From: an uncultured Candidatus Saccharibacteria bacterium
GTDB lineage: Bacteria; Patescibacteriota; Minisyncoccia; Phycocordibacterales; JAKAEA01
Direction: 5' to 3'
Length of the DNA stretch: 64,000 nt
Assembly: GCA_964577595.1 (NCBI GenBank)
Contig: CAZNZK010000001.1
Coordinates: 1,434 to 65,433 of the forward strand
In this document: positions 1-64,000 of the stretch, in pieces
Layout: each line of letters opens with the position of its first letter
Numbering within the stretch: the stretch's first letter is position 1
Made by a program: the position numbers and the translations under genes
The notes under the pieces: generated by a model
Told to the model about the DNA's origin: nothing
The model's database searches: none
What the model saw: the letters and a program-made list of their open reading frames with translations, nothing else

Positions 1-800
1 CCGAGCAAAACCTGGCCGCCACCGCCAGCGGCATGGCCGCCATGGGCAAAATTCCGTTTATCGCTTCCTATGCCATGTTCAGCCCTGGCCGCAACTGGGA
101 GCAAATCCGCACCACCATTTGCTACAACAATCGCCCCGTCAAAATAGCCGGCTCGCATGCGGGCGTCTCCGTTGGCCCCGACGGTGGCACCCACCAGGCC
201 ATTGAGGACATCGCCATCACCCGCGTCATTCCGCGCATGGTCGTCATTTCCCCCTGCGATGCCATTGAAGCTAAAAAGGCGACGATTGCCGCGGCCAAAA
301 CTTCAGCGCCGACCTACATTCGCCTGGCGCGCGAAAAAACTCCCATCATCACCACTGAAAGTTCGCCATTTGAAATAGGGAAGGCGCAGGTAGTTTTCCA
401 GCCCATCACCCGCACGCCCGACGTCGCTATTATTGCCACCGGCGCTCTCGTCCACAAAGCGCTCCTTGCCGCTGCCGCTCTGGAAAAAGAAAAAATCGGC
501 GTCACCGTTCTCAATCTTCACACCATTAAACCCCTCGACGAACGCGCCATCCTCAAGCTCGCCGAAGAAGCCGGCGCAATCGTCACCGTGGAAGAGCATC
601 AAATAGCCGGTGGCATGGGCTCCGCCGTCGCCGAGCTCATCGCCGCCAAGGGCAAGCCGGTCCCTATTGAATTCATCGGCGTCCACGACCAATTCGGCCA
701 ATCCGGCACCCCCGCCGAACTCATTGAACACTATGGTATGGGCAAAGACGCGATTTTAGAAGCAGTAAAAAAAGTCCTCCAAAGAAAGGCTAAAAAATAA
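1..800 (+). CDS. Transketolase, C-terminal (pyrimidine-binding/C-terminal domain) subunit; 5' end is outside the window
   Basis: ORF 33..800 is open to the window edge. Motifs such as GSHAGVSVGPDGGTHQAIEDIA and a C-terminal TK_C-like region are typical of split transketolase subunit B. Confidence 0.85.
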   Translation, partial: EQNLAATASGMAAMGKIPFIASYAMFSPGRNWEQIRTTICYNNRPVKIAGSHAGVSVGPDGGTHQAIEDIAITRVIPRMVVISPCDAIEAKKATIAAAKTSAPTYIRLAREKTPIITTESSPFEIGKAQVVFQPITRTPDVAIIATGALVHKALLAAAALEKEKIGVTVLNLHTIKPLDERAILKLAEEAGAIVTVEEHQIAGGMGSAVAELIAAKGKPVPIEFIGVHDQFGQSGTPAELIEHYGMGKDAILEAVKKVLQRKAKK

Positions 801-839
801 GAAGTGTAAGACAAAAAGATTTTAAGGTACAATAGTACT

Positions 840-1739
840 ATGGCTATCCGCACTCCATCAAAAAATAGCTCCGTTACTGGCTTAAGGGGCTTACCAGTAC
901 AGAATATAAAACCAATATCTACCGAGGTTATTCTGGGTAATAGTCTTGACGTGTTAAAAAAAATTGATTCAAATTATGTCGATTTGGTAGTTACTTCACC
1001 CCCGTATAGCGACCAAAGAGATTCCACTTATGGTGGCATAAAAGCAGATAAATATGTTGAATGGTTTTTGCCTATCAGCGCAGAACTCTTGAGGGTTTTG
1101 AAACCAACAGGAACATTTGTCTTAAACATTAAAGAAAAAGTGACCAATGGCGAACGACATACCTATATTCTTAATTTAATTTTAGAAATGCGAAAACAGG
1201 GCTGGTTTTGGACGGAAGAATTTATTTGGCATAAAAAAAATTGCTATCCGGGTAAGTGGCCAAATCGTTTTCGTGATGCCTGGGAACGACTCTTGCAATT
1301 CAATAAAGATAAAAAATTCAATATGTATCAAGATGAGGTTATGGTGCCGACCGGCGATTGGGCAAAGACGCGATTAAAAAATCTCAGCGAGACGGATAAG
1401 ACACGCGACAATTCTAAGGTGGGAAGTGGTTTTGGAAAAAATATTTCTAATTGGATAGGTAGAGAAATGGCTTATCCGAGTAATGTCTTACATCTGGCAA
1501 CTGAAAGTGGCAATAAAAAACATAGCGCAGCATTTCCCAAAGAATTACCTCGTTGGTTTATCAAGCTTTTTACTAAGCCCGGGGACATGGTGCTTGATCC
1601 TTTTCTTGGTTCTGGGACAACGAGCGTTGTCTCAAAGGAAATGGCTCGAAATAGCATAGGTATTGAAATTTTGCAGGAATACTATACTCTTGCTAAGGAG
1701 AACGTGGCGAATGTACAAGACCGTCTACCGCTTCTCTAG
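840..1739 (+). CDS. Beta-class DNA methyltransferase (N4-cytosine or N6-adenine); the SPPY catalytic motif precedes the FxGxG AdoMet motif
   Basis: The motif VVTSPPYSD lies near the N-terminus and DPFLGSGTT near the C-terminus, the permuted order typical of beta-group amino-MTases. The gene is low-GC compared with its flanks. Confidence 0.85.
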   Translation: MAIRTPSKNSSVTGLRGLPVQNIKPISTEVILGNSLDVLKKIDSNYVDLVVTSPPYSDQRDSTYGGIKADKYVEWFLPISAELLRVLKPTGTFVLNIKEKVTNGERHTYILNLILEMRKQGWFWTEEFIWHKKNCYPGKWPNRFRDAWERLLQFNKDKKFNMYQDEVMVPTGDWAKTRLKNLSETDKTRDNSKVGSGFGKNISNWIGREMAYPSNVLHLATESGNKKHSAAFPKELPRWFIKLFTKPGDMVLDPFLGSGTTSVVSKEMARNSIGIEILQEYYTLAKENVANVQDRLPLL

Positions 1740-1742
1740 TTC

Positions 1743-2504
1743 ATGCGAAAAATAGAATATAGTGAAATTGACGCGTTTATAACGGCTTCCATTATGAAGC
1801 CATTTTATGATGATCGGCTCAGGAAACTCAAGGAACTAAATTTAGAGAATATCCTGAAACGGAAAAATCCGTATCTATTCAAGGCAAAAAATATTGAGAC
1901 CAGTGGGGAATTTGTTAAATATATTCTGGACGCATTTCTTTCTTCTCAAGAGGAAACCATCTTCGGTAATCTGCTTGAAGAGTTGGCAATATTTATTTGT
2001 GCAAAAGTATTTAAAGGGAAGAAAGCTGAACAAGGTGTGTTTAAGAGTGTTGACCTACAATTTGAAAAAGATAATAAGCACTATATTGTAGGTATAAAAT
2101 CTGGTCCCAATTGGGGCAACAAAGATCAGGTTGATGCAATGAAGTTAAACTTCAAAGTAGCCAAAGCTCTCTTGAAGACCAGCGGAATCAAAAAAGAAGT
2201 CGTCGCTGTGAATGGTTGTATCTACGGAAAAGAGCGAACTCCTTTTAAAGAGAATGAAGATCCAGAAAAGAGTTATTACAAGATTTGTGGCCAAGAATTC
2301 TGGGAATTTATTTCTGGTGATAGTAACCTCTACAAAAACATCATTCTTCCTTTAGATAAAGAGGCGAAAGCAAGAGGGGAGTACTTTAAGGAAGTATATG
2401 CTCAAAAAAGCAATGAGATGATTAAAGAATTTTCCGATTCTTTTCTTACAAAATCGGGTCAGATAGATTGGGAGAAAATTGTTGATTTTGTTTCTAAGAA
2501 ATAA
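1743..2504 (+). CDS. Putative Type II restriction endonuclease partner of the adjacent MTase (hypothetical, PD-(D/E)xK-like)
   Basis: The ORF starts 4 nt after the MTase stop on the same strand, in the same low-GC island. A candidate E...D-x3-EK segment (VDLQFEKDNK) is present. I recognise no family. Confidence 0.45.
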   Translation: MRKIEYSEIDAFITASIMKPFYDDRLRKLKELNLENILKRKNPYLFKAKNIETSGEFVKYILDAFLSSQEETIFGNLLEELAIFICAKVFKGKKAEQGVFKSVDLQFEKDNKHYIVGIKSGPNWGNKDQVDAMKLNFKVAKALLKTSGIKKEVVAVNGCIYGKERTPFKENEDPEKSYYKICGQEFWEFISGDSNLYKNIILPLDKEAKARGEYFKEVYAQKSNEMIKEFSDSFLTKSGQIDWEKIVDFVSKK

Positions 2505-2564
2505 GAGTTAGCCTCGCTGATTTTGACAAAACGATTCTTTTGTAGCATAACCTGCATATTCGTA

Positions 2565-2592
2565 TTGCTTGTATAATTTAGTGGTATATAAT
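2565..2592 (+). promoter_or_regulatory. Sigma70-like promoter for the 2622 gene (TTGCTT-16-TATAAT), with an additional TTGACA at 2523-2528
   Basis: TTGCTT lies at 2565-2570, there is a 16-nt spacer, and TATAAT lies at 2587-2592. The ATG is 29 nt downstream. Confidence 0.5.
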
Positions 2593-2621
2593 ACATTTAT
2601 TACAAATAATTATGTATCACT

Positions 2622-3176
2622 ATGGAAAATGACGAAAAAAATGTGGAAGTAAGTTTGAAAGGGGGTGGGCTTGATTTTAGTTATAAAACTTCTCTCCAAA
2701 AAGCCGCTCATGTAATAGCTTTTTTGAGCACAGGTAAGGAAATACAAAACAATAGTGGTACTGTAAAGACAGAATCTGTAGTTTTTTTGGGGTCAAACCA
2801 TCAGCGTTCCACCGGTTCGCCTTTGGATGCTATAAAGCAATCGACTGCGCGTACTTACCCACAAAAAATTGCTGTACTCGGTAAATTTCTTACAGAGCGT
2901 GACAATAGGGAAACATTTGATCCTAAAGAAATACTCACTTTGTTACGTCGTATGGGTGATATGCCCAAGAATTTTACCCGCGATTTAAAAGATGCTGGTT
3001 TGTTGGGTTATGTTACCGAAGAGCCAAATAATGAATATCTACTAACAGAACACGGTAAGCAAACGGTGGAGTCAAAATTTCAAGGTGCCATTGCTGCCAG
3101 TTCTGGTGTAAAGAAGAAATCAAAAAAGAAAGTTAACAATGATATTCCTCAAACGAAAATAAATCATGGCGAATAA
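2622..3176 (+). CDS. Hypothetical 184-aa protein with a Lys-rich C-terminal tail
   Basis: The ORF has its own strong promoter and low GC. It ends in KKKSKKKVNN and overlaps the next gene by 11 nt. Confidence 0.6.
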   Translation: MENDEKNVEVSLKGGGLDFSYKTSLQKAAHVIAFLSTGKEIQNNSGTVKTESVVFLGSNHQRSTGSPLDAIKQSTARTYPQKIAVLGKFLTERDNRETFDPKEILTLLRRMGDMPKNFTRDLKDAGLLGYVTEEPNNEYLLTEHGKQTVESKFQGAIAASSGVKKKSKKKVNNDIPQTKINHGE

Positions 3177-3372
3177 ACGACTATACATAGAGCGTAGACC
3201 CGAGGGTGACTACGCTGTTAGGCGTCCAGATTCTGAGCGTGCAAGCGCTGTGGCGCCTACACAAGCAGAAGCAATTGAAAAAGCAAGGGAATTAAGTCCT
3301 GGCACAGCTCCCGATGTAGAGCGAGTGCGCTACACATCAGGGGGTAATCCGGATAAGTGGCGTCGTGCTTAA
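3166..3372 (+). CDS. DUF2188-family small protein
   Basis: The sequence YIERRPEGDYAVRRPDSERASAVAPTQAEAIEKAREL..GG matches the DUF2188 pattern as I remember it. Its GC is high, like the host genome. Confidence 0.7.
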   Translation: MANKRLYIERRPEGDYAVRRPDSERASAVAPTQAEAIEKARELSPGTAPDVERVRYTSGGNPDKWRRA

Positions 3373-3377
3373 TTTAG

Positions 3378-4424
3378 TTACACCTTCCTCACCTTATAAT
3401 CCGCGGGGGCTTTCTTCAAAAAATCGAGTAATTTCGGCATGGTCAAGAGACCTTCTTGTGCACCCACATATTGCACGACGGATTGGGAGTTAATTGGGCC
3501 CCAAGAGAGGGCGTCGCTCAAGGATTTGCCCATGGCGAGGGCGACGGTGACTGTGGAGCTGAAGGCGTCGCCAGCGCCGGTGCGTTCGTAGGGCGTATGC
3601 GGGTAAATTCCAATGAACCAGAGATCGGTGCCATCGTAGGCGAAAGCGCCATTCATGCCGTCGGTGATGCAGACAATTTTGGGGCCGAGGGCGCGGAGGG
3701 CTTTGGCGAAGTCTAAGATTTCAGCGTTCTTTTCTTCTGACGAAGCGTTTTCGGGGCGTTCAGTTTTGCCGAGGATACGGGCGGCTTCTTCGCGGTTGCA
3801 GAAGAAAATTTCGGTGCGCTCGTAGATGCTTTTGAGGGCGGTGGTGCCAAACTTCATTTGGTAGGTGCCGGGCTGGAAGGCGAGCTTCACTTTCGGATTG
3901 GCTTTGAGGTAGGCGGCGATTTCCTGGTGATAGGGCAGGGAGTTTTCGCCGAGGGAGCTGAGGTAGATCCACTTGGGTGCGTCGTTTTTGGTGAGGGGGA
4001 ATTTGTAGGGGTACTGCTGGTGCTTCACGAGGATAGTGCGCTCCACGCCATACCACAACACGTAGTGGTAGTTGGAAATCATGGTTTTGTGGGTGGTGAC
4101 AAACTGCGTGGCGACTTTATTGGTTTTGTAGGAGGCGAGCATTTCTTTGCCGTAGCTGTCGCCGCCGACATCGGAAATAATAACGGCTTTCAGGCCGAGG
4201 CGGGCCGCGGAAACGGCGGCGTTGGCGCTATTGCCCACGCCAGCAATGACTTTCACGAAATCGTAGGGGATTTTTTCGCCGAAGGTAACACAGAGTTCTT
4301 TAGTAACGCCGTCAGCGGCAGGCAGGACGGTGGCATCGGTCAGATGAATAAAGGCATCGGTCACCGTGTCGCCGATAGCGATGAATTCAGGGCCGCCGCC
4401 AAAAATGTTTGAAATGAATGACAT
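3378..4424 (-). CDS. PfkB-family carbohydrate/nucleoside kinase (ribokinase-like)
   Basis: The C-terminus carries GAGDAFSSTV and the N-terminus carries Gly-rich GGGPEF. The ATG at 4424 is preferred over the TTG at 4460. Confidence 0.85.
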   Translation of the reverse strand: MSFISNIFGGGPEFIAIGDTVTDAFIHLTDATVLPAADGVTKELCVTFGEKIPYDFVKVIAGVGNSANAAVSAARLGLKAVIISDVGGDSYGKEMLASYKTNKVATQFVTTHKTMISNYHYVLWYGVERTILVKHQQYPYKFPLTKNDAPKWIYLSSLGENSLPYHQEIAAYLKANPKVKLAFQPGTYQMKFGTTALKSIYERTEIFFCNREEAARILGKTERPENASSEEKNAEILDFAKALRALGPKIVCITDGMNGAFAYDGTDLWFIGIYPHTPYERTGAGDAFSSTVTVALAMGKSLSDALSWGPINSQSVVQYVGAQEGLLTMPKLLDFLKKAPADYKVRKV

Positions 4425-4497
4425 AAGGTGGTTTTTATGGGTACTGCACCAGTATACCAAACCTTTTATGTGTAGATAGTCGTAGTATAATAAAAGA

Positions 4498-5406
4498 ATG
4501 CTAAAAAGATTTTCTTATGCTGTTGCGGGTATCGCTTTGGCGCTTACGCCTTTTACTGTTATTCATGCCCAAACCGCGCCAACTATTTCCATTGGCATCA
4601 GCCAGTTTTCGCCGGGCACGCAGGTGACGGTGGGCACCGCGCTGACCTTTCAAATAAATATTTCTGGCTTTACGACGCCGACCTATGGGGTGGGGGATTC
4701 TTTTTCGGGGAGCACCATTACTCCGAGCGACATCGCCTACAACGGCGCTTTTTCCTGGACGCCGACAGCGGCGGATATTGGTTATCACCAACTTCGCATT
4801 AGCGCGACCGATGGTAATGGCGACAGTGCCACTATCATGCAGAACGTGACCGTTGCAGCGGTTGGCAGTGTGTCTATGTTATCTATAAGTCCTGGCGCGC
4901 AGGTGGCGGCTGGAACTCGTGTGGGCTTTAACGTCCAGGCCAACGGCTTCACACCACCTATTTATTCAGTGAGCGATTCTTTTTCTGGTACGAGCGTTAA
5001 TAATAATGACGTAGACCAAAATGGCTATTTCAGCTGGACACCCGACGCCAGCCAAACGGGCACGCACAATATTACTATTCGAGTGAGCGACTACAACGGC
5101 CATCACGGAAGCATTAGTCAGCAAATAATCGTGGGCGCGCCAAGCTCGTTGGTAGCAGTTTCCTCGCCGGCTTCTGTGCCGGTTACTGTGGGCGCGATAT
5201 TTACCAGCACGCTTGATGTTGGTTCAACGGGTTCGCAGGTGACGGCTTTGCAGCAACGTTTAACGACCAATGGATTCTATACAGGGCCGATTACTGGTTT
5301 CTTTGGCGCGGTGACTGCCGTGGCAGTAAAAAAGTTCCAGGCGGCTCACGGCCTTTCGCCGGTAGGCGCCGTTGGTCCCGCTACTCGCGCGCTTTTAAAT
5401 AAATAA
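4498..5406 (+). CDS. Secreted protein with two tandem Ig-like repeats (~95 aa each) and a C-terminal PG_binding_1-like peptidoglycan-binding domain
   Basis: There is a signal peptide. The internal repeats are ISIGISQFSPG...NVTV and LSISPGAQVAAG...QIIV. The C-terminal motif is VTALQQRLTTNGFYTGPITGFFGAVTAVAVKKFQAAHGL. Confidence 0.8.
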   Translation: MLKRFSYAVAGIALALTPFTVIHAQTAPTISIGISQFSPGTQVTVGTALTFQINISGFTTPTYGVGDSFSGSTITPSDIAYNGAFSWTPTAADIGYHQLRISATDGNGDSATIMQNVTVAAVGSVSMLSISPGAQVAAGTRVGFNVQANGFTPPIYSVSDSFSGTSVNNNDVDQNGYFSWTPDASQTGTHNITIRVSDYNGHHGSISQQIIVGAPSSLVAVSSPASVPVTVGAIFTSTLDVGSTGSQVTALQQRLTTNGFYTGPITGFFGAVTAVAVKKFQAAHGLSPVGAVGPATRALLNK

Positions 5407-5409
5407 CCG

Positions 5410-5428
5410 GGGTCAGGCACCGGTTAAT
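5410..5428. repeat. Half-copy of the GGGTCAGGCACCGGTTAAT repeat family
   Basis: It matches the first 19 nt of the 40-nt elements at 34063 and 34692 exactly. It lies 4 nt after the stop of the 4498 gene. Confidence 0.7.
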
Positions 5429-5440
5429 TTCCAATCAACA

Positions 5441-5468
5441 AAAAACCCGCGGTTTAGTGCGGGTTTTC
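5441..5468. terminator. Bidirectional rho-independent terminator between the convergent 4498 gene and the csp gene
   Basis: The stem is ACCCGC/GCGGGT with an 8-nt loop. It is flanked by an A-run and a T-run. Confidence 0.7.
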
Positions 5469-5507
5469 TGCTTAAGTTGCTCCGTAAGGGGCGCCTTAAA
5501 TGCCTGA

Positions 5508-5705
5508 TTACGCGCGTTGCACGTTGACGGCATTGATGCCCTTTGGGCTGTCTTCAGTTTCAAAGCTGACGGCATCGCCTTCGCGAAGCTCATCAAACAT
5601 TACGCCGACAAGGGACTTGGAATGGAAGAAAATATCCTTTCCGCCGTCCTGAGGGGCGATGAAACCAAAACCCTTAGGCATGATCTTTTTGATCGTTCCT
5701 TTCAT
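5508..5705 (-). CDS. Cold-shock protein (CspA family)
   Basis: The sequence MKGTIKKIMPKGFGFI...DAVSFE is canonical for a cold-shock domain (CSD). Confidence 0.85.
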   Translation of the reverse strand: MKGTIKKIMPKGFGFIAPQDGGKDIFFHSKSLVGVMFDELREGDAVSFETEDSPKGINAVNVQRA

Positions 5706-5888
5706 GAGTGAATGGTGATTTAATAAAAACAAATAGAATGTTCGTGGATCGACGATTTCGAATCACGCTGTTTGTTACAGGGTATGATAGCATAGCCCGT
5801 TGTGCTTGTCAACTACTTCTAAATATTGTCTGGTTTTGCCCTTGTAACGGCTTGCTAAAGGAATTTTTCGGCATGGTATACTATTTCC

Positions 5889-6785
5889 ATGAAAACTTTG
5901 CGCGAATATGTGGCCGCGGCGAGCGAGAAGAAAATCGCCATTGGCCATTTTAATATTTCCGATATTGCGGGGCTTTGGGCGGTGTTTACTGCGGCGAAAG
6001 AGCTCGTTCCTGGTCAGAAAACACCTATTATTATCGGCGCCTCGGAAGGGGAGCGAGAGTTCATTGGTGTGCCTCAGGTAGCAGCACTGGTGAAAAGCTT
6101 GCGTGAAGAATTTGACTACCCGGTCTTTCTCAATGGCGACCACACCTATTCATTTGAAAAAGTAACAGCGGCTATTGACGCCGGTTTTGATTCGGTGATT
6201 TTTGACGGCGCCCAGCTTTCTTTTGATGACAACGTGAAGCAGACAAAACAGTGCGTTGACTATGCCCGCGAAGTCACGAAAAAGACTGGCCGTGACATTT
6301 TAATAGAAGGGGAGCTCGGCTACATCGGTGTTTCTTCCAAGGTGCTGGATGCTATTCCGGCGGGCGTTGGCCTTTCCGGTGATGCTCTCACTTCGCCTGA
6401 GCAAGCTAAAGAATTTGTCGCAAAAACCGGCGTAGACATGCTCGCTCCGGCCATTGGCAGTTTTCATGGCATGGTTAAAGGAATGACGGTGAAGCCGGGG
6501 CTTGATATTCCACGCATCGCCGCTATCCGCACCGCCACGGGCGTGCCCCTTGTGCTCCATGGTGGCTCTGGTAATAAGGACGAGGATTTTATCAATTCCA
6601 TCACGGCCGGCATCAATATCGTGCACATAAATACCGAAATTCGCGTGGCCTATCGCGATGCCCTAGTGCTCTTTTTGCAGGAAAATCCCGAAGAAGTCGC
6701 TCCTTATAAGTATCTACGGGCCGGTTCGCAGGCCATGCAGAAAGTTATCACCGGGCGTTTGAAGCTGTTTAATAAGATTGCCTAA
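5889..6785 (+). CDS. fba: Fructose/tagatose-bisphosphate aldolase, class II
   Basis: The N-terminus reads GHFNI. The sequence LVLHGGSGNKDED is typical of class II FBA. Confidence 0.85.
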   Translation: MKTLREYVAAASEKKIAIGHFNISDIAGLWAVFTAAKELVPGQKTPIIIGASEGEREFIGVPQVAALVKSLREEFDYPVFLNGDHTYSFEKVTAAIDAGFDSVIFDGAQLSFDDNVKQTKQCVDYAREVTKKTGRDILIEGELGYIGVSSKVLDAIPAGVGLSGDALTSPEQAKEFVAKTGVDMLAPAIGSFHGMVKGMTVKPGLDIPRIAAIRTATGVPLVLHGGSGNKDEDFINSITAGINIVHINTEIRVAYRDALVLFLQENPEEVAPYKYLRAGSQAMQKVITGRLKLFNKIA

Positions 6786-6844
6786 ACCGTTGCATTTTTA
6801 GCGGTTTCTTGTATACTGTGCTCCTGCTTTTATATTGACCTTGT

Positions 6845-7564
6845 ATGTTAACTTTGGATTACACCCCCCGCGACAGCAAAATCAAGCCGGAAGCCCTCCG
6901 CGTAAGTGGTTCCGTGCCAGCTGTTTTTTACGGCCCTAAGCAAGCGTCCACGCCGGTGACGCTTAAAGCGATTGATTTTCTCAAGGCTTGGAAAAAGGCT
7001 GGCGAGTCTTCCATTATTATCTTGAAAGGCCCGAAAGGCGAGGAGCATGAGGCGCTTATCCACGACGTTGACCTTCACCCAGTGAGCGAAGCACCCCTGC
7101 ATGCTGATTTTTATGTTATTGAAAAGGGTAAGAAGCTTAGTTTGGAAATTCCACTTGAATTTACCGGTGTTTCCGCGGCTGTTAAGGATTTAGGCGGCAC
7201 GCTCGTTAAAGTGCTCCACGACATTGAAATTGAAGCTCTGCCTAAGGATCTCCCGCACACGCTTACTGTTGATATTAGCCTCCTCACCACTCTGGAAAGC
7301 CAAATTCTCGCCAAGCAAATCGTTCTGCCGGCCGGCGTAGAGCTCATTAGCGGCCCTGAAGAAGTTGTGGCCGCCATTACGGTTGCTAAGGAAGAAGTTG
7401 AAGAGCCTTCTAAAACCATTGACGATATTGAAGTAGTTGGTGCCAAGGGTAAGGAAGAAGTCGCCGAAGGTGATGCCGCCGCCGCGGGTAAGGATGCCAA
7501 AGCGGGCGATAAAGCCGCTAAGCCAGCCGAAAAAGGCGCTGAAAAGAAGCCTGAGAAAAAATAA
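6845..7564 (+). CDS. rplY: Ribosomal protein L25/general stress protein Ctc with a Lys/Ala/Glu-rich C-terminal extension
   Basis: It has an L25 N-terminal domain and a Ctc-type beta-barrel. The tail is low-complexity. Confidence 0.8.
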   Translation: MLTLDYTPRDSKIKPEALRVSGSVPAVFYGPKQASTPVTLKAIDFLKAWKKAGESSIIILKGPKGEEHEALIHDVDLHPVSEAPLHADFYVIEKGKKLSLEIPLEFTGVSAAVKDLGGTLVKVLHDIEIEALPKDLPHTLTVDISLLTTLESQILAKQIVLPAGVELISGPEEVVAAITVAKEEVEEPSKTIDDIEVVGAKGKEEVAEGDAAAAGKDAKAGDKAAKPAEKGAEKKPEKK

Positions 7565-7593
7565 TCTGAAAGAGCAAAAATATAGTATACTAA

Positions 7594-7623
7594 AACCCGT
7601 CAATCCCATTTTGACGGGTTTTT
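7594..7623 (+). terminator. Rho-independent terminator after rplY
   Basis: The stem CCCGTCAA/TTGACGGG is followed by a T-run. Confidence 0.7.
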
Positions 7624-7628
7624 TGTTT

Positions 7629-8999
7629 ATGAAAAAATTTTTCACCCCAATCCTTATAATTTCAGTCCTATTTTGTCCGATTGGCGCTTTTGCTCAGACG
7701 GCCCCAACTACCGCGACGCTCGTTCCGGCAACCGCCGACACCACCAAGGCCGCCCAGCAAGCCGCTCTGCAGGCCCAACTCACCGATATTCTGGCGCAGA
7801 TTTCCGCCCAGCAGTCAGCACTTTCTACTGAACAGCAAAAGGGTCAAACGCTTCAGCGTGATATTAATATTCTTGACGACCAAATTAAAACTGCACAACT
7901 GCAAATTAAAGCTCACCAGCTCAACATTCAACAGCTTGGCACGCAAATTGATCAAAAGAGTCAGACTATTTCTGACTTGGGTGATCAGGTAGTTGCCACT
8001 GATCAGTCACTTTCCCAACTTGTCCGCGAAACCAATCAGATAGATTCTTTTTCGCTTGCCGACGTCGTGCTCAGCGGCCGCAGCATTTCCGACTTTTTTG
8101 CCGATCTGGACACCTTTAGTTCGCTCAAACAATCCATTCAAGTGACACTTTCCGCCATCCGTCAATCGGCCAGCTCAACGCAGGAGGCAAAACAAAATTT
8201 AACGACCCAGCAAATCGCCGAGCAGGATGCCAAGGCCGCTATTGTGCAGGAACAGGCGCAAATTCAAGCTAACGAAACTCAGAAGGCGGCACTTCTTAGT
8301 TTAAGTAAACAACAGCAGGCCAATTACGCCAGCACTATCGCCGCGCAACAAACAAGGGCTAACGCCATTCGCCAGGCGCTCTTTTCACTTCTGCAGACGT
8401 CGTCACAGATTACGTTTGGTACCGCGCTTTCTTATGCACAAACCGCCCAACAGCTCACGGGCGTTGATCCAGCTTTCTTGCTCGCTATTTTGACTCAGGA
8501 AACCAATCTTGGTAAAAATGTCGGCACCTGTAATCAGCCTGGCCAGCCGGCGTATAAATTGTGGCAGTCTATTATGTCTAAAGGTAATCAGCCGGCATAT
8601 TTACAAGTCACCACAGCACTCGGCATTAATCCTAATGGCCAACCGCTTTCGTGCCCTCAAGCCTCCGGTGGCTACGGCGGTGCTATGGGGCCGGCGCAGT
8701 TTATTCCATCTACCTGGCTTCTGCTGCAACCAAAAATCAACGCGGCCCTTGGCACGAGCGGCATGCCTAATCCGTGGGATCCGAAAACCGCCTTTTTAGC
8801 CGCAGCCCTTTACTTGCGTGACATTGGCGCGGCCGGGGGCGGCTACACTGCCGAGCGCAATGCCGCCTGTCGCTACTATTCCGGCCGTCCTTGTGACAGT
8901 AAGCGCCCGCCAAACACTTCTTATGGTAATTCCGTTATGGCTTTGGCGGGTTCTATTCAGTTAAACCAAATCAATCCGCTTGAGAATGTGGGAGGTTGA
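7629..8999 (+). CDS. Secreted Gln-rich coiled-coil protein with a C-terminal MltB-like lytic transglycosylase domain
   Basis: The signal peptide is MKKFFTPILIISVLFCPIGAFA. A long Q-rich heptad region follows. The C-terminal domain carries LTQETNLGKN and GPAQFIPSTW, matching the SLT_2/MltB motif GxMQFMPxTW. The longer ORF from 7437 overlaps rplY and is rejected. Confidence 0.7.
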   Translation: MKKFFTPILIISVLFCPIGAFAQTAPTTATLVPATADTTKAAQQAALQAQLTDILAQISAQQSALSTEQQKGQTLQRDINILDDQIKTAQLQIKAHQLNIQQLGTQIDQKSQTISDLGDQVVATDQSLSQLVRETNQIDSFSLADVVLSGRSISDFFADLDTFSSLKQSIQVTLSAIRQSASSTQEAKQNLTTQQIAEQDAKAAIVQEQAQIQANETQKAALLSLSKQQQANYASTIAAQQTRANAIRQALFSLLQTSSQITFGTALSYAQTAQQLTGVDPAFLLAILTQETNLGKNVGTCNQPGQPAYKLWQSIMSKGNQPAYLQVTTALGINPNGQPLSCPQASGGYGGAMGPAQFIPSTWLLLQPKINAALGTSGMPNPWDPKTAFLAAALYLRDIGAAGGGYTAERNAACRYYSGRPCDSKRPPNTSYGNSVMALAGSIQLNQINPLENVGG

Positions 9000-9105
9000 C
9001 ACCGCCATACAAAAATGTTATTCTAGATAAGGTTTTTGTTTTTGTCCGACGTAATCCTCGGCGCTCACTGTGCCGGCGATTCGTCTTTTAAAAAAGGAGT
9101 TAGTT

Positions 9106-9684
9106 GTGGCAACCAAAACAAGCATGTTCAGTGGTATCAAAGGACTGTTGCGGTCCAGGCCCCGTTGGCATACTGAAGCCGGACTTGTTCGGCTTGATAT
9201 TACGTCAGGGGGCATGGCTGGTTGGCAGTGGGTTGGGCATCTTGAAGAGGCCCATGTCTCTGTGGCCCCCAGTGCCGCCAGTGTGCTCGTATCGCCCGAT
9301 TTTGTGTGTGCTGAGAAGGGTGTGAAGTATGCGGTCGCAATTCTCCCAGGTCGTCTTTTTTCTGCTCGGAAAAATCGGACCGCGACAAACATTCAGGCCG
9401 AGGCTGATCGCCGGGGGTTGATCAAGCCCAACACCGACCTCGCTTGTCTTATTCGCCGGAGCTTTTCGGATGAAGACATTCAGGCGATGGGGTTCAGATC
9501 AATCATTGTTATGCACGAGCCCATTTTGGCAGACGGTTCCTTGTGTGTTCTGGGTGTTGATAGTGATGGCGCTAGTGACGGTCCTTTTTGGGCGACGTAT
9601 GAGTTGGGAACGTATTCCTATGATGATCCGCCCGATGATCCCTGGGATCGTGAGCACGGCTTCGCATACATTGTTCCTGTCTAA
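9106..9684 (+). CDS. Hypothetical protein; GTG start preceded by a canonical SD (AAGGAG-6 nt-GTG)
   Basis: The ORF 9070..9684 is probably shortened to start at GTG 9106 because of the SD at about 9090-9095. I recognise no domains. Confidence 0.5.
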   Translation: MATKTSMFSGIKGLLRSRPRWHTEAGLVRLDITSGGMAGWQWVGHLEEAHVSVAPSAASVLVSPDFVCAEKGVKYAVAILPGRLFSARKNRTATNIQAEADRRGLIKPNTDLACLIRRSFSDEDIQAMGFRSIIVMHEPILADGSLCVLGVDSDGASDGPFWATYELGTYSYDDPPDDPWDREHGFAYIVPV

Positions 9685-9699
9685 GTGTCTCGGTTTTGT

Positions 9700-9745
9700 C
9701 CTAATTTCCAGCTCCTCTCGCCTTGCGCGGTGAGGGGCTTTGCTT
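9700..9745 (+). terminator. Probable terminator hairpin plus T-run after the 9106 gene
   Basis: The GC-rich imperfect stem (CCTCTCGCC...GGTGAGGGG) is followed by TTTGCTTTTTT. Confidence 0.4.
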
Positions 9746-9781
9746 TTTTCCAAATATTCTGCTAGAATCTCGCATACAAAC

Positions 9782-10048
9782 ATGAAAGTAGATACCCACC
9801 CCAAATACTTTGAAAAGGCCTCGGTTACCTGCGCATGCGGCACCACCTTTACGCTGGGCTCTACGAAAGAGAAAATCAACGTTGAAATTTGCTCCAATTG
9901 TCACCCTTTTTACACTGGTAACGAAAAAATCGTAGACACTGCCGGTATGGTGGACAAGTTCCGCTCTCGGGCTGCTAAGGCCGCTCCCAAAAAGGCTCCC
10001 AAGAAAGCTGTTGAGGTAGTTTCAGAAGAAGCTATAGAAGCAAAGTAA
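9782..10048 (+). CDS. rpmE: Ribosomal protein L31 (zinc-binding type) with a basic C-terminal extension
   Basis: The sequence reads MKVDTHPKY...CACG...[16 protein letters not shown] lies upstream. Confidence 0.85.
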
Positions 10049-10110
10049 CTACACTGCCCTTTTTATGCACGCTCTCTAGCTAGTGGGCGTGTATAATTGC
10101 GTATATCAAT

Positions 10111-11100
10111 ATGAACCCCGAAATCCAACAGTATAAAAAGAATCCGAAAACCGCGTATATGGCGGACATGGTTTTAAAATTGGACGCGGATGCGGCTAGT
10201 GTTCGAAAAATGGGGGAGAGCGACCCGGCTATGGCTGAATTAGCCAAAGGTGAACTTGCCGACATTGAATTACAGAAAGCCGCGCTCATGGCGCAGATGA
10301 AAGAAATTACAGATGCCGATGCGGCCGCCGAAAAGCTTGCCGAAGAGGCCGACAAATATCCTAATGAGTTGATTTTAGAAGTACGGGCCGGTGCCGGTGG
10401 CGATGAAGCCGCGCTTTTTGCCGCTGAGCTTGCCGCCATGTACCAAGGCTATGCTGTGCGCCAGGGTTGGCAGTTTGAAAAAGTCAGTGAATCCCAAAGC
10501 GATTTAGGCGGCTATAAAGAGGCGGTTTTTGAAATTCACGGCAAGGATGTCTATCGCAAACTTCGTTTTGAAACCGGCGTGCATCGCATTCAGCGCATTC
10601 CTGAAACTGAAAAAGCCGGCCGGGTACACACCTCTACTGCTTCCGTCGCCGTTTTGCCTTTGCGCAAAAAAGTGAAATTTGAAATAAATCCTTCCGAGCT
10701 TGAAATTGAAACCTCACGGGCTGGCGGCAAGGGCGGTCAGAACGTGAATAAGGTGGAAACCGCCGTGCGCATTGTGCACATTCCCACGGGTATCGATGTG
10801 CGTTCCACTGCCCAGCGTAGCCAAAGTGCCAACAAGGAAAAAGCTATGGAAATTCTCATGGCCAAGCTGGAGCAGAGGCACGACGACGAGGCCAACGCCA
10901 AGTTTGCCGCTAACCGTAAAGAGCAAATAGGCACCGGTGACCGCTCGGAAAAAATCCGCACGTATAACATTCTCCAGGACCGCGTCACCGACCATCGTCT
11001 CAAAGAAAACTGGCACAACATTGAGCAGATTTTCGCGGGCAACATTGATGAAATGGTAGACGGCATGAGTAAGATGGGCGACAATGCCATAGTTGCCTAA
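10111..11100 (+). CDS. prfA: Peptide chain release factor 1
   Basis: It carries the GGQ motif ([17 protein letters not shown]). The PxT-type tripeptide (RIPETEK) and [11 protein letters not shown] fit RF1 rather than RF2. Confidence 0.85.
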
Positions 11101-11124
11101 AACCGGCTTATTTGATACACTCTT

Positions 11125-11874
11125 TTGCCTATGGTAGATGATATTTCAACCCCAGTTGCCAACGTCGCTATGAACGATCCTTTGATGGAACAGATGTTCA
11201 AGGCGGGCGCGCATTTTGCTTTTGCTAAGAATCGCCGCCATCCTTCAGCCAAGCCACTGATTTTTGGCACGAAAAACCGCGTAGAGATTTTTGATTTAGA
11301 ACAAACCAAAGAATATTTGAATACCGCTAAAGATTTTGCCCGTAAGCTTGGCACTACCGGTGGGGTTATCCTTTTTGCCAGCGCTAAGAGCGAGGCGCGC
11401 GAAGCTGTTGAGCGCGCCGGCCGTGTTTTGAGCCAGCCTTTTGTTGCTGGTCGCTGGATTGGTGGCACTTTTACGAATTTCGGCCAAATCCGCAAGCGCA
11501 TTGACCGCATGGAAAAGCTCATGAGCGACAAAGAGAAAGGCGAGCTTGGCAAATACACCAAAAAAGAACGTCTTTTGATTGACCGTGAAATTGCCAACCT
11601 TCAGCGCTTCTTCGGTGGTATCGCTACGCTCAAGGAAATGCCCAAAGCCCTTTTTGTGGTTGATCCCAAGAAAGAAAAAACCGCCGTGGCCGAAGCCCAC
11701 TCCGCAGGCGTTCCTATCATAGCTATTACCGGCAGTGATTGCGATTTGACCGACGTAAAATTTCCAATTCCGGGCAACGACTCTTCAGTTTCCAGCATCA
11801 ATTTCTTCGTCAACGAAATCATCGCCGCCTATCAGGAAGGAAAGGCTCAGGCTGCCAAAACTCCTGCTAAATAG
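11125..11874 (+). CDS. rpsB: Ribosomal protein S2
   Basis: The sequences AGAHFAFAKNRRHPSAKPLIFG..IFDLEQT and the C-terminal PIIAITGSDCD are present. Confidence 0.9.
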   Translation: MPMVDDISTPVANVAMNDPLMEQMFKAGAHFAFAKNRRHPSAKPLIFGTKNRVEIFDLEQTKEYLNTAKDFARKLGTTGGVILFASAKSEAREAVERAGRVLSQPFVAGRWIGGTFTNFGQIRKRIDRMEKLMSDKEKGELGKYTKKERLLIDREIANLQRFFGGIATLKEMPKALFVVDPKKEKTAVAEAHSAGVPIIAITGSDCDLTDVKFPIPGNDSSVSSINFFVNEIIAAYQEGKAQAAKTPAK

Positions 11875-11958
11875 ACAATTTCTAAAAATTGTTTTGTAAC
11901 TAAAAGTTTTATTTTTTCTTCAGGACTATTTTAACTAGGGTTGGTATAATTAGACTAT

Positions 11959-12132
11959 ATGATGGCAGAAACAGTCTTTCTTCCAATAATAACCCTTCTC
12001 GTCGGCATTGTCGGTTACTTCGTAAAGAAAACCTACGATAGGGTTGATACTATGGGTAACAGGGTTGACGATATTAGCCGCGATCTTTTTGATGTGAAGT
12101 CAAAAGTTGATATTCTTTGGCAAACCAAGTAA
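11959..12132 (+). CDS. Small (57 aa) predicted membrane protein; absent from the ORF track because it is under 60 aa
   Basis: TATAAT at 11945-11950 lies 8 nt upstream of the ATG. There is one TM helix (TVFLPIITLLVGIVGYFV) and a charged C-terminus. It sits between rpsB and tsf. Confidence 0.4.
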   Translation: MMAETVFLPIITLLVGIVGYFVKKTYDRVDTMGNRVDDISRDLFDVKSKVDILWQTK

Positions 12133-12144
12133 ACTGGATGAATT

Positions 12145-12741
12145 ATGGCTATTACTACTGAACAAATCAAAGAATTACGCGACAGAACCGGTGTTTCGGT
12201 GATGCAGTGCAAGAAGGCGCTGGAGGAAGCTGGCGGCGACACGGAAAAGGCCGTGGTTATTTTGCGCAAAATCAGCTCTCAAGTGGCTGGCAAGAAAGCC
12301 GACCGCGTTTTTCATGCGGGTTTTATCGGTTCCTATGTGCATTCAAATGGCTTGATTGGCTCCATGGTAGAGCTTCTCACTGAAACTGATTTCGTCGCCG
12401 GTAATGCTGATTTTAAGGCACTAGCTCGCGACATCGCCATGCATGTGGCCGCTACTCGCCCAGAATTTTTGAAGGCAAGTGATGTTTCTGCAGAAGCCAC
12501 AAAAGCCGCAAACGAAGTGTTTGAGAAAGAATTTGCCGATTCCGGCAAGCCGGAAAAAATGCGCGCCGGTATTGTGGACGGTAAAATGAAAGCATATCTT
12601 AAAGAAAAAATTCTGCTTGAACAGCCTTTCATTAAAAATCCCGATATCACCATTGCCGGCCTCGTTGATTCCGCTATTCAAAAATTCGGCGAGAAAATTG
12701 AAGTTGCCCGTTTTTCCTATGTTTCAGTATTAGGTAAGTAA
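12145..12741 (+). CDS. tsf: Elongation factor Ts (short form)
   Basis: The sequence MAITTEQIKELRDRTGVSVMQCKKALEEAGGD is a UBA-like N-terminus typical of EF-Ts. Confidence 0.9.
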   Translation: MAITTEQIKELRDRTGVSVMQCKKALEEAGGDTEKAVVILRKISSQVAGKKADRVFHAGFIGSYVHSNGLIGSMVELLTETDFVAGNADFKALARDIAMHVAATRPEFLKASDVSAEATKAANEVFEKEFADSGKPEKMRAGIVDGKMKAYLKEKILLEQPFIKNPDITIAGLVDSAIQKFGEKIEVARFSYVSVLGK

Positions 12742-12742
12742 T

Positions 12743-13138
12743 ATGTTTATAACTCCACTCATTCTTTTTATTGTTGCGGGCGTCGGCATTGTCACGCTGG
12801 TCAGTCTCAAGGCCTACCAACTCTCACGCGGGGTGCAGTTGCCAATGGCCGCAAAGCGTAATGCTGTGGAAGGCAGGATTAGAAAATTTGAGAGGGGAGT
12901 GAAGCGTAAAACAGCGAATGTTAAGAGCATTTTTTCTTCCGCTGGTATGTGGAAGATGCTTGCAACAATTGAGGCGTATTATGCTCGGGTTACTATTGCC
13001 GTGAAAAATGCTCTCACTGGCCCCGGCCACTGGCTTGACCGCAACACTCGCAACCTGGTGAGCTTGGTTCGTGGTCGCCAAACTCTTTCAGGCCGTGATA
13101 CTCCTTCCTCATATCTCCGCGATATTAGCCGCCCCTAA
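12743..13138 (+). CDS. Hypothetical membrane-anchored basic protein, translationally coupled to tsf
   Basis: The ATG lies 2 nt after the tsf stop. There is an N-terminal TM helix followed by an Arg/Lys-rich region. Confidence 0.5.
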   Translation: MFITPLILFIVAGVGIVTLVSLKAYQLSRGVQLPMAAKRNAVEGRIRKFERGVKRKTANVKSIFSSAGMWKMLATIEAYYARVTIAVKNALTGPGHWLDRNTRNLVSLVRGRQTLSGRDTPSSYLRDISRP

Positions 13139-13179
13139 GCTTTTTAAATTTTCTAATTTAGGATATAGTAGCGCTTATT

Positions 13180-13252
13180 GCCGCCTTAGCTCAGTTGGTA
13201 GAGCAACTGTTTTGTAAACAGTAGGTCCCCAGTTCAAGCCTGGGAGGCGGCT
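13180..13252 (+). tRNA. tRNA-Thr (anticodon UGU)
   Basis: I folded the cloverleaf by hand. The acceptor stem is GCCGCCT/AGGCGGC. The D-arm is AGCTCAGTTGGTAGAGC. The anticodon stem ACTGT/ACAGT carries the loop TTTGTAA. The T-arm is CCCAG TTCAAGC CTGGG. No CCA is encoded. Confidence 0.85.
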
Positions 13253-13268
13253 CCGATTTTCGATTGAC

Positions 13269-13362
13269 ATTGGAATGCAACTACTATAGGATATCCCAAT
13301 CAAACGCTGACTGAGTTTTGACTAGTTTGATGCTCTAATTTGGCGATTTTGTCGTTATTTAT
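13269..13362 (+). promoter_or_regulatory. rpoBC leader: TTGACA -35 plus a -10-like box, and the palindrome TCGTTAT-TT-ATAACGA at 13346-13362
   Basis: The motifs are visible in the sequence. The function is inferred. Confidence 0.35.
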
Positions 13363-13466
13363 AACGACATTTTATCGTTTTCTGCTTTACTATAGTCGTC
13401 TAATTTAATAGGTTAACTTACTAACCAGAAGGTTGCCCAAAAACGTAAATTGGGGTCGCCAACTTT

Positions 13467-16400
13467 TTGCACAACAATATTTTTTATATGTCAAACTCGT
13501 CAATCGCCTTGAACGAAAACGTGTCGGGAGCCGGAAAAGAGCAGAAGCATTTCGGTCGTTTCAAAAAACCGTTGGCAGAAATGCCCAACTTGGTAGAAGC
13601 CCAGATGGCCTCATTCACCTGGCTTATTGAACATGGCATGGAAGAGGTTTTCAAGGAATTTTCTTCCATTCGCGACTACGCCGGCAAGAAATTCGAGCTG
13701 ACCTTCGTTGGTTTTAAAATCGGTCAGCCGCAATATGACGAATTCTACGCCAAAGACAACAAGCTTTCCTACGAAGCGCCCATGAAAGTGATGGTACGTT
13801 TAAAAAACAAAACAATTGGCACCACCAAGGAGCAGGAAATCTTTATGGCGGACTTTCCGCTCATGACCCCGCACGGCACGTTCATTGTGGCCGGCGTTGA
13901 GCGCGTTATCGTGCCCCAGCTCGCTCGTTCATTCGGCATTTTCTTCACCTCCAGTGAAATCAAAGGAAAAATGTATTTCGGGGCAAAAATTATCCCGTCG
14001 CGCGGTGCCTGGATTGAAATTGAAGCCGAGCCGGATGGCGCGCTCTACGTGCGCATTGATCGCAAGCGCAAATTCCCAATTTCCTCGCTTCTCCGTGTTG
14101 TTGGTGCTCAGCAAAGCGGCGGCAAAGTGTTCACCGACACCGACATTTTAGATTTGTTTGCCGGCCAAGTAGCTTCTCGCGCTTTCATTGAGAGCTCACT
14201 TGCCAAGGATCACGCCAAAACCACCGACGACGCCTATATTGAAATCCATAAGCGCTTGCGCGATGGCGACCTGGCCACGGCCGAGAACGCCCGAGAATTC
14301 GTCAATTCTATTTTTAATGAAGAGCGCTACGATATTTCTCGCGTTGGCCGTTTTCGCTTCAACAAGCGCTTTGCTAAAGAGATGGACGAAAAAGCGCTGG
14401 CTCGTCGCACTATCAGCCTGGAAGATTTGACTATGGTGGTCAACTACATCGCCACGCTTTCCACCACGCCGAACTCCTTCGCTGACGACATTGACCACCT
14501 CGGTTCGCGCCGCGTGCGCTACGTTGGTGAGCTTCTTCAGCAGAAGGTCCGCGTTGGTCTTTCACAAATGAAGCGCAATATCCAGGACCGCATGTCCACT
14601 ATTGAGTCCGACGTGACCATGCCGGTGCAATTTATTTCGCCCAAGCCCTTGCAGGCTCGCATCAAGGAATTTTTCACCACCAACCAGCTCTCGCAGTTCA
14701 TGCAGCAGGAAAATATTCTTTCCGAGCTTGAACACTTGCGTCTGCTTTCCGCTCTCGGCCCAGGCGGCTTGGATCGTATGCGTGCTGGTTTTGAAGTACG
14801 CGACGTTCATCCATCACACTATGGCCGCTTGTGTCCAATTCACACCCCTGAAGGCACCAACATCGGTCTTATCTTGCACTTGGCTACGCATGCCAAGCTG
14901 AATGAATTCGGTATGATTGAAACGCCGTATGCCAAAGTAAAAAATGGCAAAGTCACCAAGGAAATTGTGTACCTCAATGCTCTGGAAGAAGAATCCTTCC
15001 ACATTGCGCACGCCGCTACTCGCTACGATGACGAGGGTGTCATTTTGGAAAAAGAAGTAGAGGTGCGCCACAACAGTGACCCGGCCGTGGTTACTCCCGA
15101 CAAAGTTGATTTCATTGACGTCTACACCAACCAGGCATTTTCCGTGGCTACGTCTATGATTCCGTTCCTTAACCACGACGATGCCGCTCGTGCGTTGATG
15201 GGTTCCAACATGCAGAAGCAGGCCACACCCTGTCTTATTCCGGAAGCTCCGCTTGTTGCGACCGGCATTGAAACTGCCGCCGCCCGTGACACTGGCCGCC
15301 TTATTTTTTCCGAAGAGGCGGGCACGGTTGTCTATGTTGACGCTCGTAAAATCATCGTGAAGGGTCGCGCCAAGGAGCACGAATACAAGCTCATTAATTT
15401 TTCCCGTACCAACGGTTTCACTGCTTTCTATCATCGCCCCGCGGTTACTACCGGCGATAAAGTTGAAAAAGGCGCCCTCTTGGCCGACGCTTCCTCAAGC
15501 GACGGCGGCCAGATGGCTCTTGGCCAGAACGCCTTCGTGGCTTTCATGAGCTGGAGTGGTGCCAATTATGAAGACGCCATTATCCTTTCCGAACGCCTCG
15601 TTAAGGAAAGCAAATTCACCTCTATCCACATTGAAGAATTCATTGTAAACGTCCGCGACACCAAACTCGGTCCTGAAGTCACCACCCACGACATTCCTAA
15701 CGTTGGTGAAATCAAGCTCAAAAATTTAGATGAAGAAGGCATCGTGCGCGTTGGTGCCGAAGTGCGCCCCGGTGACATTCTTGTCGGCAAAATTACGCCG
15801 AAAGGGGAGACTCAACTCACGCCGGAAGAGCGCCTCCTTCGCTCACTTTTCGGCGAAAAGGCTCGCGATGTAAAAGACACCAGCAAGCGCCTTGAAAACG
15901 GCAAGCGCGGCCGCATCATTTCCGTCAAAGTATTTTCTCGCGAGCGCGGTGACAAATTAGATTCCGGTATCATCAAGCGTATTCACATTGAAGTAGCTCA
16001 GCTACGCAATATTTCCGTCGGCGACAAGCTCGCCGGCCGCCACGGTAACAAGGGTGTTATTTCCAAAATTCTTCCTGTAGAAGATATGCCTTACACTGCC
16101 GATGGTACGCCTATTGACGTTATCCTCACTCCGCTCGGCGTGCCAAGCCGTATGAACCTTGGTCAAATTCTTGAATTACACCTCGGCCTCGCTGCGCACA
16201 CGCTCAACTACCAGGCCATCGTCCCACCTTTTGCCGGTGCCACCGACAAGGAAATTAAGGATGAATTAGAAAAGGCCGGTTTCAAAAAAGACGGCAAAAT
16301 GCCTCTGTTTGATGGAAGAACGGGCGATAAATTTGATCAAGAAATCGCCGTCGGCTACATGTATATTCTTAAGTTGCACCACATGGTTGAAGACAAGATT

Positions 16401-16778
16401 CACATGCGTTCCATTGGTCCGTACTCGCTCATTACCCAGCAACCGCTTGGTGGCAAGGCTCAGCAAGGTGGCCAGCGCTTCGGTGAAATGGAAGTTTGGG
16501 CGCTGCTTGGTTACGGTGCCGCGCACAACCTGCGTGAAATGCTCACTATTAAGAGCGACGACATCCTCGGTCGCAGTGCCGCCTTTGATTCCATCGTGAA
16601 GGGTCAGGAAATTAGCACGCCAAACATGCCAGCCTCTTTCAACGTGTTGGTCAGCACGATGAAGGGTCTTGGTTTGGATGTGGATATGAAAAAGAAGGTC
16701 GGAGAAGAGCCGCCTCGTGAACGCGGCAAGGCGGCAGTTATCGCCGAAATGGAGAAGGAATTAGCTCGCGAAGAATAA
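13467..16778 (+). CDS. rpoB: DNA-directed RNA polymerase subunit beta
   Basis: It is 1103 aa and carries canonical RpoB blocks (GRHGNKGV, NLGQILELHLG...). The start could instead be the ATG at 13488. Confidence 0.95.
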   Translation: MHNNIFYMSNSSIALNENVSGAGKEQKHFGRFKKPLAEMPNLVEAQMASFTWLIEHGMEEVFKEFSSIRDYAGKKFELTFVGFKIGQPQYDEFYAKDNKLSYEAPMKVMVRLKNKTIGTTKEQEIFMADFPLMTPHGTFIVAGVERVIVPQLARSFGIFFTSSEIKGKMYFGAKIIPSRGAWIEIEAEPDGALYVRIDRKRKFPISSLLRVVGAQQSGGKVFTDTDILDLFAGQVASRAFIESSLAKDHAKTTDDAYIEIHKRLRDGDLATAENAREFVNSIFNEERYDISRVGRFRFNKRFAKEMDEKALARRTISLEDLTMVVNYIATLSTTPNSFADDIDHLGSRRVRYVGELLQQKVRVGLSQMKRNIQDRMSTIESDVTMPVQFISPKPLQARIKEFFTTNQLSQFMQQENILSELEHLRLLSALGPGGLDRMRAGFEVRDVHPSHYGRLCPIHTPEGTNIGLILHLATHAKLNEFGMIETPYAKVKNGKVTKEIVYLNALEEESFHIAHAATRYDDEGVILEKEVEVRHNSDPAVVTPDKVDFIDVYTNQAFSVATSMIPFLNHDDAARALMGSNMQKQATPCLIPEAPLVATGIETAAARDTGRLIFSEEAGTVVYVDARKIIVKGRAKEHEYKLINFSRTNGFTAFYHRPAVTTGDKVEKGALLADASSSDGGQMALGQNAFVAFMSWSGANYEDAIILSERLVKESKFTSIHIEEFIVNVRDTKLGPEVTTHDIPNVGEIKLKNLDEEGIVRVGAEVRPGDILVGKITPKGETQLTPEERLLRSLFGEKARDVKDTSKRLENGKRGRIISVKVFSRERGDKLDSGIIKRIHIEVAQLRNISVGDKLAGRHGNKGVISKILPVEDMPYTADGTPIDVILTPLGVPSRMNLGQILELHLGLAAHTLNYQAIVPPFAGATDKEIKDELEKAGFKKDGKMPLFDGRTGDKFDQEIAVGYMYILKLHHMVEDKIHMRSIGPYSLITQQPLGGKAQQGGQRFGEMEVWALLGYGAAHNLREMLTIKSDDILGRSAAFDSIVKGQEISTPNMPASFNVLVSTMKGLGLDVDMKKKVGEEPPRERGKAAVIAEMEKELAREE

Positions 16779-16802
16779 GAGAAAGAAATAATTAATAAAA
16801 AC

Positions 16803-19800
16803 ATGCCAACACCACAAAAAACAATGAATACTTCTTTCTCCCACACTGCCCGCGGCCGCGCCAGCGCCGCCGCTCGCGCCGAGCAGGATTTTGACTCCAT
16901 TATTCTGAAAATCGCCTCGCCGGAAAAAATCAAAGAATGGTCACGTGGGGAAGTGACCAAGCCGGAAACCATTAACTACCGCACTCAGCGCTCCGAAAAA
17001 AGCGGCCTCTTTGACGAAAAAATCTTCGGTCCGGATAAGGATTTTGAGTGTTATTGCGGTAAATATCGCGGTATTCGCTATAAAGGCATCGTCTGCGAAA
17101 AGTGCGGGGTAGAAATCACGCGCTCCATAGTGCGCCGCGAACGCATGGGCCACATTGACTTGGCTGTGCCGGTTTCGCATATCTGGTTCTTGCGCTCAAT
17201 GCCGAGCCGCATCAGTATGATTCTCGGACTCACGAGCGCCGAAGTGGAAAAAGTTATTTACTTCGCCGGCTACATTGTTACCAGCGTCAACGAGCCGGAG
17301 CGCGCCCAGATTCTTAAAGACCTGGACGCAGAATTCAAAAGTAAATCCAAGAGCTCGCAGGACGAAAAAACCAAAGATGCTCTGAAAGAAATGTATCTGC
17401 AGGCCAAAAAAGATATTGACAGCATCCAACGCGGCATTGTTTTGGATGAAGTCGCTTATCATAATTTTTCCGTAAAATACAGCACGCTCTTTGAGGCTGG
17501 TATTGGTGCCGAAGCGGTCTTCAATATTCTCCGTAATGTTGATGTTAAGAAGCTCGTCACTACGCTTGAGGCCGACCGCGAAAAAGCCGGTGCCGCCGAG
17601 CGCGAACGCATTGACAAGCGTCTTTCATTGGCTCGCTCAATGGTTTCTGCCAATATCCGCCCCGAATGGATGTTCTTGACGCGCATTCCTGTTATTCCGC
17701 CCGGTCTTCGCCCGATGGTGCCGCTTGATGGTGGTCGTTTTGCCACGTCCGACGTCAACGATCTTTACCGCCGCGTTATTAATCGCAACAATCGTCTCAA
17801 GAAACTTAAAGAAATTAATGCCCCCGAAGTCATTCTCCGCAATGAAAAGCGCATTCTCCAGGAAGCCGTTGACTCTTTAATTGACAGCTCTATTCGCCAC
17901 GGTTCCGCTTCGGCTGGCCCCACGTCTTTGGCTGCCCGTCGTGCTCTGAAATCCCTTGCCGATAACTTGAAATCTAAGCGCGGTTTGTTCCGTGCCAACC
18001 TTCTTGGTAAACGCGTTGACTATTCCGGCCGCTCCGTTATTGTTGTTGGTCCTGATCTCGCTTTAGACCAGTGTGGTTTGCCTAAGCATATGGCATTGGA
18101 ACTTTTCCGCCCATTCATTATTGCCGAGCTTTTGAAGCGCGAGCTTGCTTACAACATCCGTTCCGCCGGCCGCCTCATTGACGATGGTATTCCGGAGGTG
18201 TGGGCTATTTTGGAAGATGTTATTCGCGGCAAATATGTTCTCTTAAACCGCGCGCCTACTCTACACCGTTTGGGTATCCAGGCCTTCCGCCCTATTCTTA
18301 TTGAAGGTAATGCTATTCAGGTGCACCCACTTGTTTGCGGTGCTTTTAACGCCGACTTTGACGGTGACCAAATGGCCGTGCACGTGCCACTTTCCCGCCA
18401 AGCCCAGCTTGAAGCTTCTGAAATCATGGCTGCCAATAAAAACATCTTGAAGCCAGGTTCCGGCGACCCTACTGTTTCCGCAAAAATGCTTGATATTGTC
18501 CTTGGTTGCTACTGGGCCACAAAGATTGTTGCCGGCAAGAAAGGCGAAGGTAAAATTTTTGCCGATGCCAACAGCGCCATCACCGCTCGCGATTTTGATG
18601 AGCTTGATTTGCGCGCTAAAATTAAAATCTTGCCCGGTGAAGGGGTAAAGTACGCCGCCTTTGACGGTAAGCCTTTTGAAACATCGGTTGGCCGCTTACT
18701 CTTCAATGCCGCACTGCCTGCCGACTACCCATTCTTGAATGCCGAAATTGACCGCAAGAAAATGGGCGCTCTGGTTAACGACATTATTGATCGCTACGGC
18801 ATTGCCGCGGTGCCTGCTAACCTAGACAAAATCAAGAAATTTGGCTTCTCTTTTGCCACCGCTTCCGGCGTAACGTGGGGCATTGATGATGTGACTATCC
18901 CCGAAGGAAAAACCGCTCTCATTGAAGCCGCCCGCACTCGTGCTGAAGGCGTTGAAACGCAATATAACGATGGCCTGCTTTCCAAAGAGGAGCGCCTGCG
19001 CATGCTCATTGAGGTTTGGCAGGGTGCAAAGGGTCAAATAGAAAAACTCATTCCAGCCACGCTTGCTCCCAACGGTTCTGTTCACGACATGGTCATTTCC
19101 GGTGCTCGCGGTTCGCTTGGCCAAATTACCCAGATGGTTGGTATGAAGGGTCTTATCACCAACACTGCTGGCGACACTATTGAATTCCCAATTATCTCTT
19201 GTTCCAAGGAAGGCCTTACGCCAATTGAATACTTTATTACGACGCACGGCTCTCGTAAGGGTTTAACCGACACCGCGCTTAACACCGCTAAGGCCGGCTA
19301 CCTCACGCGCAAGCTCTTCGTTGTTGCCCAAGACACCATTATTACTGAAGACGATTGTGGCACAAAGGACGGCATTTTGGTCCATAAGGATTCTGGTTCT
19401 GGTATTGAAATCTCACTTGCTCGTGTCACGAGGGGCCGTGTGGCTGCCAGTGACATCATCGCTCCAGATGGAACGGTTCTTGCCAAGCGTGGCGCGCTTA
19501 TCAGTAAGCATGACGCTCAAAAAATTGAAGCATCCGGTGTTAAGAGTGTGCACGTGCGCTCCCCGATGACCTGTAAAACAATTGGCGGCATCTGCACTCA
19601 TTGCTATGGCTACGATCTTGGTCGTGATGCACTTATTGAAATCGGCGAAGCTGTCGGCACGGTGGCGGCCCAGGCTATCGGCGAGCCGGGTACCCAGCTC
19701 ACTATGCGTACTTTTCACGCTGGCGGTACTTCTCAAATTGGTGGCGACATTACTCAAGGTTTGCCTCGCGTTGAGGAACTCTTTGAGAAGCGTGCTCCCA

Positions 19801-20546
19801 AAAATCCCGCCGTTATCATCCGCGTAGATGGCATTGTTTCTGACATCCAAGACACCGGCAAGGAACGTCTCATCATGGTTATTCCCGACGTGCCCGCTGG
19901 TAAATCCAAGAAAGCTACTAAGGGCGACAGCGAATATGCCGCCAGTTACAACCGCGTTATCCTCGTGAAAACGGGCGACAAAGTTAAGAAGGGTGATATC
20001 GTCACCGACGGTTCTGCCGATATTGACGAAATTTTCCTCTATGCCGGCCGCGAGCGCGCGCAAGAATATATCATCAGCGAAGTGTCTCGCATCTACGAAC
20101 TCCAAGGTGAGGCTGTTTCAAGGAAGCATATGGAAGTTATTGTCCGTCAAATGTTCTCCCGTCGTCGCATCACCGAGCAGGGCGACACAAATCTTTCCGC
20201 TGGCGATATCGTAGAGCATCATCGCTTTCAACTTGAAAACATTCGCGTTAAAGAGCTTGATAAAACCGAAGCCAAAGCCGAGTCGGTGGTTATGGGTATT
20301 ACAGAAGTCTCCCTTTCCCGCAAGAGTTTCCTTTCCGCCGCTTCATTTCAGCACACCACTCGCGTGCTTATCAATGCCGCCGTTCGTGGCAATGAAGATC
20401 GTCTCGTTGGCCTCATGGAAAACGTCATTCTCGGTCGCCTCATTCCCGCCGGCACTGGTTTTCCCGGCAGTAAAAAGCAGAAAATGATTGAAGCGATAAC
20501 TCCTCTGCGGCCCGCTGTGCAGGAAGATGTTGTTGTGGAAGGGTAG
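16803..20546 (+). CDS. rpoC: DNA-directed RNA polymerase subunit beta'
   Basis: It is 1247 aa. The Zn-finger CYCGKYRGIRYKGIVCEKCG and NADFDGDQMAVHVP are present. Confidence 0.95.
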   Translation: MPTPQKTMNTSFSHTARGRASAAARAEQDFDSIILKIASPEKIKEWSRGEVTKPETINYRTQRSEKSGLFDEKIFGPDKDFECYCGKYRGIRYKGIVCEKCGVEITRSIVRRERMGHIDLAVPVSHIWFLRSMPSRISMILGLTSAEVEKVIYFAGYIVTSVNEPERAQILKDLDAEFKSKSKSSQDEKTKDALKEMYLQAKKDIDSIQRGIVLDEVAYHNFSVKYSTLFEAGIGAEAVFNILRNVDVKKLVTTLEADREKAGAAERERIDKRLSLARSMVSANIRPEWMFLTRIPVIPPGLRPMVPLDGGRFATSDVNDLYRRVINRNNRLKKLKEINAPEVILRNEKRILQEAVDSLIDSSIRHGSASAGPTSLAARRALKSLADNLKSKRGLFRANLLGKRVDYSGRSVIVVGPDLALDQCGLPKHMALELFRPFIIAELLKRELAYNIRSAGRLIDDGIPEVWAILEDVIRGKYVLLNRAPTLHRLGIQAFRPILIEGNAIQVHPLVCGAFNADFDGDQMAVHVPLSRQAQLEASEIMAANKNILKPGSGDPTVSAKMLDIVLGCYWATKIVAGKKGEGKIFADANSAITARDFDELDLRAKIKILPGEGVKYAAFDGKPFETSVGRLLFNAALPADYPFLNAEIDRKKMGALVNDIIDRYGIAAVPANLDKIKKFGFSFATASGVTWGIDDVTIPEGKTALIEAARTRAEGVETQYNDGLLSKEERLRMLIEVWQGAKGQIEKLIPATLAPNGSVHDMVISGARGSLGQITQMVGMKGLITNTAGDTIEFPIISCSKEGLTPIEYFITTHGSRKGLTDTALNTAKAGYLTRKLFVVAQDTIITEDDCGTKDGILVHKDSGSGIEISLARVTRGRVAASDIIAPDGTVLAKRGALISKHDAQKIEASGVKSVHVRSPMTCKTIGGICTHCYGYDLGRDALIEIGEAVGTVAAQAIGEPGTQLTMRTFHAGGTSQIGGDITQGLPRVEELFEKRAPKNPAVIIRVDGIVSDIQDTGKERLIMVIPDVPAGKSKKATKGDSEYAASYNRVILVKTGDKVKKGDIVTDGSADIDEIFLYAGRERAQEYIISEVSRIYELQGEAVSRKHMEVIVRQMFSRRRITEQGDTNLSAGDIVEHHRFQLENIRVKELDKTEAKAESVVMGITEVSLSRKSFLSAASFQHTTRVLINAAVRGNEDRLVGLMENVILGRLIPAGTGFPGSKKQKMIEAITPLRPAVQEDVVVEG

Positions 20547-20586
20547 GGGCTAGGCACGCTCAAAGGGTTTGGTATAATGTAAGTAC

Positions 20587-23500
20587 ATGTCATCCAAACC
20601 TTGGCTCCCTTGGACTATTTTTGCAGTGGCTATGTTTATCTTGGTTGGCATTGCCTACACCGGCATTGCCGTTCTTACACCTGCTCATACCACTCCCGCG
20701 GCAGTTATCACTGCTACCACCGCCGCTACCGCTACTCCTAAAGTTACTCCTTGCATTGGCGGCGCAAAATTTAATGTGATTACTGGCGCAGTTTGCCCCA
20801 ACGCGCCGGTTGTTCCTGCCTACACTTTTACTAAAGTTCTTGCTCCCGGTAGTGTTGGTCCTGCCGTGAAAGCGCTTCAACGACTGTTAAACAGTGATCC
20901 TGCCACGAGAATACTCGGTAAAGGCGCCGGCTCTCCCGGTAAGGAGTCAACTTATTATGGTCCTGGCACCATGTTGGCAGTGGGGAAGTTCCAATTAAAG
21001 TATCGGGCTCAAATCCTCACTTCCGTCGGGCTCAAGAAGCCTACCGGTATTGTTGGCGCTTCAACTATTAAACAACTCAACGCTGTGGAAGTCGCTATCG
21101 CGAGAGCTAAAATCTCCACGCTGGCCTCAACACTTACAACTTCTCTTGTTCCGTCTGCCCCTTTGGCCGGCGGTGTTGTCACTCAGAATCTCATTGGTGC
21201 TAATGTCGGTGGCGGGGGTTTTAGTAGCGGTGGAGGAGGTGGCGGGGGAGGTGGTTCTGGCGGTGGCGGCGGGTGTGTGGTTCCAACAATAACTTCATCA
21301 CTTTCTGCGAGTGGAAATACTGGTTCGAATTTTACTTACAACATAACTGCGAGTGGTGATCCAACCATAACCTATTCAACGGGCTCTTTGCCAGGCGGGT
21401 TGTCTTTGTCAGCGCAAACTATTTCTGGTACACCGGCAAGCGCCGGCACCCCGACGGTATCCATCACTGCCACAAACGGTTGTGGACATGATACCGAAAC
21501 ACTTTCACTCACAATTACAAGTGGTGGCGGTGGCTGTGTTTCGCCCGCAATTACCTCTTCTCTTACAGATTTTGCCACGCAAAACAGTGTTTATTCATAC
21601 ACGCTTTCGGCTGCTGGCACCGCGCCATTTACGTACACGGCTACCAATCTACCCTCTGGCGTCTCGTTCTCATCGCCGACCATTTCCGGCACGCCAACGG
21701 TGCTTGCCACAACAAACGTTTCTGTTTCTGCCACCAACGCTTGTGGTACTGACAACGAGACTCTTTCGCTCACGGTGAATCAGGCTGTGTCGTGGCAACA
21801 GAACGCTAGTGGTTTTACCGCCCTTGCTACAAGTTCCGACAGTCAGGTTATTTACGTGAGCAGTAGTAGCGGTAATGATTCAAATAATGGTCTCTCTCCT
21901 CAGGCTCCGGTGCAAACTCTTAATAAGGCACGTTCCCTGGTTCGTGACGGGTATCCCGATTGGATTTTGCTAAAGCGCGGCGACACTTTTAATTCCAGCG
22001 ACGGTGGTTCGCCCGGAGATAGCCCGTCTGTGCTTTTGCTTAACTGGGGCGGTCGGTCGGCATCGGAACCAACAGTCATTGGTGCCTACGGCACTGGTGC
22101 TCGGCCAATTCTCGATGCGTATGGAAATGCTGCGGCTATTGATATTGGTTCGCAAAATGTTAACCACATTGCCATTACCGGTCTTAATCTCACGTCTAGT
22201 CAAAGAAATCCCAATTCTCCAAACTACGCCGGAGACGGAAATGTTTCAGATAACAGTGAAGGAATATTGTGGTTAAGTTCTGCAGAAGGTGATACCGATT
22301 TACTTGTTGAAGACTGCGTCATGAGCTATTTTGATGATGCAGGCAACTTTAGTGGTTTTAACGGTGGTCGTTTAAGTAGCATTACTTTCCGACGTAATAT
22401 TGTTATGGACGACTACAATACCGGCGGCTCAGAAGGCGGCCACTCGCAGGGTGTGATTTTCGGCGGCGTTGACAATGTACTCATTGAACAGAATGTTTTT
22501 GACCATAATGGTTGGAATGAGCAGATTCCTGACGCCGGTGCCAATAGTTTTAATCAAGAGATTTATATTCAGCATGGCAATACTGGTGTTACGGTGCGGG
22601 AGAATATTATCGCTAATTCAGCTGGTGACGGTCTCCAATTGCGTTCTGGTGGCACTATGCAGGACAATATTTTTGCCGACGACCCACTCGCTGGTTTCGT
22701 AAGCGGTGGTGATGGCGCTGTCGCTGTTGATGTTCCTGTTGCCACCTCCATTATGACTGGTAACGTGGTGCTGAATGGCCTAGATATGCCAGGAGTGCTT
22801 GGCGGCCCTCGTGGCTGGGGCTTAGATGTGAATCCAAACTATGGCCCGAATCCCGTTACCGTGTTGGTAGACAATAACGTTCTTGCGCATAATACAGGAA
22901 CAGGATCTCACGGCACCTGGCTATTTAATGATATTCAGTCTCCAGAACTTGCCACTGGTATTTCCAATGTCACGGTCAGTAACAACACATATTACAACTG
23001 GTCTTCGCCATCTAACGATCTCATTATTGACCAGCCAACAGTTGGTACAAACACGCTTACCAATAATACCTTTGACGGCACAGGTTACAGTGACCCGGAT
23101 CGCACACTTGCTTCCTACAATGTAACACTCGGCGGCGCCAATTCCGACGATGCCTTTTTGGCCGCTGCAGAAAGTCGACCCACCGGCACCTGGAACGACA
23201 ACTATGGCGCCTTAGCAGCTATCAATTATGTTCGCGAGGGCTTTAATTTGTCTGATTTAGTGGCGCCGCCTTCAATATCTTTTTCTCCTGCTTCTGCTTC
23301 CGTGAATACCGGCAGTGGTACTACGCTCACGTGGTCTACTTCCGGCGCTTCCTCGTGTACGGCCAGCGGGGGTTGGTCGGGAAGCAAGGCCACTTCAGGC
23401 TCGCAAAGCACGGGCAATCTTACTAGCACTACCGCCTTTACTTTGACGTGTACGGGCACTGGCGGATCCTCCTCCGCCGGGGCAACGGTAACGGTGACTC

Positions 23501-24564
23501 AACCACTGGCCATAGACATTGCCGCTATAAGTGGAGTCGTCGTGCCATCAACAGGCGCCACGCCAACGGCAAGCATAAGCGCGACAAGTGAATACACGGC
23601 CGCTATTTCCTGGAGTCCCACCGACAATCCTTTTGCTGGGAGTACCGCGTACACTGCCACTATCACGTTAACTCCAAAATTCGGTTACACCGTAACCGGT
23701 ATTACGTCAAATTTCTTTACGGTATCTGGCGCCAGTAGTGTTACTAACTCTTCTAATTCAGGGGTTGTCACTGCAGTATTTCCTGCTACTCAAGCAGCCG
23801 CCAATCTCACGAACGGTTTGCTGGCCTACTACCCATTTGATGGTAGTGTGGCTGACACGAGCGGTAATGCCAATAACGGCACTGCAGTTGGTAGTCCCTC
23901 ATATATTACCGGTCAGCTCGGTCAAGCCATTTCTCTTGATGGTACAAGCCAGTATGTTGATACCGCCAATTATGCCGACAACCTTTCAAGTATTTCAGTC
24001 GCCGCTTGGATACAAGTGGGCACGGGTGTTTCAGGCTCATTCTTGCCAGTTGTATATAAAATGAGTAGTAGTGGTTCTTCTGGGATAGGGTGGGGTGTAA
24101 ATATTTTTCATACCCTTGGCAATTATGAAATTGGCTACTTACAACAACAAGATGGTTCAACATATAATGAATTTACCAGTCACGACGCTATTACTGATGA
24201 CGGTGGTTGGCATTTCATTGTGCTCACGCAAGGTGGTGGCCTCAATAGTGTTCCTGATATGTATATTGATGGCGCGAACGTTAGCATTGATGACCACGGT
24301 TCCACTAAAAATCTCACCACTACTTCCAACGCTCTCAATGTGCGAATCGGTGCCACTGGTAGCGGAGACAAGTTCTTCCCTGGCTCCATTGACGAGGTCC
24401 GTGTCTATAACAGAGCGCTGAATTCAGATGAAGTGTCGCAATTGTATAACCAAGGCCTGGCCTATTTCAAAACTCCCCAGCTTCAGCCTCAAACAGAAAT
24501 AGCTTCAGTGTGGCAAGCGGTGCAGGCCTGGATTAATGGATTGAAAAAACAATTCGGCTTGTAA
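20587..24564 (+). CDS. Giant (1325 aa) cell-surface protein: N-terminal signal anchor, PG_binding_1-like domain, Gly-rich linker, two Ig-like (cadherin-like) repeats, right-handed beta-helix region, further Ig-like segments, and a C-terminal concanavalin-A-like/LamG domain
   Basis: An N-terminal TM helix is present. The PG-binding motif is VKALQRLLNSDPATRILGKG...YYGPGTMLAVGKFQ. The tandem repeats are TITSSLSASGN...LSLTITSGGGGC and SPAITSSLTDF.... The beta-helix motifs include NHIAITGLNLTSS and NVFDHNGWNE. The C-terminal LamG motifs are LLAYYPFDGSVADTSGNANNG...IDEVRVYNRALNSDEVSQLY. Confidence 0.85.
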   Translation: MSSKPWLPWTIFAVAMFILVGIAYTGIAVLTPAHTTPAAVITATTAATATPKVTPCIGGAKFNVITGAVCPNAPVVPAYTFTKVLAPGSVGPAVKALQRLLNSDPATRILGKGAGSPGKESTYYGPGTMLAVGKFQLKYRAQILTSVGLKKPTGIVGASTIKQLNAVEVAIARAKISTLASTLTTSLVPSAPLAGGVVTQNLIGANVGGGGFSSGGGGGGGGGSGGGGGCVVPTITSSLSASGNTGSNFTYNITASGDPTITYSTGSLPGGLSLSAQTISGTPASAGTPTVSITATNGCGHDTETLSLTITSGGGGCVSPAITSSLTDFATQNSVYSYTLSAAGTAPFTYTATNLPSGVSFSSPTISGTPTVLATTNVSVSATNACGTDNETLSLTVNQAVSWQQNASGFTALATSSDSQVIYVSSSSGNDSNNGLSPQAPVQTLNKARSLVRDGYPDWILLKRGDTFNSSDGGSPGDSPSVLLLNWGGRSASEPTVIGAYGTGARPILDAYGNAAAIDIGSQNVNHIAITGLNLTSSQRNPNSPNYAGDGNVSDNSEGILWLSSAEGDTDLLVEDCVMSYFDDAGNFSGFNGGRLSSITFRRNIVMDDYNTGGSEGGHSQGVIFGGVDNVLIEQNVFDHNGWNEQIPDAGANSFNQEIYIQHGNTGVTVRENIIANSAGDGLQLRSGGTMQDNIFADDPLAGFVSGGDGAVAVDVPVATSIMTGNVVLNGLDMPGVLGGPRGWGLDVNPNYGPNPVTVLVDNNVLAHNTGTGSHGTWLFNDIQSPELATGISNVTVSNNTYYNWSSPSNDLIIDQPTVGTNTLTNNTFDGTGYSDPDRTLASYNVTLGGANSDDAFLAAAESRPTGTWNDNYGALAAINYVREGFNLSDLVAPPSISFSPASASVNTGSGTTLTWSTSGASSCTASGGWSGSKATSGSQSTGNLTSTTAFTLTCTGTGGSSSAGATVTVTQPLAIDIAAISGVVVPSTGATPTASISATSEYTAAISWSPTDNPFAGSTAYTATITLTPKFGYTVTGITSNFFTVSGASSVTNSSNSGVVTAVFPATQAAANLTNGLLAYYPFDGSVADTSGNANNGTAVGSPSYITGQLGQAISLDGTSQYVDTANYADNLSSISVAAWIQVGTGVSGSFLPVVYKMSSSGSSGIGWGVNIFHTLGNYEIGYLQQQDGSTYNEFTSHDAITDDGGWHFIVLTQGGGLNSVPDMYIDGANVSIDDHGSTKNLTTTSNALNVRIGATGSGDKFFPGSIDEVRVYNRALNSDEVSQLYNQGLAYFKTPQLQPQTEIASVWQAVQAWINGLKKQFGL

Positions 24565-24633
24565 GGGATTGCTCATTGCAAAACAAAAATTTTTAGGACG
24601 CAATAAGAAGAGTGGCAAAAAAGTGCTACACTG

Positions 24634-26373
24634 GTGCTGAATATGACTCCAGTAGAGCAAATTAAAAATAAGCTGAGCATCAACGATGTCGTTGGTTCCT
24701 ATATAAAAGTAGAGCGTGCGGGGGCTAATTTTAAGGCAAGATGCCCATTTCATAACGAAAAGACGCCGTCGTTTTTTATATCACCGGAGCGCGGTTCTTA
24801 TTATTGTTTTGGTTGTGGGGCTAAAGGCGATATTTTTAGTTTTGTGCAGCAGTTTGAGGGCTTAGATTTTGTGGGCGCCCTGCGCGTGTTGGCTGATAGG
24901 GCAGGGGTTACTTTGCACCGCCGCGATGCTGGAGTTGAAAGCCGCGAACGCAGTGCCCGCGAGAAACTCTATGTAGCCCATGAATACGCCACGCTTTTTT
25001 ATCAGCGCCAGTTGGCGAATAGGTCGGAAGCTTTGGAATATTTGAAAAAACGCGGCCTTACCGAAGCTACTATAAAAGAATGGCGTCTCGGCTATGCGCC
25101 AGTGGAGTGGCGAACGCTCTACGATTATCTGAAGAGTAAAAATTTCAGCGACGCCGAAATTGAAATGGCGGGCTTTGCCAAAAAATCAGAAAAAAGCGCG
25201 GGGTTTTACGACCGTTTCCGCGGCCGGGTGATGTTCCCGATTTTTGACGCGGCCGGGCGGGTCATTGCTTTTTCTGGCCGCCAACACGAAAGCGACGGTA
25301 CAGAGGCAAAATATCTCAACAGCCCGGAAACGCCGCTCTTTCAAAAATCCCACGTTCTCTATGGTTGGCATAAAGCTCGTTTGTCTATTCGCCAGAAAGG
25401 CCAAGTAGTCTTGGTTGAAGGGCAAATGGATTTGCTCGCATGTCACCAGGCCGGGCTTGTCAATACCGTAGCTACTTCCGGCACAGCGCTCACTATTGAC
25501 CATATCACGCTCATGAAGCGCCTGGCCGACAAATTAGTTATTTGTTACGACGCTGACACGGCCGGCCAAAACGCCGCGGCAAAAGGCTTCGGCCTGGCTC
25601 TGGCTGCTGGCTTGGAAGTAACTGTCGCTACCTTGCCGGCGGGGAAGGATCCGGCCGAGCTTGCCTCCGAGAGCCCGGAAAAATTAGTTACTTTTATCAA
25701 TGCCGCCCGTCATATACTAGACGTGGAGCTAGAGAGGATTTTGGTGGAGCACCCCTCAGTCCGTGAGCGCGATAGGGCCATTGAAAAAACTCTCCTTCCT
25801 CTCATAGCTCTTTTAGAAAGTCCTACCAATCAAAGTCGCTACGTGACCGAAATCGCTCACAAAGCAAGCCTCAAAGAACAGGTACTGTGGGACGAAATCA
25901 AGAAGCTGGCTTCGCGAAATGTGGTTCAAAGAAGCGCAGGGTCAGCCGCTCCAATGGGAGGCACGGCCAGTTCTCATAGTAGTCATTTAACAAAGCGTTT
26001 AGAGGTGGTAGAACGGCTTTTGTGGGGTTTGGTTTTCTTGCTCGACAACAATACCGGCAAGGAGGGCAAAAGTGGTGCCTCGCTGGACATTCGGCAAAAA
26101 ATCAGTACAATTGTGGGCACGCCTCAATTTGTTGCTCGCGAGCAAGCGGCGGCTAAAATAAAGGATGAATTGCTTTTTGAAGCCGAGGCCGCTTTTGCTT
26201 CTGGCGATGAATCAAGCTCCTTTAAGAAGGTTGGCGATGAGCTTGTAGCTGATTTTGAAGAAGAGTGGCTCCGAGAAGAGCTTGCTAGTGCCACTAGGGC
26301 CGGCCAGTCGCAGGACGTTTTAAATCAATTACTCATGCGCCTTCGTTCCGCGCATCAAAAACACCTTCAATAA
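24634..26373 (+). CDS. dnaG: DNA primase
   Basis: The Zn-ribbon is [30 protein letters not shown]. The TOPRIM motif is [17 protein letters not shown]. Confidence 0.9.
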
Positions 26374-26390
26374 TAATTTTTTATAAAAAC

Positions 26391-27578
26391 ATGGCCACCA
26401 AAAAAACAAAGAAAATAGTCGCCAAAAAACCCGCCAAAAAGGCGGTTAAAAAAGTCCTACACGCGAACGACGCCATAAAAACAGCTAAAAAGGGTGTGGC
26501 CAAGCTGGAAGAGATGGATCGCAAAGCCGATATGTTGGTCGGCAAAGGCAAGGAACGCGGTTTCGTCACCTACGACGAAATTTTGAAGGAATTTCCAACG
26601 GTTGAGGACGACCTCCTCTTTTTGGAGGATCTCTATGAAAAGTTCTCCACGGCTGGCGTTGATGTGTTAGAAGGTGGTGGCCTGTTAGAGGTGCCCACCG
26701 CTGAGCCTAGTGGTAAAAAGTCCTATTACAGCACCGGCGAAGGTGGTTACGATTCCATTCAAATGTATCTCAAAGAAATTGGCCAATACCCGCTGTTGAC
26801 TGCCGCTATGGAAAAAGAATTGGCTCGTCGCATTGAAAAAGGCGACGACGAGGCCCGCACTTTGCTGGCTCGCGCCAATTTGCGCTTGGTGGTCTCTATT
26901 GCTAAAAAATACGTTGGTCGCTCGCCCGATCTCACTCTTCTAGACTTGATTCAAGAGGGTAACATCGGCCTCTTTAAGGCAGTGGATAAATTTGACTGGA
27001 CCAAAGGCTTCAAGTTTTCAACCTATGCCACCTGGTGGATTCGCCAGGCCATCACCCGTGCTTTGGCCGACCAGTCCCGCACCATCCGTGTGCCGGTGCA
27101 TATGGTGGAAACTATCGCTAAATACAAGCAGGTCGTGCGTCGCCTCGCTCAGGATTTGGGCCGCGACCCTCTGCCCGAAGAAATCGCCATGGAAATGGGC
27201 TTGGAGGTGGAAAAAATCTATCAAATTGAAAAAATTGACCAGGGCGTGGTTTCGCTCCAGAGCCAAGTTGGTGATGACAGCGGCGACCGCGATTCTGAGC
27301 TTCAGGATTTTATCGCCGATGATAAAATTCTCTCACCTGATCAGGAAACCTCCCGCCGCATAGTTCAGGATCAAGTGCGCGAAATTCTCAATGATTTACC
27401 CGAAAAAGAGCGTAAAATTCTTGAATTACGGCACGGCTTAGTAGATGGCGTTCAGCACACTCTTGAAGAAGTCGGTAAAAAATTCGGTGTCACTCGCGAA
27501 CGTATCCGCCAAATAGAGGCCAAAGCTCACGAAAAAATCCGTCAGCACGAGCGCGTCAACCGCTTGAAGAATTATTAA
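26391..27578 (+). CDS. rpoD: RNA polymerase sigma factor, sigma-70 (RpoD) family
   Basis: Region 2 reads [37 protein letters not shown]. Region 4 is a C-terminal HTH. The gene follows dnaG in the conserved order. Confidence 0.9.
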
Positions 27579-27657
27579 TAGTGTGGTATGGTTCTTCGTT
27601 AGATACCCGTATTGTGCGGGTTGAAACTGTGGGTGCGTCTACAAAGGAGTTATACGC

Positions 27658-28170
27658 ATGATCTACCCAGTTGTCGCGGAAGTGGTGTATCTTTTTCCTG
27701 GGGCAAGCGGCAATCCACTGCTCGTTTTTCCTCCCTGGTGTTCTCTTGAGGGGGTAAAAGATTCGTTTGCCGATATGGAGCAGCCAAGTGGTTTCTTTGG
27801 CATCCACTATGAGCAGAATGGTGACGAGGCGTGGCGGGTTTTGCTCGGAGGAACGCAGTGGTATCGTGGTGCTGTCGCGACGCTTCGCGAGCACGTGGTT
27901 GTGGATAAACACACAACCATCGTCAGTCGGGATTTCAACATAGCGGTCACCATCTTCACGCCCGCGCACCCCTTCGTTCACCAAGTTCTTTCCGTGCCGC
28001 CGCCCGGGTCGGTGTGTCACCCAAATATTCTTCGCGAAAAGGCGCGCCTTAAGCACGTACCGTCTTTTGACGGTGATGAATGGCGCAGGGGCGTTTTGCT
28101 CCGGGGTTTCCCGTCCAATTTGATTGCGAATGAAATCCGCAATCGGGCTCGTCAATCACTGGCGGCCTAA
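27658..28170 (+). CDS. Hypothetical protein (170 aa) with a canonical SD
   Basis: AAAGGAG sits 8 nt upstream of the ATG. A strong + strand terminator follows immediately. The competing minus-strand ORF 27556..28155 is rejected. Confidence 0.55.
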   Translation: MIYPVVAEVVYLFPGASGNPLLVFPPWCSLEGVKDSFADMEQPSGFFGIHYEQNGDEAWRVLLGGTQWYRGAVATLREHVVVDKHTTIVSRDFNIAVTIFTPAHPFVHQVLSVPPPGSVCHPNILREKARLKHVPSFDGDEWRRGVLLRGFPSNLIANEIRNRARQSLAA

Positions 28171-28208
28171 ATCGGTTCCAGTCTTTTCAATATTGTCCTT
28201 TCTTGCCG

Positions 28209-28246
28209 GGGGCGGGTCACACTCTTGTGACCCGCCCCTTTTTTAT
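28209..28246 (+). terminator. Rho-independent terminator
   Basis: The 13-bp stem GGGGCGGGTCACA/TGTGACCCGCCCC has a CTCT loop. TTTTTTATTT follows on the + strand. Confidence 0.75.
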
Positions 28247-28277
28247 TTGGTCGAAAAGGTGGTACGATTCGCCCATC

Positions 28278-31200
28278 ATGGCCAGCGGCGAAAATTTTGA
28301 AAAACTCTATAAGGCGCTCAATGTCGCCCAGAAAAAGGCGGTGGATGCTATTGAGGGGCCGGTTATGGTTATTGCGGGCCCTGGCACGGGTAAAACGCAA
28401 ATTTTAGCCCTGCGCATTGCCAACATTTTGCGAAAAACCGATACATCACCCGACGCCATTTTGGCCCTGGCCTTCACAGAATCCGCGGTGCACTCCATGC
28501 GTTCGCGTTTGGTTTCAATCATTGGGCCGGCGGCCTATAAAATCGCTATTTTCACCTTCCATGGTTTTGCTAACAGTATTATTGAACGCTATCCGGAAGA
28601 ATTTCCACGCATTATTGGTGCCGCTCCAGCCACCGCCGTTGATCAGGTGGGTATTTTGACTGACATCATTGAGGGTCGCTCGAAACTGGCAAACGGATTA
28701 GTAATTTTGCGTCCCTACGGCGAGCCACTCTTTTACTTGCCGGGAATTCAATCAGCCATTACGGAATTAAAGCGTGAAAACATCGGCCCGGCAGAGTGCT
28801 TGGCGCTGGTTAAAAAAGAAGTAAAAGCCTTGGCGGCCGTACCCGAGAGCGAGCGGGTGCACCAAAAAGGCGCTCATAAAGGCAAAGTTAAAAGTGAATT
28901 CACCGAGCGCGAAAAAAATGTCGCTAAAAACCAGGAGTTTGCCGCTGTATATGCCGCCTATGAACACGAGCTGGCGAAGCGTCGGCTCTATGATTTTGAA
29001 GACATGTTGCGCGAGGTGGTGCAGGCGTTTTCCAATAATGCCGACTTGCTTCTGCGCGCCCAAGAACAGTATCAATACATTTTGGCCGACGAGCACCAGG
29101 ATGCCAATGCTACCCAAAACGCCCTTCTGGAATTGCTGACGAATTTTCACACCGAGCCGAACCTTTTCATTGTCGGTGATGAGAAGCAGGCAATTTTTCG
29201 TTTTCAAGGCGCGTCGCTGGATAATTTCTTGTATTTTAAAAAACTCCACCCAGCGGCCACCGTTATTTCTCTTGAGCAAAATTACCGCTCAACGCAGGCA
29301 ATTCTTGACGTGGCCGGTGGGCTTATTGCTAATAATCGCGTTGCTGATGCCAACATGCGCGTGTCTCTGCGGGCCAGCGGGGCTGTGGCCGGCAAGAAAG
29401 AAAAGGGGACTGGCGGGCTAGACATTTCGCTGGCTGAATTCAGCTCACCGGAACGAGAACTCACGTTTGTGGCTCGCGATATTGCTACGCGAAAAGAGCC
29501 TGATGTCGCCATTATATATCGCACCAACAATGACGCTGACGGCATTAGTCGGGCCTTGCGTGTGGCTGGCGTGCCGCACACGATTTATTCTGATAAAAGT
29601 TTATTTGCCGACCCGGCCGTGGCCAACCTGGTTCTCTTGGCGCGAACGCTTGCTACCTATGGTGATGATGCCGTCCTCGGTCGCGTGCTGTACGTCGATT
29701 TTCTGAAATGCTCACCGCTGGATGTTTTTAAACTTACTCGTTATGCTTCGGAAAAACGGGTCCTTATTGCTGATGTGCTAGCTTCGTCCAAGCTTTTGGC
29801 CGCCGCTGGTGTTGCGGATGTGGAACACTTCAGTGGTGTCGCCACCACGCTTTCCGCTCTGGCTATTTTTAGTAAAAACCATGGGTTGACCGAAACTTTG
29901 GACCAGCTAGTGTATCACTCGGGTTTTATTGAGCATTTACTAACAGCGCCGGCCATTGTGGAGCATTTAGCGGCTTTGGAATCTTTTATGCGTGAAGCGG
30001 GTCAGGTGGTGCGCGGCAACGCAAAAGCCACCCTCGCCGACATGGTGGCGTTTATTGATGTGGTGGAGGAACACGGTATTGGGCTTGGCATTACAGTTGC
30101 AGATGCGGACGATCGCGACGGTGAGCCACTAGTGCGCCTTATGACCGCGCACAAGTCAAAGGGTTTGGAATTTCAAACGGTATATATTATTGGCGCCCAG
30201 GAGGGTCACTGGGATGGTCGTCGCAAGCGCACTCAGTTTAAATTACCCCTGCCGCGCGCCGCGGATACTGCGGAGGATTTTTCTCTTGAAGACGAGCGTC
30301 GGCTTTTTTATGTGGCGCTCACGAGGGCCAAGCGGCACGTCACTATAAGTTGGGCGGCGGCCGATATGGGTGGCAAACCAAAATTACCCAGCCAATTTGT
30401 CACCGAGCTTAATCCTGCATTAGTCCGTCACATTGACGCTGTTGTTTTGGAAAAAAAATTACGCCAACCGGAAATGAGCAAAATGGCTGGCGAGGCCACT
30501 ACGGCGCCTTTGGCCAACCGCGCTTTTATTCGGGATCTTTTTAAAAGACAAGGATGGTCGGTGACTGCGCTCAACAATTACTTGCGCTGCCCTTGGGAAT
30601 ATTTTTTCAAGAATTTGGTGCGATTGCCGGATACAAAAACCATTCACCAGCTTTACGGTACGGCCGTGCACGCCGCGCTGGCTCACTTTTTCCGCCTTTT
30701 TGGAGAAGGCGAGCTCATGTCTCGAAAGGCGTTCTTGGATATCTTTGAATTTTCCCTGAACCGACAACAGCTTTCCGCCAAAGACCGCGTCGCCAGTCTC
30801 GTTAAAGGGAATAAAGCTCTCGGAGGTTGGTACGATTGGTACGTTAAAAAAGGCGCGAATCCGTGGCCACCACAAGGTTTGGTGGAGTTTGATATTCGCG
30901 GTGTAACCGTGCCTGTCGTCGTTGCTGAAAGCAAAGATCAGCCCGAAACACTGGATGTTCCGCTTAACGGCAAGCTTGACCGGGTAGAGTTTCTTAATGA
31001 TCGCGAAGTCAATGTTGCCGATTTCAAAACGGCCAAGCCAAAAAGCCGCAATGAAATCCTCGGTAAAACAAAAAGCTCCAAGCAAAATAGCGCCCCTGAT
31101 TATTTCCGCCAGCTCATTTTTTATAAACTGCTCCTGAGTTTGCATGAAAAAGGCCGGCGGGTCATGGTTTCCGGCGACATTGATTTTGTTGAACCCAATG

Positions 31201-31382
31201 GGAGCGGCAAATATCAGAAGGAGCGTTTTATGCCCACCGATGACGACGTAGTGACATTAAAACAAACCATCATTTTGGCTAGTAAAGATGTGTGGAATCT
31301 TGCCTTCTGGAATCGCATCTGTGACGATCCCGATTGCGAGTTCTGTGCACTCCGTAAAAAGCTCGGGCCCGATCCAATGTAG
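28278..31382 (+). CDS. UvrD/PcrA-family ATP-dependent DNA helicase fused to a C-terminal RecB/Cas4-like PD-(D/E)xK nuclease domain with a 4-Cys Fe-S cluster signature
   Basis: The Walker A motif is AGPGTGKTQ. A UvrD motif is DEHQD. The C-terminal region carries VADFKTAK, the QxxxY-type motif YFRQLIFYKLL, and Cys residues at RCPWEY plus CDDPDCEFC. The start is moved to ATG 28278, because the upstream part of ORF 28203 overlaps the terminator. Confidence 0.85.
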   Translation: MASGENFEKLYKALNVAQKKAVDAIEGPVMVIAGPGTGKTQILALRIANILRKTDTSPDAILALAFTESAVHSMRSRLVSIIGPAAYKIAIFTFHGFANSIIERYPEEFPRIIGAAPATAVDQVGILTDIIEGRSKLANGLVILRPYGEPLFYLPGIQSAITELKRENIGPAECLALVKKEVKALAAVPESERVHQKGAHKGKVKSEFTEREKNVAKNQEFAAVYAAYEHELAKRRLYDFEDMLREVVQAFSNNADLLLRAQEQYQYILADEHQDANATQNALLELLTNFHTEPNLFIVGDEKQAIFRFQGASLDNFLYFKKLHPAATVISLEQNYRSTQAILDVAGGLIANNRVADANMRVSLRASGAVAGKKEKGTGGLDISLAEFSSPERELTFVARDIATRKEPDVAIIYRTNNDADGISRALRVAGVPHTIYSDKSLFADPAVANLVLLARTLATYGDDAVLGRVLYVDFLKCSPLDVFKLTRYASEKRVLIADVLASSKLLAAAGVADVEHFSGVATTLSALAIFSKNHGLTETLDQLVYHSGFIEHLLTAPAIVEHLAALESFMREAGQVVRGNAKATLADMVAFIDVVEEHGIGLGITVADADDRDGEPLVRLMTAHKSKGLEFQTVYIIGAQEGHWDGRRKRTQFKLPLPRAADTAEDFSLEDERRLFYVALTRAKRHVTISWAAADMGGKPKLPSQFVTELNPALVRHIDAVVLEKKLRQPEMSKMAGEATTAPLANRAFIRDLFKRQGWSVTALNNYLRCPWEYFFKNLVRLPDTKTIHQLYGTAVHAALAHFFRLFGEGELMSRKAFLDIFEFSLNRQQLSAKDRVASLVKGNKALGGWYDWYVKKGANPWPPQGLVEFDIRGVTVPVVVAESKDQPETLDVPLNGKLDRVEFLNDREVNVADFKTAKPKSRNEILGKTKSSKQNSAPDYFRQLIFYKLLLSLHEKGRRVMVSGDIDFVEPNGSGKYQKERFMPTDDDVVTLKQTIILASKDVWNLAFWNRICDDPDCEFCALRKKLGPDPM

Positions 31383-31394
31383 TATAATTTAGCT

Positions 31395-33305
31395 ATGCCT
31401 CCCCAGTCCTCCTCGCATTCAAAATTTGTCATATTTGTGTTGTGTGTGGTGGCGATTCTTTTGGGCGTCGTCTTCTTTTTTATTCATCAGTATTCTTCCA
31501 AGTCAGCTACTGGTGCCAGTTTGGCTACGTCCGGTCAATCGGCACTTCTTTCGGCACAAACGCAAACGGCTGTTCTGCGATGTTTTGAAAATACTACCTC
31601 AGCCCAAGTGGGCCCAATCTGCACCACAGCCACCACTGATGCCGCCGCTGAAAATCCACTCTCCCGCACCGTTGTCATTTCCGATTCGGTAGTATCCGCC
31701 AATAATATAGGGAATACTCCGGTTGAAACCGCTAACAAGCCCTCTTCTGATATTTCCGTTGTGGCACAAAAGAATTCCGTTTCCACGCAAACCACGTCTG
31801 CAGACAAAAATCCATCTGCAAATGTATCCACCCCAATTGTACCTCCAGTAAATAGTACCAGTTCTTCATCACCGGCCGACCGAGCGCCAAGCCAGCAAAT
31901 CTATACCATCACAGCCACTGCCGATGCACACGGAACTATTTCGCCTCCGGGAACGGTTACCGTGAATGCTGGTTCTTCACAAACCTACGCTCTTATTCCC
32001 AATGTTGGCTACCAAATCAACACGGTTACGATTGATGGCTTTAGCGTCACTCCTGCTGGCACCTATGTTTTTGCCAAGATTGGCGCCAATCACGCCATTT
32101 CCGTGACGTTTATTTCTATGGTGGCATACATACCTTCTGGCACATCACCGAGTGACTTAGGTACTGATACAGGGTCGCCTACGACTCCTCCCTCGGGCCC
32201 TTCCTCCGGTACTCCTTCGTCTGGGTCTGGGGAGTCTTCATCTGATACGCCTCCATCTAATAACAATACTAGCCCGGCTGATTCTCCAGCGGTTTCTGCG
32301 TTCTCCATTACTGCTTCTTCAGGAACAAACGGTTCTATTTCTCCAAGCGGCACAACAATGGTTACTGCCGGCGATTTACAAACATATACTTTTACGCCAA
32401 ACAGCGGCTATCAGGTTAATTCTGTAACCATTGATGGCGTCAATCAGGGTGCTTTACCCGCGTACACATTTTTTAGCGTTATGACCAATCATGCCCTTTC
32501 TGTTACTTTTATTCCGGCGTCGCAATCATCTTCCAATCAACAATCAAGTTCTTCCGGCTCCTCAGGATCCGGAAGTTCATCGGCTGGTGGAGGAAGTGAT
32601 TCTTCTTCTGGAAACAATGATTCTTCTTCTGGAAATTCTGGCTCTGGTTCCGGCGGCGCGTCTGCCGGAGGTCTCATTGCCTATTATCCTCTTGATGGCA
32701 ATGGTCATGATGCAAGTGGTAATGGGTACGATGCCACGCTTATTCATTCACCTCTTTTTACTGCCGGTGAATTTGGCAGAGCGGTAGAATTTAGTACTGC
32801 CGGTGCAAAATACGTTCTCTTGCCCAGTATTCTCAATTATCCAGCAGTCGCCACTACCTCTTATGCCCTCACTGTTTCGCTCTGGTTTAAAAGTACTACG
32901 GGCGATTGTCCGCTTTATTATGAAGATAATACCGGTATTGCTGGCATCCGTCTCGGTACCGACGATAAAATCTACGCCAGCGTTTTTGATCATGGTTCCG
33001 GCACTGATGAGTTGGTGACCAGTGGCACGTATACCGATGGAAAGTGGCACCACGTTGTGGACACTTATGATGGTGGCACCGAAACACTTTATGTTGATGG
33101 TGAACTTGTTGGTAGTCAGAGTGGCGTCTCCGAGCTTGGTATTACTGGCGACCCGAGCGCTCGCCTTGGAATGGGTATCGTTTGCGGCTGGCCGCATGGT
33201 AGTTGCGCTTATCATTGGCTTGATAATGGTGCCATTGACGACGTGCGTTTTTACAACCGGGCGCTTTCCGCCGCGGAAGTTATGCAACTCTATCTTGGTA
33301 ATTAA
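31395..33305 (+). CDS. Secreted/anchored protein with two divergent InlB-B-repeat-like domains, a Ser/Gly-rich linker and a C-terminal concanavalin-A-like/LamG domain
   Basis: There is an N-terminal TM helix. The repeats are YTITATADAHGTISPPGTVTVNAGSSQTYALIPNVGYQINTVTIDG and FSITASSGTNGSISPSGTTMVTAGDLQTYTFTPNSGYQVNSVTIDG. The LamG motifs are LIAYYPLDGNGHDASGNGYDA...IDDVRFYNRALSAAEVMQLY. Confidence 0.8.
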   Translation: MPPQSSSHSKFVIFVLCVVAILLGVVFFFIHQYSSKSATGASLATSGQSALLSAQTQTAVLRCFENTTSAQVGPICTTATTDAAAENPLSRTVVISDSVVSANNIGNTPVETANKPSSDISVVAQKNSVSTQTTSADKNPSANVSTPIVPPVNSTSSSSPADRAPSQQIYTITATADAHGTISPPGTVTVNAGSSQTYALIPNVGYQINTVTIDGFSVTPAGTYVFAKIGANHAISVTFISMVAYIPSGTSPSDLGTDTGSPTTPPSGPSSGTPSSGSGESSSDTPPSNNNTSPADSPAVSAFSITASSGTNGSISPSGTTMVTAGDLQTYTFTPNSGYQVNSVTIDGVNQGALPAYTFFSVMTNHALSVTFIPASQSSSNQQSSSSGSSGSGSSSAGGGSDSSSGNNDSSSGNSGSGSGGASAGGLIAYYPLDGNGHDASGNGYDATLIHSPLFTAGEFGRAVEFSTAGAKYVLLPSILNYPAVATTSYALTVSLWFKSTTGDCPLYYEDNTGIAGIRLGTDDKIYASVFDHGSGTDELVTSGTYTDGKWHHVVDTYDGGTETLYVDGELVGSQSGVSELGITGDPSARLGMGIVCGWPHGSCAYHWLDNGAIDDVRFYNRALSAAEVMQLYLGN

Positions 33306-34034
33306 TTAGGGGCGAAGCAGGGTATCTATGGCCGCTTTGAGGTTGGAATAGGGGACTGCGCCGGAAGTAATTGGTACTTTTGCCGTAGCTGTCGTTAATA
33401 CAGTAAAGGGCGTTCCTTGGGCGCCACTAGCAAGGGCGTCGTTGTATTCCCCGGTGATTTTGGTGGCATACTTGTTGCTTTCTAGGCAGGTCGTGAAATT
33501 GGCCTGATTAAGGCCAATTTGGGCCGCCAGGACGGGTAATTGGCCGGGATCAAGGCCTTGGTAGTTGAGCGCAGTAAAGTCTTTCTTGCTAAAAAGGAGG
33601 TCTAAATAGGTCCAAAAAGCAGTGTTACCACCGAGCTCGGCGGCGCATTCGGTAGCCTGTGCCTCTTTTGGTGCTTTCGGGTGAAATGCAAAGTGGCGGT
33701 AGACCCAGGCTACTTGATTAGTGCCGCTCGGGCCGTAGGTCGCCATAATTTGCTCCATGGTTTTTTGAAATTGTTGGCAGTAGGGGCAGTCGGTGTCCGC
33801 GTATTCCACCACGATAACTGGCGCATCCAAACTGCCCTGGATGTGGTCGGCGGTAGTGACGGGTGGCAGGTTGGTAATGGCGGCCCCGTTGGCGGCATTA
33901 GGTGCGAGGGAAATGGAAGAGGTGTTGGGAGCTTGTTTGATATACACGATTGCTCCCGCTACGATGATGCCTGCTACCACGATAGCGGCCGATAGTACCC
34001 AGATGATTTTATTGGAAGACGAGGGGGAGTCCAT
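33306..34034 (-). CDS. Membrane-anchored DsbA-family thiol:disulfide oxidoreductase (thioredoxin fold, CPYC active site)
   Basis: There is an N-terminal TM helix. The active-site motif is EYADTDCPYCQQF. Confidence 0.8.
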   Translation of the reverse strand: MDSPSSSNKIIWVLSAAIVVAGIIVAGAIVYIKQAPNTSSISLAPNAANGAAITNLPPVTTADHIQGSLDAPVIVVEYADTDCPYCQQFQKTMEQIMATYGPSGTNQVAWVYRHFAFHPKAPKEAQATECAAELGGNTAFWTYLDLLFSKKDFTALNYQGLDPGQLPVLAAQIGLNQANFTTCLESNKYATKITGEYNDALASGAQGTPFTVLTTATAKVPITSGAVPYSNLKAAIDTLLRP

Positions 34035-34062
34035 ATACTATAGGATAGCATAAACTAGAAAC

Positions 34063-34102
34063 TAGGGTCAGGCACCGGTTAATAACCCGTGCCTGACCCT
34101 AG
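34063..34102. repeat. 40-nt near-perfect palindromic element, copy B (CTAGGGTCAGGCACCGGTTAATAACCCGTGCCTGACCCTAG)
   Basis: Read directly from the sequence. It lies 8 nt downstream of the exonuclease stop. Confidence 0.85.
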
Positions 34103-34110
34103 TACTTGGT

Positions 34111-34686
34111 TTAAAACGGCAAGGTGTGAGTCATGCTGGCATTGCCAAGCTCTTGCCAGCCGCTGGTATCAATAGCGATATCTACTTTTCGCGAGCCGTC
34201 TTTATAGTGGAGCTTGCCTTTTTTGAGCGCGTATTCGTAAAGCTCTTTGGTGAGACGGACATCTTCTAGGCAGTATTTCTTTACTTTTTCAATCTCGCCA
34301 TTTTTCCACCATACCAGTGCTTGGAGGCCGTGGCCCGATTTATTTTGACCAAGCGTGCCTTCGGCTATTTGATCAAGTTTTAGGCGGCGGCCGAGTGTTT
34401 TCTTGATTTCCGCGAGCAGGTCAATACTTTTTATTTTACTTAAATCGCCCGGGTAATATTTATTTAAAAGAGGAATGTCAAAATAGTCACTGTTGTAGCC
34501 TATGAGCACATCGGCGGCCTCAAATATAGGCCACAATTGAGGTAATTCTTCCTGTAGATAGGCACGATATGTGTCGGTGGCAGAGTCATAGACACCGACC
34601 ACGGAAATATCCAAATCAGTCGGGTCATTACTGCCGACATCTTGAAAAAGATTTCTAGTTTCAATATCAAATACAATAAAGCGCAT
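34111..34686 (-). CDS. DEDD-family 3'-5' exonuclease (RNase H-like fold)
   Basis: Motif I is FDIETRN. Motif II is GYNSDYFDIPLL. Motif III is YCLEDVRLTKELY. The ATG at 34686 is preferred. The GTG extension to 34704 in the ORF track would translate the repeat element as PDPPP. Confidence 0.75.
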   Translation of the reverse strand: MRFIVFDIETRNLFQDVGSNDPTDLDISVVGVYDSATDTYRAYLQEELPQLWPIFEAADVLIGYNSDYFDIPLLNKYYPGDLSKIKSIDLLAEIKKTLGRRLKLDQIAEGTLGQNKSGHGLQALVWWKNGEIEKVKKYCLEDVRLTKELYEYALKKGKLHYKDGSRKVDIAIDTSGWQELGNASMTHTLPF

Positions 34687-34691
34687 GGGGG

Positions 34692-34731
34692 GAGGGTCAG
34701 GCACGGGTTATTAACCGGTGCCTGACCCTAG
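34692..34731. repeat. 40-nt palindromic element, copy C; it is the reverse complement of copy B at 39 of 40 positions
   Basis: Read directly from the sequence. It lies 5 nt upstream of the exonuclease ATG on the minus strand. Confidence 0.85.
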
Positions 34732-34832
34732 TTTACAATAGTTTCGGACTATCGCAATTATCCACAGGTTGTGCGTATTGCTTTTACTGCCAGTCGGCGG
34801 TATTCTGTAGTGAACAATCATTTACTTATCTC

Positions 34833-35498
34833 ATGAAAAAAATATTCACGCAATCGGTTTATAACGCTTTAGTGACCAGTGTCTGCTCGTCGCTTGTTAT
34901 CGCGAGCGTGTATGTTGCCTTTGAACCGCTTTTTGCGCAGGGCGCGACGTCTCAAACGGTTACAGTCACCCTTAACGTGACGAGCGGCGTGGCGGTGACG
35001 GTTGATTCTAATGCTATCAACATGAGCACCAACTTGAGTGTTACGCAAAATACCGCAGTTGCCACTTCTACCTTTACCGTTTCCACCAACGACAACATTG
35101 GCTACACGTTCCAGTTGGCAGCAAGCACTAATTCGGCTATGCAATCGGGTGGTAATAAAATCGCTGATTTTCCTACTACAACACCGCAAACATGGACGAG
35201 CGGTATCGGAAACCCCGATGCACGTTTCGGTTTTTCGGTTATCGGCAGTGACTTAGCTGGTCCTGCGAGTTGGTGGGGTAGCGGTAGTTATTGTAATGGT
35301 GCTAGCACTAGCACAATTTCCACGACACTTAAATATTTTGGTTTTTACACCACCGCTACTACCACGTCAAAAAATTCCAGCACAACTACTCCTTCCGGTG
35401 ACACCACTATCGTTTGCTACGCAGTTAATCAAAATAATACCTACATCCCGAGCGGCACCTACACGGCAAGCATAACAGGCACGGCTATTGCCAACTAG
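34833..35498 (+). CDS. Secreted Thr/Ser-rich protein, paralog of the 36549 gene
   Basis: There is a signal peptide. Motifs shared with 36549..37325 are GY.FQL..ST, FGFS, a Cys pair, and C-terminal GTYTASITGTAIA. Confidence 0.7.
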   Translation: MKKIFTQSVYNALVTSVCSSLVIASVYVAFEPLFAQGATSQTVTVTLNVTSGVAVTVDSNAINMSTNLSVTQNTAVATSTFTVSTNDNIGYTFQLAASTNSAMQSGGNKIADFPTTTPQTWTSGIGNPDARFGFSVIGSDLAGPASWWGSGSYCNGASTSTISTTLKYFGFYTTATTTSKNSSTTTPSGDTTIVCYAVNQNNTYIPSGTYTASITGTAIAN

Positions 35499-35539
35499 TG
35501 CGCATTGCCATTTTTGCTCGCAGGGTGTAAATTTTCTCC

Positions 35540-36541
35540 ATGAACATGATTTCATCACGCAGGGCGCTCTCGGCTCTAATTCTCTTTATTAGTGTTGCTT
35601 TTTGCGTACTTCCCACAGTTACGGCTGCCGCGCCAGCCGGCGCAGGTCCATACCACATAGACGGGCTCTCTGTGGAAAGTCGTGGCGATTTTGTGTTGGA
35701 GCCAGCTAAACAAGAGACGTTCCTCAATCCTGGTGACACTGTCACGGAAATCATTTATGTAACCGACCGTGTCCGAGGTACTACTACGTTTAGTATTGGT
35801 ATCCAGGATTTCAAGGGTACTAATGACCCTAATGCGCCCGTGGCGATAGTTCCTCCAGGCCAAAGCGGTCCCGATTCGGGTAAGGATTTTCTCAGCGTGC
35901 CGGCTTCAGAGCTCACTCTTTCTTTTGGTCAGCGGGCCACGATTCCAGTTACGGTTACTGTCCCTAAAGATGCTTCGCCGGGCGGCTATTACGCGGCCGT
36001 CCTTATTTCCAATGAGCCAACGGTGGTGGCTACTAGCTCTACTTCAGTTACCGGTGCTACTCGCGTTATCTCGCGTCTTGGCACTCTCTTTTTCATTCGG
36101 GTTAATGGTCCCGCCAATCCGCAAGGCCAATTGCAGGATTTTCGCATTAATGCACCCACAAGCCGAGCGATTTACAACAGCGGGCCATTCACTTTTGAAA
36201 TGCTTTTCAATAACACCGGCAACCTCTACCTCACGCCTTACGGCACTATTACTATTAAGAATTTTCTCGGTTCAACTATTGCCACCGTGCCGGTGGATGC
36301 CTATTATTCTTTACCACAATCATTGCGCTATCGCGATGTAAGTTGGAATCAATTTGCCTTGTTTGGCCGATATACTGCCACACTCCAGCTTAATCGCAGT
36401 TACGGCGGCACTACTGACACCAAAACCATCGCCTTCTGGGTTATTCCGTGGGAGTTTCTGTTAACCGCTTTTGCTATCCTTTTTGTTGTAATCTTCGGCG
36501 TGATTTTCTTCCTGCGAACCTTTGAAGTGCGGCGAAAGTAA
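35540..36541 (+). CDS. Secreted protein with a cleavable signal peptide and a C-terminal TM anchor followed by RRK
   Basis: The signal peptide is ...VTAAAPAGAG. The C-terminus is FAILFVVIFGVIFFLRTFEVRRK. The architecture resembles DUF916/DUF3324-type cell-surface proteins, but this is inference. Confidence 0.7.
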   Translation: MNMISSRRALSALILFISVAFCVLPTVTAAAPAGAGPYHIDGLSVESRGDFVLEPAKQETFLNPGDTVTEIIYVTDRVRGTTTFSIGIQDFKGTNDPNAPVAIVPPGQSGPDSGKDFLSVPASELTLSFGQRATIPVTVTVPKDASPGGYYAAVLISNEPTVVATSSTSVTGATRVISRLGTLFFIRVNGPANPQGQLQDFRINAPTSRAIYNSGPFTFEMLFNNTGNLYLTPYGTITIKNFLGSTIATVPVDAYYSLPQSLRYRDVSWNQFALFGRYTATLQLNRSYGGTTDTKTIAFWVIPWEFLLTAFAILFVVIFGVIFFLRTFEVRRK

Positions 36542-36548
36542 TTAAACT

Positions 36549-37325
36549 ATGAAGCAGTTTTTGTTCGCGTTCATGGCAATGACGGTGGCGATGATGCTTG
36601 TGTGTATCGCGCGTTTTTTTGTGCCTGTCGCGGTCAGGGCCGCCATGCAAAGCTCAAAGTATGCCATTCCAACCGACAGTATTAATTTCGGTGGCGGCGA
36701 CAGCACCAGCACTAATTTTAGCGAAGAAGACACACTCGGCGAAGTGGGAAGTGGTTTGGGAACAAGCACCAAGTACTCACTCAACGCAGGTTACCAGCAA
36801 ATTTCCGGTTCCAGTATTTCTTTGACGTCAGCGGCCAATGTCACTTTGCCGGCTATTGGCGGTCTTAATTCCGGCACAACTATGGCCAGCTCAACCTGGA
36901 ACGTCACGACCGATGACGCGGCGGGCTATCAGCTTAGTATTCTTTCTGCCACAGCACCCGCTTTGGTAACGCCAGCCCATGCCTATTTCGGCGATTATGC
37001 GCCGAGTGGCGGGGTAGGCTCGGCCGACTTTACTTTCGCAGTAGGTAGCGGCGCTTCCACATTCGGCTTTTCTCCAGAAGGGCCCGACATCGTCAGTCGT
37101 TTTAAAGATACTGGTTCATCCTGTGGCACTGGTTCCAGCGACACGCCCATGGCCTGCTGGGCCGGCTTTACCACCACCAGCCAAACCATCGCCGCCGGTA
37201 GTGGCTACAATTTACCCGCTGGCGCTTCTACCACGGTTGAATATGAGGCTGGCATCGGTTCCAATAAAATTCAAGACGCGGGGACGTATACTGCCACGCT
37301 CACAGTCACCGCTGTCGCGCTGTAA
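36549..37325 (+). CDS. Secreted Ser/Thr/Gly-rich protein, paralog of the 34833 gene
   Basis: There is a signal peptide. The C-terminal motif is GTYTATLTVTAVAL. Confidence 0.7.
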   Translation: MKQFLFAFMAMTVAMMLVCIARFFVPVAVRAAMQSSKYAIPTDSINFGGGDSTSTNFSEEDTLGEVGSGLGTSTKYSLNAGYQQISGSSISLTSAANVTLPAIGGLNSGTTMASSTWNVTTDDAAGYQLSILSATAPALVTPAHAYFGDYAPSGGVGSADFTFAVGSGASTFGFSPEGPDIVSRFKDTGSSCGTGSSDTPMACWAGFTTTSQTIAAGSGYNLPAGASTTVEYEAGIGSNKIQDAGTYTATLTVTAVAL

Positions 37326-37351
37326 GCGCGACAATTTGTTATGATACGGTT

Positions 37352-38500
37352 ATGAAATACCGTTTTTCTGCTTTCTCTTTTTGTGTAGTTGTTTTTGTTT
37401 TTTGCACGCCCCCTCACGTATTTGCCGCTACTGCTCAAAGCGTGTGCGTTAGTTTGTCGGTAGGTAGTACTACCGACGCGGGTGACAATTGCTCGCCGCC
37501 GGTAGCCACGTCCACACCAACCACCACACCAACCACCACGCCGGCAACACCGCCCAGTCCATCAACCGTCACCTCGCCAAGCGCGCTTGCTGGCCCGGCA
37601 ATCATCCCCAACGTTAGTGACATCACTGTGGGCTACCAGGGCAATTCGGTGGTTATCAATTGGCATAATCCAACCGACGCGGCACATTTTTCTGGCGTGC
37701 GCATCGTGCGCTCGTCCTACACCGTGCCGCTCGATCAGTTTTCTGGGAAGGTCGTGTATCAAGGTTCCGGCACGTACGCGCTTGATACGGGTGGCATTCC
37801 CGGCACGGTCTATTACTACACCGCTTTCAGTTATGACGCGGTGGGGAATTATTCCTCAGGCGCTGTCTTTTTTGCCGTCTGGCCGAGCGTCGCCCTGCCG
37901 GTAGTGCCGCAATCGCCTAATCAAACTCAAAATCAATTTCCGGTGCAGTCAGTTTTTCCGCCGCTCTTTCCGCAGACAACAAGCTCGTCGTCGCCGCTGT
38001 TACCAAGCACGGGGGGTCGGCAGCTAATTTTTTCGCTAACAGATATCTCATTCATTCAGGACGGTCGCGTGCTTCTTTTAGCGAATAGCACAATTACAGC
38101 CGACGGCACCATGCCGCTCGTTGTGGCAGTTGCCGACAGTGCTGTCGCTAGAAAAATTTCCGGTGGTTTAGCACGGGCAATGATCGCGATAAATATTCTT
38201 GGTCATGAAAGTGCCTATTTGTTGCGCGAGAGCGCGGCCGACCAGGCTTCAGAAGCTCGTCTGGACTTAACAACGGTGCCAGCCGGCGGTTATCCTTTTG
38301 TGGTGGAATTTTGGCCGAATAGGGGAGAGCCTTTCGCCGTTTCCGGTACTCTTGTGGTTACTGGTTCGTCCACTTCAACTGGTATTTTAGGTACTGGTAT
38401 AAGCTTCGCTCAGCTAGGGAAGTTACTCATCTTGCTTGCCCTATTTTCCATTTTTATTTTACTCATTCATCGCGCCCGCCGTCACCAAAACCAGGGCTAA
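37352..38500 (+). CDS. Surface protein with a signal peptide, TPTTTPTTTP linker, fibronectin-III-like domain and a C-terminal TM anchor
   Basis: The Fn3-like segment is GYQGNSVVINWHNPTDAAHFSGVRIVRSSYTVP...GTVYYYTAFSYDAVGN. The C-terminus is LLILLALFSIFILLIHRARRHQ. Confidence 0.7.
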   Translation: MKYRFSAFSFCVVVFVFCTPPHVFAATAQSVCVSLSVGSTTDAGDNCSPPVATSTPTTTPTTTPATPPSPSTVTSPSALAGPAIIPNVSDITVGYQGNSVVINWHNPTDAAHFSGVRIVRSSYTVPLDQFSGKVVYQGSGTYALDTGGIPGTVYYYTAFSYDAVGNYSSGAVFFAVWPSVALPVVPQSPNQTQNQFPVQSVFPPLFPQTTSSSSPLLPSTGGRQLIFSLTDISFIQDGRVLLLANSTITADGTMPLVVAVADSAVARKISGGLARAMIAINILGHESAYLLRESAADQASEARLDLTTVPAGGYPFVVEFWPNRGEPFAVSGTLVVTGSSTSTGILGTGISFAQLGKLLILLALFSIFILLIHRARRHQNQG

Positions 38501-38597
38501 GTCTCGTTAGCAACAATTCAAAAAACACCCCCATATAGTTAGCCATATTTTTGCTGGCTTTTCCCCACGTACCTGGGGATTTCCTGTGTTTATGTCA

Positions 38598-38667
38598 CCT
38601 CGGCTAAGGTATAATTAGCCTTATAAATAAAGGTTTTTTCCTTGCCGAGGTACCTCGGCAAGCCGAG
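38598..38667 (+). promoter_or_regulatory. Promoter and operator region: TATAAT at 38610-38615; perfect 22-bp palindrome CTTGCCGAGGTACCTCGGCAAG at 38641-38662; extra half-sites CCTCGGC at 38598 and GCCGAG at 38662
   Basis: Read directly from the sequence. It is located between the -10 box and the ATG of the HTH gene. Confidence 0.55.
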
Positions 38668-38679
38668 AAAGCCAACGAA

Positions 38680-39108
38680 ATGGAAATTTTGCAAGATTTT
38701 ATTACGGCAGGTCAGGCGGCGAAGCTCGCTGGCTATAACCCTGATTACGTCAGTCAGCTCATTCGCGCCGGAAAAATTCGCGGAAAAAAAGTCGGTAAAA
38801 ACTGGGTAACAACCCGCCATGAATTAAGCCGCTACATACAAGTAGTAGGTGGTAAGCCTTTGCCGATTATTGGCTCCGGTCAGTCGGGTAGCCGCCGTCG
38901 CAATTGGCGCGGCCGTTTCGTGAGCCCGCTGTTTGTCATTGTGGCCGCTTTCATCGCGGGCTTTTTGGCCTTGGTCGGTTTCGGTGTGTATGCGTCCATT
39001 TACAACCAGGCTTTGAGTTCTGCACAAAACGGCTCACAGGCTTCTTCTACGATGACTGGATCAACGGCCGCCGCGGGCAACATTGTCACTAGCTTGCCGC
39101 AGCTATAA
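38680..39108 (+). CDS. Membrane-anchored helix-turn-helix protein (excisionase/MerR-like HTH_17-type N-terminal domain plus one TM helix)
   Basis: The HTH region is ITAGQAAKLAGYNPDYVSQLIRAGKIRGKKVGKNWV. The TM helix is FVSPLFVIVAAFIAGFLALVGFGVYA. Confidence 0.7.
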   Translation: MEILQDFITAGQAAKLAGYNPDYVSQLIRAGKIRGKKVGKNWVTTRHELSRYIQVVGGKPLPIIGSGQSGSRRRNWRGRFVSPLFVIVAAFIAGFLALVGFGVYASIYNQALSSAQNGSQASSTMTGSTAAAGNIVTSLPQL

Positions 39109-39113
39109 AAATC

Positions 39114-42100
39114 ATGTTCTCCCGCAACAACCAACCGAACAAGATTTTCAAAACAACACTCGTGGTGTTGGCGGTGCTTGTTGCGGCCGTAACCCTTTCC
39201 CTCGCCAGCTTCTTCACGGTTGCTCGCGCCGCTATCAACCCGGAAATTAATTACCAAGGCAAACTCACCACTAACACCGGCACGCTCGTTCCGAACGGTT
39301 CCTACAACGTTGAATTCAAACTCTACACCAACACCGGCACGAACATTTGGACGGAAGATGATCTTGTTTTCAACAGTCAGGGCGTTAGCATTACTAGCGG
39401 GCTTTTCAGCATTATGCTCGGCTCCACCACCGCGTTCACCGGCGTCAACTGGAATCAGACACTCTACCTCGGCGTCAATATCGGTAGCACCACTACCAGC
39501 CCCACCTGGGACGGCGAAATGACGCCGCGCAAAATTCTCGGCACTGTGCCAGCTGCATTTGTGGCACAAACACTTAATGGTCTTTCTTCCAGCGAATTCA
39601 TGCGTTCCGATGCTACCAACTCCACTTCCACCGCGAGCACATTCTTCTCCGTAACCCAAAGCGGTGCCGGTGACATTGCGGATTTTATTGGTCAAAACAG
39701 CGCGCCGGTGCTTTACCTCCAGTCCGGCGGCAGTGTTGGCATCGGCACCTCGTCGCCCTGGACTGCGCTTTCCGTGAAAGGCGCCAGTGACCTCGGTAAT
39801 TTTGCTCAAGCCGGCTACTTCGTTGGCACCACTACCGCAACATCAACCCTCGCTGGGGGCTTGCAAGCACTCGCGCTTAACATCACTTCTTCCACGGCTA
39901 GTTCCACATTTGGTAACGGTATCAATTTAGCGAAAGGTTGCTTCTCAGTCGCTGGTACTTGTCTTACTCAGTCTGCCAACTACTGGACTTCTGCTGGCGG
40001 CAACATCTACAACAACACCGGCACCAATGTTGGCATCGGCACCACTACACCGAATTGGAATTTGCAGGTAGCAGGCCAGAGCCCGGTGATCGCCCTCACC
40101 GACACTGGCGCGCCCGCTAATCAACAACACTGGTTCCTGGAAAGTCAGAATGGGGGATTCACTATTGGCACGAGTAGTAATAATCTCTCAGCCACCACCA
40201 CGTATTTGCGTTTTGACAATACAGCCAGCCGCAACAACACAGCTGTTGGCTTCACCGCGCTTTCGGCGGTGACCACCGGTTCGGCCAACGTTGCTCTCGG
40301 TTATCAGGCGGGTCAAGCTGTCACTGGTGCTTTTGATCAGACGCTTGTGGGTTATCAAGCTGGTTACAACACCACCAATAACACTAGTCAGCAGAATACT
40401 TTCCTTGGCTATCAGTCAGGTTTCAATAACACGACGGGTGCTTACAACACGGCTGTTGGCTCTGCCGCTTTTGCCGCCGGTTCCACTGGCAGTTACAACG
40501 TCCTTGTCGGCGCCAGCGCCGGCTACGGTTTTGCTACGTCTGGCTCCAATTCAAATAACGTCATTATCGGCTACAACGCTGTCGGCGGCGCGGCCGCGGC
40601 TTCCACGGGTAACGATACCGTTGTCGGTTATCAAGCTGGTTATACTCTCAATGGCGGCAACAACAACACGTTGTATGGTTTTCAAACTGGATACGGCCTT
40701 TCAAGCGGCGCGAATAATATTTTCCTTGGCTATCAAACCGCTTCCACCACAAGTAGTGGTTCCAATAATATTGCCATCGGGTATAACATTAATTTACCGA
40801 GCGTTAATGGTTCCAATCAATTAAATATTGGCAATATTTTGTACGGTACAGGGTTGACTGGCTCCCTCACCACTTCTGCTGGCGCCATTGGTGTCGGCAC
40901 GAGTAGCCCATGGGCAACACTTTCTGTGCAGGGTCCGGCGCAAAGCACGAGCCCTCTTTTTGCCATCGGCTCCACCACGAACGCAACTCTCTTCGCTATT
41001 CTGGCTAACGGCTTTGTCGGCATCGGCACGAGCACGCCGGCCAGCGAATTAGCGGTGAGCGGCAATGTTTCCATAAAAGAAACCGCAAATAACAACAACT
41101 GGCTTACGCTTTACAACGCTATTGGTAGCACCACTGGCATTATTCGCGAAAATAGCGGCTCTGGCTCCGGTGGCATTTCAATCCAAGGATTCCGTTCCGG
41201 TGGCAATGGTCAGGCCTTGGCTTTTTACGGCAAAGTACTCAAAGATGACGGCACTGAAGTAGCCGGATCTCTGTTTGATGTTATGCAAGGCACTACGGCT
41301 GTCGGCACTACTGGCAACAATGTCACCAACACCCCGATTGCCGCATTTTGTAATAATTACGAAGGCGGTCTCTTCAGTGCCACCACCACCTGTAAAGTTA
41401 TCTTCAGTGCCGCTGGCAACGTCGGCATCGGCACCACCTCGCCCTGGACTACGCTCTCCGTCAACGGCTCAAGTGACCTCGGCAACTTCGCCCAAGCTGG
41501 CTACTTCATTGGCACCACTACAGCAACGTCAACTCTCGCTGGTGGCTTGCAAGCACTCGCGCTCAACATTACCTCAACAACCGCGAGCTCAACCTTTGCC
41601 AACGGCATCAACCTCGCCAAAGGTTGCTACGCTATCGGTGGTAGTTGTTTGAACGTCAACAACTTCTGGACATCGCTCAGCGGCAATATCTACAACAACA
41701 CCGGCACTAACGTTGGTATTGGTACTAGCACACCGAATGCCTCGCTCTTTGTCACCACGGCTGGTCAGCAAAACGGTAGCTCGCCGCTCTTTACTGTGGC
41801 TTCTACCACTGGCGCCTCACTTTTCACCGTGCTTGCCAACGGCAATGTTGGCGTTGGCACCAGCTCTCCATATGGCGCGCTCGGTATGAATGGCACGGTA
41901 GATGCCACGGCCTTCATCGGTAATGGCGCTGGCCTCACGCAGCTTACCGCCGCTGGCTCGTTGGGCGGTATACAATTTAATGACACCCTCATTCTTAATT
42001 CGGACACTATCAACCAGCCGGGTATTAATGACTCTAGTTACAACGTCACTTCTTTTGTTGTTGCGCACGGTTCCCGCTTCAGTATTGGTAACATAGTTAA

Positions 42101-45100
42101 GCAAGAAGCCAGTACTCCAGAATTAATGCTGGTTACGGCCGTTAGTGGCAACACACTCACGGTCTTCAGGAATTATCCAACGGGAGCTTACCCAACGGGT
42201 CGCTCCCAGCTCCTGAATAACGAAGTGTTGGATATCGTCGCACTTAATCAATTTAATTCCGATGCTACGCTTACGTGGGATAATATCAATAAGCGCTTGG
42301 GCGTTGGCACGACCACATTTAGTGGTAACACCATTTTGGCTATCGGCGGTGTAGCGGCCAATAACAATATTGGTTTGAGTCTGGAGGATGGAGGTGTCTC
42401 ACAAGGGTCACTCGTGCTTGATAACACTGATCAGGTTCTGCTTAGTGCTACGAACGGCTCAGGTTACAACAACATTATTCTTAGCGGTGCGAATATTACT
42501 CTGAATGGAGGCCTCAATTCTGCCACCCTTGATCAAAACGGCACCTTTAATGTCGGCGACCTAGTTGACGGTGGCCAAATCACCGTTGGCGGTGCTACGG
42601 GTGTTGGCGCAACGCTTACCGCAACCGAATTAACTTTGGGGGTTGACGATACAATTACTGCGAATGCTGGCTTTGATGGGGGGCTACTCTTTAATAACGA
42701 CAATACTACTGGTTATCAGTGGGAGTCTAATAATCTTTCCATCGCCACACTTGGTTCTACCGGCAATCTTGCCGCCTCTGGCACCATCGCCGTGCAGGGC
42801 ACTGGCACGAGCACGTTTGCTGGCGGCCTCGCCGCAAACATTTTTAACGCTACTTCTGCGACCGCAAGTTCCACCTTTGCCAACGGCATCAACTTAAAGA
42901 ATGGTTGCTACGCCATCAGTGGCGCTTGTATCGGCACCGGCGCGGCAACACTCACTGGCGGCGTGGCTGGCGCGCTCACGTATTGGACGGGTTCTGGCAC
43001 TGTGGGCGCCACCACATCGCCAACGTTTAATGCTTTCTATGCCACCTCAACCACGGCCACCTCCACCATCGCTGGTGCCCTCACTATTGGCTCGACCAAT
43101 ACCAACATCTACCCCAACGCGCCACTTATTCTGACAGGCAACGTCAATAATGCCAGCCAGTTTGTAATGCAAAATTTGAGCAATGGCAGCAATGCCTCGG
43201 CCGATTTGATCGTGGGTGCTGACCTCATGAACAACAGCTCGTATTACGGCGACCTTGGTTACAACAGCTCTGCTAACACTGCTAGCGCGTACACTGGCTT
43301 TGCCGCTAACGACCTCTATCTCTATTCCAGTGACAGTAATCTTGACTTGGCCGCCGCAAGCACTACCGGCCCCGCCAGTATCAACTTCCTCACGGGCGGC
43401 ACTTTGGCGGCGAATGTCCGCATGACCATTGGCAATACCGGTAACGTCGGCATCGGCACTACGAGCCCCTACGCCCGCCTCTCTGTGTGGGGAGCAAACG
43501 CTCTTTCCGGCAGTAATCTTTTCCTGCTTGCCAACAATGCTTCAACGACACTCTTCGCGGTTGATGGCGCCGGCAACGTAAACATTCCTGTGGCGACTGC
43601 CACCACCACTATCGCTGGCGGCTTTGATGTCGGCAACGGCTCGCTCCACTATGAATCGTCCACCGGTCAAACTAATATCAGCAATCTCCAGATAGGGGCT
43701 CTTTCATTCCCGAGCGATTCCGGTGTGCTCACTTGGGCCGACATGCCGGTGACCACGGCTTCAGCCATGGGCACGCTGGAAAGTTACAGTGCTAACATTG
43801 ATGGTAGTGTTCTTTTGACAATTGCGGCGCAGGCAGATGGCTTGGGCGGTATCCAAAACGCCGGTATCGGTATCGGTACGACGAGCCCGATGGCCACCTT
43901 AGCCGTTCAGGGGTTGACCGGTACCACAACGCCGTATCTTTTTGCCGTTGCTAGTTCCACGGGGCAAACATACTTAACTATTGATAATAACGGCACTACT
44001 ACAATTCGGGGAAACTTGGTTGTCTACGGTAATATCGTTCCAGGAAACACGGATACGTATAGTCTTGGTACGGCTTCTTCTACGACGGAATGGAAGAGTT
44101 TGTACGTGGCAACCTCAACGATTTATTTGGGTGGGACGGCCGTAAGTATCAGTAATGGTAGTTTGCTCGTGGGCGGTAATCCGGTGACTGGCGGCGGAGC
44201 CACCACTGAGAAATGGGCAACATCTACCGATCTCACCTCTATATATACCAATACCGCCACCAAAATTGGCATCGGCACGTCGTCGCCTTGGGCAACCCTA
44301 TCCATCACCGGTTCTTCCGATCTTGGTAACTTTGCTCAGGCTGGATACTTCACAGCAACAAGCACGACTGGCACTAGCTATTTCGCGGGCAAGGTTGGTG
44401 TTGCTTCCAGTACTCCTTACGCGAATCTCTCCGTTTCCAGTCTTTCTCAACAAGTTGGCACTTTGCCGCTCTTCCAGGTTGGTAGCACCACTAACGCTTC
44501 GCTCTTTAATGTTCTTGGCAACGGCAATGTCGGCATTGGCACCACTTCACCGTATTCATTCCTTTCAATTCAGACGCCATCCAGTTTTGCCGGTCAGATT
44601 ATTGATATCTCCACCAGTGCTGGCGCGTCACTTCTCCATCTAACGAACGCTGGTAATCTTGGCCTTGGCACCACTTCGCCGTGGAGCACCTTCTCCGTCA
44701 AAGGCTCTTCCGACCTCGGCAACTCCGCTTTGGCCGGCTACTTCACGGGCACCAGCACAGCAACCAGCACGTTCACCGGTGGCCTCGCCGCAAACATCTT
44801 CAACGCTACTTCTGCGACCGCCTCTTCCACCTTCGCCAACGGCATCAACCTTACGAACGGTTGCTACGCCATTGCGGGCACTTGTTCCACTATTGGTTCC
44901 GGCTCTGCTGGCTGGTTGTCATATTACGCCGGTACTGGCCAGGCGCTTACCGCCACCTCTTCCATCTTCCTTGCTACTAGCGGCAACGTTGGTGTCGGTT
45001 CTACCACGCCCTATGCCACGCTTTCCGTTTCCACCCCTGGCCAACAAATTGGCACCCTGCCGCTCTTCCAGGTCGCCTCAACCACCAAGGCCGCCATCTT

Positions 45101-46640
45101 CAGTGTCTTTGGCAACGGTCTTGTTGGCATCGGTAGTAGCACGCCATGGGCATCGCTCGGTATCTCTACACTCGCCCAGCAAGCTGGCACGCTGCCGCTC
45201 TTTAGTGTGGCTTCTACGACAGGCGCACAAATCTTCACGGTTACGGGCAACGGCACGTTTACCTATGGTGTCAACTCAACGTCCACCATTCCTAACAACA
45301 CTACTGGCGCTTGGATAATTTCTACCTCAACAGCCGCCAATGCCACACCGCTCTTTAGGATTGATACAACGACCAATGCTGAAAAAATTGTCCTCGGCAC
45401 AGCCTCGAGTAGCGACGTGATTATTGGCGATAACGGCATTTCACCCAACCTCGTCTTCTACAACAGTGGCACTATCAAGGGCTTTACCAGCGGCGGTTCA
45501 ACCATCACACTCGGTTCCGGCAACGACATCATCAACTCCGCGGTCAAATTCGGCATCGGTTCTACCAGCCCGTGGCGCGCACTTTCCGTTAACGGCACGG
45601 CCGCCTTTACCGGTCTTACATCTTCGGTTACTGGCACTGCGGTATGTATCGCCGCCGGCACGGGTGAGCTCTTGAACTCTGGCGGCTCTAGCTGTACGCC
45701 GTCATCAATTCGTTTCAAAGAAAACGTCAACACACTAAGTCCGGGCTTTGCTCTTAATGAGCTTGATGAATTACGCGTGGTCTCTTTTGATTACAAGCCC
45801 GGCGATTATCCTACGTGGGATAGCCCGCATTCTTACGGTATGATTGCTGAAGAGGTTCAGCAGATTGACCCAACCTTGGTAGATTATGGTAGCGATGGTC
45901 AGCCCTTCTCCTTGCGCTTTGAAAAAATCACCGGTCTTACTGTGCAAGCCATTCAGGAATTGAATTTGAATTTGGAGACAATCGCTTCCACTACTGCAAG
46001 CACGACGCCGGAATCACAAGGTTTTGCCAGCGCCTTCTTCGGTAATTTGTTCCACCAAATCAGCACCTGGCTGGCCAGCACCACTAACGGCATCAGCGAC
46101 CTCTATGCCACTGTCTTCCATAGTAATGAAGTAGATACTAACAAGCTTTGCGTTGGCACAACCTGCGTTACGCAACAGCAATTTATGGCGATGGTAAATG
46201 CTTCAGTCAATAATGGGGGAGGTTCGTCTGGTACCACTTTTAGCGGATCTAGCGTCGGCACCGGTAGTACAAGTGGAACAACGGGTGGCACTACTACGAC
46301 AGCTGGCACCACAACCACGGCCACGAGTACCGACACAACCACGAGTTCGGGTACTGGTTCGGACACGGCCACAACCACTCCCGTGACCACGACAGGTGGG
46401 GGTGATTCTGGCACGACATCCGCCACAACAACCGATACTACAACTAACACAACAACCGGCGACACGAATACTAATCCGGCTACGCCGACTACCGATACAA
46501 CCACCACAAGCACCGACACCACATCCACCACTAATACAACCAGCTCAACTGACACCACGAGCGCAACCGATGCGTCCACACCAGCGCCAACAACTCCCGC
46601 GCCCAGTTCTGACACAACGAGCCCAACCACGACACCATAA
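39114..46640 (+). CDS. Giant (2508 aa) tail-fibre-like surface protein: signal anchor, conserved N-terminal INYQGKLT module, many repeats of the (N)VGIGT(T/S)SP(W/Y)..LSV type, a C-terminal peptidase-S74-like intramolecular chaperone (CIMCD) domain, then a ~140-aa Thr-rich tail
   Basis: The N-terminal TM helix is followed by AINPEINYQGKLTTNTGTLVPNGSYNVEFKLY. The repeat unit ...GIGTSSPWT.LSV.G.SDLGNFAQAGYF.GTTTATST... recurs. A Ser-Lys dyad, SSIRFK, is encoded at 45702-45719. The region around that dyad through DELRVVSFDYKPGDY...GMIAEEVQQIDP resembles the endosialidase CIMCD. The T-rich tail spans about 46210-46637. Confidence 0.9.
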   Translation: MFSRNNQPNKIFKTTLVVLAVLVAAVTLSLASFFTVARAAINPEINYQGKLTTNTGTLVPNGSYNVEFKLYTNTGTNIWTEDDLVFNSQGVSITSGLFSIMLGSTTAFTGVNWNQTLYLGVNIGSTTTSPTWDGEMTPRKILGTVPAAFVAQTLNGLSSSEFMRSDATNSTSTASTFFSVTQSGAGDIADFIGQNSAPVLYLQSGGSVGIGTSSPWTALSVKGASDLGNFAQAGYFVGTTTATSTLAGGLQALALNITSSTASSTFGNGINLAKGCFSVAGTCLTQSANYWTSAGGNIYNNTGTNVGIGTTTPNWNLQVAGQSPVIALTDTGAPANQQHWFLESQNGGFTIGTSSNNLSATTTYLRFDNTASRNNTAVGFTALSAVTTGSANVALGYQAGQAVTGAFDQTLVGYQAGYNTTNNTSQQNTFLGYQSGFNNTTGAYNTAVGSAAFAAGSTGSYNVLVGASAGYGFATSGSNSNNVIIGYNAVGGAAAASTGNDTVVGYQAGYTLNGGNNNTLYGFQTGYGLSSGANNIFLGYQTASTTSSGSNNIAIGYNINLPSVNGSNQLNIGNILYGTGLTGSLTTSAGAIGVGTSSPWATLSVQGPAQSTSPLFAIGSTTNATLFAILANGFVGIGTSTPASELAVSGNVSIKETANNNNWLTLYNAIGSTTGIIRENSGSGSGGISIQGFRSGGNGQALAFYGKVLKDDGTEVAGSLFDVMQGTTAVGTTGNNVTNTPIAAFCNNYEGGLFSATTTCKVIFSAAGNVGIGTTSPWTTLSVNGSSDLGNFAQAGYFIGTTTATSTLAGGLQALALNITSTTASSTFANGINLAKGCYAIGGSCLNVNNFWTSLSGNIYNNTGTNVGIGTSTPNASLFVTTAGQQNGSSPLFTVASTTGASLFTVLANGNVGVGTSSPYGALGMNGTVDATAFIGNGAGLTQLTAAGSLGGIQFNDTLILNSDTINQPGINDSSYNVTSFVVAHGSRFSIGNIVKQEASTPELMLVTAVSGNTLTVFRNYPTGAYPTGRSQLLNNEVLDIVALNQFNSDATLTWDNINKRLGVGTTTFSGNTILAIGGVAANNNIGLSLEDGGVSQGSLVLDNTDQVLLSATNGSGYNNIILSGANITLNGGLNSATLDQNGTFNVGDLVDGGQITVGGATGVGATLTATELTLGVDDTITANAGFDGGLLFNNDNTTGYQWESNNLSIATLGSTGNLAASGTIAVQGTGTSTFAGGLAANIFNATSATASSTFANGINLKNGCYAISGACIGTGAATLTGGVAGALTYWTGSGTVGATTSPTFNAFYATSTTATSTIAGALTIGSTNTNIYPNAPLILTGNVNNASQFVMQNLSNGSNASADLIVGADLMNNSSYYGDLGYNSSANTASAYTGFAANDLYLYSSDSNLDLAAASTTGPASINFLTGGTLAANVRMTIGNTGNVGIGTTSPYARLSVWGANALSGSNLFLLANNASTTLFAVDGAGNVNIPVATATTTIAGGFDVGNGSLHYESSTGQTNISNLQIGALSFPSDSGVLTWADMPVTTASAMGTLESYSANIDGSVLLTIAAQADGLGGIQNAGIGIGTTSPMATLAVQGLTGTTTPYLFAVASSTGQTYLTIDNNGTTTIRGNLVVYGNIVPGNTDTYSLGTASSTTEWKSLYVATSTIYLGGTAVSISNGSLLVGGNPVTGGGATTEKWATSTDLTSIYTNTATKIGIGTSSPWATLSITGSSDLGNFAQAGYFTATSTTGTSYFAGKVGVASSTPYANLSVSSLSQQVGTLPLFQVGSTTNASLFNVLGNGNVGIGTTSPYSFLSIQTPSSFAGQIIDISTSAGASLLHLTNAGNLGLGTTSPWSTFSVKGSSDLGNSALAGYFTGTSTATSTFTGGLAANIFNATSATASSTFANGINLTNGCYAIAGTCSTIGSGSAGWLSYYAGTGQALTATSSIFLATSGNVGVGSTTPYATLSVSTPGQQIGTLPLFQVASTTKAAIFSVFGNGLVGIGSSTPWASLGISTLAQQAGTLPLFSVASTTGAQIFTVTGNGTFTYGVNSTSTIPNNTTGAWIISTSTAANATPLFRIDTTTNAEKIVLGTASSSDVIIGDNGISPNLVFYNSGTIKGFTSGGSTITLGSGNDIINSAVKFGIGSTSPWRALSVNGTAAFTGLTSSVTGTAVCIAAGTGELLNSGGSSCTPSSIRFKENVNTLSPGFALNELDELRVVSFDYKPGDYPTWDSPHSYGMIAEEVQQIDPTLVDYGSDGQPFSLRFEKITGLTVQAIQELNLNLETIASTTASTTPESQGFASAFFGNLFHQISTWLASTTNGISDLYATVFHSNEVDTNKLCVGTTCVTQQQFMAMVNASVNNGGGSSGTTFSGSSVGTGSTSGTTGGTTTTAGTTTTATSTDTTTSSGTGSDTATTTPVTTTGGGDSGTTSATTTDTTTNTTTGDTNTNPATPTTDTTTTSTDTTSTTNTTSSTDTTSATDASTPAPTTPAPSSDTTSPTTTP
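39753..40055 (+). repeat. Intragenic ~300-nt direct repeat, copy 1 (about 85% identical to 41439-41737)
   Basis: Read directly from the sequence. A third, more diverged copy lies at about 44270-44420. Another pair lies at about 42830-42900 and 44770-44860. Confidence 0.7.
41439..41737 (+). repeat. Intragenic ~300-nt direct repeat, copy 2
   Basis: This copy aligns with 39753-40055 nearly codon for codon. Confidence 0.7.
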
Positions 46641-47701
46641 TGTTAAAAACACCCACAATAAAAAAAATAAACCGGTGCCTGACCCCCATTCTTATTTTCG
46701 TTATACTTTTTTCGTTTCCAGGCGTGCTTGAAGCGGCGGCTATCAACGGCTACACGGTTGTATTTATAACCAACGGCACCACGAGTTGGGTGCCCCGTAG
46801 TGATTGGAACCCGGCTTCAAATACGGTGGAGCTTATTGCCGGCGGCGGCGCGGGGGCGAGTGGGTTAAACGCCACAAGCTCCACTGCGTCCCCGGGTGGC
46901 GGTGGTGGTGCGGGAGGCGCGTACGTTAAACTTTCCAACGTTAGTTTGGTTGTTGGCGACGTGGTGCAAATGTCCGTGGGCGCGGGCGGAGCCACGAGCA
47001 CGCTTACCTCAACGGCCGGCGGCGACACGTGGTTTTGGTCAAACACTTTTGCGCTCGCCAAAGGTGGCGGTGGAGCCTCAACGACCAGTAACTATGATGG
47101 CGGTGCCACCACGACTGGTTCGCTTGGTCCAATAATAAAAAACGGAGGCTATGGTGGCGGTAGTGGCGGTGTTGGTGGCTCTACGTGTACGGCAAGTGGC
47201 GGTGGCGGTGGCGGCGGCGGCGCGGCGGGGCCGGACAAGTCGGGTGTGGCTGCGGCCACGAGCACAGCCAGCACGTGTACCACAACAAACACTGCCGGCA
47301 CTGTCGGCGGCACTGCTGATGGTGCAATAGTTGCCGGCGGCACAGCTGGCGCGGCGGGAGGTGCTGGTGCAATTGGTGGTAAAGGCGGTGCTGGTACTGC
47401 TGGAAGTATGTACACAGCCAACCCTGTTGGCACAACGGGCGGCTCAGGAAGCGGCGGCGGCGGGGGAGGCGGTGCTAAAAGTACATTTGCCGGCGGTGGC
47501 GGAGGCTTGGCCGGTAACTATGGTGGCGGTGGCGGTGGAGGTGGGGGTGCAGGAGGCACTGCCGCAACTAAAGGCGGCCCTGGCGCCAACGGCGCTCCTG
47601 GCCTTATTGTTATCAGTTTTACTGAATTAGCTAGCACTACTGCGCGGCGAATCCGCTTGCTCGGCGGTGTTACATTTTTAGGTGGCGTCCGGCTTTACTA
47701 A
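46640..47701 (+). CDS. Secreted Gly-rich protein (GGxGG-type low-complexity repeats), translationally coupled to the giant gene (TAATG)
   Basis: The signal peptide is MLKTPTIKKINRCLTPILIFVILFSFPGVLEA. The body is G-rich and the C-terminus reads GGPGANGAPGLIVISF. Confidence 0.7.
   Translation: MLKTPTIKKINRCLTPILIFVILFSFPGVLEAAAINGYTVVFITNGTTSWVPRSDWNPASNTVELIAGGGAGASGLNATSSTASPGGGGGAGGAYVKLSNVSLVVGDVVQMSVGAGGATSTLTSTAGGDTWFWSNTFALAKGGGGASTTSNYDGGATTTGSLGPIIKNGGYGGGSGGVGGSTCTASGGGGGGGGAAGPDKSGVAAATSTASTCTTTNTAGTVGGTADGAIVAGGTAGAAGGAGAIGGKGGAGTAGSMYTANPVGTTGGSGSGGGGGGGAKSTFAGGGGGLAGNYGGGGGGGGGAGGTAATKGGPGANGAPGLIVISFTELASTTARRIRLLGGVTFLGGVRLY
46670..46685. repeat. Half-copy, in reverse orientation, of the GGGTCAGGCACCGGTT repeat family, embedded in the signal-peptide codons of the 46640 gene
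   Basis: It reads AACCGGTGCCTGACCC and matches 16 of 16 positions. With flanks, 21 of 22 positions match copy A. Confidence 0.7.
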
Positions 47702-47718
47702 AAACACTTTATATATAC

Positions 47719-48321
47719 ATGCAACGCCGAACTCTCTTTCTTTCCATAATAGCCATCTGCTTGGTTGCGTTGGCACTTGTCGCGATATTCTTTATATATG
47801 TATATCATCACGCCGATCCAGAATCTCTTGCACGTGTTGACGTGCCTGGCCCTGCCGTTCCCACTAGCCCCATGATTGCTGAAACTCTGCCTGATGGCCA
47901 GAAATCCTATGTCAATAAGTACTATCATTTCTCGCTAGTATATCCACCCGATCTTGCTCTTACGGAATATGCTGAAGCCGGCGGCGGTCGCACTATCGTT
48001 TTTCAGGAAAACCCGGCCACTAATACGCCTATTTCAGCCCAGAAAAATCTCAACGGTTTCCAAATTTTCATCATTCCCTATGCCGACTCGGAGCTTTCCG
48101 ATGCCCGTTTCAAGATGGATGAACCCTCCGGCATTCATGATGACCCGCAGAATGTCGTCATTGGCGGTGTCACCGGCACTATTTTTTACGGCCGCAACTC
48201 CATCATGGGGGACACGCGCGAGCTCTGGATAATCCACGGTGGTTTTCTCTATGAAATCACCACATATAAGCCCCTGGATTCTTGGCTCGCTGGTATAATG
48301 AGCACCTGGAAATTCCTATAA
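47719..48321 (+). CDS. Hypothetical protein with an N-terminal TM helix
   Basis: The TM helix is LFLSIIAICLVALALVAIFFIYVY. A TATA-rich box lies immediately upstream of the ATG. Confidence 0.55.
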   Translation: MQRRTLFLSIIAICLVALALVAIFFIYVYHHADPESLARVDVPGPAVPTSPMIAETLPDGQKSYVNKYYHFSLVYPPDLALTEYAEAGGGRTIVFQENPATNTPISAQKNLNGFQIFIIPYADSELSDARFKMDEPSGIHDDPQNVVIGGVTGTIFYGRNSIMGDTRELWIIHGGFLYEITTYKPLDSWLAGIMSTWKFL

Positions 48322-48322
48322 A

Positions 48323-50533
48323 ATGAAAAAATATTTCTCAAAAATTTCTATAGTGCCCGCCATCTTCATTGTTGTGGCTTGCGTCGCGCCGCAGGCCGCC
48401 AAGGCTGCGGTTATTCAGGCGCCAATTTCTCTCGGCACCCTCGGTAATGGTCTTGTTGACTACTACACTATGGATGGCGTGAATATCAACTGGGGTACTG
48501 GCGTGGTTGCTGATAATTCTAATCATGGTAACACTGGCATTGTGACTAATATGGGCACGACGACGTCGCCTGTGGCAGGGAAGGTTGGGCAAGCGCTTAC
48601 TTTTAATGGTACGAATCAATACGTGAATGCTTCGGGAATACCATCGGTCAGTAACCCGCTTACTGTTGCCGTTTGGATTAATCCATCAGCACTTTCCCAA
48701 TCAAGTTTTAGCGCTGGCTCCGGAGGCACTATTATTGATGAAAATGAAGGCGGCGGAACCAGTGGTTGGGTTCTTGGTGTAAAAAATAATAACACCGTCT
48801 GGTTCTGGCCTTCTTCTGGTAATGATAAATACAGCACGGCGACCATTCCACTTAATACTTGGACGCATGTGGTGATAACCTACGATGGCACCAATATCCG
48901 TTTTTATATTAACGGTGGGCTTGATAGCACTCAGGTCATGTCTGCTCCCCAGGGGTCGGCCACCTTTTTCCGGGTAGGCGGAAAATCGTGGATAACGGGC
49001 TATTGGAAGGGTGGTTTGGACGATGTGCGTATCTATAATCGGGCGCTTTCAACTGCCGAGGCAAAACAGCTCTATGGTCTTGGTACCAGTAAAACTAACG
49101 CCGTCTCTTCGGCGAGTCCTTTGGCTAGCGGCTTGATTGGTTACTACACCCTAGACACCGCGAATATTAATTGGGGTACCGGCGCTGTCGCCGATAGTTC
49201 TGGTAATGGTCACACGGGCACAGTGACCAACTTAAGCACGCCAGCTTCAGTCGTGACGGGGCAGATCGGGCAGGGAATCTCATTTACCGGTAGTAATCAA
49301 TATATTGACACTACCAACTATGCCGACAATCCCAGCAATCTTTCTGTTGCTGGGTGGTTTAAATCCGGTGGAGATCAGACTCATAGTTTCTTGGTTGACA
49401 AAATGAGTAATTTTGGCAACGGGGCGGGTTGGACAGTGTATTTCAACCAAATATCCGGCGGAATGGAAATAGGTTTTGTAACTCAGGAAGCCGGCGGGAG
49501 TAATTGGGAGCAATACCAAAATCATTCTGATATTCCCGCTGATGGGCTATGGCACCATTTTGTGGCAACTCTCAGCGGTGGTCCTGGTAATGGAGGTATC
49601 ATTCTCATTTATATCGATGGATCGAGTGTGTCGCTGGACAATCTCAGTCGTGGAACATTTACCACTATAACTACCGCTGTCAATGTTAGAATGGGTAATG
49701 ACAGTGATGTAGAAAAGCAATTTATTGGTTCTCTCGATGATGTCCGTGTGTATAATCGCACTCTTTCTGCCACTGAGGTGAGTCAGCTTTATGCGCTTAC
49801 AACCAATACTGCTATCACGAAAGCGGCACCGGTGTACCTCAACACGTCATTAACGGGCGTGGGTGGCACGTTGACCCGCGGCCTTGTTGGTTATTGGACA
49901 ATGGACGGCGCAAATATTAATTGGAAAACTGCTGCAGTCGCTGATAACTCTGGCTATAGCAATGTTGGTGCGATGGTTACTATGAGCACGAGCACATCGC
50001 CTGTGGCAGGGAAAATTGGCCAGGCACTTAATTTCGTAAAATCTTTTTCACAGTATGTGAGTGTTCCTAGTAGCGTGATTACTCCACTCGTGACCACTGG
50101 CCTGGCCTCGGTTGCTTTTTGGATGAAGCCGGCGACGCTCGCGAGCTATTCTGCGCCTTTTGATTGCGGTCAAAGCGGCACATCTCGTCAGCTCAGTATG
50201 CTTATTAATAGCGCCGGTGGCGGCACCGTGGCCGCCAAAGGTGTTGCTGGTGCCGCCGCCACCTATTCTCCCGCTTGGACAATCGGTCAATGGCAGTTTG
50301 TAGTCATGACTGTTGATGCGACGAATTTCAAAACATATAAAAACGGCGTGCTCAACAGCACTACGGCTGGTGCGATTGGTTCTGGTTTTACCGACACCAG
50401 CGCCATTTGCCAGGTAGGAGGTAATCCCAGTGGCGGGGGTTCTAGTTTTGACGGTTCCATTGACGACGTTCGCGTCTATAACCGCGTACTCACCGCAGGC
50501 GAAATCACCCAGCTCTACAATCTCAGCAAATAA
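48323..50533 (+). CDS. Secreted protein with three tandem concanavalin-A-like/LamG (Laminin_G_3-like) domains
   Basis: There is a signal peptide. The three repeats each start (L)VDYYTMDG/LIGYYTLD/LVGYWTMDG..NINW..AVAD.SG...G. Each ends (L/I)DDVRVYNR.L...E..QLY. The ATG is 1 nt after the upstream stop. Confidence 0.85.
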   Translation: MKKYFSKISIVPAIFIVVACVAPQAAKAAVIQAPISLGTLGNGLVDYYTMDGVNINWGTGVVADNSNHGNTGIVTNMGTTTSPVAGKVGQALTFNGTNQYVNASGIPSVSNPLTVAVWINPSALSQSSFSAGSGGTIIDENEGGGTSGWVLGVKNNNTVWFWPSSGNDKYSTATIPLNTWTHVVITYDGTNIRFYINGGLDSTQVMSAPQGSATFFRVGGKSWITGYWKGGLDDVRIYNRALSTAEAKQLYGLGTSKTNAVSSASPLASGLIGYYTLDTANINWGTGAVADSSGNGHTGTVTNLSTPASVVTGQIGQGISFTGSNQYIDTTNYADNPSNLSVAGWFKSGGDQTHSFLVDKMSNFGNGAGWTVYFNQISGGMEIGFVTQEAGGSNWEQYQNHSDIPADGLWHHFVATLSGGPGNGGIILIYIDGSSVSLDNLSRGTFTTITTAVNVRMGNDSDVEKQFIGSLDDVRVYNRTLSATEVSQLYALTTNTAITKAAPVYLNTSLTGVGGTLTRGLVGYWTMDGANINWKTAAVADNSGYSNVGAMVTMSTSTSPVAGKIGQALNFVKSFSQYVSVPSSVITPLVTTGLASVAFWMKPATLASYSAPFDCGQSGTSRQLSMLINSAGGGTVAAKGVAGAAATYSPAWTIGQWQFVVMTVDATNFKTYKNGVLNSTTAGAIGSGFTDTSAICQVGGNPSGGGSSFDGSIDDVRVYNRVLTAGEITQLYNLSK

Positions 50534-50685
50534 GAACAGGACATTTTTTGCTTTTACTTTTCCGCGCCGCTATGCTAGTATCCTAGTAATCGTACGTTCT
50601 CGTTTCAAGCCGCGTCACTAGTTGAGTTGTTGGCCAAGAGGGGTCGGATACGATTGATTACTGTAAACAAATTTTCTGAAGTTAT

Positions 50686-50982
50686 ATGGCTAAAAAGTTA
50701 TACGTTGGTGGCTTGCCTTACAGCACTACGGAACAAGGTCTTCGCGATGTCTTCGCTAAGTATGGCGAAGTAACCGCATCCTCCATTATTATGGACAAGA
50801 TGACGGGCCGCTCGCGCGGTTTTGGTTTCGTTGAGCTTGAAGACGCCGGTGCCGACAAGGCCGTTGCCGAAATGAACGGTGCCCAATTTGAGGGCCGCCG
50901 CCTTACGGTCAACGAAGCTCGCCCCATGGTGCCTCGCGATGAATTTCGCCCGCGCTCTCCTCGTGGTGCTCAGCAGTTCTAG
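50686..50982 (+). CDS. RNA-binding protein with an RRM domain
   Basis: RNP-2 is KLYVGGL and RNP-1 is RGFGFVEL. Confidence 0.85.
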   Translation: MAKKLYVGGLPYSTTEQGLRDVFAKYGEVTASSIIMDKMTGRSRGFGFVELEDAGADKAVAEMNGAQFEGRRLTVNEARPMVPRDEFRPRSPRGAQQF

Positions 50983-51028
50983 GTTGATAGGCAGTTTTAG
51001 TCCGACCTCACTACTACGGTAGTGCGAA

Positions 51029-51056
51029 AAATCCCCGAGCAATTGGGGATTTTTTG
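51029..51056 (+). terminator. Rho-independent terminator after the RRM gene
   Basis: The stem AAATCCCC/GGGGATTT is followed by TTTTT. Confidence 0.7.
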
Positions 51057-51065
51057 TTGCGGGAA

Positions 51066-51269
51066 TTAAAAATTATTTCTTTTATCCAGAGTCCTTACCT
51101 GAGTGTCGTATTTAGTACCCGCAACTTTCCATTTTTCCTTAAGGTCTCTAAAATTTTTGGCAATCCTCTTTTTAAAGGTCACATCTCTATCTCCTTTAGT
51201 GTTATTAAATCGCTTGTCTGTCATTTTATAAAGCTCAAGTATTGTATATTCTTTTTTCTTCATGTCCAT
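51066..51269 (-). CDS. Small Lys-rich hypothetical ORF (67 aa) in an AT-rich islet
   Basis: Only the ORF itself supports this call. I recognise no motif. Confidence 0.3.
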   Translation of the reverse strand: MDMKKKEYTILELYKMTDKRFNNTKGDRDVTFKKRIAKNFRDLKEKWKVAGTKYDTQVRTLDKRNNF

Positions 51270-51640
51270 AGGGTTACAAATTAGTACTTAATAAGTAACT
51301 AGTATAAATGAGCGTTATGAATTTTGATAGTGCCTTTTCGGTACCTACAGAAAATTGTTTACAAAACGTGTATTTCCAGCATTTCTGCGTCGCTTTATTT
51401 TTAAAAATGGCCTACTGAAGGCGTGCTATACCACATTAGGTCACAAAAAAACATATGCGATTTAATGCATATGTTTCCTGCGGTAAAAAAGCCCTTTAGT
51501 TAGGGATCCTGCGTCGAAAAAATAATTTATTTGCAAAATTTGACAGGTTTTTAGAGCATTTTCTGTACCTTGCCTAAAGGCTTTTCTGACAGAACAGGAT
51601 TTTTTGGATTGCGCAAGGGTCTTCGGCGAAAATGTGGCTA

Positions 51641-53440
51641 TTATTTATTTTTGGTACCCCGTTCAGCGCGGTCTTTGTCTATTTTGGTGAGATATTTTTT
51701 GCGGAGACGGACGTTTTTAGGCGTAATTTCAATGTATTCATCCTCACTCATGATTTCCATGGCGCGCTCAATAGAGAGTTTCCAAGCGGGGGCAAGGTAA
51801 ATGCTGTCGTCACTGCCGGAGGCGCGCATGTTGGTGAGTTGTTTGCCTTTGGTGGGGTTGACGTAGAGATCTTCACCTTTGGTGGCAGTGCCAATAACTT
51901 GACCCTCGTATACTTCATCGGCAGGCTCAACATACAGGGTGCCGCGCTGTTGGAGGTTGTCCAACGAGAAGGCGAGGACTTTGCCTGGAGCCATGGAAAT
52001 CATGGCGGCGGCCTGGCGGTGGTCCATCTCGCCGGCATAAGGACGGAATTCCAGAAAACGCGAAGAAAGAATACCTTCGCCTTTTGTGTCTATGATGAAT
52101 TCGTTGCGATAGCCGAGAAGGCCGCGGGTGGGGATTTCAAAAGTGAGGCGAGTGATGCCGCGATCCTCAACCATGTTGTGGAGCTGGCCACGGCGGCGAT
52201 TGAGCTTTTCAATGATGGCACTGGCGTAGGTGCTTGGCACGTCGGCAATAGTTTCCTCAAACGGCTCAAGCTTAACGCCATTCTCCTCCTTTATGATGAC
52301 CTGTGGCTGAGAAACCTGGACCTCATAGCCTTCACGGCGCATGTTTTCCAGGAGAATTGAAATGTGGAGTTCTCCGCGGCCGTATACCTTGAATGCTTCG
52401 TTGGAAGAAAAGTCCACTTTGAGGCCGACGTTCACTTCAAGCTCGTGCTCCAGGCGTTCGCGGATTTGGCGGCCTGTGACGAGCGAGCCCTCGCGCCCGG
52501 CAAAGGGGGAGTTGTTAACCAGAAAGTTGAGGGCAATCGTCGGCTCGTCAATTTTAATGGCAGCCAGGGGAGTGGTGTCGGGGCTCGTGCTGACGGTTTC
52601 GCCGATGAAGATTTCCGGCAAGCCAGCAATCATGACGATGTCGCCCGGAGCAGTTTCGTTGATTTCCTTGCGCACCGTGCCTTCAAAAGTAAAAATTTTG
52701 GTGATTTTTCCGGAGTGTTTTTCGCCGGTAGGGGCATTGGCGTAGACCATTTCGCCCGTTTTTGCTTTGCCGGCATACACGCGGCCGATGGCCATGCGGC
52801 CGAGGAAGTTGTCGTAGGCAAGGTTGAATACTTGCATTAGAAATGGAGCGTCGGCCGAAGCGTCTTTATTTGCGGGGGCGACTTCACGTAAAATAGTTTC
52901 CAGAAGCGGCGTGAGGTCCTTGGATTCGTCCTCCAATTTCATTTTAGCTATTCCTTGGCGGCCGATGGCGAAAACGGTGGTGAATTCTAGTTGCTTGTCG
53001 TCGGCGCCGAGCTCAAAGAAAAGTTCCAACACTTCATCAATGACTTCTTTGGGGCGAGCGGCCGGTTTATCTATCTTATTAATAACCACAATTGGTTTAA
53101 GGCCGAGCTCAAGCGATTTTTTCAAAACGAAACGTGTTTGCGGCATTGGGCCTTCCTGAGCATCAACGACGAGTAAAACGGAATCAATGGCGCGAAGAAC
53201 ACGCTCTACTTCAGAGCCGAAGTCGGCATGGCCTGGGGTGTCTACGATGTTGATTTTTGTGTCTTTGTAATAGAGAGAAGTGTTTTTGGCGTAAATGGTA
53301 ATGCCGCGCTCCTGTTCAAGGGCGTTGGAGTCCATGGTGACGCCTTCGGCCACCATGCCCGTTTGGCGTAGCAGGGCATCCGTCAAGGTGGTCTTGCCGT
53401 GGTCAACGTGAGCGATAATGGCGATATTGCGAATTTCCAT
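51641..53440 (-). CDS. typA: Translational GTPase BipA/TypA
   Basis: The N-terminus reads [17 protein letters not shown]. The EF-G-like domain order is present. Confidence 0.9.
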
Positions 53441-53549
53441 ACAATTAAATTTACCGAGAAATAAAAAAGGTTCTCCTCAAGCCGGACGATAGGGAACAGC
53501 TTTCGGAAAACCCTTTTCGTTTCTCTGTGATATAATATTATTGTAACAT

Positions 53550-55544
53550 ATGAAAAAAATATGGGCAAGCGTGGCGGTGCTGGTGGCGGCTGTCGGCGTG
53601 GTATACGGTGATATTGGCACGTCGCCGCTCTACGCTATTAATCAAATGTTCTTGGGTGGCGCCCATGCGCTCGCGCCCACGGCGCCGGCTATTTTGGGTG
53701 CTATTAGTTTGATTTTTTGGGCGCTGACGCTCATTGTTACCTGTAAATATTTGATTTTTGTTCTGCTGGCCGACCATGAGGGCCAGGGTGGCGTGTTTGC
53801 CTTGCTGGGCCTCCTAGAGCGACATCGTCAGAAAATAGTTATCGGCCTTCTGCTCATCGTGCTCCTTGTTTCCGCCGGCCTTATTCTCGGCGAAGGCGTG
53901 ATGACGCCGGCCATTTCCGTGCTTTCGGCTGTTGAGGGCTTGGCTATTGCTAATCATGTTTTCGCGCCGTTTATCGTCATTATTACACTGGCGATTTTGT
54001 GCGTTTTGTTCGCGGTGCAATATAAAGGGACGCATCGCTTGGGCCGAATTTTTGGGCCGGTTATGCTTGTGTGGTTTTTGGTTATCGCCTTACTTGGCTT
54101 GCGCCAGATCATTGGCCAGCCGGGAATTTTGTGGGCGCTGAATCCTATTCTTGGCATTCAGCTTCTGGTGACACTCCACTGGCAGACGCTTTTCTTTGTA
54201 ATAAGCGGCATGGTGTTGGCCGTTTCCGGCGTTGAGGCTCTGTATGCTGATTTAGGGCACTTTAGTGCCGCGCCGCTGCGGCGCGGCTGGCTTTTCTTTG
54301 TGTACCCGGCTCTCATTTTAAGTTACTTTGGTCAGGGGGCATTTCTGCTCGCTCACACCGCGCCGGGGGCACTCGCTGGTGTCACTAGTATTTTTTATGC
54401 TTCGGTGCCGATAGCTTTTTTGTACCCGATGATTATTCTGGCTACTGTCGCCACGGTGGTAGCCAGCCAGGCTCTTATTTCCGGAGCCTATTCTTTAGTT
54501 GCTCAAGCTACGGCACTCAATTATTTGCCGCGTTTTCGCATTATTCACACTAACCGCACCCATGAGGGGCAAATTTATCTGCCGGCAGTGAATTGGTTTC
54601 TATTTCTCGGCTCGGCGCTTTTGGTGGTAGTTTTTGGTTCTAGCACCGCTTTGGCCAGCGCTTATGGTTTTGCTATTGCTTTGGTGATGGCAGCCACCAC
54701 TGTGGCGATGGCCGCGGTGGCAATTTTGTGGTGGCAGTGGCCGTGGTGGCGCAGTGTTTTAGTGTTCGGATGTTTTGGCGCGATTGATGTAGCTTTTGTT
54801 ATTTTTACCGGGGTGCGTTTTGGGGCGGGAGGCTGGGTGCCCGTGGCAGTTGGTGCCGCTATTTTTGCTCTCATGGGCAGTTGGAACTGGGCGCGAGGCA
54901 CTATTGCCAGTGCCCTCACTCGCTATGCGCGAGATAATAAAAATACTATGGCTGAGTTAGTGGCGCTTAAAAAACGCTTGGCCACCGGGCAGGGAGTAGT
55001 GGATGACGAGCGTGGCCGTTTTGTTGAGGCCGATAGGGCGGTGGTGTTTTTGGTGCCTGAGAGCGTTGACTCTTTGGCCGATCCCGTGCCGCTCATTGTG
55101 CGTGCGTATATGCGTCGCAACGGTGCCATCGCCAAGCATGTGATTTTGATGCACTTGGCGCGCAGTCGGCATGCCTTTGTACGCAAGGGCCGTTATGAAA
55201 TCATTCCCTTCGGAGCGAACATTTGGAGCGTCACTGGCCGTTTCGGTTTCATGGAAGAGATGTGTTTAGGTGACATCGTGGCAGAATTGGTTAATGATAT
55301 TCCCGTTCTTAAACATGACCGATTCCTAGTGGAGGCGGGGACTGAAGAGGTGCATACCGCTCGCGGGGTAGCGTGGTTTGATAATCTGCGACTGCGGCTG
55401 TTTCGTTTATTACAACGCATTTCAACGCCAACCTACCGCTATTTCGGTATAGAATCATCTACGTCGCTTTCAACCACTACTTTTCACATTTATATAGACG
55501 AACGGGGTGCCAGTATGCGTTTGCCCGACATAGATTTACCGTAA
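53550..55544 (+). CDS. kup: KUP/HAK/KT potassium uptake transporter
   Basis: The sequence is VGVVYGDIGTSPLYAI and the body is polytopic. Confidence 0.9.
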   Translation: MKKIWASVAVLVAAVGVVYGDIGTSPLYAINQMFLGGAHALAPTAPAILGAISLIFWALTLIVTCKYLIFVLLADHEGQGGVFALLGLLERHRQKIVIGLLLIVLLVSAGLILGEGVMTPAISVLSAVEGLAIANHVFAPFIVIITLAILCVLFAVQYKGTHRLGRIFGPVMLVWFLVIALLGLRQIIGQPGILWALNPILGIQLLVTLHWQTLFFVISGMVLAVSGVEALYADLGHFSAAPLRRGWLFFVYPALILSYFGQGAFLLAHTAPGALAGVTSIFYASVPIAFLYPMIILATVATVVASQALISGAYSLVAQATALNYLPRFRIIHTNRTHEGQIYLPAVNWFLFLGSALLVVVFGSSTALASAYGFAIALVMAATTVAMAAVAILWWQWPWWRSVLVFGCFGAIDVAFVIFTGVRFGAGGWVPVAVGAAIFALMGSWNWARGTIASALTRYARDNKNTMAELVALKKRLATGQGVVDDERGRFVEADRAVVFLVPESVDSLADPVPLIVRAYMRRNGAIAKHVILMHLARSRHAFVRKGRYEIIPFGANIWSVTGRFGFMEEMCLGDIVAELVNDIPVLKHDRFLVEAGTEEVHTARGVAWFDNLRLRLFRLLQRISTPTYRYFGIESSTSLSTTTFHIYIDERGASMRLPDIDLP

Positions 55545-55551
55545 ATTATGC

Positions 55552-55580
55552 TTGACAAGTTGTCAACACTTTGCTAGTAT
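55552..55580 (+). promoter_or_regulatory. Strong sigma70-type promoter TTGACA-17-TAGTAT. The -35 lies inside the near-palindrome TTGACAAGTTGTCAA. The SD AGGAGA lies at 55664-55669.
   Basis: Read directly from the sequence. Confidence 0.55.
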
Positions 55581-55675
55581 ATAGCCTGAACTACTCTAGG
55601 CAACTAGATAGCAAAACAGCGCTTTGTAGCGCCGTTTAATCGACCTTTCACAAACTTCTTTTTTAGGAGAAGCTT

Positions 55676-56749
55676 ATGCTTCACACAACTCGTTCCGCTC
55701 GTCGTATTCGTTCGTCCTCGGCCCGTCTCATGATGGAAGCTTTGGACAGTCGCGAACTCATGTCCGTGACCATGCCGACGGTAACGCCGGCCGCACCCGT
55801 CCAAGCCGCTCCGGCCCCCGTCGTCACGGTGACGACACTGGTGCCCTTGGTCAATGCCAATGTGCGGGTGGGCGTTGATAACAACGGCAACTTGCAGGTG
55901 GCGGCGTATGGCGCGTATAGCGTCACTACCGGTCAGCCGACCGCGCCAGCCAACATCGTGCTGTACATGTACCACGACAGCAGTCGCGGTGGTGCTGATG
56001 TCAGCATCTCCGCCGGCGGTATGAACGTCGTCCTGCCCGTTGCAAGTTACAGCGGCATTACGGTGACGGACACCACCGGTGGAACCATCAATTTCAGCGC
56101 TCCGGACACCCAGTTGTTGGCGGACTATGTGCCATTCGTCAATTTGACGTCCAATGGCTCCGTCTATCTCACTTCGGTTGTGCCGGTCAACGCCACGGGC
56201 AACTACGTCAATGAGGGTGACACGGGGTTCTTCAATCCCCGCGACAACCTCACCGGCCATACCGTTATCTCGGTGCCGGGTGGTGCCAATCTCTTTGCCG
56301 TAGGTACGGGTGCGACCCTGGTTTCTTCCGGGCCGATCAATTCCACCTTCTTTGGCGATAGTGGCGGCACTAGTGTTATCTGTGGTGGCAATGCCAATAA
56401 CATTGCCTATCTCGGTGCCGGCGACAGCGCCTCATTCGGGACTGGCAACAATACCGTCAACGTCAACTCCTACGGCACTACGTTTGACCCGAGTAACATT
56501 TATTTTGGCGGCGGAAGCAACCAAGTGAATGTGCGTGGCGACCTGAATGCCCTGGTAACGATTAACCAAAGTGGTGGTTCGGTATACGTACAGCAGTTCA
56601 CCTCCGTGCGCTATCTTGGCGTCATGGCCTACAGCGGCGGTACGGGCACGCTGGTTCGGGACAACTCCCTTATGGGTGATCCCAACTACAACTTGCTCAA
56701 CAGTGTTCTCTATTACGCCGACCTCAACACTGTTGGCGGCAAGGGCTAG
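55676..56749 (+). CDS. Secreted Gly/Asn/Thr-rich beta-strand-repeat protein with an N-terminal RLxxExLxxRxLxS motif
   Basis: The N-terminus reads RRIRSSSARLMMEALDSRELMSV. The body is repetitive and beta-rich. It has a strong promoter, an SD and a terminator. Confidence 0.7.
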   Translation: MLHTTRSARRIRSSSARLMMEALDSRELMSVTMPTVTPAAPVQAAPAPVVTVTTLVPLVNANVRVGVDNNGNLQVAAYGAYSVTTGQPTAPANIVLYMYHDSSRGGADVSISAGGMNVVLPVASYSGITVTDTTGGTINFSAPDTQLLADYVPFVNLTSNGSVYLTSVVPVNATGNYVNEGDTGFFNPRDNLTGHTVISVPGGANLFAVGTGATLVSSGPINSTFFGDSGGTSVICGGNANNIAYLGAGDSASFGTGNNTVNVNSYGTTFDPSNIYFGGGSNQVNVRGDLNALVTINQSGGSVYVQQFTSVRYLGVMAYSGGTGTLVRDNSLMGDPNYNLLNSVLYYADLNTVGGKG

Positions 56750-56782
56750 GATGTAGCGTCAGAAAAAAGAAGGTTGGTTCGT

Positions 56783-56818
56783 AGCCCCGGGCACATTCGT
56801 GTGTTCGGGGCTTTTTCT
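56783..56818. terminator. Bidirectional terminator between the convergent 55676 and 56841 genes
   Basis: The stem AGCCCCG/CGGGGCT has a 16-nt loop. It is flanked by an A-run and a T-run. Confidence 0.65.
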
Positions 56819-56840
56819 TGGATGAAAATTGCAATGTGTT

Positions 56841-57356
56841 TTATTGAAGCGTAAAGGTCAGCTGGTTGCTCACGCCATTGGCATTTTTTATGGTCAGCAT
56901 TTCAGAACCTGCCGGGAAAAGCACAGCCCATGTGGGACAAGCGGCAGTGGGGGCGCAATCGGCTCCGCCATATTTAGGTACAGTGAAGGAAATAGTGTGG
57001 CCATCAATAGAAGAAAGGTTGGAAACTGCACGAAAGACGCCGAAGTTTACATTGTTGCCTGTGGGGGTAAAGCCGGTGCCAGTGAGGGTAACGATGGCTC
57101 CTGTCGTGGTAGCCATAGGGAGAAGGTTGGTGATTTTGGGGGCAGACAGTACGACTGGGGCTGGTTTAGGGGTTATTGGTTTGGTTGGCGCGGCAGGTTG
57201 AGGAATGTTGCTGGATGGCAATGGTGTTGTGCTTGTAGCGTTAGTTTCCGGAGGAACGGTTTGAACTGGCGCAGGTGTTTTAAATACAAGAAAAAAGACG
57301 AGGGCGGCGGCTACTACTAAAATACCCAAAGCGAGAAGAAATTTTGATGTTTTCAT
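56841..57356 (-). CDS. Secreted protein with a Pro/Thr-rich linker and an IPT/TIG-like beta domain
   Basis: The signal peptide is MKTSKFLLALGILVVAAALVFF. TATACT lies 6 nt upstream of the ATG, the same leaderless geometry as fba. Confidence 0.65.
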   Translation of the reverse strand: MKTSKFLLALGILVVAAALVFFLVFKTPAPVQTVPPETNATSTTPLPSSNIPQPAAPTKPITPKPAPVVLSAPKITNLLPMATTTGAIVTLTGTGFTPTGNNVNFGVFRAVSNLSSIDGHTISFTVPKYGGADCAPTAACPTWAVLFPAGSEMLTIKNANGVSNQLTFTLQ

Positions 57357-57392
57357 GGCGGCAGTATACCACAATTTGCTATACTTTCTACA

Positions 57393-58691
57393 ATGAATTC
57401 GGCATTGCTATGGGGACGGGTGCTAATGGCCGACACGCTGGCTTTTCACATATTTTTTGCGCTTTTGGGTGTGGGTATTCCGCTCTTTGTGTGTGTTGCT
57501 GAGTTTATTGCTATGGTGCGTCGCGATGGGGATTTCTTGAAAATAGCCAAGCGTTGGTCATTTGCTATGGCGGTGCTTTTTGCCGTAGGGGCGATTTCTG
57601 GCACGGTGGTGGCTATTGAATTTTTTATGCTCTGGCCGGGCTTTACCGCTTTTGCCGGGCCGGCTATCGGCCTGCCGATGTTTCTTGAGGTTTTCGCGTT
57701 CTTTATTGAGGCGATCTTCTTGAGTATCTATTTATATACGTGGGAGAGGTGGGGAAGCGTCCACAGTTCGTGGCGGCATTGGTTGTGCTCCTTGCCCGTC
57801 GTGCTCGGCTCGCTCGCCTCGGCCTTTTTGATAACTACCGTGAATGCATTTATGAATGTGCCGAGCGGTATTACAACCGCAAAGGTCGGCGGCGTTTTGA
57901 AAATTGTGACGGTGAATCCATGGCAAGCGATGTTTGGGCCAGCTGTTTTTAGCGAAACCACACACTCTATTTTTGCCTACTATGCCACCACCGCTTTTAT
58001 TGCCGCGGCCATGTATGCCTGGATGATTGCGCGCCGGCAAAAAAAACAAGGTCAAACTCCCGAAACTGAAACGTATATGCGCAAAGGTCTGGCTTATTCT
58101 TTGATTGTCGCTTTTGTTTTTGCCCTCGTGGTTGGTTGGACAGGAGATCACTCGGCGCGATTTTTGGCTTCGCATGAGCCCCTCAAGTTGGCAACTATAG
58201 AACAAGTGTCCGCAACGGAGGCGAATGCCCCCTTGGTTTTCTTTGGCGTGCATGTGCCGGGTATGTTGAGTGTGATGGTTGGGGGCACGCGCGATACTGT
58301 TGTTCGCGGCTTGGCTAGTTTTGACCCGGCTCTTTGGCCGCCCGCATTCATTCATGTGCTTTTTGACCTTATGGCCGCAAGCGGATTTTTATTGTTGCTC
58401 GTGCCAATTCTCTATTTTATTGTGCCGAAATGGCGGTATTCCCGGGCCTTAGTTTTTCTTATTATCCTTTCTGCTTTGGCGGCAGTGTTTTCCGTTGAGG
58501 CTGGTTGGATTGTTACCGAGGTTGGCCGCCAGCCATTTGTGGTGGCAGGACTCATGAAAACCGCGGAGGCCTTCACGCCTTCGACTGGTGTGGTTGCTAT
58601 CGCGCTTATTTTTCCCGTGCTCTATATTGTCCTAGCTATTGCCGCTTTTTGGATTCTTATTCGCCATTACGCATATCATAAACCGCTCTAA
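57393..58691 (+). CDS. cydA: Cytochrome bd-type quinol oxidase subunit I
   Basis: It is a polytopic protein. The N-terminal pattern FHIFFALLGVGIPLF resembles CydA helix 1, and the length is typical of a short Q-loop. Confidence 0.75.
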   Translation: MNSALLWGRVLMADTLAFHIFFALLGVGIPLFVCVAEFIAMVRRDGDFLKIAKRWSFAMAVLFAVGAISGTVVAIEFFMLWPGFTAFAGPAIGLPMFLEVFAFFIEAIFLSIYLYTWERWGSVHSSWRHWLCSLPVVLGSLASAFLITTVNAFMNVPSGITTAKVGGVLKIVTVNPWQAMFGPAVFSETTHSIFAYYATTAFIAAAMYAWMIARRQKKQGQTPETETYMRKGLAYSLIVAFVFALVVGWTGDHSARFLASHEPLKLATIEQVSATEANAPLVFFGVHVPGMLSVMVGGTRDTVVRGLASFDPALWPPAFIHVLFDLMAASGFLLLLVPILYFIVPKWRYSRALVFLIILSALAAVFSVEAGWIVTEVGRQPFVVAGLMKTAEAFTPSTGVVAIALIFPVLYIVLAIAAFWILIRHYAYHKPL

Positions 58692-58694
58692 TTT

Positions 58695-59666
58695 ATGTAT
58701 TCACTTTTTACTGCCCACATACCATTTCTCGCCGTACTCATCGCGGGTTTTTTCCTGTGGTGCTACATAGTAGCCAGCTCGGTTGAGTTCGGTCTATCGC
58801 TCCTCATTCTATTTCCGCGGCTCGCTGGCGAGCGCTCGTTGCTGGTCATAACAATTTTGAATCCAATATGGGAAGTGAATAATGTCTTTTTGGTCGGCTT
58901 TTTTGTGTCGCTTTTCGCCTTTTTCCCTGGTTTTGTGCCGTGGCTTACAATCACACTTTTTACGCCGCTCTGCATTTTTGTAGCAGTGAGTGGTGCGCGC
59001 ATTTTGCTCGTGCTCGTATTCTTTTATAGCTCATGGGAATGGCTTAAAAAGTCGCTAGTAGTACGCTCCGCATTTGCTCTATGTTCTTTTGCTGGCCCAG
59101 TGTTATTGGCAGTGGGCGCCGTTGCTGTACTTACGGGCATTGCTCCAAGCCTCTGGCCCGCATCATTTTTCTGGCTGGTGGCAGCAGCGGTGTGTGTTGC
59201 CCTTTCGTCACTTGCCGCTTTTGCTGGGTTGTTTGGTCGGAAAACTTTTGGTGATGTGGCGGTTATTGCCTATGCCGCCAGCGCCATTTGGTTCTTTAAA
59301 ATGTTGCCGTTTTACATGCCGTGGGTTTCCATCACCCACCCACAGTTTCTTTCCAGTGCTTTTACCTGGACCTCACTACTGCTTGTTGCGGCCCTGGCTC
59401 TTGTTTTTGCCGGTCGCCTAGTGCGCCGGCCCGCAATTGCCTTTACTGGCTTAGCGGCCGTAGCCGGTATCCTAATCATCTTCGTAGCGGCCTTGCAGCA
59501 GCCTTATTTGGCATATCCATTTGTGTCAGCCGCCAGCGCTTTCACGGCTCTTGCTACGGCTAAAATTCTTTTCGGGGCTTTTGCGGGAGGTTCTGTGATT
59601 TTAATTCCCAGCATCCTCCTGCTCTACTGGCTTTTTGTGTTTAATAAAAAACCGGTTGTTTTATAA
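58695..59666 (+). CDS. cydB: Cytochrome bd-type quinol oxidase subunit II
   Basis: It lies 4 nt after cydA. It is a polytopic protein of 323 aa. Confidence 0.65.
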   Translation: MYSLFTAHIPFLAVLIAGFFLWCYIVASSVEFGLSLLILFPRLAGERSLLVITILNPIWEVNNVFLVGFFVSLFAFFPGFVPWLTITLFTPLCIFVAVSGARILLVLVFFYSSWEWLKKSLVVRSAFALCSFAGPVLLAVGAVAVLTGIAPSLWPASFFWLVAAAVCVALSSLAAFAGLFGRKTFGDVAVIAYAASAIWFFKMLPFYMPWVSITHPQFLSSAFTWTSLLLVAALALVFAGRLVRRPAIAFTGLAAVAGILIIFVAALQQPYLAYPFVSAASAFTALATAKILFGAFAGGSVILIPSILLLYWLFVFNKKPVVL

Positions 59667-60494
59667 AAGAATAAAGGCCACGAAACCGGCGACGATACAG
59701 TAAATAGCAAACGGCAAAAGATTGTTGCCGACTTTTTTGAAATAGCGCGTGAGGAATTTTGCGGAAAAGTAGCTGGCAACGGCGGCGGCAAGAGCGCCCA
59801 CAATGGCCGGCCCTACAAGCGGGCGATTGGCAGCTGAAGCCAAGCTCGGTAATTTTAAAAGGGCAGCTGCCAGAATAATCGGTCCGGAAAGCAAGAAAGA
59901 AAATTGCAGGGCGTTTTCGCGATCAAGTCCAGTGGTGAGGCCGCCGCTCATTGTCATGCCGGTGCGAGAAAAGCCGGGGATGAGAGCAAGGATTTGCGTA
60001 AGGCCAACCCAAAAAGCTTTGCCGAAAGAAAGGGTAGTGACAGTGTGTTTTACGCGGTGACGACGGCGGGCCCAGGATTCTACGAGTAAAAGGACAATAC
60101 CGTTGGCGATGAGGACAAGAGCAACGAGGCGCGGTGACACGAAAAGCGCCGCAAGCTTTTTCTGCAGGAGCAGGCCTAAAATGCCGGCAGGAATGGTGGC
60201 CACAACGAGTAGCCAGCCGAGGCGCTCTATCGGGGTTTCAATTTTAAAGCGGCTGAGTGAGCGCCAAAGACCGGCAATAATAGCCAACCACTCGCGACCG
60301 AAAAAACAAATGAGTACGAGGGCGGTAGCAAAATGTGTGGCCACAAGAAAAATTAGAACGCTTTCGGCGCTATTGGCGCTTGTCCAGCCCCCAAGGCCGG
60401 AAAGGATAATACTGTGGCCCAGGCTAGAAATAGGGAAGAGTTCAGTGACTCCTTGGACGAGGCCCAACCACAGTGCTTGCCCATAACCAATCAT
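59661..60494 (-). CDS. uppP: Undecaprenyl-diphosphatase (BacA/UppP)
   Basis: The sequence is GLVQGVTELFPISSLGHSII. Confidence 0.85.
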   Translation of the reverse strand: MIGYGQALWLGLVQGVTELFPISSLGHSIILSGLGGWTSANSAESVLIFLVATHFATALVLICFFGREWLAIIAGLWRSLSRFKIETPIERLGWLLVVATIPAGILGLLLQKKLAALFVSPRLVALVLIANGIVLLLVESWARRRHRVKHTVTTLSFGKAFWVGLTQILALIPGFSRTGMTMSGGLTTGLDRENALQFSFLLSGPIILAAALLKLPSLASAANRPLVGPAIVGALAAAVASYFSAKFLTRYFKKVGNNLLPFAIYCIVAGFVAFILL

Positions 60495-60540
60495 ATTGTG
60501 TACAATGATACCATATTCGTTAATTCTTTAGAAAATCTAT

Positions 60541-61350
60541 ATGGACACAACTCCCAAGCCGGAAATCGTTACGCCACCGATGGTGAAGGAAAAAGACCCG
60601 CATTTTTATCGTCTTACTTTGCCGCTCTATATAATAGCGGGAGCGGTTGTGTTGGCAGGGGTTATGGTGGCCGGCACATTCATCTACACTCAGCACGTAG
60701 CCATTGAGGCAGCTTACGCGGCGGCCAACCAGCAGGGCGTAGCTGCGGCAGGGACAAATGGTCAGCCAGCCAATAAGCCAGTAAATGTTTCGGCGGTAAA
60801 AACGGCCGGGGAGCCGTTTATTGGCAATGCTAATGCGCCAGTGACCATCGCCGAATGGAGTGACTATCAGTGCCCGTTCTGCAAACAGTTTGAAATGAGT
60901 GTTTTGCCCCAGCTTGTCGCCAATTATGTCACGGCAGGAAAAGTCAAAATCGTCTTTAAGGACTTTCAATTTCTCGGGCCGGATTCTTTGACCGCGGCTG
61001 AAGTAGGCCGCGCCGTATGGCAAGCCTACCCGGGCCAATTCTACGCCTGGCGCCAGGCAATGTATCAGAATCAGGCCTCTGAAAATCACGCAGCCGATCC
61101 GAATGGCTTAACTAACTACCTTGCTATTACCAAAACGGTTCCCGGCATTGATGCCACTAAAATCGCCCAGCTTATCGCCCAAAACAAGACGCAGTACGAT
61201 GCCGCCATCAATGCCGACCAGCAGGAGGGTGGCAGTTTCGGCGTAAATGGTACTCCTTCATTTGTCATCGGTAATGGCAACCCCATAGTTATTGGTGGTG
61301 GTTCACTCTCTCAATTCAGTTCACTTATTGACCCGGTTTTGAAGAAATAA
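60541..61350 (+). CDS. Membrane-anchored DsbA-family oxidoreductase (CPFC active site)
   Basis: There is an N-terminal TM helix. The active-site motif is WSDYQCPFCKQF. It is a paralog of the 33306 gene. Confidence 0.8.
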   Translation: MDTTPKPEIVTPPMVKEKDPHFYRLTLPLYIIAGAVVLAGVMVAGTFIYTQHVAIEAAYAAANQQGVAAAGTNGQPANKPVNVSAVKTAGEPFIGNANAPVTIAEWSDYQCPFCKQFEMSVLPQLVANYVTAGKVKIVFKDFQFLGPDSLTAAEVGRAVWQAYPGQFYAWRQAMYQNQASENHAADPNGLTNYLAITKTVPGIDATKIAQLIAQNKTQYDAAINADQQEGGSFGVNGTPSFVIGNGNPIVIGGGSLSQFSSLIDPVLKK

Positions 61351-61355
61351 AAGCT

Positions 61356-61892
61356 ATGGAGACGGCGATTTTTGGCGGCGGTTGTTTTTGGTGCACGGAA
61401 GCGGTGTTTCTTATGCTTCGTGGTGTGCAGGCCGTTGCTCCTGGTTATGCCGGTGGCACTACGGCTAATCCGACGTACGAACAGGTTTCAAGTGGCCGCA
61501 CCGGCCATGCGGAATGTATCAAAATTGACTACGATCCGAAACAAATCGCCTTCCATGATTTACTGACGGTGTTTTTTGCTTCGCATGACCCGACAACACC
61601 GAATCGTCAAGGGAACGATGTTGGTACGCAGTATCGTTCGGCAATTTTTTACACCACGCCCGGGCAAAAAGCGGAAGCGACGCAATTCATTGCTGAATTG
61701 TCACAGGTACCAGGCGGCAAGCCCATAGTCACTGAAATTGCTCCTCTCGCTGAATTTTGGCCAGCTGAGGATTACCACCAAAAATATTACGAAAGTCATA
61801 AGGACGCGCCCTATTGTCAGCTCGTTATTGACCCTAAGGTGGAAAAGGTTCAAGAACAATTTGCTGAATTATTAAAATCTCATGCAAAATAA
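61356..61892 (+). CDS. msrA: Peptide methionine sulfoxide reductase A
   Basis: The motif is GGGCFWC. Confidence 0.9.
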   Translation: METAIFGGGCFWCTEAVFLMLRGVQAVAPGYAGGTTANPTYEQVSSGRTGHAECIKIDYDPKQIAFHDLLTVFFASHDPTTPNRQGNDVGTQYRSAIFYTTPGQKAEATQFIAELSQVPGGKPIVTEIAPLAEFWPAEDYHQKYYESHKDAPYCQLVIDPKVEKVQEQFAELLKSHAK

Positions 61893-62271
61893 TATGTCCA
61901 AAGAAATGCCCAAAACCGAGGAAGGGTGGCGCAAAAAGTTGACGCCGGAGCAGTATAAAATCTTACGTGAAAAGGGGACTGAAGCGCCTTTTTCCGGCAA
62001 GCTCTCACAGGCAAAAGATGGTGTGTACCGATGCGCGGCCTGCGGCAACTCGCTTTTCGCCGCCGACGCCAAGTTTGATTCGGGCACCGGCTGGCCGAGT
62101 TTTGACCAAGCACTGCCTGGCGCCGTTAAACAACAACGCGACGGTACTCTCGGCATGGAACGCACGGAAATTTTGTGCGCGGTATGCGGCTCGCATCTCG
62201 GTCACGTTTTTGACGACGGTCCCACCAAAACCGGCAAGCGCTTCTGCCTCAATTCAGTTTGTTTGGAATAA
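61882..62271 (+). CDS. msrB: Peptide methionine sulfoxide reductase B
   Basis: The CxxC pairs are CAACGN and CAVCGSHLGHVFDDGP. It overlaps msrA by 11 nt. Confidence 0.9.
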   Translation: MQNNMSKEMPKTEEGWRKKLTPEQYKILREKGTEAPFSGKLSQAKDGVYRCAACGNSLFAADAKFDSGTGWPSFDQALPGAVKQQRDGTLGMERTEILCAVCGSHLGHVFDDGPTKTGKRFCLNSVCLE

Positions 62272-63943
62272 AACGATATAAAATCAAATTTTCGGTGCTT
62301 GTGCCGAGCGCCGTGAAAGCGCCGCAAGAGAATCCCGAAGCGTATGCGTACGCGATGCCGTATTGTGAGGCAATAGTCTCTTTCTGAGAGCAGTTTGCCT
62401 GCATAAAATTATTGTAAGAAAGAGTGTTCACGGTGATATAGGCGGCTTTTGACTGCAGGGGTATATTGCCAGTGGTAATACCGATAACTAGCCCTTTCCA
62501 TGGCGGGGCGATGAATCGCGCGCCGGTAATGTTGTGGAAGAGCGCGAGGTCGTCGGCAGTGAGAAAGCGGCTAATGGGGGCCGATGGTGTGAGGGCGTGC
62601 GTGGTGCCGCCGCTACCAATTGTTAGGACTAATTCCTGCCAGTTTTGTTGATTGGGATAGAAAAAGGCGGTGAAAGAGCAAGTAATAACGAGCAGGGCCG
62701 CCCAGAATTCTTCTCTAAACCAATGACGAAACGTGTTAATGAGAAAGTCGGCACCGGCACCGGCAACAACAGTCAACAGGATTGCCATAACACTCACCAG
62801 CCGGAAATACTCAATAATAAAAATCCATGGCGTTAGGCTGTAGTAAATCCAGTAAGCAATACCTACAGTCAGCACCGCCACAAAAGCCCAGCGTCGGCGC
62901 TGAAATAGGGGGTAGAAGCCGATAGTCGCGAGAGTTAGCACAAACATTGGCAGTATGTCCCACGGGTAGAGAGCGACACTGCCGCCATCACTACCACGGT
63001 ACAGAATGTCGGCGGTGATGGTTGTAATAAGGCCATGGCCGAGGCCTTTTACGAGGAGTAGGGTAATAATGCTTCCGGCTGCCAAGAGTATGACAACCCC
63101 GCTCACGCATACTATTTTCAAAAAATCTTTGTTAATGCCGGAACGTAGAGCTACCGCAATTAGTAAAGGAACGATAAACACAACAAGTTGCGGATAGAGT
63201 GCGAGTGCCAGAAAGGATGCCAAAAGCGTAAGAATTTTGTCGTTACGTGCCGCCGCAGCCAGAGCTATAAGCAATCCCCACGTGCCAACACTATAAGCCA
63301 AGAAGAACCAAGGGCCGGGCAAGTTTCCGCTATTCGTGATGAATGGCAAGCAAAGCACGGCAACCAGGGATCCGACGCGCCCCAGGCTGAGCGACCGGCA
63401 CAGTACATACAGAAGCGCGGCTGTTATGAGGCCGCCGATGATTGCCATAGTCGCAAAGTCGTTAACGGGCGAAAGGCCAAAAAGTAAGAAAAAATCGGCG
63501 GTCAGCGCGTGGAAAGGTAGAACTAAATCGGGGAATGGTTTGCCATTCAACGGGTTAACCGCCGGCAAAACGTGTTGGTTGATGGAGAACTGAGCCATAC
63601 CCGCGGTGATCCATTCATCGGAATAAAATGGGTAGGGATAGCCATTGGACGCCACTATTTGTGTGCCATATTGCGTCGCTACGGGGCCGCTATAGTGGTA
63701 ATGCACCACGTAGAATTCGGCCCAAACGATAGTGAAGGCGATAACAACAAACAGCGAAGCGGTGAGTGTGGTCCTAGAGAAACGAATCCGCGTCCATAAG
63801 CGTTGTCGCCAGAAGGTCGTCAGGGCGATAACAGCGCCAACAAAATAAAAGGCCAGTACATTCCAATAGTTAAAAATTCCTGCCGTTTGTGTCACCAGGG
63901 CAACGAGAATAGAAAAACCAAGTATACCCGCGGCCATCCACAA
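62249..63943 (-). CDS. Large polytopic membrane protein, possibly a GT-C-fold glycosyltransferase/oligosaccharyl-transferase-like enzyme (function uncertain)
   Basis: It is 564 aa with 10 or more predicted TM helices. I recognise no catalytic motif with confidence. Confidence 0.55.
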   Translation of the reverse strand: MWMAAGILGFSILVALVTQTAGIFNYWNVLAFYFVGAVIALTTFWRQRLWTRIRFSRTTLTASLFVVIAFTIVWAEFYVVHYHYSGPVATQYGTQIVASNGYPYPFYSDEWITAGMAQFSINQHVLPAVNPLNGKPFPDLVLPFHALTADFFLLFGLSPVNDFATMAIIGGLITAALLYVLCRSLSLGRVGSLVAVLCLPFITNSGNLPGPWFFLAYSVGTWGLLIALAAAARNDKILTLLASFLALALYPQLVVFIVPLLIAVALRSGINKDFLKIVCVSGVVILLAAGSIITLLLVKGLGHGLITTITADILYRGSDGGSVALYPWDILPMFVLTLATIGFYPLFQRRRWAFVAVLTVGIAYWIYYSLTPWIFIIEYFRLVSVMAILLTVVAGAGADFLINTFRHWFREEFWAALLVITCSFTAFFYPNQQNWQELVLTIGSGGTTHALTPSAPISRFLTADDLALFHNITGARFIAPPWKGLVIGITTGNIPLQSKAAYITVNTLSYNNFMQANCSQKETIASQYGIAYAYASGFSCGAFTALGTSTENLILYRFIPNKLN

Positions 63944-64000
63944 TGCTCCGCGCCGCCAATCGGCAAAAGCGGGAATAAGGCAAAAAGGGACACAGAGTAG

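Follow-up and report, generated by a model that had tools for sequence, protein, structure and literature searches.

Within the window, a 64,000-nt stretch of DNA from an uncultured, ultra-small bacterium of the Parcubacteria, a short exonuclease gene (exo) is flanked by two inverted copies of a 41-nt palindrome, and we lean towards reading these copies, here called B and C, as low-copy, lineage-specific, non-coding selfish repeats of a REP/REPIN-like or minimal MITE-like type. This is a known kind of repeat (REP/MITE type), found here in a phylum, the Patescibacteria (CPR), in which such repeats do not appear to have been described. The features on which the analysis turns are the following, in window coordinates.

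5410-5428, plus strand: singlet A, one repeat unit, GGGTCAGGCACCGGTTAAT
33306-34034, minus strand: dsbA-like thioredoxin-fold gene (Pfam); in three relatives it follows exo within one operon
34059-34100: left arm of a perfect 42-nt inverted repeat, including the asymmetric outer flank AAACTAG
34062-34102: palindrome copy B, 41 nt, in the exo-dsbA spacer, within a 53-nt insertion (~34053-34105) relative to the relatives
34111-34686, minus strand: exo, 191-aa DEDDy 3'-5' exonuclease (RNase_H_2 / PolB-exo-like), assigned from Pfam, structural model and motifs
34691-34731: palindrome copy C, inverted relative to B, a 32-33-nt insertion in the ancestral hisS-exo spacer
34693-34734: right arm of the perfect 42-nt inverted repeat, including the outer flank CTAGTTT
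34730-34757, minus strand: putative exo promoter, with a -35 element TTGCGA at 34752-34757, a 16-nt spacer and a -10 element TAAACT at 34730-34735
34737-34766, minus strand: hisS deletion scar as read from alignment, the TGTGGATAA box fused directly to a ~20-nt hisS 3' remnant
46667-46685, minus strand: singlet D, one repeat unit, GGGTCAGGCACCGGTTTAT

An earlier note had described two 40-nt, nearly identical palindromic copies in opposite orientation, tightly bracketing the exonuclease coding sequence. Both parts of this description hold, with the element extended to 41 nt and its arms fully complementary over 42 nt. The 41-mer CTAGGGTCAGGCACCGGTTAATAACCCGTGCCTGACCCTAG is copy B on the plus strand; copy C, on the minus strand, matches it with two mismatches, both at the gene-facing end, and no recurrence of the 41-mer was seen in 100 dinucleotide shuffles. 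A repeat search returned the arms of B and C as 42 nt long, 100% complementary and 592 nt apart, and the identity between the copies runs 3 nt past the outer limits drawn earlier, taking in the AAA before CTAG, and falls short of the inner limits by 2 nt. The exo stop codon (TAA, 34111-34113) is separated from copy B by 8 nt, and the ATG (34684-34686) from copy C by 4-5 nt. Each copy is itself a near-perfect palindrome, and its core (35 nt in B, 34065-34099) is an inverted doublet, with one 16-nt unit on each side of a central AAT (16 + 3 + 16 nt). The RNA folding check proposed in the earlier note was run: as RNA, the 41-mers of B and C form strong hairpins of -28.5 to -33.8 kcal/mol with z-scores of -6.1 to -7.8 in their 86-nt contexts, by far the strongest in the window. 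Copy C is unchanged in an independent JGI metagenome contig from the same species (99.98% identity over 11.3 kb), and the JGI protein P0254, a member of the same 90% cluster as exo, starts with VPDPPPM, which is the translated palindrome arm; the bracketing arrangement is therefore not an assembly artefact.

The palindromes are built from a smaller repeat that also occurs alone. The basic unit is 16-19 nt long, GGGTCAGGCACCGGTT(A/T)AT, and B and C are head-to-head inverted doublets of GGGTCAGGCACSGGTT. The 16-mer GGGTCAGGCACCGGTT is found at four loci in 80.5 kb of sequence from this species, namely B, C and the singlets A and D; the window itself belongs to a 250-kb contig of an ENA metagenome assembly. 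The 11-mer core of the unit has six occurrences, counting the two arms each of B and C, against 0.9 expected, and the unit is the most repeated 14-mer of the window. Searching with the 19-mer at up to 4 mismatches gives 6 sites, compared with 0-1 in shuffles; allowing these four mismatches gains no further site, and the ~16.5 kb of extra same-species sequence beyond the window on either side holds no further unit copy. The singlets are half-copies that did not figure in the earlier note.

Singlet A follows TAACCGG and forms with it a 7-bp hairpin (5404-5426) in which the unit arm is the loop. This hairpin and the stop codon of a PG_binding_1 gene (4498-5406) share sequence, and the convergent intergenic region around them already holds a canonical terminator; a second assembly (L022) has the identical site. 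Singlet D lies just past the stop of a gene for a 2508-aa protein and ~30 nt into a Gly-rich ORF (46640-47701), where it contributes signal-peptide-like codons (INRCLTP); a protein search with this ORF gave distant, low-complexity matches only. The possibility that the 12-kb block from C to D had been inverted was rejected, the gene order and orientation being the same in relatives. The copies share no common setting: A falls between convergent genes, B in a spacer within an operon, C between the putative promoter and the ATG, and D at the 5' end of an ORF. This variety of positions argues against one dedicated regulatory role.

The label of DEDD exonuclease given to the bracketed gene is well founded. 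Its product matches Pfam RNase_H_2 (PF13482) at 7.6e-11, with weaker matches to PolB-exo and PolA-exo, and an AlphaFold model built with 26 homologues has a mean pLDDT of 92; among PDB folds, this model best matches proofreading exonuclease domains, namely those of family B and T7 DNA polymerases. Residues D7, E9, N65, F69, D70, Y138 and D142 are invariant in the 26 homologues, and the protein carries the ExoI DxE, ExoII Nx3FD and ExoIII Yx3D motifs in what the model predicts to be an RNase H-like fold. A search of 5.8 billion proteins returned 7789 exo homologues; the best 120 of these share 64-83% identity and are nearly all ~191 aa long, and the named organisms among the best 120 are Parcubacteria/Patescibacteria (Kaiserbacteria, Paceibacteria, Campbellbacteria). 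Judged by these homologues, exo is an ancient, vertically inherited core gene of the Parcubacteria, neither cargo nor part of a mobile unit.

The gene order in relatives bears directly on how the palindromes arrived. In the closest relatives, a divergent 224-aa-class gene is followed by hisS, exo and dsbA on one strand; exo is 81% identical to its counterparts in L008-L010, 83% in L011 and 77% in L012-L013. In five other genomes hisS lies directly upstream of exo, in three of those dsbA follows exo, and one of the five is the distant L024, whose hisS is 58% identical to that of L008. The relatives' spacers are short (24-36 nt for exo-dsbA and 2-15 nt for hisS-exo) and align across the insertion points, and the 10-mer GGTCAGGCAC is found in no relative locus. 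At the site of copy C, L011 has the empty sequence GTACACTAGG^CTCCC-ATG (the caret marks the insertion point), and the window has GTAAACTAGG, 32-33 nt and then CTCCCCCC-ATG; at the site of copy B, L011 and L008 have TTTTA(G/A)(A/T)CCAA^TATGGTAT, and the window has TTTTAAACCAA, 53 nt and then TATGCTAT. Because the closest relatives (77-83%) have short spacers without the palindrome, B and C are, on these alignments, lineage-specific insertions relative to the relatives' empty sites. No target-site duplication is present at B or C (L011 empty sites GTACACTAGG^CTCCC and TTTTAGACCAA^TATGG).

These comparisons refute, on the criterion set in the earlier note, the proposal that exo is a mobilisable gene cassette, as relatives carry the gene in the same hisS-exo-dsbA context without flanking copies. 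The alternative raised with it, a MITE- or REP-like insertion, is favoured by the empty sites in relatives and by the occurrence of the unit as singlets at unrelated gene boundaries. Moreover, the operon spacers measure only 2-36 nt, so that an element landing in either of them abuts coding sequence.

The sequence around copy B points to where it came from. The 53-nt insert consists of a 33-nt core with GTACTAG on one side and CTAGTTTCTAGTT, which includes AAACTAG, on the other, so the CTAG on either side of B arrived with the insert. The sequence left of copy C (GTAAACTAG) recurs in variant form in the two flanks, which match the ancestral hisS-exo spacer of L011 (GTACACTAGG). The sequence left of C is ancestral at that place: L011 and L008 have it without the palindrome. 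Because this flank sequence is ancestral only at the upstream site, B was probably copied from a C-type locus along with a few flank bases. We propose that one doublet would have inserted in the hisS-exo spacer, between the -10-like box and the exo ATG, and that a copy of it with 7-9 nt of flank would later have been placed, inverted, into the exo-dsbA spacer. One candidate agent for these steps would be a single-strand transposase of the HUH/RAYT type that acts in trans; the other would be hairpin-mediated template switching or gene conversion.

The upstream side of the locus has also lost a gene. No hisS is present in the window (tblastn), and the protein database contains, beyond the known relatives, no orthologue above 65% identity that would be the species' own hisS. 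The protein P0174 was rejected as the relocated hisS of the species because it belongs to another genome, and no relocated hisS flanked by the palindromic unit was found in the protein database search. The hisS-promoter box TGTGGATAA, invariant upstream of hisS in four genomes, still stands at 34758-34766 in the window; if the palindrome core is taken out, the ~35 nt that follow can be aligned with the final ~25 nt of hisS plus the L011 hisS-exo spacer. As the promoter box is kept and a hisS 3' remnant aligns beyond it, hisS has, from this alignment, been lost by a ~1.2-kb deletion. The deletion junction lies 25-30 nt from palindrome C and contains no repeat unit. A precise replacement of the hisS ORF by the palindrome was ruled out by the hisS 3' remnant and the ancestral spacer that lie between the junction and the palindrome.

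To characterize the likely effect of the insertions on expression, we compared the signals around exo with those of relatives. The exo ATG of L008 and L011 is preceded at 8-9 nt by a TACACT box, and L008, L011 and L012, the closest relatives, have no Shine-Dalgarno sequence before exo; the sequences of the relatives suggest a leaderless exo message made from an internal promoter. The equivalent box in the window is TAAACT, the -10 element of the putative exo promoter, which was read by eye and scores below the promoter-scan threshold. Copy C lies between this putative -10 element and the exo ATG. The exo message would now start in or at palindrome C and carry a 5' stem-loop whose end is 6 nt from an ATG that has no Shine-Dalgarno sequence, and the hairpin left from the putative start site onward still has ~-16 kcal/mol. 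The claim that the upstream copy replaces any promoter or ribosome-binding site is thus only partly borne out: no Shine-Dalgarno sequence is present, but the relatives also lack one, and a plausible promoter, TTGCGA-16-TAAACT, stands immediately upstream. On the other side of the gene, copy B places a hairpin of ~-34 kcal/mol between exo and dsbA. The suggestion that the copies are terminators is not supported in the sense of a classical intrinsic terminator, since no U-tract follows either hairpin (tails UAGUUUCUAG for B and CCCCCCAUG for C) and neither copy was called as a Rho-independent terminator by the terminator scan. Copy C also overlaps a sigma-70-like match (TTAACC-17-TACAAT) that is directed towards the 34833 gene.

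REP hairpins in operons of E. coli and other enterobacteria stabilise upstream mRNA and modulate read-through. By analogy, the stem-loops at the 5' leader and 3' end of exo would be expected to stabilise the exo segment of the mRNA and partly to uncouple exo from dsbA, and the 5' stem-loop would be expected to hinder initiation on the formerly leaderless exo message.

The palindromes resemble two families of bacterial repeats and differ from both in detail. REPs and REPINs are short hairpin-forming units of which inverted doublets replicate and singlets occur (Bertels & Rainey 2011, PMC3116915). The elements described here share with them the short, mostly extragenic hairpin form (A, B and C are extragenic, D is inside an ORF), the presence of inverted doublets (B, C) alongside singlets (A, D), the location near gene ends and within operons, the absence of target duplication and the restriction to one lineage. 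In contrast to the hundreds of copies typical of REPs, only four loci are found here in ~80 kb, and a RAYT gene is absent from the same ~80 kb. Furthermore, classical REPs have GTAG at the foot of the stem, where B and C have CTAG, A has CCGG and D has ATGG; the two units of a doublet overlap centrally, leaving essentially no spacer; the location of singlet D inside an ORF is unusual for REPs; and the host has a roughly 1-Mb-class Parcubacteria genome. Like MITEs such as Correia/NEMIS, the elements are small and non-autonomous, consist essentially of two terminal inverted repeats, and lie in intergenic spacers beside gene starts and stops where they are able to alter transcripts; unlike typical MITEs of ~100-400 nt, they measure 35-41 nt, have no target-site duplication and have no parent IS among the sequences searched. 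It also speaks against the REP/MITE reading that the 'family' has few members (four loci in ~80 kb). Two full copies around one 0.6-kb gene are also unlikely to arise by random insertion (~2 in 60 intergenic gaps), so that some local, non-random process is needed.

Searches for a mobilising enzyme and for the motif elsewhere were negative within their scope. The statement that no transposase or integrase is encoded nearby holds for the ~80 kb examined, which also contains no recombinase domain; the genes of this ~80 kb include no RAYT (Y1/HUH) and no IS200/IS605 transposase, and no parent IS with matching ends was found there. The 19-mer and the full palindrome gave only chance-level, isolated matches in unrelated organisms among GTDB representative genomes, JGI metagenome contigs and IMG/VR, and blastn of the region against plasmids and phages gave chance-level matches at most. 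These motif negatives are weak and the collections incomplete, because the metagenome scan did not return the JGI contig known to carry copy C. Two motif matches were examined and set aside, that in L016 as coding sequence for a RidA-like SGQAPVN motif and that in L019 as an unrelated high-GC hairpin. Rfam contained no matching family, giving only sub-threshold miRNA-hairpin noise; a literature search for the repeat sequence returned irrelevant primers and motifs only, and another yielded no account of REP- or MITE-type repeats from Patescibacteria. An association with a replication terminus, dif or Ter sites was rejected as well: the GC-skew turn at ~34 kb reverses at ~47 kb, and gene orientation does not fit. 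A link to an EcoO109I-like restriction-modification system was dismissed because the element has no RGGNCCY site.

The geometry of the locus recalls site-specific recombination, in which genes move together with short sites. In Acinetobacter dif modules, genes are bracketed by inverted pdif XerC/XerD sites (PMC6449649, PMC13141974), and the likeness lies in a single small gene placed between inverted, short, imperfect palindromes with no recombinase encoded nearby; likewise, integron cassettes are promoter-poor ORFs bordered by imperfect palindromes. One explanation would accordingly make the palindromes core sites of a trans-acting recombinase (an Xer-like tyrosine or a serine enzyme), each with two inverted 14-16-nt arms around an asymmetric TTAATAA centre in the manner of the Acinetobacter modules, so that the exo segment could be inverted or excised and hisS might have left in the same way. 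The full palindromes with their asymmetric centres, the inverted copies set tightly around one gene, the identity of B and C over 42 nt and the absence of hisS right beside copy C are all in its favour, and yet we consider it very improbable. Both dif modules and integrons need the gene to travel with its sites, a requirement contradicted here: dif modules carry accessory genes that move with their sites among plasmid contexts, whereas exo belongs to the chromosomal core and keeps its ancestral place and orientation, with hisS and dsbA as neighbours in relatives in which the sites are absent. The hisS junction, with its TGTGGATAA box and hisS 3' remnant, is ~25-30 nt off the palindrome and contains no unit, no hisS flanked by the element was recovered elsewhere, no recombinase is encoded in ~80 kb, and singlets A and D would be half-sites without a partner. 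The architecture differs too, a 28-bp 11-6-11 Xer site being compared with a 35-nt palindrome of 11-nt outer arms and a 13-nt centre or, on another division, of 14-nt arms and a 7-nt centre; as for integron cassettes, Pfam shows no integrase and the sequence no GTTRRRY core, the copies lie inverted instead of co-oriented, and the gene is not cargo. A broader version, in which the palindromes would form a dif-module-like chromosomal system of Parcubacteria whose trans-acting recombinase excises, inverts and reinserts single genes, with hisS already gone and exo the next gene bracketed, seems less credible still; if true, streamlined CPR genomes would have a means of shuffling core genes that has not been described before.

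Two further explanations dispense with selfish DNA or with mobility, and each appears unlikely, though less so than recombination. The hairpins could be selected regulatory RNA or DNA structures, 5' leader and 3' stem-loops that would stabilise or insulate the exo mRNA or dampen read-through into dsbA; or they could be operator sites through which a dimeric repressor controls exo, dsbA and the divergent 34833 gene. Stems of ~-29 to -34 kcal/mol are very stable and lie exactly at the exo transcript boundaries, exo needs expression signals of its own after the loss of hisS, the sigma-70-like TTAACC-17-TACAAT sequence overlaps copy C towards the 34833 gene, and operon REP hairpins in E. coli have an established stabilising role. 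On the other hand, relatives run the same genes without these structures, the lack of a U-tract is at odds with a classical terminator, a hairpin 6 nt before an ATG without Shine-Dalgarno sequence should hinder translation, and singlets A and D are at promoterless sites, one in a gap that already has a canonical terminator and the other inside an ORF. For protein-binding or insulator sites, which the earlier note had also raised, we found no positive evidence, and we regard such roles as a lesser possibility. Alternatively, the palindromes may never have been mobile: local template switching or hairpin-primed repair, perhaps tied to the rearrangement that removed hisS, would have produced them, and gene conversion would have homogenised B and C, an account to which we likewise give a low probability. 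It fits the ancestral flank of C on both sides of B, which is better matched by fold-back copying than by clean transposition, as well as the perfect 42-nt identity that includes flank sequence, the proximity of the copies to the 1.2-kb deletion, and the absence of a target-site duplication and of a transposase. A local origin nevertheless leaves unexplained why the 16-19-nt unit is also present 29 kb and 12 kb away, at two distant loci that are unrelated.

On the REP/REPIN-like or minimal MITE-like reading, the interest of the locus lies in its host and its geometry. CPR genomes are thought to be streamlined and repeat-poor, and palindromes of the REP/MITE type are apparently undescribed there. 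The clean empty sites in sister genomes suggest that a core gene, probably leaderless, received the element between its promoter and its start codon and that the element was then copied across the gene, which would make the locus a compact natural example of selfish hairpins rewiring operon structure. The practical value is limited to a species-level marker and to the caution that bracketing by inverted repeats does not by itself signal a mobile cassette. The loss of hisS from the widely conserved hisS-exo operon is perhaps the more useful lead, both for gene order and for aminoacyl-tRNA synthetase replacement in CPR.

Gene-order comparison places hisS directly 5′ of the DEDDy 3′-5′ exonuclease gene in five other Parcubacteria genomes, and at this locus a conserved TGTGGATAA promoter box is joined to a ~20-nt leftover of the hisS 3′ end. 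The junction was read against three related-genome loci that lack the palindromes:

34737-34766 (- strand): hisS deletion scar, versus L008 8700-9985, L011 7440-8704 and L012 8660-9998

In this genome, hisS has thus been lost from the exonuclease locus by deletion. The protein database contains no orthologous hisS from this species; therefore, either a divergent copy elsewhere took over or the gene was missed in assembly.

The start of the exonuclease lies close to copy C, the palindrome on its ATG side. A GTG within the right arm of this copy is in frame with the gene and opens a 197-aa ORF (VPDPPPM..., window 34704-34686, - strand), and it is this GTG-started form that the JGI gene call adopts (P0254). 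Since close relatives do not have the six additional N-terminal residues, the true start is likely the ATG, giving 191 aa. From this species there is also an independent JGI contig (L026, Ga0265338_10002149), which begins inside the gene. Its position 1 corresponds to window 34192, leaving 90 nt to the inner end of copy B, the palindrome at the gene's other end. This contig end disagrees with what a simple inversion polymorphism predicts; coverage or strain heterogeneity could account for its position near inverted repeats.

The exonuclease/palindrome locus is surrounded by four large proteins:

20587-24564: large Laminin_G_3 (concanavalin-like) protein
31395-33305: large Laminin_G_3 protein
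48323-50533: large Laminin_G_3 protein
39114-46640: 2508-aa protein lacking any Pfam domain

Across the block 34833-46640 the + strand shows negative GC skew, which sets it apart from the flanking DNA; relatives keep the same gene order in this block. At its end, the 2508-aa gene's stop overlaps (TAATG) the start codon of a further ORF:

46640-47701: Gly-rich ORF with a signal-peptide-like N-terminus

Singlet D, a single repeat unit, falls within codons 10-16 (INRCLTP) of this ORF, whose gene call is uncertain because the exact protein was not found in the database.

An 11-nt stem, GTCAGGCACCG/CGGTGCCTGAC, is common to the exonuclease-flanking palindromic element and an intergenic group of overlapping hairpins on an unrelated high-GC contig (L019 7195-7260, Ga0070705_100002680), which came up solely through a shared 19-mer. 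The match exceeds pure chance in length, and the likeness of the two stems is probably convergent.

Other gene clusters lie in and near the window, including a type II restriction-modification pair (840-2504) and, just upstream of the window, a small ORF followed by a HigB/YafQ-like toxin gene (7336-7894 in L022, a second assembly of the species):

840-1739: N6_N4 DNA methyltransferase
1743-2504: EcoO109I-family endonuclease
57393-59666: cytochrome bd oxidase subunits I and II (cydAB)

Beside cydAB lie the genes for BacA, for a second DsbA-like protein and for MsrA/MsrB. Together these resemble a cluster for oxygen handling or oxidative stress, a feature of note in a CPR organism.

Follow-up and report, generated by a model that had tools for sequence, protein, structure and literature searches.

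Our results indicate that the four genes at positions 34833-38500 of the DNA analysed here (a stretch of 64,000 nt, hereafter the window) probably encode a thin donor-strand pilus that a monoderm CPR bacterium assembles with a chaperone but no usher. Such a minimal system would be a compact form of the Pam pilus; we estimate the probability of this reading at roughly 0.6. The features concerned are as follows.

34711..34761, + strand: two overlapping sigma-70-like promoter candidates (9/12 matches each) in the 128-nt gap 5' of g1
34833-35498, + strand: g1, putative major (shaft) pilin, single domain, 221 aa (fold matches, weak Pam pilin profile match); signal peptide ~aa 1-37, N-terminal extension aa 41-52, beta-sandwich pilin domain aa 53-221
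34953..34988, + strand: putative donor strand of g1 (aa 41-52), QTVTVTLNVTSG, family motif D-x-V-[VI]-V-T-L-x-V-x-x-G
35540-36541, + strand: g2, PapD/WxLIP-like membrane-anchored chaperone, 333 aa (AF2 fold, DUF916/WxLIP profile homology); signal peptide, predicted Ig-like beta-sandwich domains aa 39-159 and 179-301 joined by a low-confidence loop (aa 160-178), TM helix aa 304-327, cytoplasmic tail
36549-37325, + strand: g3, PamT-like tip subunit, 258 aa (NCBIfam CPR_pilus_PamT matches, paralogy to g1); signal peptide aa 1-32
36645-36815, + strand: conserved module of g3 with three S-x-N-Y-x-[LIM] repeats (aa 33-89)
36816-37322, + strand: pilin domain of g3, paralogous to g1 (aa 90-258)
37313..37333, + strand: 9-bp GC-rich hairpin overlapping the g3 stop codon, found by pattern match alone
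37352-38500, + strand: g4, PamR-like terminator/anchor, 382 aa (strand motif, FnIII family, TM segment); Thr/Pro linker, one FnIII-like domain (~aa 85-185) and a further beta-rich region in its middle part
37439-37468, + strand: N-terminal strand of g4 after the signal peptide, SVCVSLSVGS (aa 30-39)
38414-38470, + strand: TM helix of g4 (aa 355-373), followed by a basic tail
38680-39108, + strand: g5, a small protein of 142 aa resembling HTH_17/excisionase, with a single TM segment (profile matches)
39114-46640, + strand: giant Thr/Ser/Gly-rich fibre protein, 2508 aa (conserved N-terminal domain, C-terminal Peptidase_S74)

The initial annotation described four tightly spaced genes on one strand, all with signal peptides, and the open reading frames agree with this: g1-g4 are separated by 41, 7 and 26 nt (g1/g2, g2/g3 and g3/g4), and each of their compositionally biased products has one N-terminal hydrophobic segment, to which g2 and g4 add a second, C-terminal one. 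The order g1-g2-g3-g4 on a single strand was found at 71 of 83 loci (80 independent species-level loci plus three copies of the window's own contig). The other 12 are interrupted by contig ends, and every related species-level locus free of such a cut keeps the order, which is intact even where g2 identity falls to 38%. This co-conservation, strict across the related genomes compared, is far above chance and bears out the earlier operon inference. The cluster was, however, drawn too short: its order is conserved as proposed, but conservation continues past 38500 to the giant fibre gene (61 loci), with g5 as an optional member. The sigma-70-like matches might be a promoter of g1, a weak assignment given nine such sites in the region against a shuffle expectation of 5.4 +/- 2.1, which is not clearly above it. 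The hairpin is possibly a partial terminator/attenuator that separates the pilin genes from the gene for the anchor; the count of sites of its type is within the shuffle expectation.

By sequence, g3 is a homolog of PamT, the tip pilin of the Pam filament, which was described in CPR bacteria (Ca. Mycosynbacter amalyticus) and solved by cryo-EM (Troman et al. 2026, preprint, bioRxiv 10.64898/2026.03.03.709456). The window's g3 matched the NCBIfam model CPR_pilus_PamT with an E value of 3.4e-10, and 70/70 g3 relatives matched it too (best E 2.6e-17), all far under the 240-bit equivalog cut-off and with the similarity confined to the N-terminal half of g3. Many relatives have long forms with a variable N-terminus carrying LamG, DUF2341 or Gly-rich modules, and a ConA-like lectin often occupies the N-terminus of the large ones; such lectin-type heads would fit a tip adhesin.

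Paralogy of g1 and g3, as noted initially, was confirmed by BLASTP (32% identity over 161 aa, E 2e-10) and by comparison of the family profiles (100% probability, E 1.6e-39; g1 residues 53-221 equivalent to g3 residues 90-258). Among the blocks said to be shared, FGFS and the C-terminal GTYTA(S/T)(I/L)T.TA(I/V)A are indeed common to both, but GY.FQL is not (GYTFQL in g1, GYQLSI in g3), and at the family level this block reads GYxLx[VI]. Similarly, there is one conserved Cys pair in each pilin domain, but only the first residue of the pair aligns (g1 C154 with g3 C192), and the partners, g1 C195 and g3 C203, are offset.

For g1 (about 185 residues when mature), the AF2 monomer model (pLDDT 85.7) predicts a pilin-type, truncated or incomplete Ig-like fold of the Pap/Fim kind. 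Its best PDB matches were the PapGII pilin domain, PapE, CsuA/B, FimF/G/H, PapA and the TasA fibre; those to chaperone-usher (CU) pilins were modest (E 7e-4 to 0.1, TM 0.45-0.54). A Pfam search with the window's g1 alone gave no match. Against the NCBIfam model CPR_Pam_pilin_C, g1 gave a weak end-to-end alignment (E 0.0018, profile positions 2-147 of 148, 18 bits against a cut-off of 55), and two of 66 g1 relatives reached this model at E<0.01. One or two copies of g1 lie immediately 5' of g2 at all loci, and these tandem duplications would fit a major subunit. The g1 signal peptide has an unusual conserved Glu-Pro.

The mature N-termini of g1 and g4 share a short, conserved strand motif, [IV]x[VI]xLxV. 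In g1 it lies within aa 41-52, which are unpacked from the domain in the monomer model (pLDDT ~64), and its positions are conserved among the 66 relatives (V43 89%, V45 77%, L47 95%, V49 100%, G52 98%). The g4 family motif, [IV]31-x-[VI]33-x-L35-x-V37-x-G39, directly follows the signal peptide and matches the g1 strand. The V-x-V-x-L-x-V donor-strand motif is absent from g3. Presence in g1 and g4 together with absence from g3 is the pattern expected for the shaft, terminator and tip in donor-strand exchange, and we infer that aa 41-52 of g1 act as a donor strand. The central Leu co-varies between g1 and g4 of the same genome (68 L/L, 8 Q/Q, 1 mixed), though the Q genomes form one clade, and this co-variation represents a single evolutionary event with one later mismatch (locus L071).

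The second gene, g2, is genuinely, if distantly, homologous to WxLIP/CscA (DUF916), based on matches by Pfam, profile and structure searches: PF06030 (DUF916) was matched by 12/53 family members (best E 1.4e-8), hhalign of the family against a WxLIP profile gave 94.4% (E 9e-8), the family profile retrieved the EfmWxLIP1 structure from the PDB (E 3e-5), and the best Foldseek match of the AF2 model (pLDDT 89.8) was E. faecium WxLIP bound to a long WxL protein (9i25_C/9i1y, E 1.2e-12; for WxLIP see Hassan et al. 2023, PMC10599100; structures PDB 9i1y, 9i25). The model also has the predicted fold of a two-domain chaperone-usher chaperone, and the next matches were RbmA followed by the chaperones CfaA, CsuC, Caf1M, FimC, CupB2 and DraB (E 1e-9 to 1e-6). 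The signal peptide, C-terminal TM helix and RRK ending reported initially are borne out by the hydrophobic segments and by the tail after the helix, RTFEVRRK in the window, within which F-E-x-R-R-K is invariant in the family. At all loci g2 is single copy and lies between two pilin genes.

Likewise, the Thr/Pro linker, Fn3-like domain and TM anchor ascribed to g4 are all recognisable, and by sequence g4 is an FnIII and TM protein. Models of the fn3 type in Pfam were matched by 42-43 of 62 relatives, and the family profile matched tandem-FnIII structures with E values down to 8e-18; a single FnIII-like domain is seen in the window's g4, against two in most relatives. The tail after the TM helix is HRARRHQNQG. 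Some gene callers give 290 aa, but the signal peptide and the conservation of the N-terminus support the 382-aa start.

From the gene content, conservation, homologies, folds and shared strand motif shown above, polymerisation, assembly order, the role of each strand and a function in attachment could be envisaged as follows. All subunits would be exported by Sec, with g2 staying in the cytoplasmic membrane via its C-terminal helix and lending a strand to the incomplete Ig-like fold of newly exported pilin domains (g3, g1). Assembly would begin with g3, which could sit nowhere but at the distal tip, as its pilin domain has no donor strand and many relatives carry a lectin-like head. Copies of g1 would then join serially, the N-terminal V-x-V-x-L-x-V strand of each displacing the chaperone strand from the preceding subunit, until g4 inserts the same kind of strand and ends growth. 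Since a TM helix anchors g4 in the membrane, with FnIII domains as spacers, g4 would both cap the fibre and keep it attached to the cell. Contact with a host cell or surface may be mediated by this fibre, probably jointly with the giant MAT/tail-fibre-like protein.

The giant gene lies 3' of g4 on the same strand at 61 loci, 70-900 nt away (about 2.1-2.2 kb at three loci). Its product, likely a host-binding fibre, is a conserved operon partner: residues 34-200 are 47-70% identical among loci, a Peptidase_S74 (intramolecular chaperone) domain is found at aa 2197-2256 (E 6.5e-9), and Bdello_MAT_N is matched weakly (E 1.2e-6, 28 bits against a 60-bit family cut-off). As in the MAT fibres of Bdellovibrio (Caulton et al. 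2024, PMC10769870), a conserved N-terminal domain precedes a long variable fibre, the organism must recognise other cells, and we also list the C-terminal tail-fibre chaperone domain as a likeness. The giant protein is, however, much larger and more repetitive, and it adjoins a pilus operon, a link undescribed for MAT proteins. At 33 of the 61 loci g5 lies between g4 and the giant gene, with a median gap of 185 nt; with matches to HTH_17 (E 1.8e-5) and TIGR01764 excise (E 2e-4) and a TM segment at aa 85-103, it is a possible membrane-tethered regulator.

Among known systems, the Pam pilus is a closer match to the cluster than csc/WxL. Pam, which is CPR-specific, is exported through Sec and uses neither an usher nor a trans-envelope machine; besides PamT it has pilins whose C-terminal domain has a truncated Ig fold and paired cysteines, as in g1; PamA/B were themselves compared with the PapG pilin domain and PapE (bioRxiv 10.64898/2026.03.03.709456). 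By architecture rather than alignment, its PapD/FimC-like chaperones PamC/D with a C-terminal TM helix correspond to g2, and its terminator PamR (N-terminal strand, FnIII, TM) to g4. The giant gene here has a parallel in the tail fibre-like protein that co-localises with pam operons (bioRxiv 10.64898/2026.03.03.709456). The two differ in that PamA/B/E are two-domain pilins of 39-55 kDa whose donor strand is the inter-domain linker (bioRxiv 10.64898/2026.03.03.709456), whereas g1 is single-domain with an N-terminal strand; there is one pilin type (sometimes duplicated) instead of three and one chaperone instead of two, and all cluster matches are under the NCBIfam cut-offs. The preprint places Pam mainly in Saccharimonadia and Microgenomatia and names neither Paceibacteria nor Parcubacteria (bioRxiv 10.64898/2026.03.03.709456), whereas the present organism, an ultrasmall CPR/Patescibacteria bacterium, is placed by us in the Parcubacteria group/Paceibacteria. 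The 64-kb window contains none of the ATP synthase genes reported beside pam operons. With CU pili (Pap, Fim, Csu, Caf1, CFA/I) the cluster shares the two-domain chaperone fold of g2, the incomplete Ig-like pilin domain of g1 (PapG pilin domain, PapE, CsuA/B, FimF/G), an N-terminal extension with alternating hydrophobic residues and a tip subunit without one. In contrast to CU pili, there is no usher and the organism has no outer membrane, the chaperone is membrane-tethered instead of soluble, and the terminator is itself the anchor; no sequence homology to CU components was detectable in the cluster.

The initial annotation likened the cluster to the csc/WxL gene clusters (CscA-D) of Bacillota (Siezen et al. 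2006, PMC1534035), and it is possible, though in our view unlikely, that g2 permanently holds one g1 and one g3 by strand complementation in a static surface complex with no polymer, g4 being an accessory anchor and the complex binding substrate or host directly. The parallel in architecture is close. Like CscA/WxLIP, g2 (320-380 aa in this comparison) has a signal peptide, a DUF916 Ig-like domain, a second Ig-like domain and a C-terminal TM segment, and WxLIP is its best structural match; g1 corresponds to CscB (a small paralog in 1-2 copies), g3 to CscC (in many relatives a large second paralog whose N-terminus varies and is often a ConA-like lectin), and g4 to CscD as the fourth, anchored component. 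The local order (small secreted protein, WxLIP-like protein, second paralog) is also alike, and so is the WxLIP strand predicted to complete the partner's sandwich. Moreover, the 9i25 crystal structure shows a stable WxLIP-long-WxL complex, the literature reads WxLIP as a stable surface platform, not a chaperone, and polymerisation is a step that we infer. The analogy nonetheless breaks down at g1 and g3, in which neither the two Trp-x-Leu motifs nor the D-x-R-G block is present. PF13731 (WxL) was matched by 0/70 g3 relatives, hhalign of g1/g3 against WxL profiles of 9 and 82 sequences gave 1.5-2.7% probability, and domain-only scores of 15.3-15.4 did not exceed the 16.7-17.1 of the reversed-sequence control. 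WxL domains are thus not demonstrable in g1 and g3, and by these tests the proposed WxL-like C-terminal motif with a replaced Trp is a chance-level resemblance. Of the DUF916/DUF3324-type anchored partners suggested, DUF916 holds for g2, but DUF3324 was not detected by sequence in the cluster, and g4 is of neither type. The anchor here is a TM/FnIII protein rather than a short LPxTG peptide, with no sortase, in a CPR bacterium and not in Bacillota. A static complex also gives no reason for a strand motif present in g1 and g4 and missing in g3, and it sits poorly with the homology of g3 to the tip pilin of a cryo-EM filament and with a g1 fold like that of polymerising pilins.

A matrix fibre like TasA or bundling pili, self-assembling by chaperone-free donor-strand complementation with g2 and g4 as unrelated surface proteins of the same operon, seems very improbable. 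Among the fold matches of g1 the TasA fibre (8aur) ranks second (E 1.8e-3), one g2 relative weakly matches a SipW-dependent matrix protein model, and the Glu-Pro in the g1 signal peptide may be added to these, but CU pilin domains are the majority among the g1 fold matches, no SipW-type peptidase or TapA-like nucleator is encoded in the window and its 10-kb flanks, and the chaperone fold of g2 at a strict single-copy site between pilin genes points to a dedicated partner. About as improbable is that these are unrelated Thr/Ser-rich secreted proteins (wall/S-layer components, enzyme scaffolds) that look like pilus parts simply because Ig-like folds are ubiquitous. Folds of the Ig-like and FnIII kinds are indeed very common, some of the matches are under curated cut-offs and the proteins are biased in composition; however, the homologies are specific (g3 to PamT in all relatives, g2 to WxLIP by three methods), and neither the strict synteny at deep divergence nor the motif common to g1 and g4 would be expected. 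In favour of the donor-strand pilus we counted the parts list (g3-PamT, g1 fold, g2 fold and TM helix, g4 architecture), the strand motif, synteny, Cys pairs and tail-fibre-like neighbour, and the published AF2 model of WxLIP-WxL, in which a WxLIP strand completes the partner's beta-sandwich, that is, donor-strand complementation. Against it we counted the weak Pam-profile score, modest CU fold matches and single domain of g1, the partial, sub-cut-off g3-PamT match, the single L/Q event, the lack of ATP synthase genes in the window and the stable-platform reading of WxLIP.

If the pilus reading is true, the 'cell-surface complex' of the initial annotation becomes something more specific, a chaperone-assisted donor-strand fibre. 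The putative chaperone, g2, is related to one of the proteins encoded by the WxL/csc surface clusters of Gram-positive bacteria, which have long gone unexplained.

Four genes on the + strand of the window probably encode a compact, usher-less, chaperone-assisted donor-strand pilus (probability about 0.6). The third product would serve as the tip (g3), the first as the shaft (g1), the second as the chaperone (g2) and the fourth as the terminator and anchor (g4).

34833-35498, + strand: g1, putative shaft pilin, 221 aa
35540-36541, + strand: g2, putative chaperone, 333 aa
36549-37325, + strand: g3, putative tip pilin, 258 aa
37352-38500, + strand: g4, putative terminator and anchor, 382 aa

The open reading frames, strand and spacing are exactly as the initial annotation described them, with intergenic gaps of 41, 7 and 26 nt (g1/g2, g2/g3 and g3/g4). 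Each product carries exactly one N-terminal hydrophobic segment, and g2 and g4 carry a second, C-terminal one with basic residues after it. The claim that g1 and g3 are paralogs was also borne out, both by BLASTP (32% identity across 161 residues, E 2e-10) and by family profiles, which align residues 53-221 of g1 with 90-258 of g3 (100% probability, E 1.6e-39). None of the cluster's proteins is given a name in public sources, and gene calls differ between them. The start of g4 is disputed between 37352 (JGI, 382 aa) and about 37628 (NCBI, ENA and Logan, 290 aa, with a spurious antisense gene of 62 aa); only the 382-aa form has the signal peptide and a conserved N-terminal strand. Depending on the gene caller, g3 has 250 or 258 aa. 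A 9-bp GC-rich hairpin at 37313-37333 overlaps the g3 stop codon just ahead of g4 and may lower expression of the anchor relative to the pilins. In scans for promoters and terminators, the number of sites stayed inside the range expected from shuffling, so we draw no firm transcript structure, and Rfam returned one tRNA only for the whole window, with no RNA element tied to the cluster.

The window sits within a 250-kb metagenomic contig. Our conservation scan, based on one genome per species, gave 100 matching stretches and recovered the cluster from 80 or more species-level genomes; in the 80 loci kept, ORFs were called and then queried with the window's four proteins. Locus counts take in L001-L003, the window's own contig fetched again; the independent loci number 80. 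The order g1-g2-g3-g4 on a single strand was found in 61 loci; nine further loci have a tandem g1 duplicate, and one (L066) has an additional g1 copy after g4. In all, g1 is tandemly duplicated in about ten genomes, with two copies upstream of g2 in L017, L022, L027, L028, L031, L042, L056, L069, L072 and L082. The other 12 loci are truncated by contig ends. Because gene order is constant in all loci not cut by contig ends while g2 identity drops to 38%, the proposed operon is strongly supported. Named g2 relatives belong to Paceibacterota, Parcubacteria, Taylorbacteria, Nomurabacteria and similar taxa, i.e., the Parcubacteria group of Patescibacteria. Among the relatives' MAG records, L005, L010, L011 and about 25 more loci are titled 'uncultured Candidatus Saccharibacteria', and a few operon-bearing records are titled Burkholderiales, Bdellovibrionales or archaeon (L029, L063, L073). 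Since such records interleave with Paceibacterota, Taylorbacteria and Nomurabacteria in the g2 tree, record titles are unreliable for taxonomy.

The putative chaperone g2 is a homolog of CscA, the WxLIP protein of the Bacillota surface clusters CscA-D (Siezen et al. 2006, PMC1534035), given its family-level matches to PF06030, to PDB profiles, in hhalign and in Foldseek. Window g2 alone is sub-threshold against WxLIP_PGBD (DUF916, PF06030; E 0.19), and PF06030 is matched by 12/53 of its relatives (best E 1.4e-8). In a PDB profile search, the g2 family profile retrieved the solved E. faecium WxLIP1 (EfmWxLIP1, E 3e-5), and hhalign aligned it, over the first domain only, with a WxLIP profile made from real enterococcal, lactobacillal, Listeria and Vagococcus clusters (94.4%, E 9e-8, 132 columns). 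The AF2 model (pLDDT 89.8) shows two beta-sandwiches and a TM helix at 304-327. Its top PDB match in Foldseek was 'WxLIP from E. faecium locus A bound to long WxL' (E 1.2e-12), and it also matched the chaperone-usher chaperones CfaA, CsuC, Caf1M, FimC and others (E 1e-9 to 1e-6). As in CscA, a DUF916 domain is thus combined with a C-terminal TM anchor. The initial annotation had invoked both DUF916 and DUF3324; the former is present in g2 at family level, and the latter (PF11797) has no sequence match in window g2 or its relatives, with the Foldseek alignment to 9i25_C spanning 276 columns and both domains. NCBIfam chaperone and anchor models gave no match. A low-confidence loop in the g2 model (aa 160-178) runs into the conserved segment IISRxGxLFF. 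A published AF2 model has a disordered WxLIP hairpin turning into a strand that completes the WxL sandwich (Hassan et al. 2023, PMC10599100), and by analogy the g2 loop region would be a candidate complementing strand of the chaperone. The cytoplasmic tail of g2 (aa 328-333, 36521-36538) reads F-E-[FV]-R-R-K; its F328 and E329 do not vary among 53 relatives, and it is conserved beyond the needs of a simple positive-inside signal. A near-invariant I-P-W motif directly precedes the TM helix.

The closer known relative is the Pam pilus of the CPR bacterium Ca. Mycosynbacter amalyticus, whose filaments were resolved by cryo-EM (Troman et al. 2026, bioRxiv 10.64898/2026.03.03.709456). Its pilins PamA/B have two domains, of which the C-terminal, truncated Ig domain takes the donor strand of the next subunit; PamT is a single-domain tip pilin without donor strand; PamC/D are PapD/FimC-like chaperones with a C-terminal TM helix; and PamR, an RbmA-like protein with two FnIII domains, an N-terminal strand and a TM helix, is the proposed filament terminator and anchor. 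The same preprint reports a 'tail fibre-like protein' in the vicinity of pam operons. It places Pam chiefly among Saccharimonadia and Microgenomatia and makes no mention in its text of Paceibacteria or WxL/DUF916.

Our four genes map one to one onto this parts list. By sequence profile, g3 resembles PamT (NF058579; 39.7 bits, E 3.4e-10, profile positions 6-129 of 241), and the model is matched by 70/70 g3 relatives (best 2.6e-17), all far under its 240-bit equivalog cut-off. These scores support a predicted g3-PamT homology and leave equivalog membership unsupported. Window g1 weakly matches the Pam pilin C-terminal domain (NF058581; 18.4 bits against a cut-off of 55 bits, E 0.0018, profile 2-147 of 148), as do only 2/66 g1 relatives at E<0.01. 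Its AF2 model, built on a 25-sequence alignment (pLDDT 85.7), has as top PDB matches the PapGII pilin domain (E 7e-4), then the TasA fibre, PapE, CsuA/B, FimF/G/H and PapA. A PDB search gave no sequence matches to Pam proteins A/B/C/D/R. Likening g2 to PamC/D (a PapD/FimC-like fold with a C-terminal TM helix) and g4 to PamR rests on architecture and fold rather than alignment. The g4 family has the tandem FnIII domains, N-terminal strand and TM segment of PamR; window g4 has one FnIII only, with a Thr/Pro linker in place of the first.

The two systems also differ. Our g1 is a single beta-sandwich of 221 aa without N-terminal domain and with a putative N-terminal donor strand, as in Pap/Fim, whereas Pam pilins are two-domain proteins with an inter-domain linker strand; no two-domain pilin gene was found in the cluster in the loci examined. 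The window cluster has a single chaperone and a single type of pilin, all matches score under the curated cut-offs of their families, its lineage is that of the Parcubacteria group, and ATP synthase genes were not found nearby. The tandem g1 duplication may be the start of a pilin diversification like that of PamA/B/E.

If subunits are joined by donor-strand exchange, shaft and terminator should carry a donor strand and the tip should not. Just past the signal peptide, the g1 family has the motif D-x-V-[VI]-V-T-L-x-V-x-x-G (V43 89%, V45 77%, L47 95%, V49 100%, G52 98%), and the g4 family has [IV]-x-[VI]-x-L-x-V-x-G in the same place (V33 94% V/I, L35 87%, V37 85%). The g3 family lacks a strand of this type; its residues 33-89, the region matching PamT, hold three highly conserved S-x-N-Y-x-[LIM] repeats ahead of the pilin domain. 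All three predictions therefore hold, and in the g1 monomer model the N-terminal strand is unpacked. The motif shared by g1 and g4 and absent from g3 lends indirect support, at the sequence level, to a putative helical filament formed by donor-strand exchange. The central strand residue also co-varies between g1 and g4 of the same genome (68 Leu/Leu, 8 Gln/Gln, 1 mixed). Since the Gln genomes form one clade in an NJ tree of g2, this amounts to one coincident change, suggestive but not replicated, and we discarded it as statistical proof.

Upstream of the g1 strand, the signal peptide contains a conserved Glu-Pro (aa 31-32, 34923-34928; 87% / 71%) some six residues ahead of the position where cleavage is predicted, an unusual feature in a Sec signal peptide; near g1 there is no gene for a dedicated peptidase. 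A DsbA/thioredoxin-like secreted protein is encoded directly upstream of the cluster (33306-34034, - strand) and would go well with the pilins' conserved Cys pairs; as it neighbours the cluster only in the closest relative (L004), it lies outside the conserved unit.

A WxL-type surface complex that does not polymerise is the main rival reading of the same genes, though an unlikely one. At the level of architecture, the initial csc analogy is good: the cluster has a single CscA-like anchored protein (g2), a small paralog in one or two copies (g1), a second, often longer paralog (g3) and a fourth, anchored component (g4), and the local order of small protein, WxLIP-like protein and second paralog is that of the Bacillota clusters compared. 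Many g3 relatives have 450-670 aa (one 2187 aa), with the g3 module C-terminal and variable LamG/ConA-like, DUF2341 or Gly-rich (Gly_rich_2) N-terminal modules (P0271-P0337; L054:1521-3044, L055:7980-9383); P0284 resembles a g2-g3 fusion (WxLIP_PGBD 62-156, g3 module 329-577). The initial interpretation is upheld in part, for CscA/DUF916 in g2 but not for WxL in g1 and g3. Clusters of the csc type have two or more proteins with a WxL domain (PF13731), which is marked by two Trp-x-Leu motifs and a D-x-R-G preceding the first; no such protein is evident in the present cluster. PF13731 was absent among 70 g3 relatives, window g1 alone had no Pfam match, and neither family profile matched WxL chains in the PDB. 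Against WxL profiles of 9 and then 82 sequences, hhalign gave g1 and g3 1.5-2.7% probability; without signal peptides and linkers they scored 15.3-15.4, and 16.7-17.1 against the reversed WxL profile. Alignment was confined to two stretches (GYxLxV with GWxLxV, YTATITVT with YxTTLTW), without significance. The likeness of these motifs to WxL, first noted in the initial annotation, is at chance level, and a WxL-domain identity was rejected for g1 and g3. CscD is moreover very short, LPxTG-anchored and sortase-dependent, whereas g4 is anchored by a TM helix.

Familiar pilus types were considered too. A sortase-dependent pilus was rejected, as no LPxTG motif occurs in g4 or any cluster protein and no sortase in the window or flanks. 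A TasA/SipW system was rejected for want of SipW or TapA in the window or its 10-kb flanks, a type IV pilus for want of a pilin-like N-terminus or a nearby ATPase, and a chaperone-usher system for want of an usher-like gene in cluster or window. CPR bacteria are monoderm.

The conserved unit extends past the four genes. Downstream of g4, on the same strand, a giant 2508-aa protein (39114-46640) is encoded whose non-repetitive N-terminal domain (residues 34-200) is 47-70% identical in 61 loci and better conserved than the pilus genes; the distance from g4 is 70-900 nt, or about 2.1-2.2 kb in three loci. The protein is Thr/Ser/Gly-rich, matches Bdello_MAT_N weakly (E 1.2e-6, under cut-off) and has a C-terminal Peptidase_S74 tail-fibre chaperone domain, which likens it to the 'tail fibre-like protein' near pam operons. 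Its N-terminus gave no PDB sequence match, and we rejected it as a donor strand or pilin domain: the near-invariant mature INxQINYQGKLT differs from the g1/g4 motif. In 33/61 loci, a 142-aa HTH_17 protein with a TM segment (38680-39108) lies between g4 and the giant gene. This small, excisionase-like protein, which in the window is encoded just 5 nt ahead of the giant gene, is a possible membrane-tethered regulator. HTH genes likewise adjoin the WxL clusters of Bacillota (L087-L089).

On either side of the cluster lie genes for large secreted LamG/ConA-like proteins, three in all (20587-24564, 31395-33305, 48323-50533); one of the proteins has PG_binding_1, and two have sub-threshold matches to 'TafC family fimbrial protein' via the LamG region. 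Their lectin type is that of the head of long g3 forms in other genomes. Elsewhere in the window lie a restriction-modification pair (840-2504; N6_N4_Mtase and a RE_EcoO109I-family endonuclease) and, beside a K_trans potassium transporter, cytochrome bd oxidase subunits I and II (PF01654, PF02322; 57393-59666), noteworthy since respiratory components are usually missing from CPR genomes.

We also entertain, tentatively and as less likely than not, that Pam pili and csc/WxL clusters branched from a single ancient monoderm system, in which strand-exchanged chains are built usher-free by a membrane-tethered PapD-like chaperone (CscA/WxLIP, PamC/D, g2). The chain would run from the anchor (CscD/PamR/g4) through small subunits (CscB/Pam pilins/g1) to a large lectin-headed tip (CscC/PamT-like/g3), and the Parcubacteria operon would be the minimal form exposing the correspondence. 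If true, the 20-year-old csc/WxL clusters would gain a concrete, testable assembly mechanism, and chaperone-assisted donor-strand pili would have originated before the usher. Through its kinship with WxLIP/CscA, g2 connects the probable CPR pilus with the WxL/csc clusters of lactobacilli, enterococci and Listeria, so far without explanation, and suggests strand complementation as their way of working as well.

Few CPR lineages are as abundant or as poorly understood as Parcubacteria/Paceibacteria, and little is known, to our knowledge, of their host attachment. The cluster, with a tip-subunit (g3) family of 680 clusters at 50% identity, is a concrete, widely conserved candidate attachment organelle for them. 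A donor-strand pilus here would extend the Pam type beyond the lineages of its first report, and its simpler design (single-domain pilins, one chaperone, one anchor) should ease reconstitution. Genetically coupled to the giant MAT/tail-fibre-like protein, the pilus would serve host or surface contact, and the tight linkage of the two points to a two-part host-recognition apparatus.

What the first reader, a model, noticed from the sequence alone, without database searches (positions are those of the whole stretch)
38598..38667. Perfect 22-bp palindrome with extra half-sites between the -10 box and the ATG of a membrane-anchored HTH gene
The perfect palindrome CTTGCCGAGGTACCTCGGCAAG lies at 38641-38662, centred on GGTACC. 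A third half-site, GCCGAG, lies at 38662 and a fourth, CCTCGGC, at 38598. All sit downstream of a TATAAT box and 18 nt upstream of the ATG of the excisionase-family HTH protein, which carries a TM helix. This is a textbook autoregulatory operator geometry. The HTH gene heads a surface-protein operon of about 12 kb, so the site probably controls expression of the giant adhesin locus. A membrane-tethered HTH could couple an envelope signal to that expression.
Basis: partly seen in the sequence, partly recalled or inferred. Interest (0 to 1): 0.55.

Follow-up and report, generated by a model that had tools for sequence, protein, structure and literature searches.

The report
Conserved dyad motif before membrane HTH
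The 22-bp palindrome is real, and it is the junction of two copies of a short CCGAG-based dyad motif that recurs in front of genes for the same membrane-anchored, DNA-binding-type protein across the Patescibacteria (CPR), so it is most likely that protein's own operator, although binding has not been tested.

Summary
CTTGCCGAGGTACCTCGGCAAG is a perfect 22-bp palindrome at 38641-38662, unique in the window. It lies between a TATAAT box (38610-38615) and the ATG (38680) of a 142-aa protein with an N-terminal winged HTH and one TM helix.

Comparative analysis changes what the element is. Leaders of homologous HTH-TM genes in 164 Patescibacteria loci carry an ~18-bp motif, ATmTCGG-N4-CCGAkAT. It is 38-63 times denser there than elsewhere. 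It usually starts 5-20 nt after the -10 box and is often present twice.

In the window the canonical unit is CCTCGG-CAAG-CCGAGA (38653-38668). The palindrome is the abutment of the 3' arm of a degenerate first unit with the 5' arm of this unit.

Across 85 instances the arms do not covary and the would-be loop is among the best-conserved variable positions. The motif occurs in both orientations, and in two loci upstream of the -10. These points favour a double-stranded DNA protein site.

The HTH fold matches the dsDNA binders TraN, BldC, RacA and Xis. Autoregulation is therefore the best reading (about 0.45).

An RNA leader hairpin remains a live rival, on G-U asymmetry and two covarying pairs in four close relatives. 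Signal coupling across the envelope is unsupported.

The parts
38559..38589 (+). End of the upstream transcription unit. It holds a terminator-like hairpin, TCCCCACGTACCTGGGGA (38562-38579), followed by a T-rich tail. It overlaps a degenerate DnaA-box-like 9-mer, TTTTCCCCA (38559-38567).
   Evidence: The terminator scan is. The 9-mer lies where relatives have TTATCCCCA or TTATCCACA. That box is enriched upstream of HTH genes.
38598..38604 (-). Isolated half-site CCTCGGC (GCCGAGG on the minus strand). It abuts the -10 box from upstream.
   Evidence: Sequence. L084 and L086 have a full motif copy in the same position, TTTCTCGGATAyCCGAGGTGkTATAAT. The sequence model did not score this site as a full unit.
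38610..38615 (+). Probable -10 box, TATAAT.
   Evidence: Sequence. It aligns with the GATATAAT, GATAAAAT and GATATACT boxes of relatives. There is no good -35, and the scan did not call it.
38641..38662 (.). It consists of the unit-1 spacer and 3' arm (CTTG CCGAGG), then TA, then the unit-2 5' arm and spacer (CCTCGG CAAG).
   Evidence: The decomposition comes from the alignment with relatives.
38653..38668 (+). Canonical conserved dyad unit, CCTCGG-CAAG-CCGAGA. It is the best match in the window to the family-wide motif.
   Evidence: PWM: 19.3 bits on the + strand against 13.5 on the - strand. The next best site in the window scores 16.4 and lies in coding sequence. Sequence-only model R1: 11.5 bits, E 0.02, top hit in the window. 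This site was 1 of the 85 training rows.
38632..38673 (+). Extended imperfect 42-nt dyad, or a two-tier hairpin if transcribed. The outer stem is GGUUUUUUC/GAGAAAGCC with two G-U pairs. The inner stem is 9 bp. The 3' side covers the purine tract GAGAAAG, 9-15 nt before the ATG.
   Evidence: RNA fold on the + strand gives -28.4 kcal/mol, z -4.9. The minus strand gives -20, z -1.5. L167, L168 and L003 share the same architecture.
38680..39108 (+). Gene for a 142-aa bitopic protein. Residues about 5-57 form a Xis/MerR-type winged HTH. An Arg-rich stretch, SRRRNWRGRF, follows, then one TM helix and a tail of about 35 residues outside the membrane.
   Evidence: The AF2 model has pLDDT 96-97 over residues 10-50. 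Foldseek hits are TraN, BldC, RacA, Xis and RdfS. The N-in topology is inferred from the positive-inside rule.
39114..50533 (+). Four tightly packed downstream genes of 2508, 353, 200 and 736 aa. The 2508-aa protein has a Peptidase_S74 chaperone domain. The 736-aa protein has three Laminin_G_3 domains.
   Evidence: The ortholog locus L163 has a 4119-aa gene overlapping the end of the HTH gene.

Best explanation
What it is:
The palindrome is part of a cluster of binding sites on double-stranded DNA for a sequence-specific protein, most likely the winged-HTH protein encoded immediately downstream.

The unit of recognition:
- The unit is a roughly 16-18-bp dyad: TCTCGG/TATCGG, then N4, then CCGAGA/CCGATA.
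- This locus has one complete unit at 38653-38668.
- It also has the 3' arm of a decayed first unit at 38645-38650 and a lone half-site at 38598-38604 against the -10 box.
- Because the two units abut without a spacer, the arms CCGAGG and CCTCGG form the perfect palindrome.

Proposed mechanism:
The N-terminal domain of the protein faces the cytoplasm and is held at the membrane by one TM helix. It occupies these sites next to the promoter and in the initially transcribed region, roughly +20 to +47 if transcription starts about 7 nt after the -10. This throttles transcription of its own gene and of the co-transcribed giant surface-protein genes, giving negative autoregulation.

Shown:
- The sequence features themselves.
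- Conservation of the motif and its association with this gene family.
- The lack of arm covariation across the family.
- The fold of the domain.

Inferred:
- That the protein binds the motif.
- The sign of the regulation.
- The transcription start site.
- The membrane topology.
For: 1. Association. The strict pattern T[CT]G-N5-CCGA[GT]A occurs at 2.40 per kb in the 300 nt upstream of HTH coding sequence, against 0.063 per kb elsewhere, in 164 loci. In the 84 loci fetched after the pattern was fixed, the figures are 2.74 against 0.055 per kb. A PWM gives 169 upstream sites against 41 elsewhere (3.03 against 0.048 per kb), and 106 of 164 loci have a site.

2. One-to-one in this window. There is one HTH gene and one motif cluster. 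In seven relatives' loci (56 kb) every model hit with E below 0.1 lies in the HTH leader.

3. True ortholog. L163 has 50% protein identity and conserved synteny: dnaG, rpoD, DsbA, RNase H, four unknown genes, the HTH gene, then a giant gene. Its leader carries GATATCGGCAATCCGAGGTC, 12 nt, then AATCTCGGATACCCGAGTAA.

4. A sequence motif rather than a structure.
- In 105 unique instances the would-be loop TAT is 78-90% conserved.
- Pair 8/21 is exactly independent: AG 40, AT 22, CG 22, CT 12.
- On 85 instances 76.5% of cells pair against 77.0% in shuffles, and the covariation score is 0.087 against 0.095. Between 392 and 400 of 500 shuffles score at least as high.

5. Orientation is not fixed. 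34 of 169 upstream sites face the other way. Bit scores on the two strands show clear reversals: L084 16.5 against 8.5, L086 16.4 against 10.6, L163 15 against 9.4, L003 13.8 against 8.7.

6. Untranscribed copies. In L084 and L086 a full copy abuts an extended -10, directly after a terminator, so it is probably not transcribed. The window's 38598 half-site sits in the same place.

7. Position. The first copy starts 5-20 nt after the -10 in 57 of 98 leaders.

8. Fold. The AF2 model has the order beta, helix, helix, beta-hairpin wing, helix, at pLDDT 96-97. The top Foldseek hits, at probability 1.00, are dsDNA-binding TraN, BldC, RacA, Pukovnik Xis and RdfS.
Against: - No binding data exist. The association could arise if another factor controls these genes.
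- Most sites (112 of 145 unique) lie downstream of a -10-like box and so are transcribed. Only one lineage, L084/L086, shows an untranscribed copy.
- In the four closest leaders (window, L167, L168, L003) a two-tier hairpin is kept. Two pairs covary, and 83.5% of cells pair against 79.0% in shuffles, reached by 19 of 500 shuffles.
- In the window the + strand RNA folds much better than the - strand because of G-U pairs. Both this point and the one above fit an RNA role.
- The motif also occurs away from HTH genes in some genomes, for example upstream of a gene whose predicted product looks GatB-like in L016, and in intergenic repeats in Kaiserbacteria-like loci.
- Some HTH subfamilies lack the motif.
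- The enrichment statistics were computed on loci chosen for carrying the gene, and some loci from the two collections duplicate each other.
- The Pfam HTH_17 score is below the gathering cut-off.
- The 22-mer itself could not be tested for conservation, because no relative closer than about 50% protein identity was found.
Confidence: 0.45

Rival explanations
1. The element acts as RNA. Transcribed from the TATAAT promoter, bases 38632-38673 fold into a stable two-tier hairpin in the 5' UTR. The hairpin either protects the long operon mRNA from 5'-end-dependent decay or masks the purine tract GAGAAAG just before the ATG to limit translation. A protein recognising the RNA motif might be involved.
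For: - The + strand fold is -28.4 kcal/mol (z -4.9, 0 of 200 shuffles as good). The minus strand gives -20 (z -1.5). The difference comes from two G-U pairs in the outer stem.
- L167, L168 and L003 have the same outer-plus-inner stem architecture.
- Pairs 9-50 (GC three times, UA once) and 10-49 (AU twice, UA, UG) covary. The covariation score is 0.183 against 0.111, reached by 28 of 500 shuffles.
- 112 of 145 unique sites lie downstream of a -10-like box.
- Second copies often sit 15-30 nt before the start codon.
Against: - There is no covariation over 85 diverse instances, and the loop is better conserved than the arm positions that vary.
- The commonest state of one 'pair' is an A-G mismatch.
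- The conserved 10-mer TATCCGAGAT occurs in both orientations, which would give different RNAs.
- A copy lies upstream of the -10 in L084 and L086.
- No Rfam family matches.
- The support from close relatives rests on four sequences. The tool's own documentation says such scores arise by relatedness alone in 5-25% of cases.
Confidence: 0.25
2. The motif is a DNA site for a different, unidentified Patescibacteria regulator that controls surface-protein loci. The HTH-TM module is a cargo or partner of those loci, and the downstream protein does not bind the site.
For: - Strong copies occur away from HTH genes: upstream of a gene whose predicted product looks GatB-like in L016, and in other intergenic regions of L041, L056, L061, L067, L071, L072, L079, L080 and L082.
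- Several HTH subfamilies have no motif.
- A second conserved element, TGTGGATAA/TTATCCACA, is also enriched upstream of these genes. More than one factor may therefore act here.
Against: - The motif follows the HTH domain whatever the rest of the protein looks like, from small TM proteins to giants of 1000-3900 aa.
- Some of the 'other' copies turned out to precede further HTH genes, in L045, L073 and L082.
- No alternative regulator is conserved next to these loci.
Confidence: 0.12
3. The HTH-TM protein binds the sites to hold its own locus at the membrane rather than to regulate it. This would be RacA-like anchoring that favours co-translational export of the giant proteins encoded next door.
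For: - RacA, a chromosome-anchoring winged HTH that binds inverted repeats, is among the top structural matches.
- The HTH-TM module is fused directly to giant exported proteins in 75 of 176 cases. In about half of the remaining cases it is followed by a large ORF.
- The sites are in cis to the gene.
Against: - This is pure inference.
- The window holds one site cluster and no array.
- Nothing here distinguishes anchoring from repression.
Confidence: 0.08
4. The element is an intrinsic terminator of the upstream gene, or a chance palindrome without function.
For: The palindrome is a G+C-rich hairpin in an intergenic region.
Against: - No T-run follows the hairpin on either strand. The T-run precedes it.
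- The terminator scan called a different hairpin, at 38562-38579.
- 0 of 100 shuffles gave the palindrome.
- Its half-sites are homologous to a motif conserved across a superphylum.
Confidence: 0.03

Closest known systems
Minimal Xis/MerR-type winged-helix DNA binders: BldC (Streptomyces), phage and ICE excisionases (Pukovnik Xis, RdfS), TraN of pIP501, RacA of Bacillus subtilis
   Same: - The fold order is the same: beta, helix, helix, two-strand wing, helix.
- Foldseek probability is 1.00, with rmsd 1.6-3.2 A over 49-58 columns.
- All of these bind specific double-stranded DNA repeats, direct or inverted, often as several protomers on clustered sites. That matches the clustered half-sites here.
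   Different: - Sequence identity is only 12-27%. There is no PDB hit by sequence.
- The Pfam HTH_17 score is below threshold.
- None of those proteins is an integral membrane protein.
- No integrase or mobile-element context is present here. The locus is chromosomal and syntenic, so the protein is not an excisionase in function.
Membrane-bound one-component transcription regulators (ToxR, CadC, TcpP; BcrR of Enterococcus), from my own knowledge
   Same: - An N-terminal cytoplasmic DNA-binding domain is tethered by a transmembrane segment.
- These regulators act directly at promoters, including their own regulon, without a kinase.
   Different: - Those use OmpR-type or XRE-type domains, not a Xis/MerR-type one.
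- They have a real sensor domain or several TM helices. This protein has only about 35 residues outside the membrane, or, in fused homologues, a giant surface protein instead of a sensor.
RodZ (bitopic HTH-TM cell-shape protein), from my own knowledge
   Same: The layout is the same: a cytoplasmic N-terminal HTH, one TM helix and an extracytoplasmic tail.
   Different: - RodZ's XRE-type HTH binds MreB, not DNA, and no operator accompanies its gene.
- Here a conserved DNA motif tracks the gene family, which a purely protein-binding HTH would not explain.
5'-UTR stem-loops that stabilise mRNA or mask ribosome-binding sites (for example the ompA and aprE leaders), from my own knowledge
   Same: A stable hairpin near the 5' end of a long transcript, whose 3' side reaches to 6 nt before the start codon.
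   Different: Those elements are defined by structure, not sequence. Here the sequence is conserved without covariation across the family, and orientation varies.

Membership tests
Pfam HTH_17 / excisionase-MerR superfamily winged helix | Significant match to the family profile | tested here: inconclusive
   E 1.8e-5 and 25.3 bits, against a gathering cut-off of 27. The precomputed annotation lists PF12728 for this protein and for P0002.
Pfam HTH_17 / excisionase-MerR superfamily winged helix | Fold: beta strand, two helices, beta-hairpin wing, C-terminal helix | tested here: met
   The AF2 model shows E7-9, H10-17, H21-29, E35-38, E41-45, H46-57, at pLDDT 96-97. The top PDB matches are TraN, BldC, RacA, Xis and RdfS at probability 1.00.
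Excisionase (recombination directionality factor) in function | Encoded in a mobile element next to an integrase and att sites | tested here: not met
   The neighbours are rpoB, rpoC, dnaG, rpoD, a UvrD-family helicase-nuclease, DsbA, RNase H, bipA and kup. None of the 27 neighbouring ORFs scanned against Pfam matched an integrase. The locus is syntenic in L163, L168 and L169.
Autoregulatory operator | Lies within or next to the promoter of the regulator's own gene | tested here: met
   The half-sites lie from 38598 to 38668, flanking the TATAAT at 38610-38615 and upstream of the ATG at 38680. The TSS was not mapped.
Autoregulatory operator | Site conserved upstream of orthologous regulators | tested here: met
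   This holds for the CCGAG dyad unit. It does not hold for the 22-bp palindrome, which was found only in this population.
Autoregulatory operator | The regulator binds the site and changes transcription | not testable with these tools
   This needs EMSA, DAP-seq and reporter assays.
Membrane-bound one-component regulator (ToxR/CadC/BcrR type) | Cytoplasmic DNA-binding domain plus a transmembrane anchor | tested here: met
   The HTH spans residues about 5-57. The Arg-rich stretch SRRRNWRGRF follows, then a hydrophobic helix from residue 83. The topology is inferred from the positive-inside rule.
Membrane-bound one-component regulator (ToxR/CadC/BcrR type) | Extracytoplasmic or membrane-embedded sensor domain | tested here: not met
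   Only about 35 low-complexity residues follow the TM helix, at pLDDT 55-61. No Pfam domain was found there.
Cis-regulatory structured RNA | Base pairs supported by covariation | tested here: not met
   Family-wide, 76.5% of cells pair against 77.0% in shuffles, and 392 of 500 shuffles score as high. A weak positive signal appears only in four close relatives.
Cis-regulatory structured RNA | Match to a described RNA family | tested here: not met
   Rfam 15 gave only noise in the window region (E 0.93 and 1.9). It gave nothing at the motif in 15 loci.
Intrinsic terminator | G+C-rich hairpin followed by a U-run | tested here: not met
   The hairpin is followed by CCGAGAAAGCCAACGAAATG, and the T-run precedes it. 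The scan did not call it.
RacA-like chromosome anchor | Many dispersed binding sites on the chromosome | tested here: inconclusive
   There is one cluster in 64 kb. The rest of the genome was not available.

The most novel reading that the evidence does not exclude
A Patescibacteria-wide family of membrane-anchored Xis/MerR-type winged-helix modules stands alone in some genomes and is fused to giant surface proteins in others. In this reading the module binds a conserved dyad at the 5' end of its own gene. Its purpose is to tether the gene to the membrane, so that multi-thousand-residue surface proteins are transcribed, translated and exported in one place. Classical repression would be only a side effect.
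Probability: 0.08. Interest if true: 0.85.

Novelty: new variant of a known kind. Interest (0 to 1): 0.6.

Why it matters
Patescibacteria (CPR) make up a large share of bacterial diversity, live mostly attached to other cells, and have almost no characterised gene regulation. Their giant surface proteins are prime candidates for host attachment.

This analysis links three things:
- an uncharacterised but very widespread HTH-TM module, with 1813 relatives at E of 0.001 or better;
- the giant surface-protein genes it precedes or is fused to;
- a defined ~18-bp DNA motif.

That gives a concrete, testable regulator-and-operator pair for this group, and a PWM that could be used to map a regulon in thousands of MAGs. 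If the protein does bind the motif, it would be a membrane-tethered transcription factor built on a Xis/MerR-type domain, an arrangement not represented among the solved structures or in the literature searched here.

Tried and rejected
- Terminator reading: rejected, because no U-run follows the hairpin.
- Known RNA family: Rfam gave nothing.
- Mobile-element excisionase with att or Xis sites: rejected, because the context is chromosomal and syntenic and no scanned neighbour matched an integrase.
- Regulon search with the palindrome:
  - there is no second copy in the window with up to 3 mismatches;
  - the 16-mer core occurs in none of 168 other loci;
  - the 18-mer is absent from IMG/VR;
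  - the source genome is not among the GTDB representatives scanned, and its contig was not returned by the metagenome scan, so a whole-genome regulon scan was not possible.
- Close relatives to test conservation of the 22-mer: the 90%-cluster search found only the protein itself. The closest relatives are 49-51% identical.
- Sequence search of the PDB: no significant hit.
- Literature: three full-text searches found nothing on this family or motif.
- Correlating motif presence with recognition-helix residues: the motif is subfamily-specific, but the signal was not clean, partly because long N-terminal extensions hid some motifs.
- TTATCCACA as an origin marker: it is not enriched in the window as a whole, at 16 copies against 11.9 expected.

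Full report
**1. The observation**

The stretch read contains CTTGCCGAGGTACCTCGGCAAG at 38641-38662. This is a perfect 22-bp palindrome.
- It is unique in the window even with three mismatches, and no shuffle reproduced it.
- It is the only perfect zero-gap palindrome with 11-nt arms among the inverted repeats listed for the window.
- TATAAT is at 38610-38615 and the ATG is at 38680.

Two corrections apply.
- The 38598 half-site is upstream of the TATAAT box and abuts it. It is not downstream.
- GCCGAGG is a common 7-mer here, with 22 copies against 7.7 expected. Lone half-sites therefore mean little by themselves.

**2. The gene and its setting**

The ORF at 38680-39108 encodes 142 residues.
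- It has a sub-threshold HTH_17 match (E 1.8e-5, 25.3 bits against a cut-off of 27).
- An Arg-rich stretch follows, then one hydrophobic helix and a low-complexity tail of about 35 residues.
- AlphaFold2, run on a 31-sequence alignment, gives a confident domain at pLDDT 96-97. Its order is beta, helix, helix, wing, helix, and a long TM helix follows.
- The best PDB matches are TraN, BldC, RacA, Pukovnik Xis and RdfS, at Foldseek probability 1.00. All are binders of specific double-stranded DNA.

Four tightly packed genes follow, running to 50533.
- One encodes a 2508-aa protein with a Peptidase_S74 domain.
- Another encodes a 736-aa protein with three Laminin_G_3 domains.

The window carries rpoB, rpoC, dnaG, rpoD, DsbA and RNase H, and none of the ORFs scanned against Pfam matched an integrase. 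All relatives found are Patescibacteria. The 'excisionase' label therefore describes a fold, not a function.

**3. Relatives**

- The word-indexed search found only the protein itself.
- Exhaustive HMMER found 1813 relatives. Many have one to three N-terminal HTH repeats, a TM helix and up to 3936 residues.
- I fetched 80 loci from species-representative genomes and 80 from metagenomes.
- I also fetched the contigs of the closest proteins.
- L163 (50% identity) is a true ortholog. It shares the order dnaG, rpoD, DsbA, RNase H, four unknown genes, HTH, then a giant gene of 4119 aa.

**4. The key finding**

The leaders of these genes share a conserved element. Its consensus is A-T-(A/C)-T-C-G-(G/T)-N-T-A-T-C-C-G-A-(G/T)-A-T.

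Enrichment:
- The strict pattern occurs at 2.40 per kb in the 300 nt upstream of HTH coding sequence, against 0.063 per kb elsewhere. This is a 38-fold difference, and 90 of 164 loci have a hit.
- In the 84 loci fetched after the pattern was fixed, the figures are 2.74 against 0.055 per kb.
- A PWM gives 169 upstream sites against 41 elsewhere, a 63-fold difference, with a site in 106 of 164 loci.

Position:
- The first copy usually starts 5-20 nt after a TATAAT box.
- A second copy often lies 40-60 nt after the box.

The window has one HTH gene and one cluster of the motif.

**5. What the palindrome is**

Aligned with relatives, the leader consists of two dyad units.
- In the ortholog L163 they are GATATCGG-CAAT-CCGAGGTC and AATCTCGG-ATAC-CCGAGTAA, 12 nt apart.
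- In the window, unit 2 is intact: CCTCGG-CAAG-CCGAGA at 38653-38668. It is the best PWM and model hit in the window.
- Unit 1 keeps only its spacer and 3' arm (CTTG-CCGAGG), after a degenerate T-run.
- The two units abut with only TA between them.

L167 and L003 show the mirror case. Unit 1 is intact and the 5' arm of unit 2 has decayed.

The 38598 half-site occupies the position where L084 and L086 carry a full copy against an extended -10.

The exact palindrome was found only in the two other assemblies of the same population and not in IMG/VR.

**6. DNA site or RNA structure?**

For DNA:
- Across 105 unique instances the would-be loop TAT is 78-90% conserved.
- The variable 'pair' 8/21 is statistically independent.
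- On 85 instances, pairing and covariation equal the shuffled controls.
- The conserved 10-mer occurs in both orientations.
- One lineage has a copy upstream of the -10.

For RNA:
- Most copies are transcribed.
- The window's + strand folds into a 42-nt two-tier hairpin (-28.4 kcal/mol, z -4.9). This is much better than the minus strand, because of two G-U pairs.
- The four closest leaders keep the same architecture and show two covarying pairs. With four sequences this is weak evidence.

The two roles are not exclusive. Any dyad operator downstream of the start site is also a hairpin in the mRNA.

**7. Verdict**

The best explanation is a cluster of double-stranded DNA sites bound by the adjacent membrane-anchored winged-helix protein, giving autoregulation of the HTH and giant surface-protein operon. 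I put this at about 0.45.

Rivals:
- an RNA leader hairpin (0.25);
- a site for another factor (0.12);
- membrane tethering of the locus (0.08);
- a terminator or chance (0.03).

The real unit differs from the palindrome. Binding is untested. Envelope-signal coupling has no support, because almost nothing of the protein lies outside the membrane.

I found no Rfam family, no solved homologue by sequence and no paper describing the motif or family.

Noticed in passing
window 34758-34766 and 38559-38567; L163 4762 and 8823; many loci: A DnaA-box-like 9-mer is enriched in the 350 nt upstream of HTH genes. TGTGGATAA occurs at 0.64 per kb against 0.033 elsewhere, and TTATCCACA at 0.26 against 0.046. 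It sits about 25-50 nt upstream of the -10. In the window an exact copy precedes the four-gene cluster at 34833, as it does in L163 and L168. Only a degenerate TTTTCCCCA precedes the HTH promoter.
   Followed up: partly
window 34833-38500: Four consecutive genes of 221, 333, 258 and 382 aa have no significant Pfam match. They are syntenic immediately upstream of the HTH gene in L163, L168 and L169/L170. This suggests a conserved module together with the HTH and giant genes.
   Followed up: partly
L009, L010, L011, L013, L015, L018, L093, L096 and similar leaders: In Paceibacteria-type leaders a run of 5-7 T follows the first motif copy by 3-8 nt. This could be a leader attenuator or an intrinsic DNA bend between the two sites.
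   Followed up: no
L016, L071, L072, L079, L080, L082: In Kaiserbacteria-like genomes strong copies of the motif also occur in other intergenic regions, sometimes several in a row. One lies 176 nt upstream of a gene whose predicted product looks GatB-like in L016.
   Followed up: partly
window 57393-59666: Genes for cytochrome bd oxidase subunits I and II are present in what otherwise looks like a Patescibacteria genome.
   Followed up: no
window 28209-28238: A perfect 13-nt inverted repeat with a 4-nt loop, GGGGCGGGTCACA/TGTGACCCGCCCC, lies at the annotated start of the UvrD-family helicase-nuclease ORF. It may be the terminator of the preceding gene, in which case the real start would be later.
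   Followed up: no
window 3684-4200: Four copies of GCCGAGG lie within about 520 bp on the + strand. This suggests a repeat in coding sequence.
   Followed up: no
window 36000-50000: GC skew is negative from about 36 to 46 kb and turns positive after about 48 kb, with the cumulative minimum near 46-48 kb. The turning point falls at the 3' end of the giant gene and may reflect gene composition rather than an origin or terminus.
   Followed up: no
L050 3251-3416 (minus strand): A cobalamin riboswitch lies about 600 nt upstream of the HTH-giant gene, on the opposite strand.
   Followed up: no
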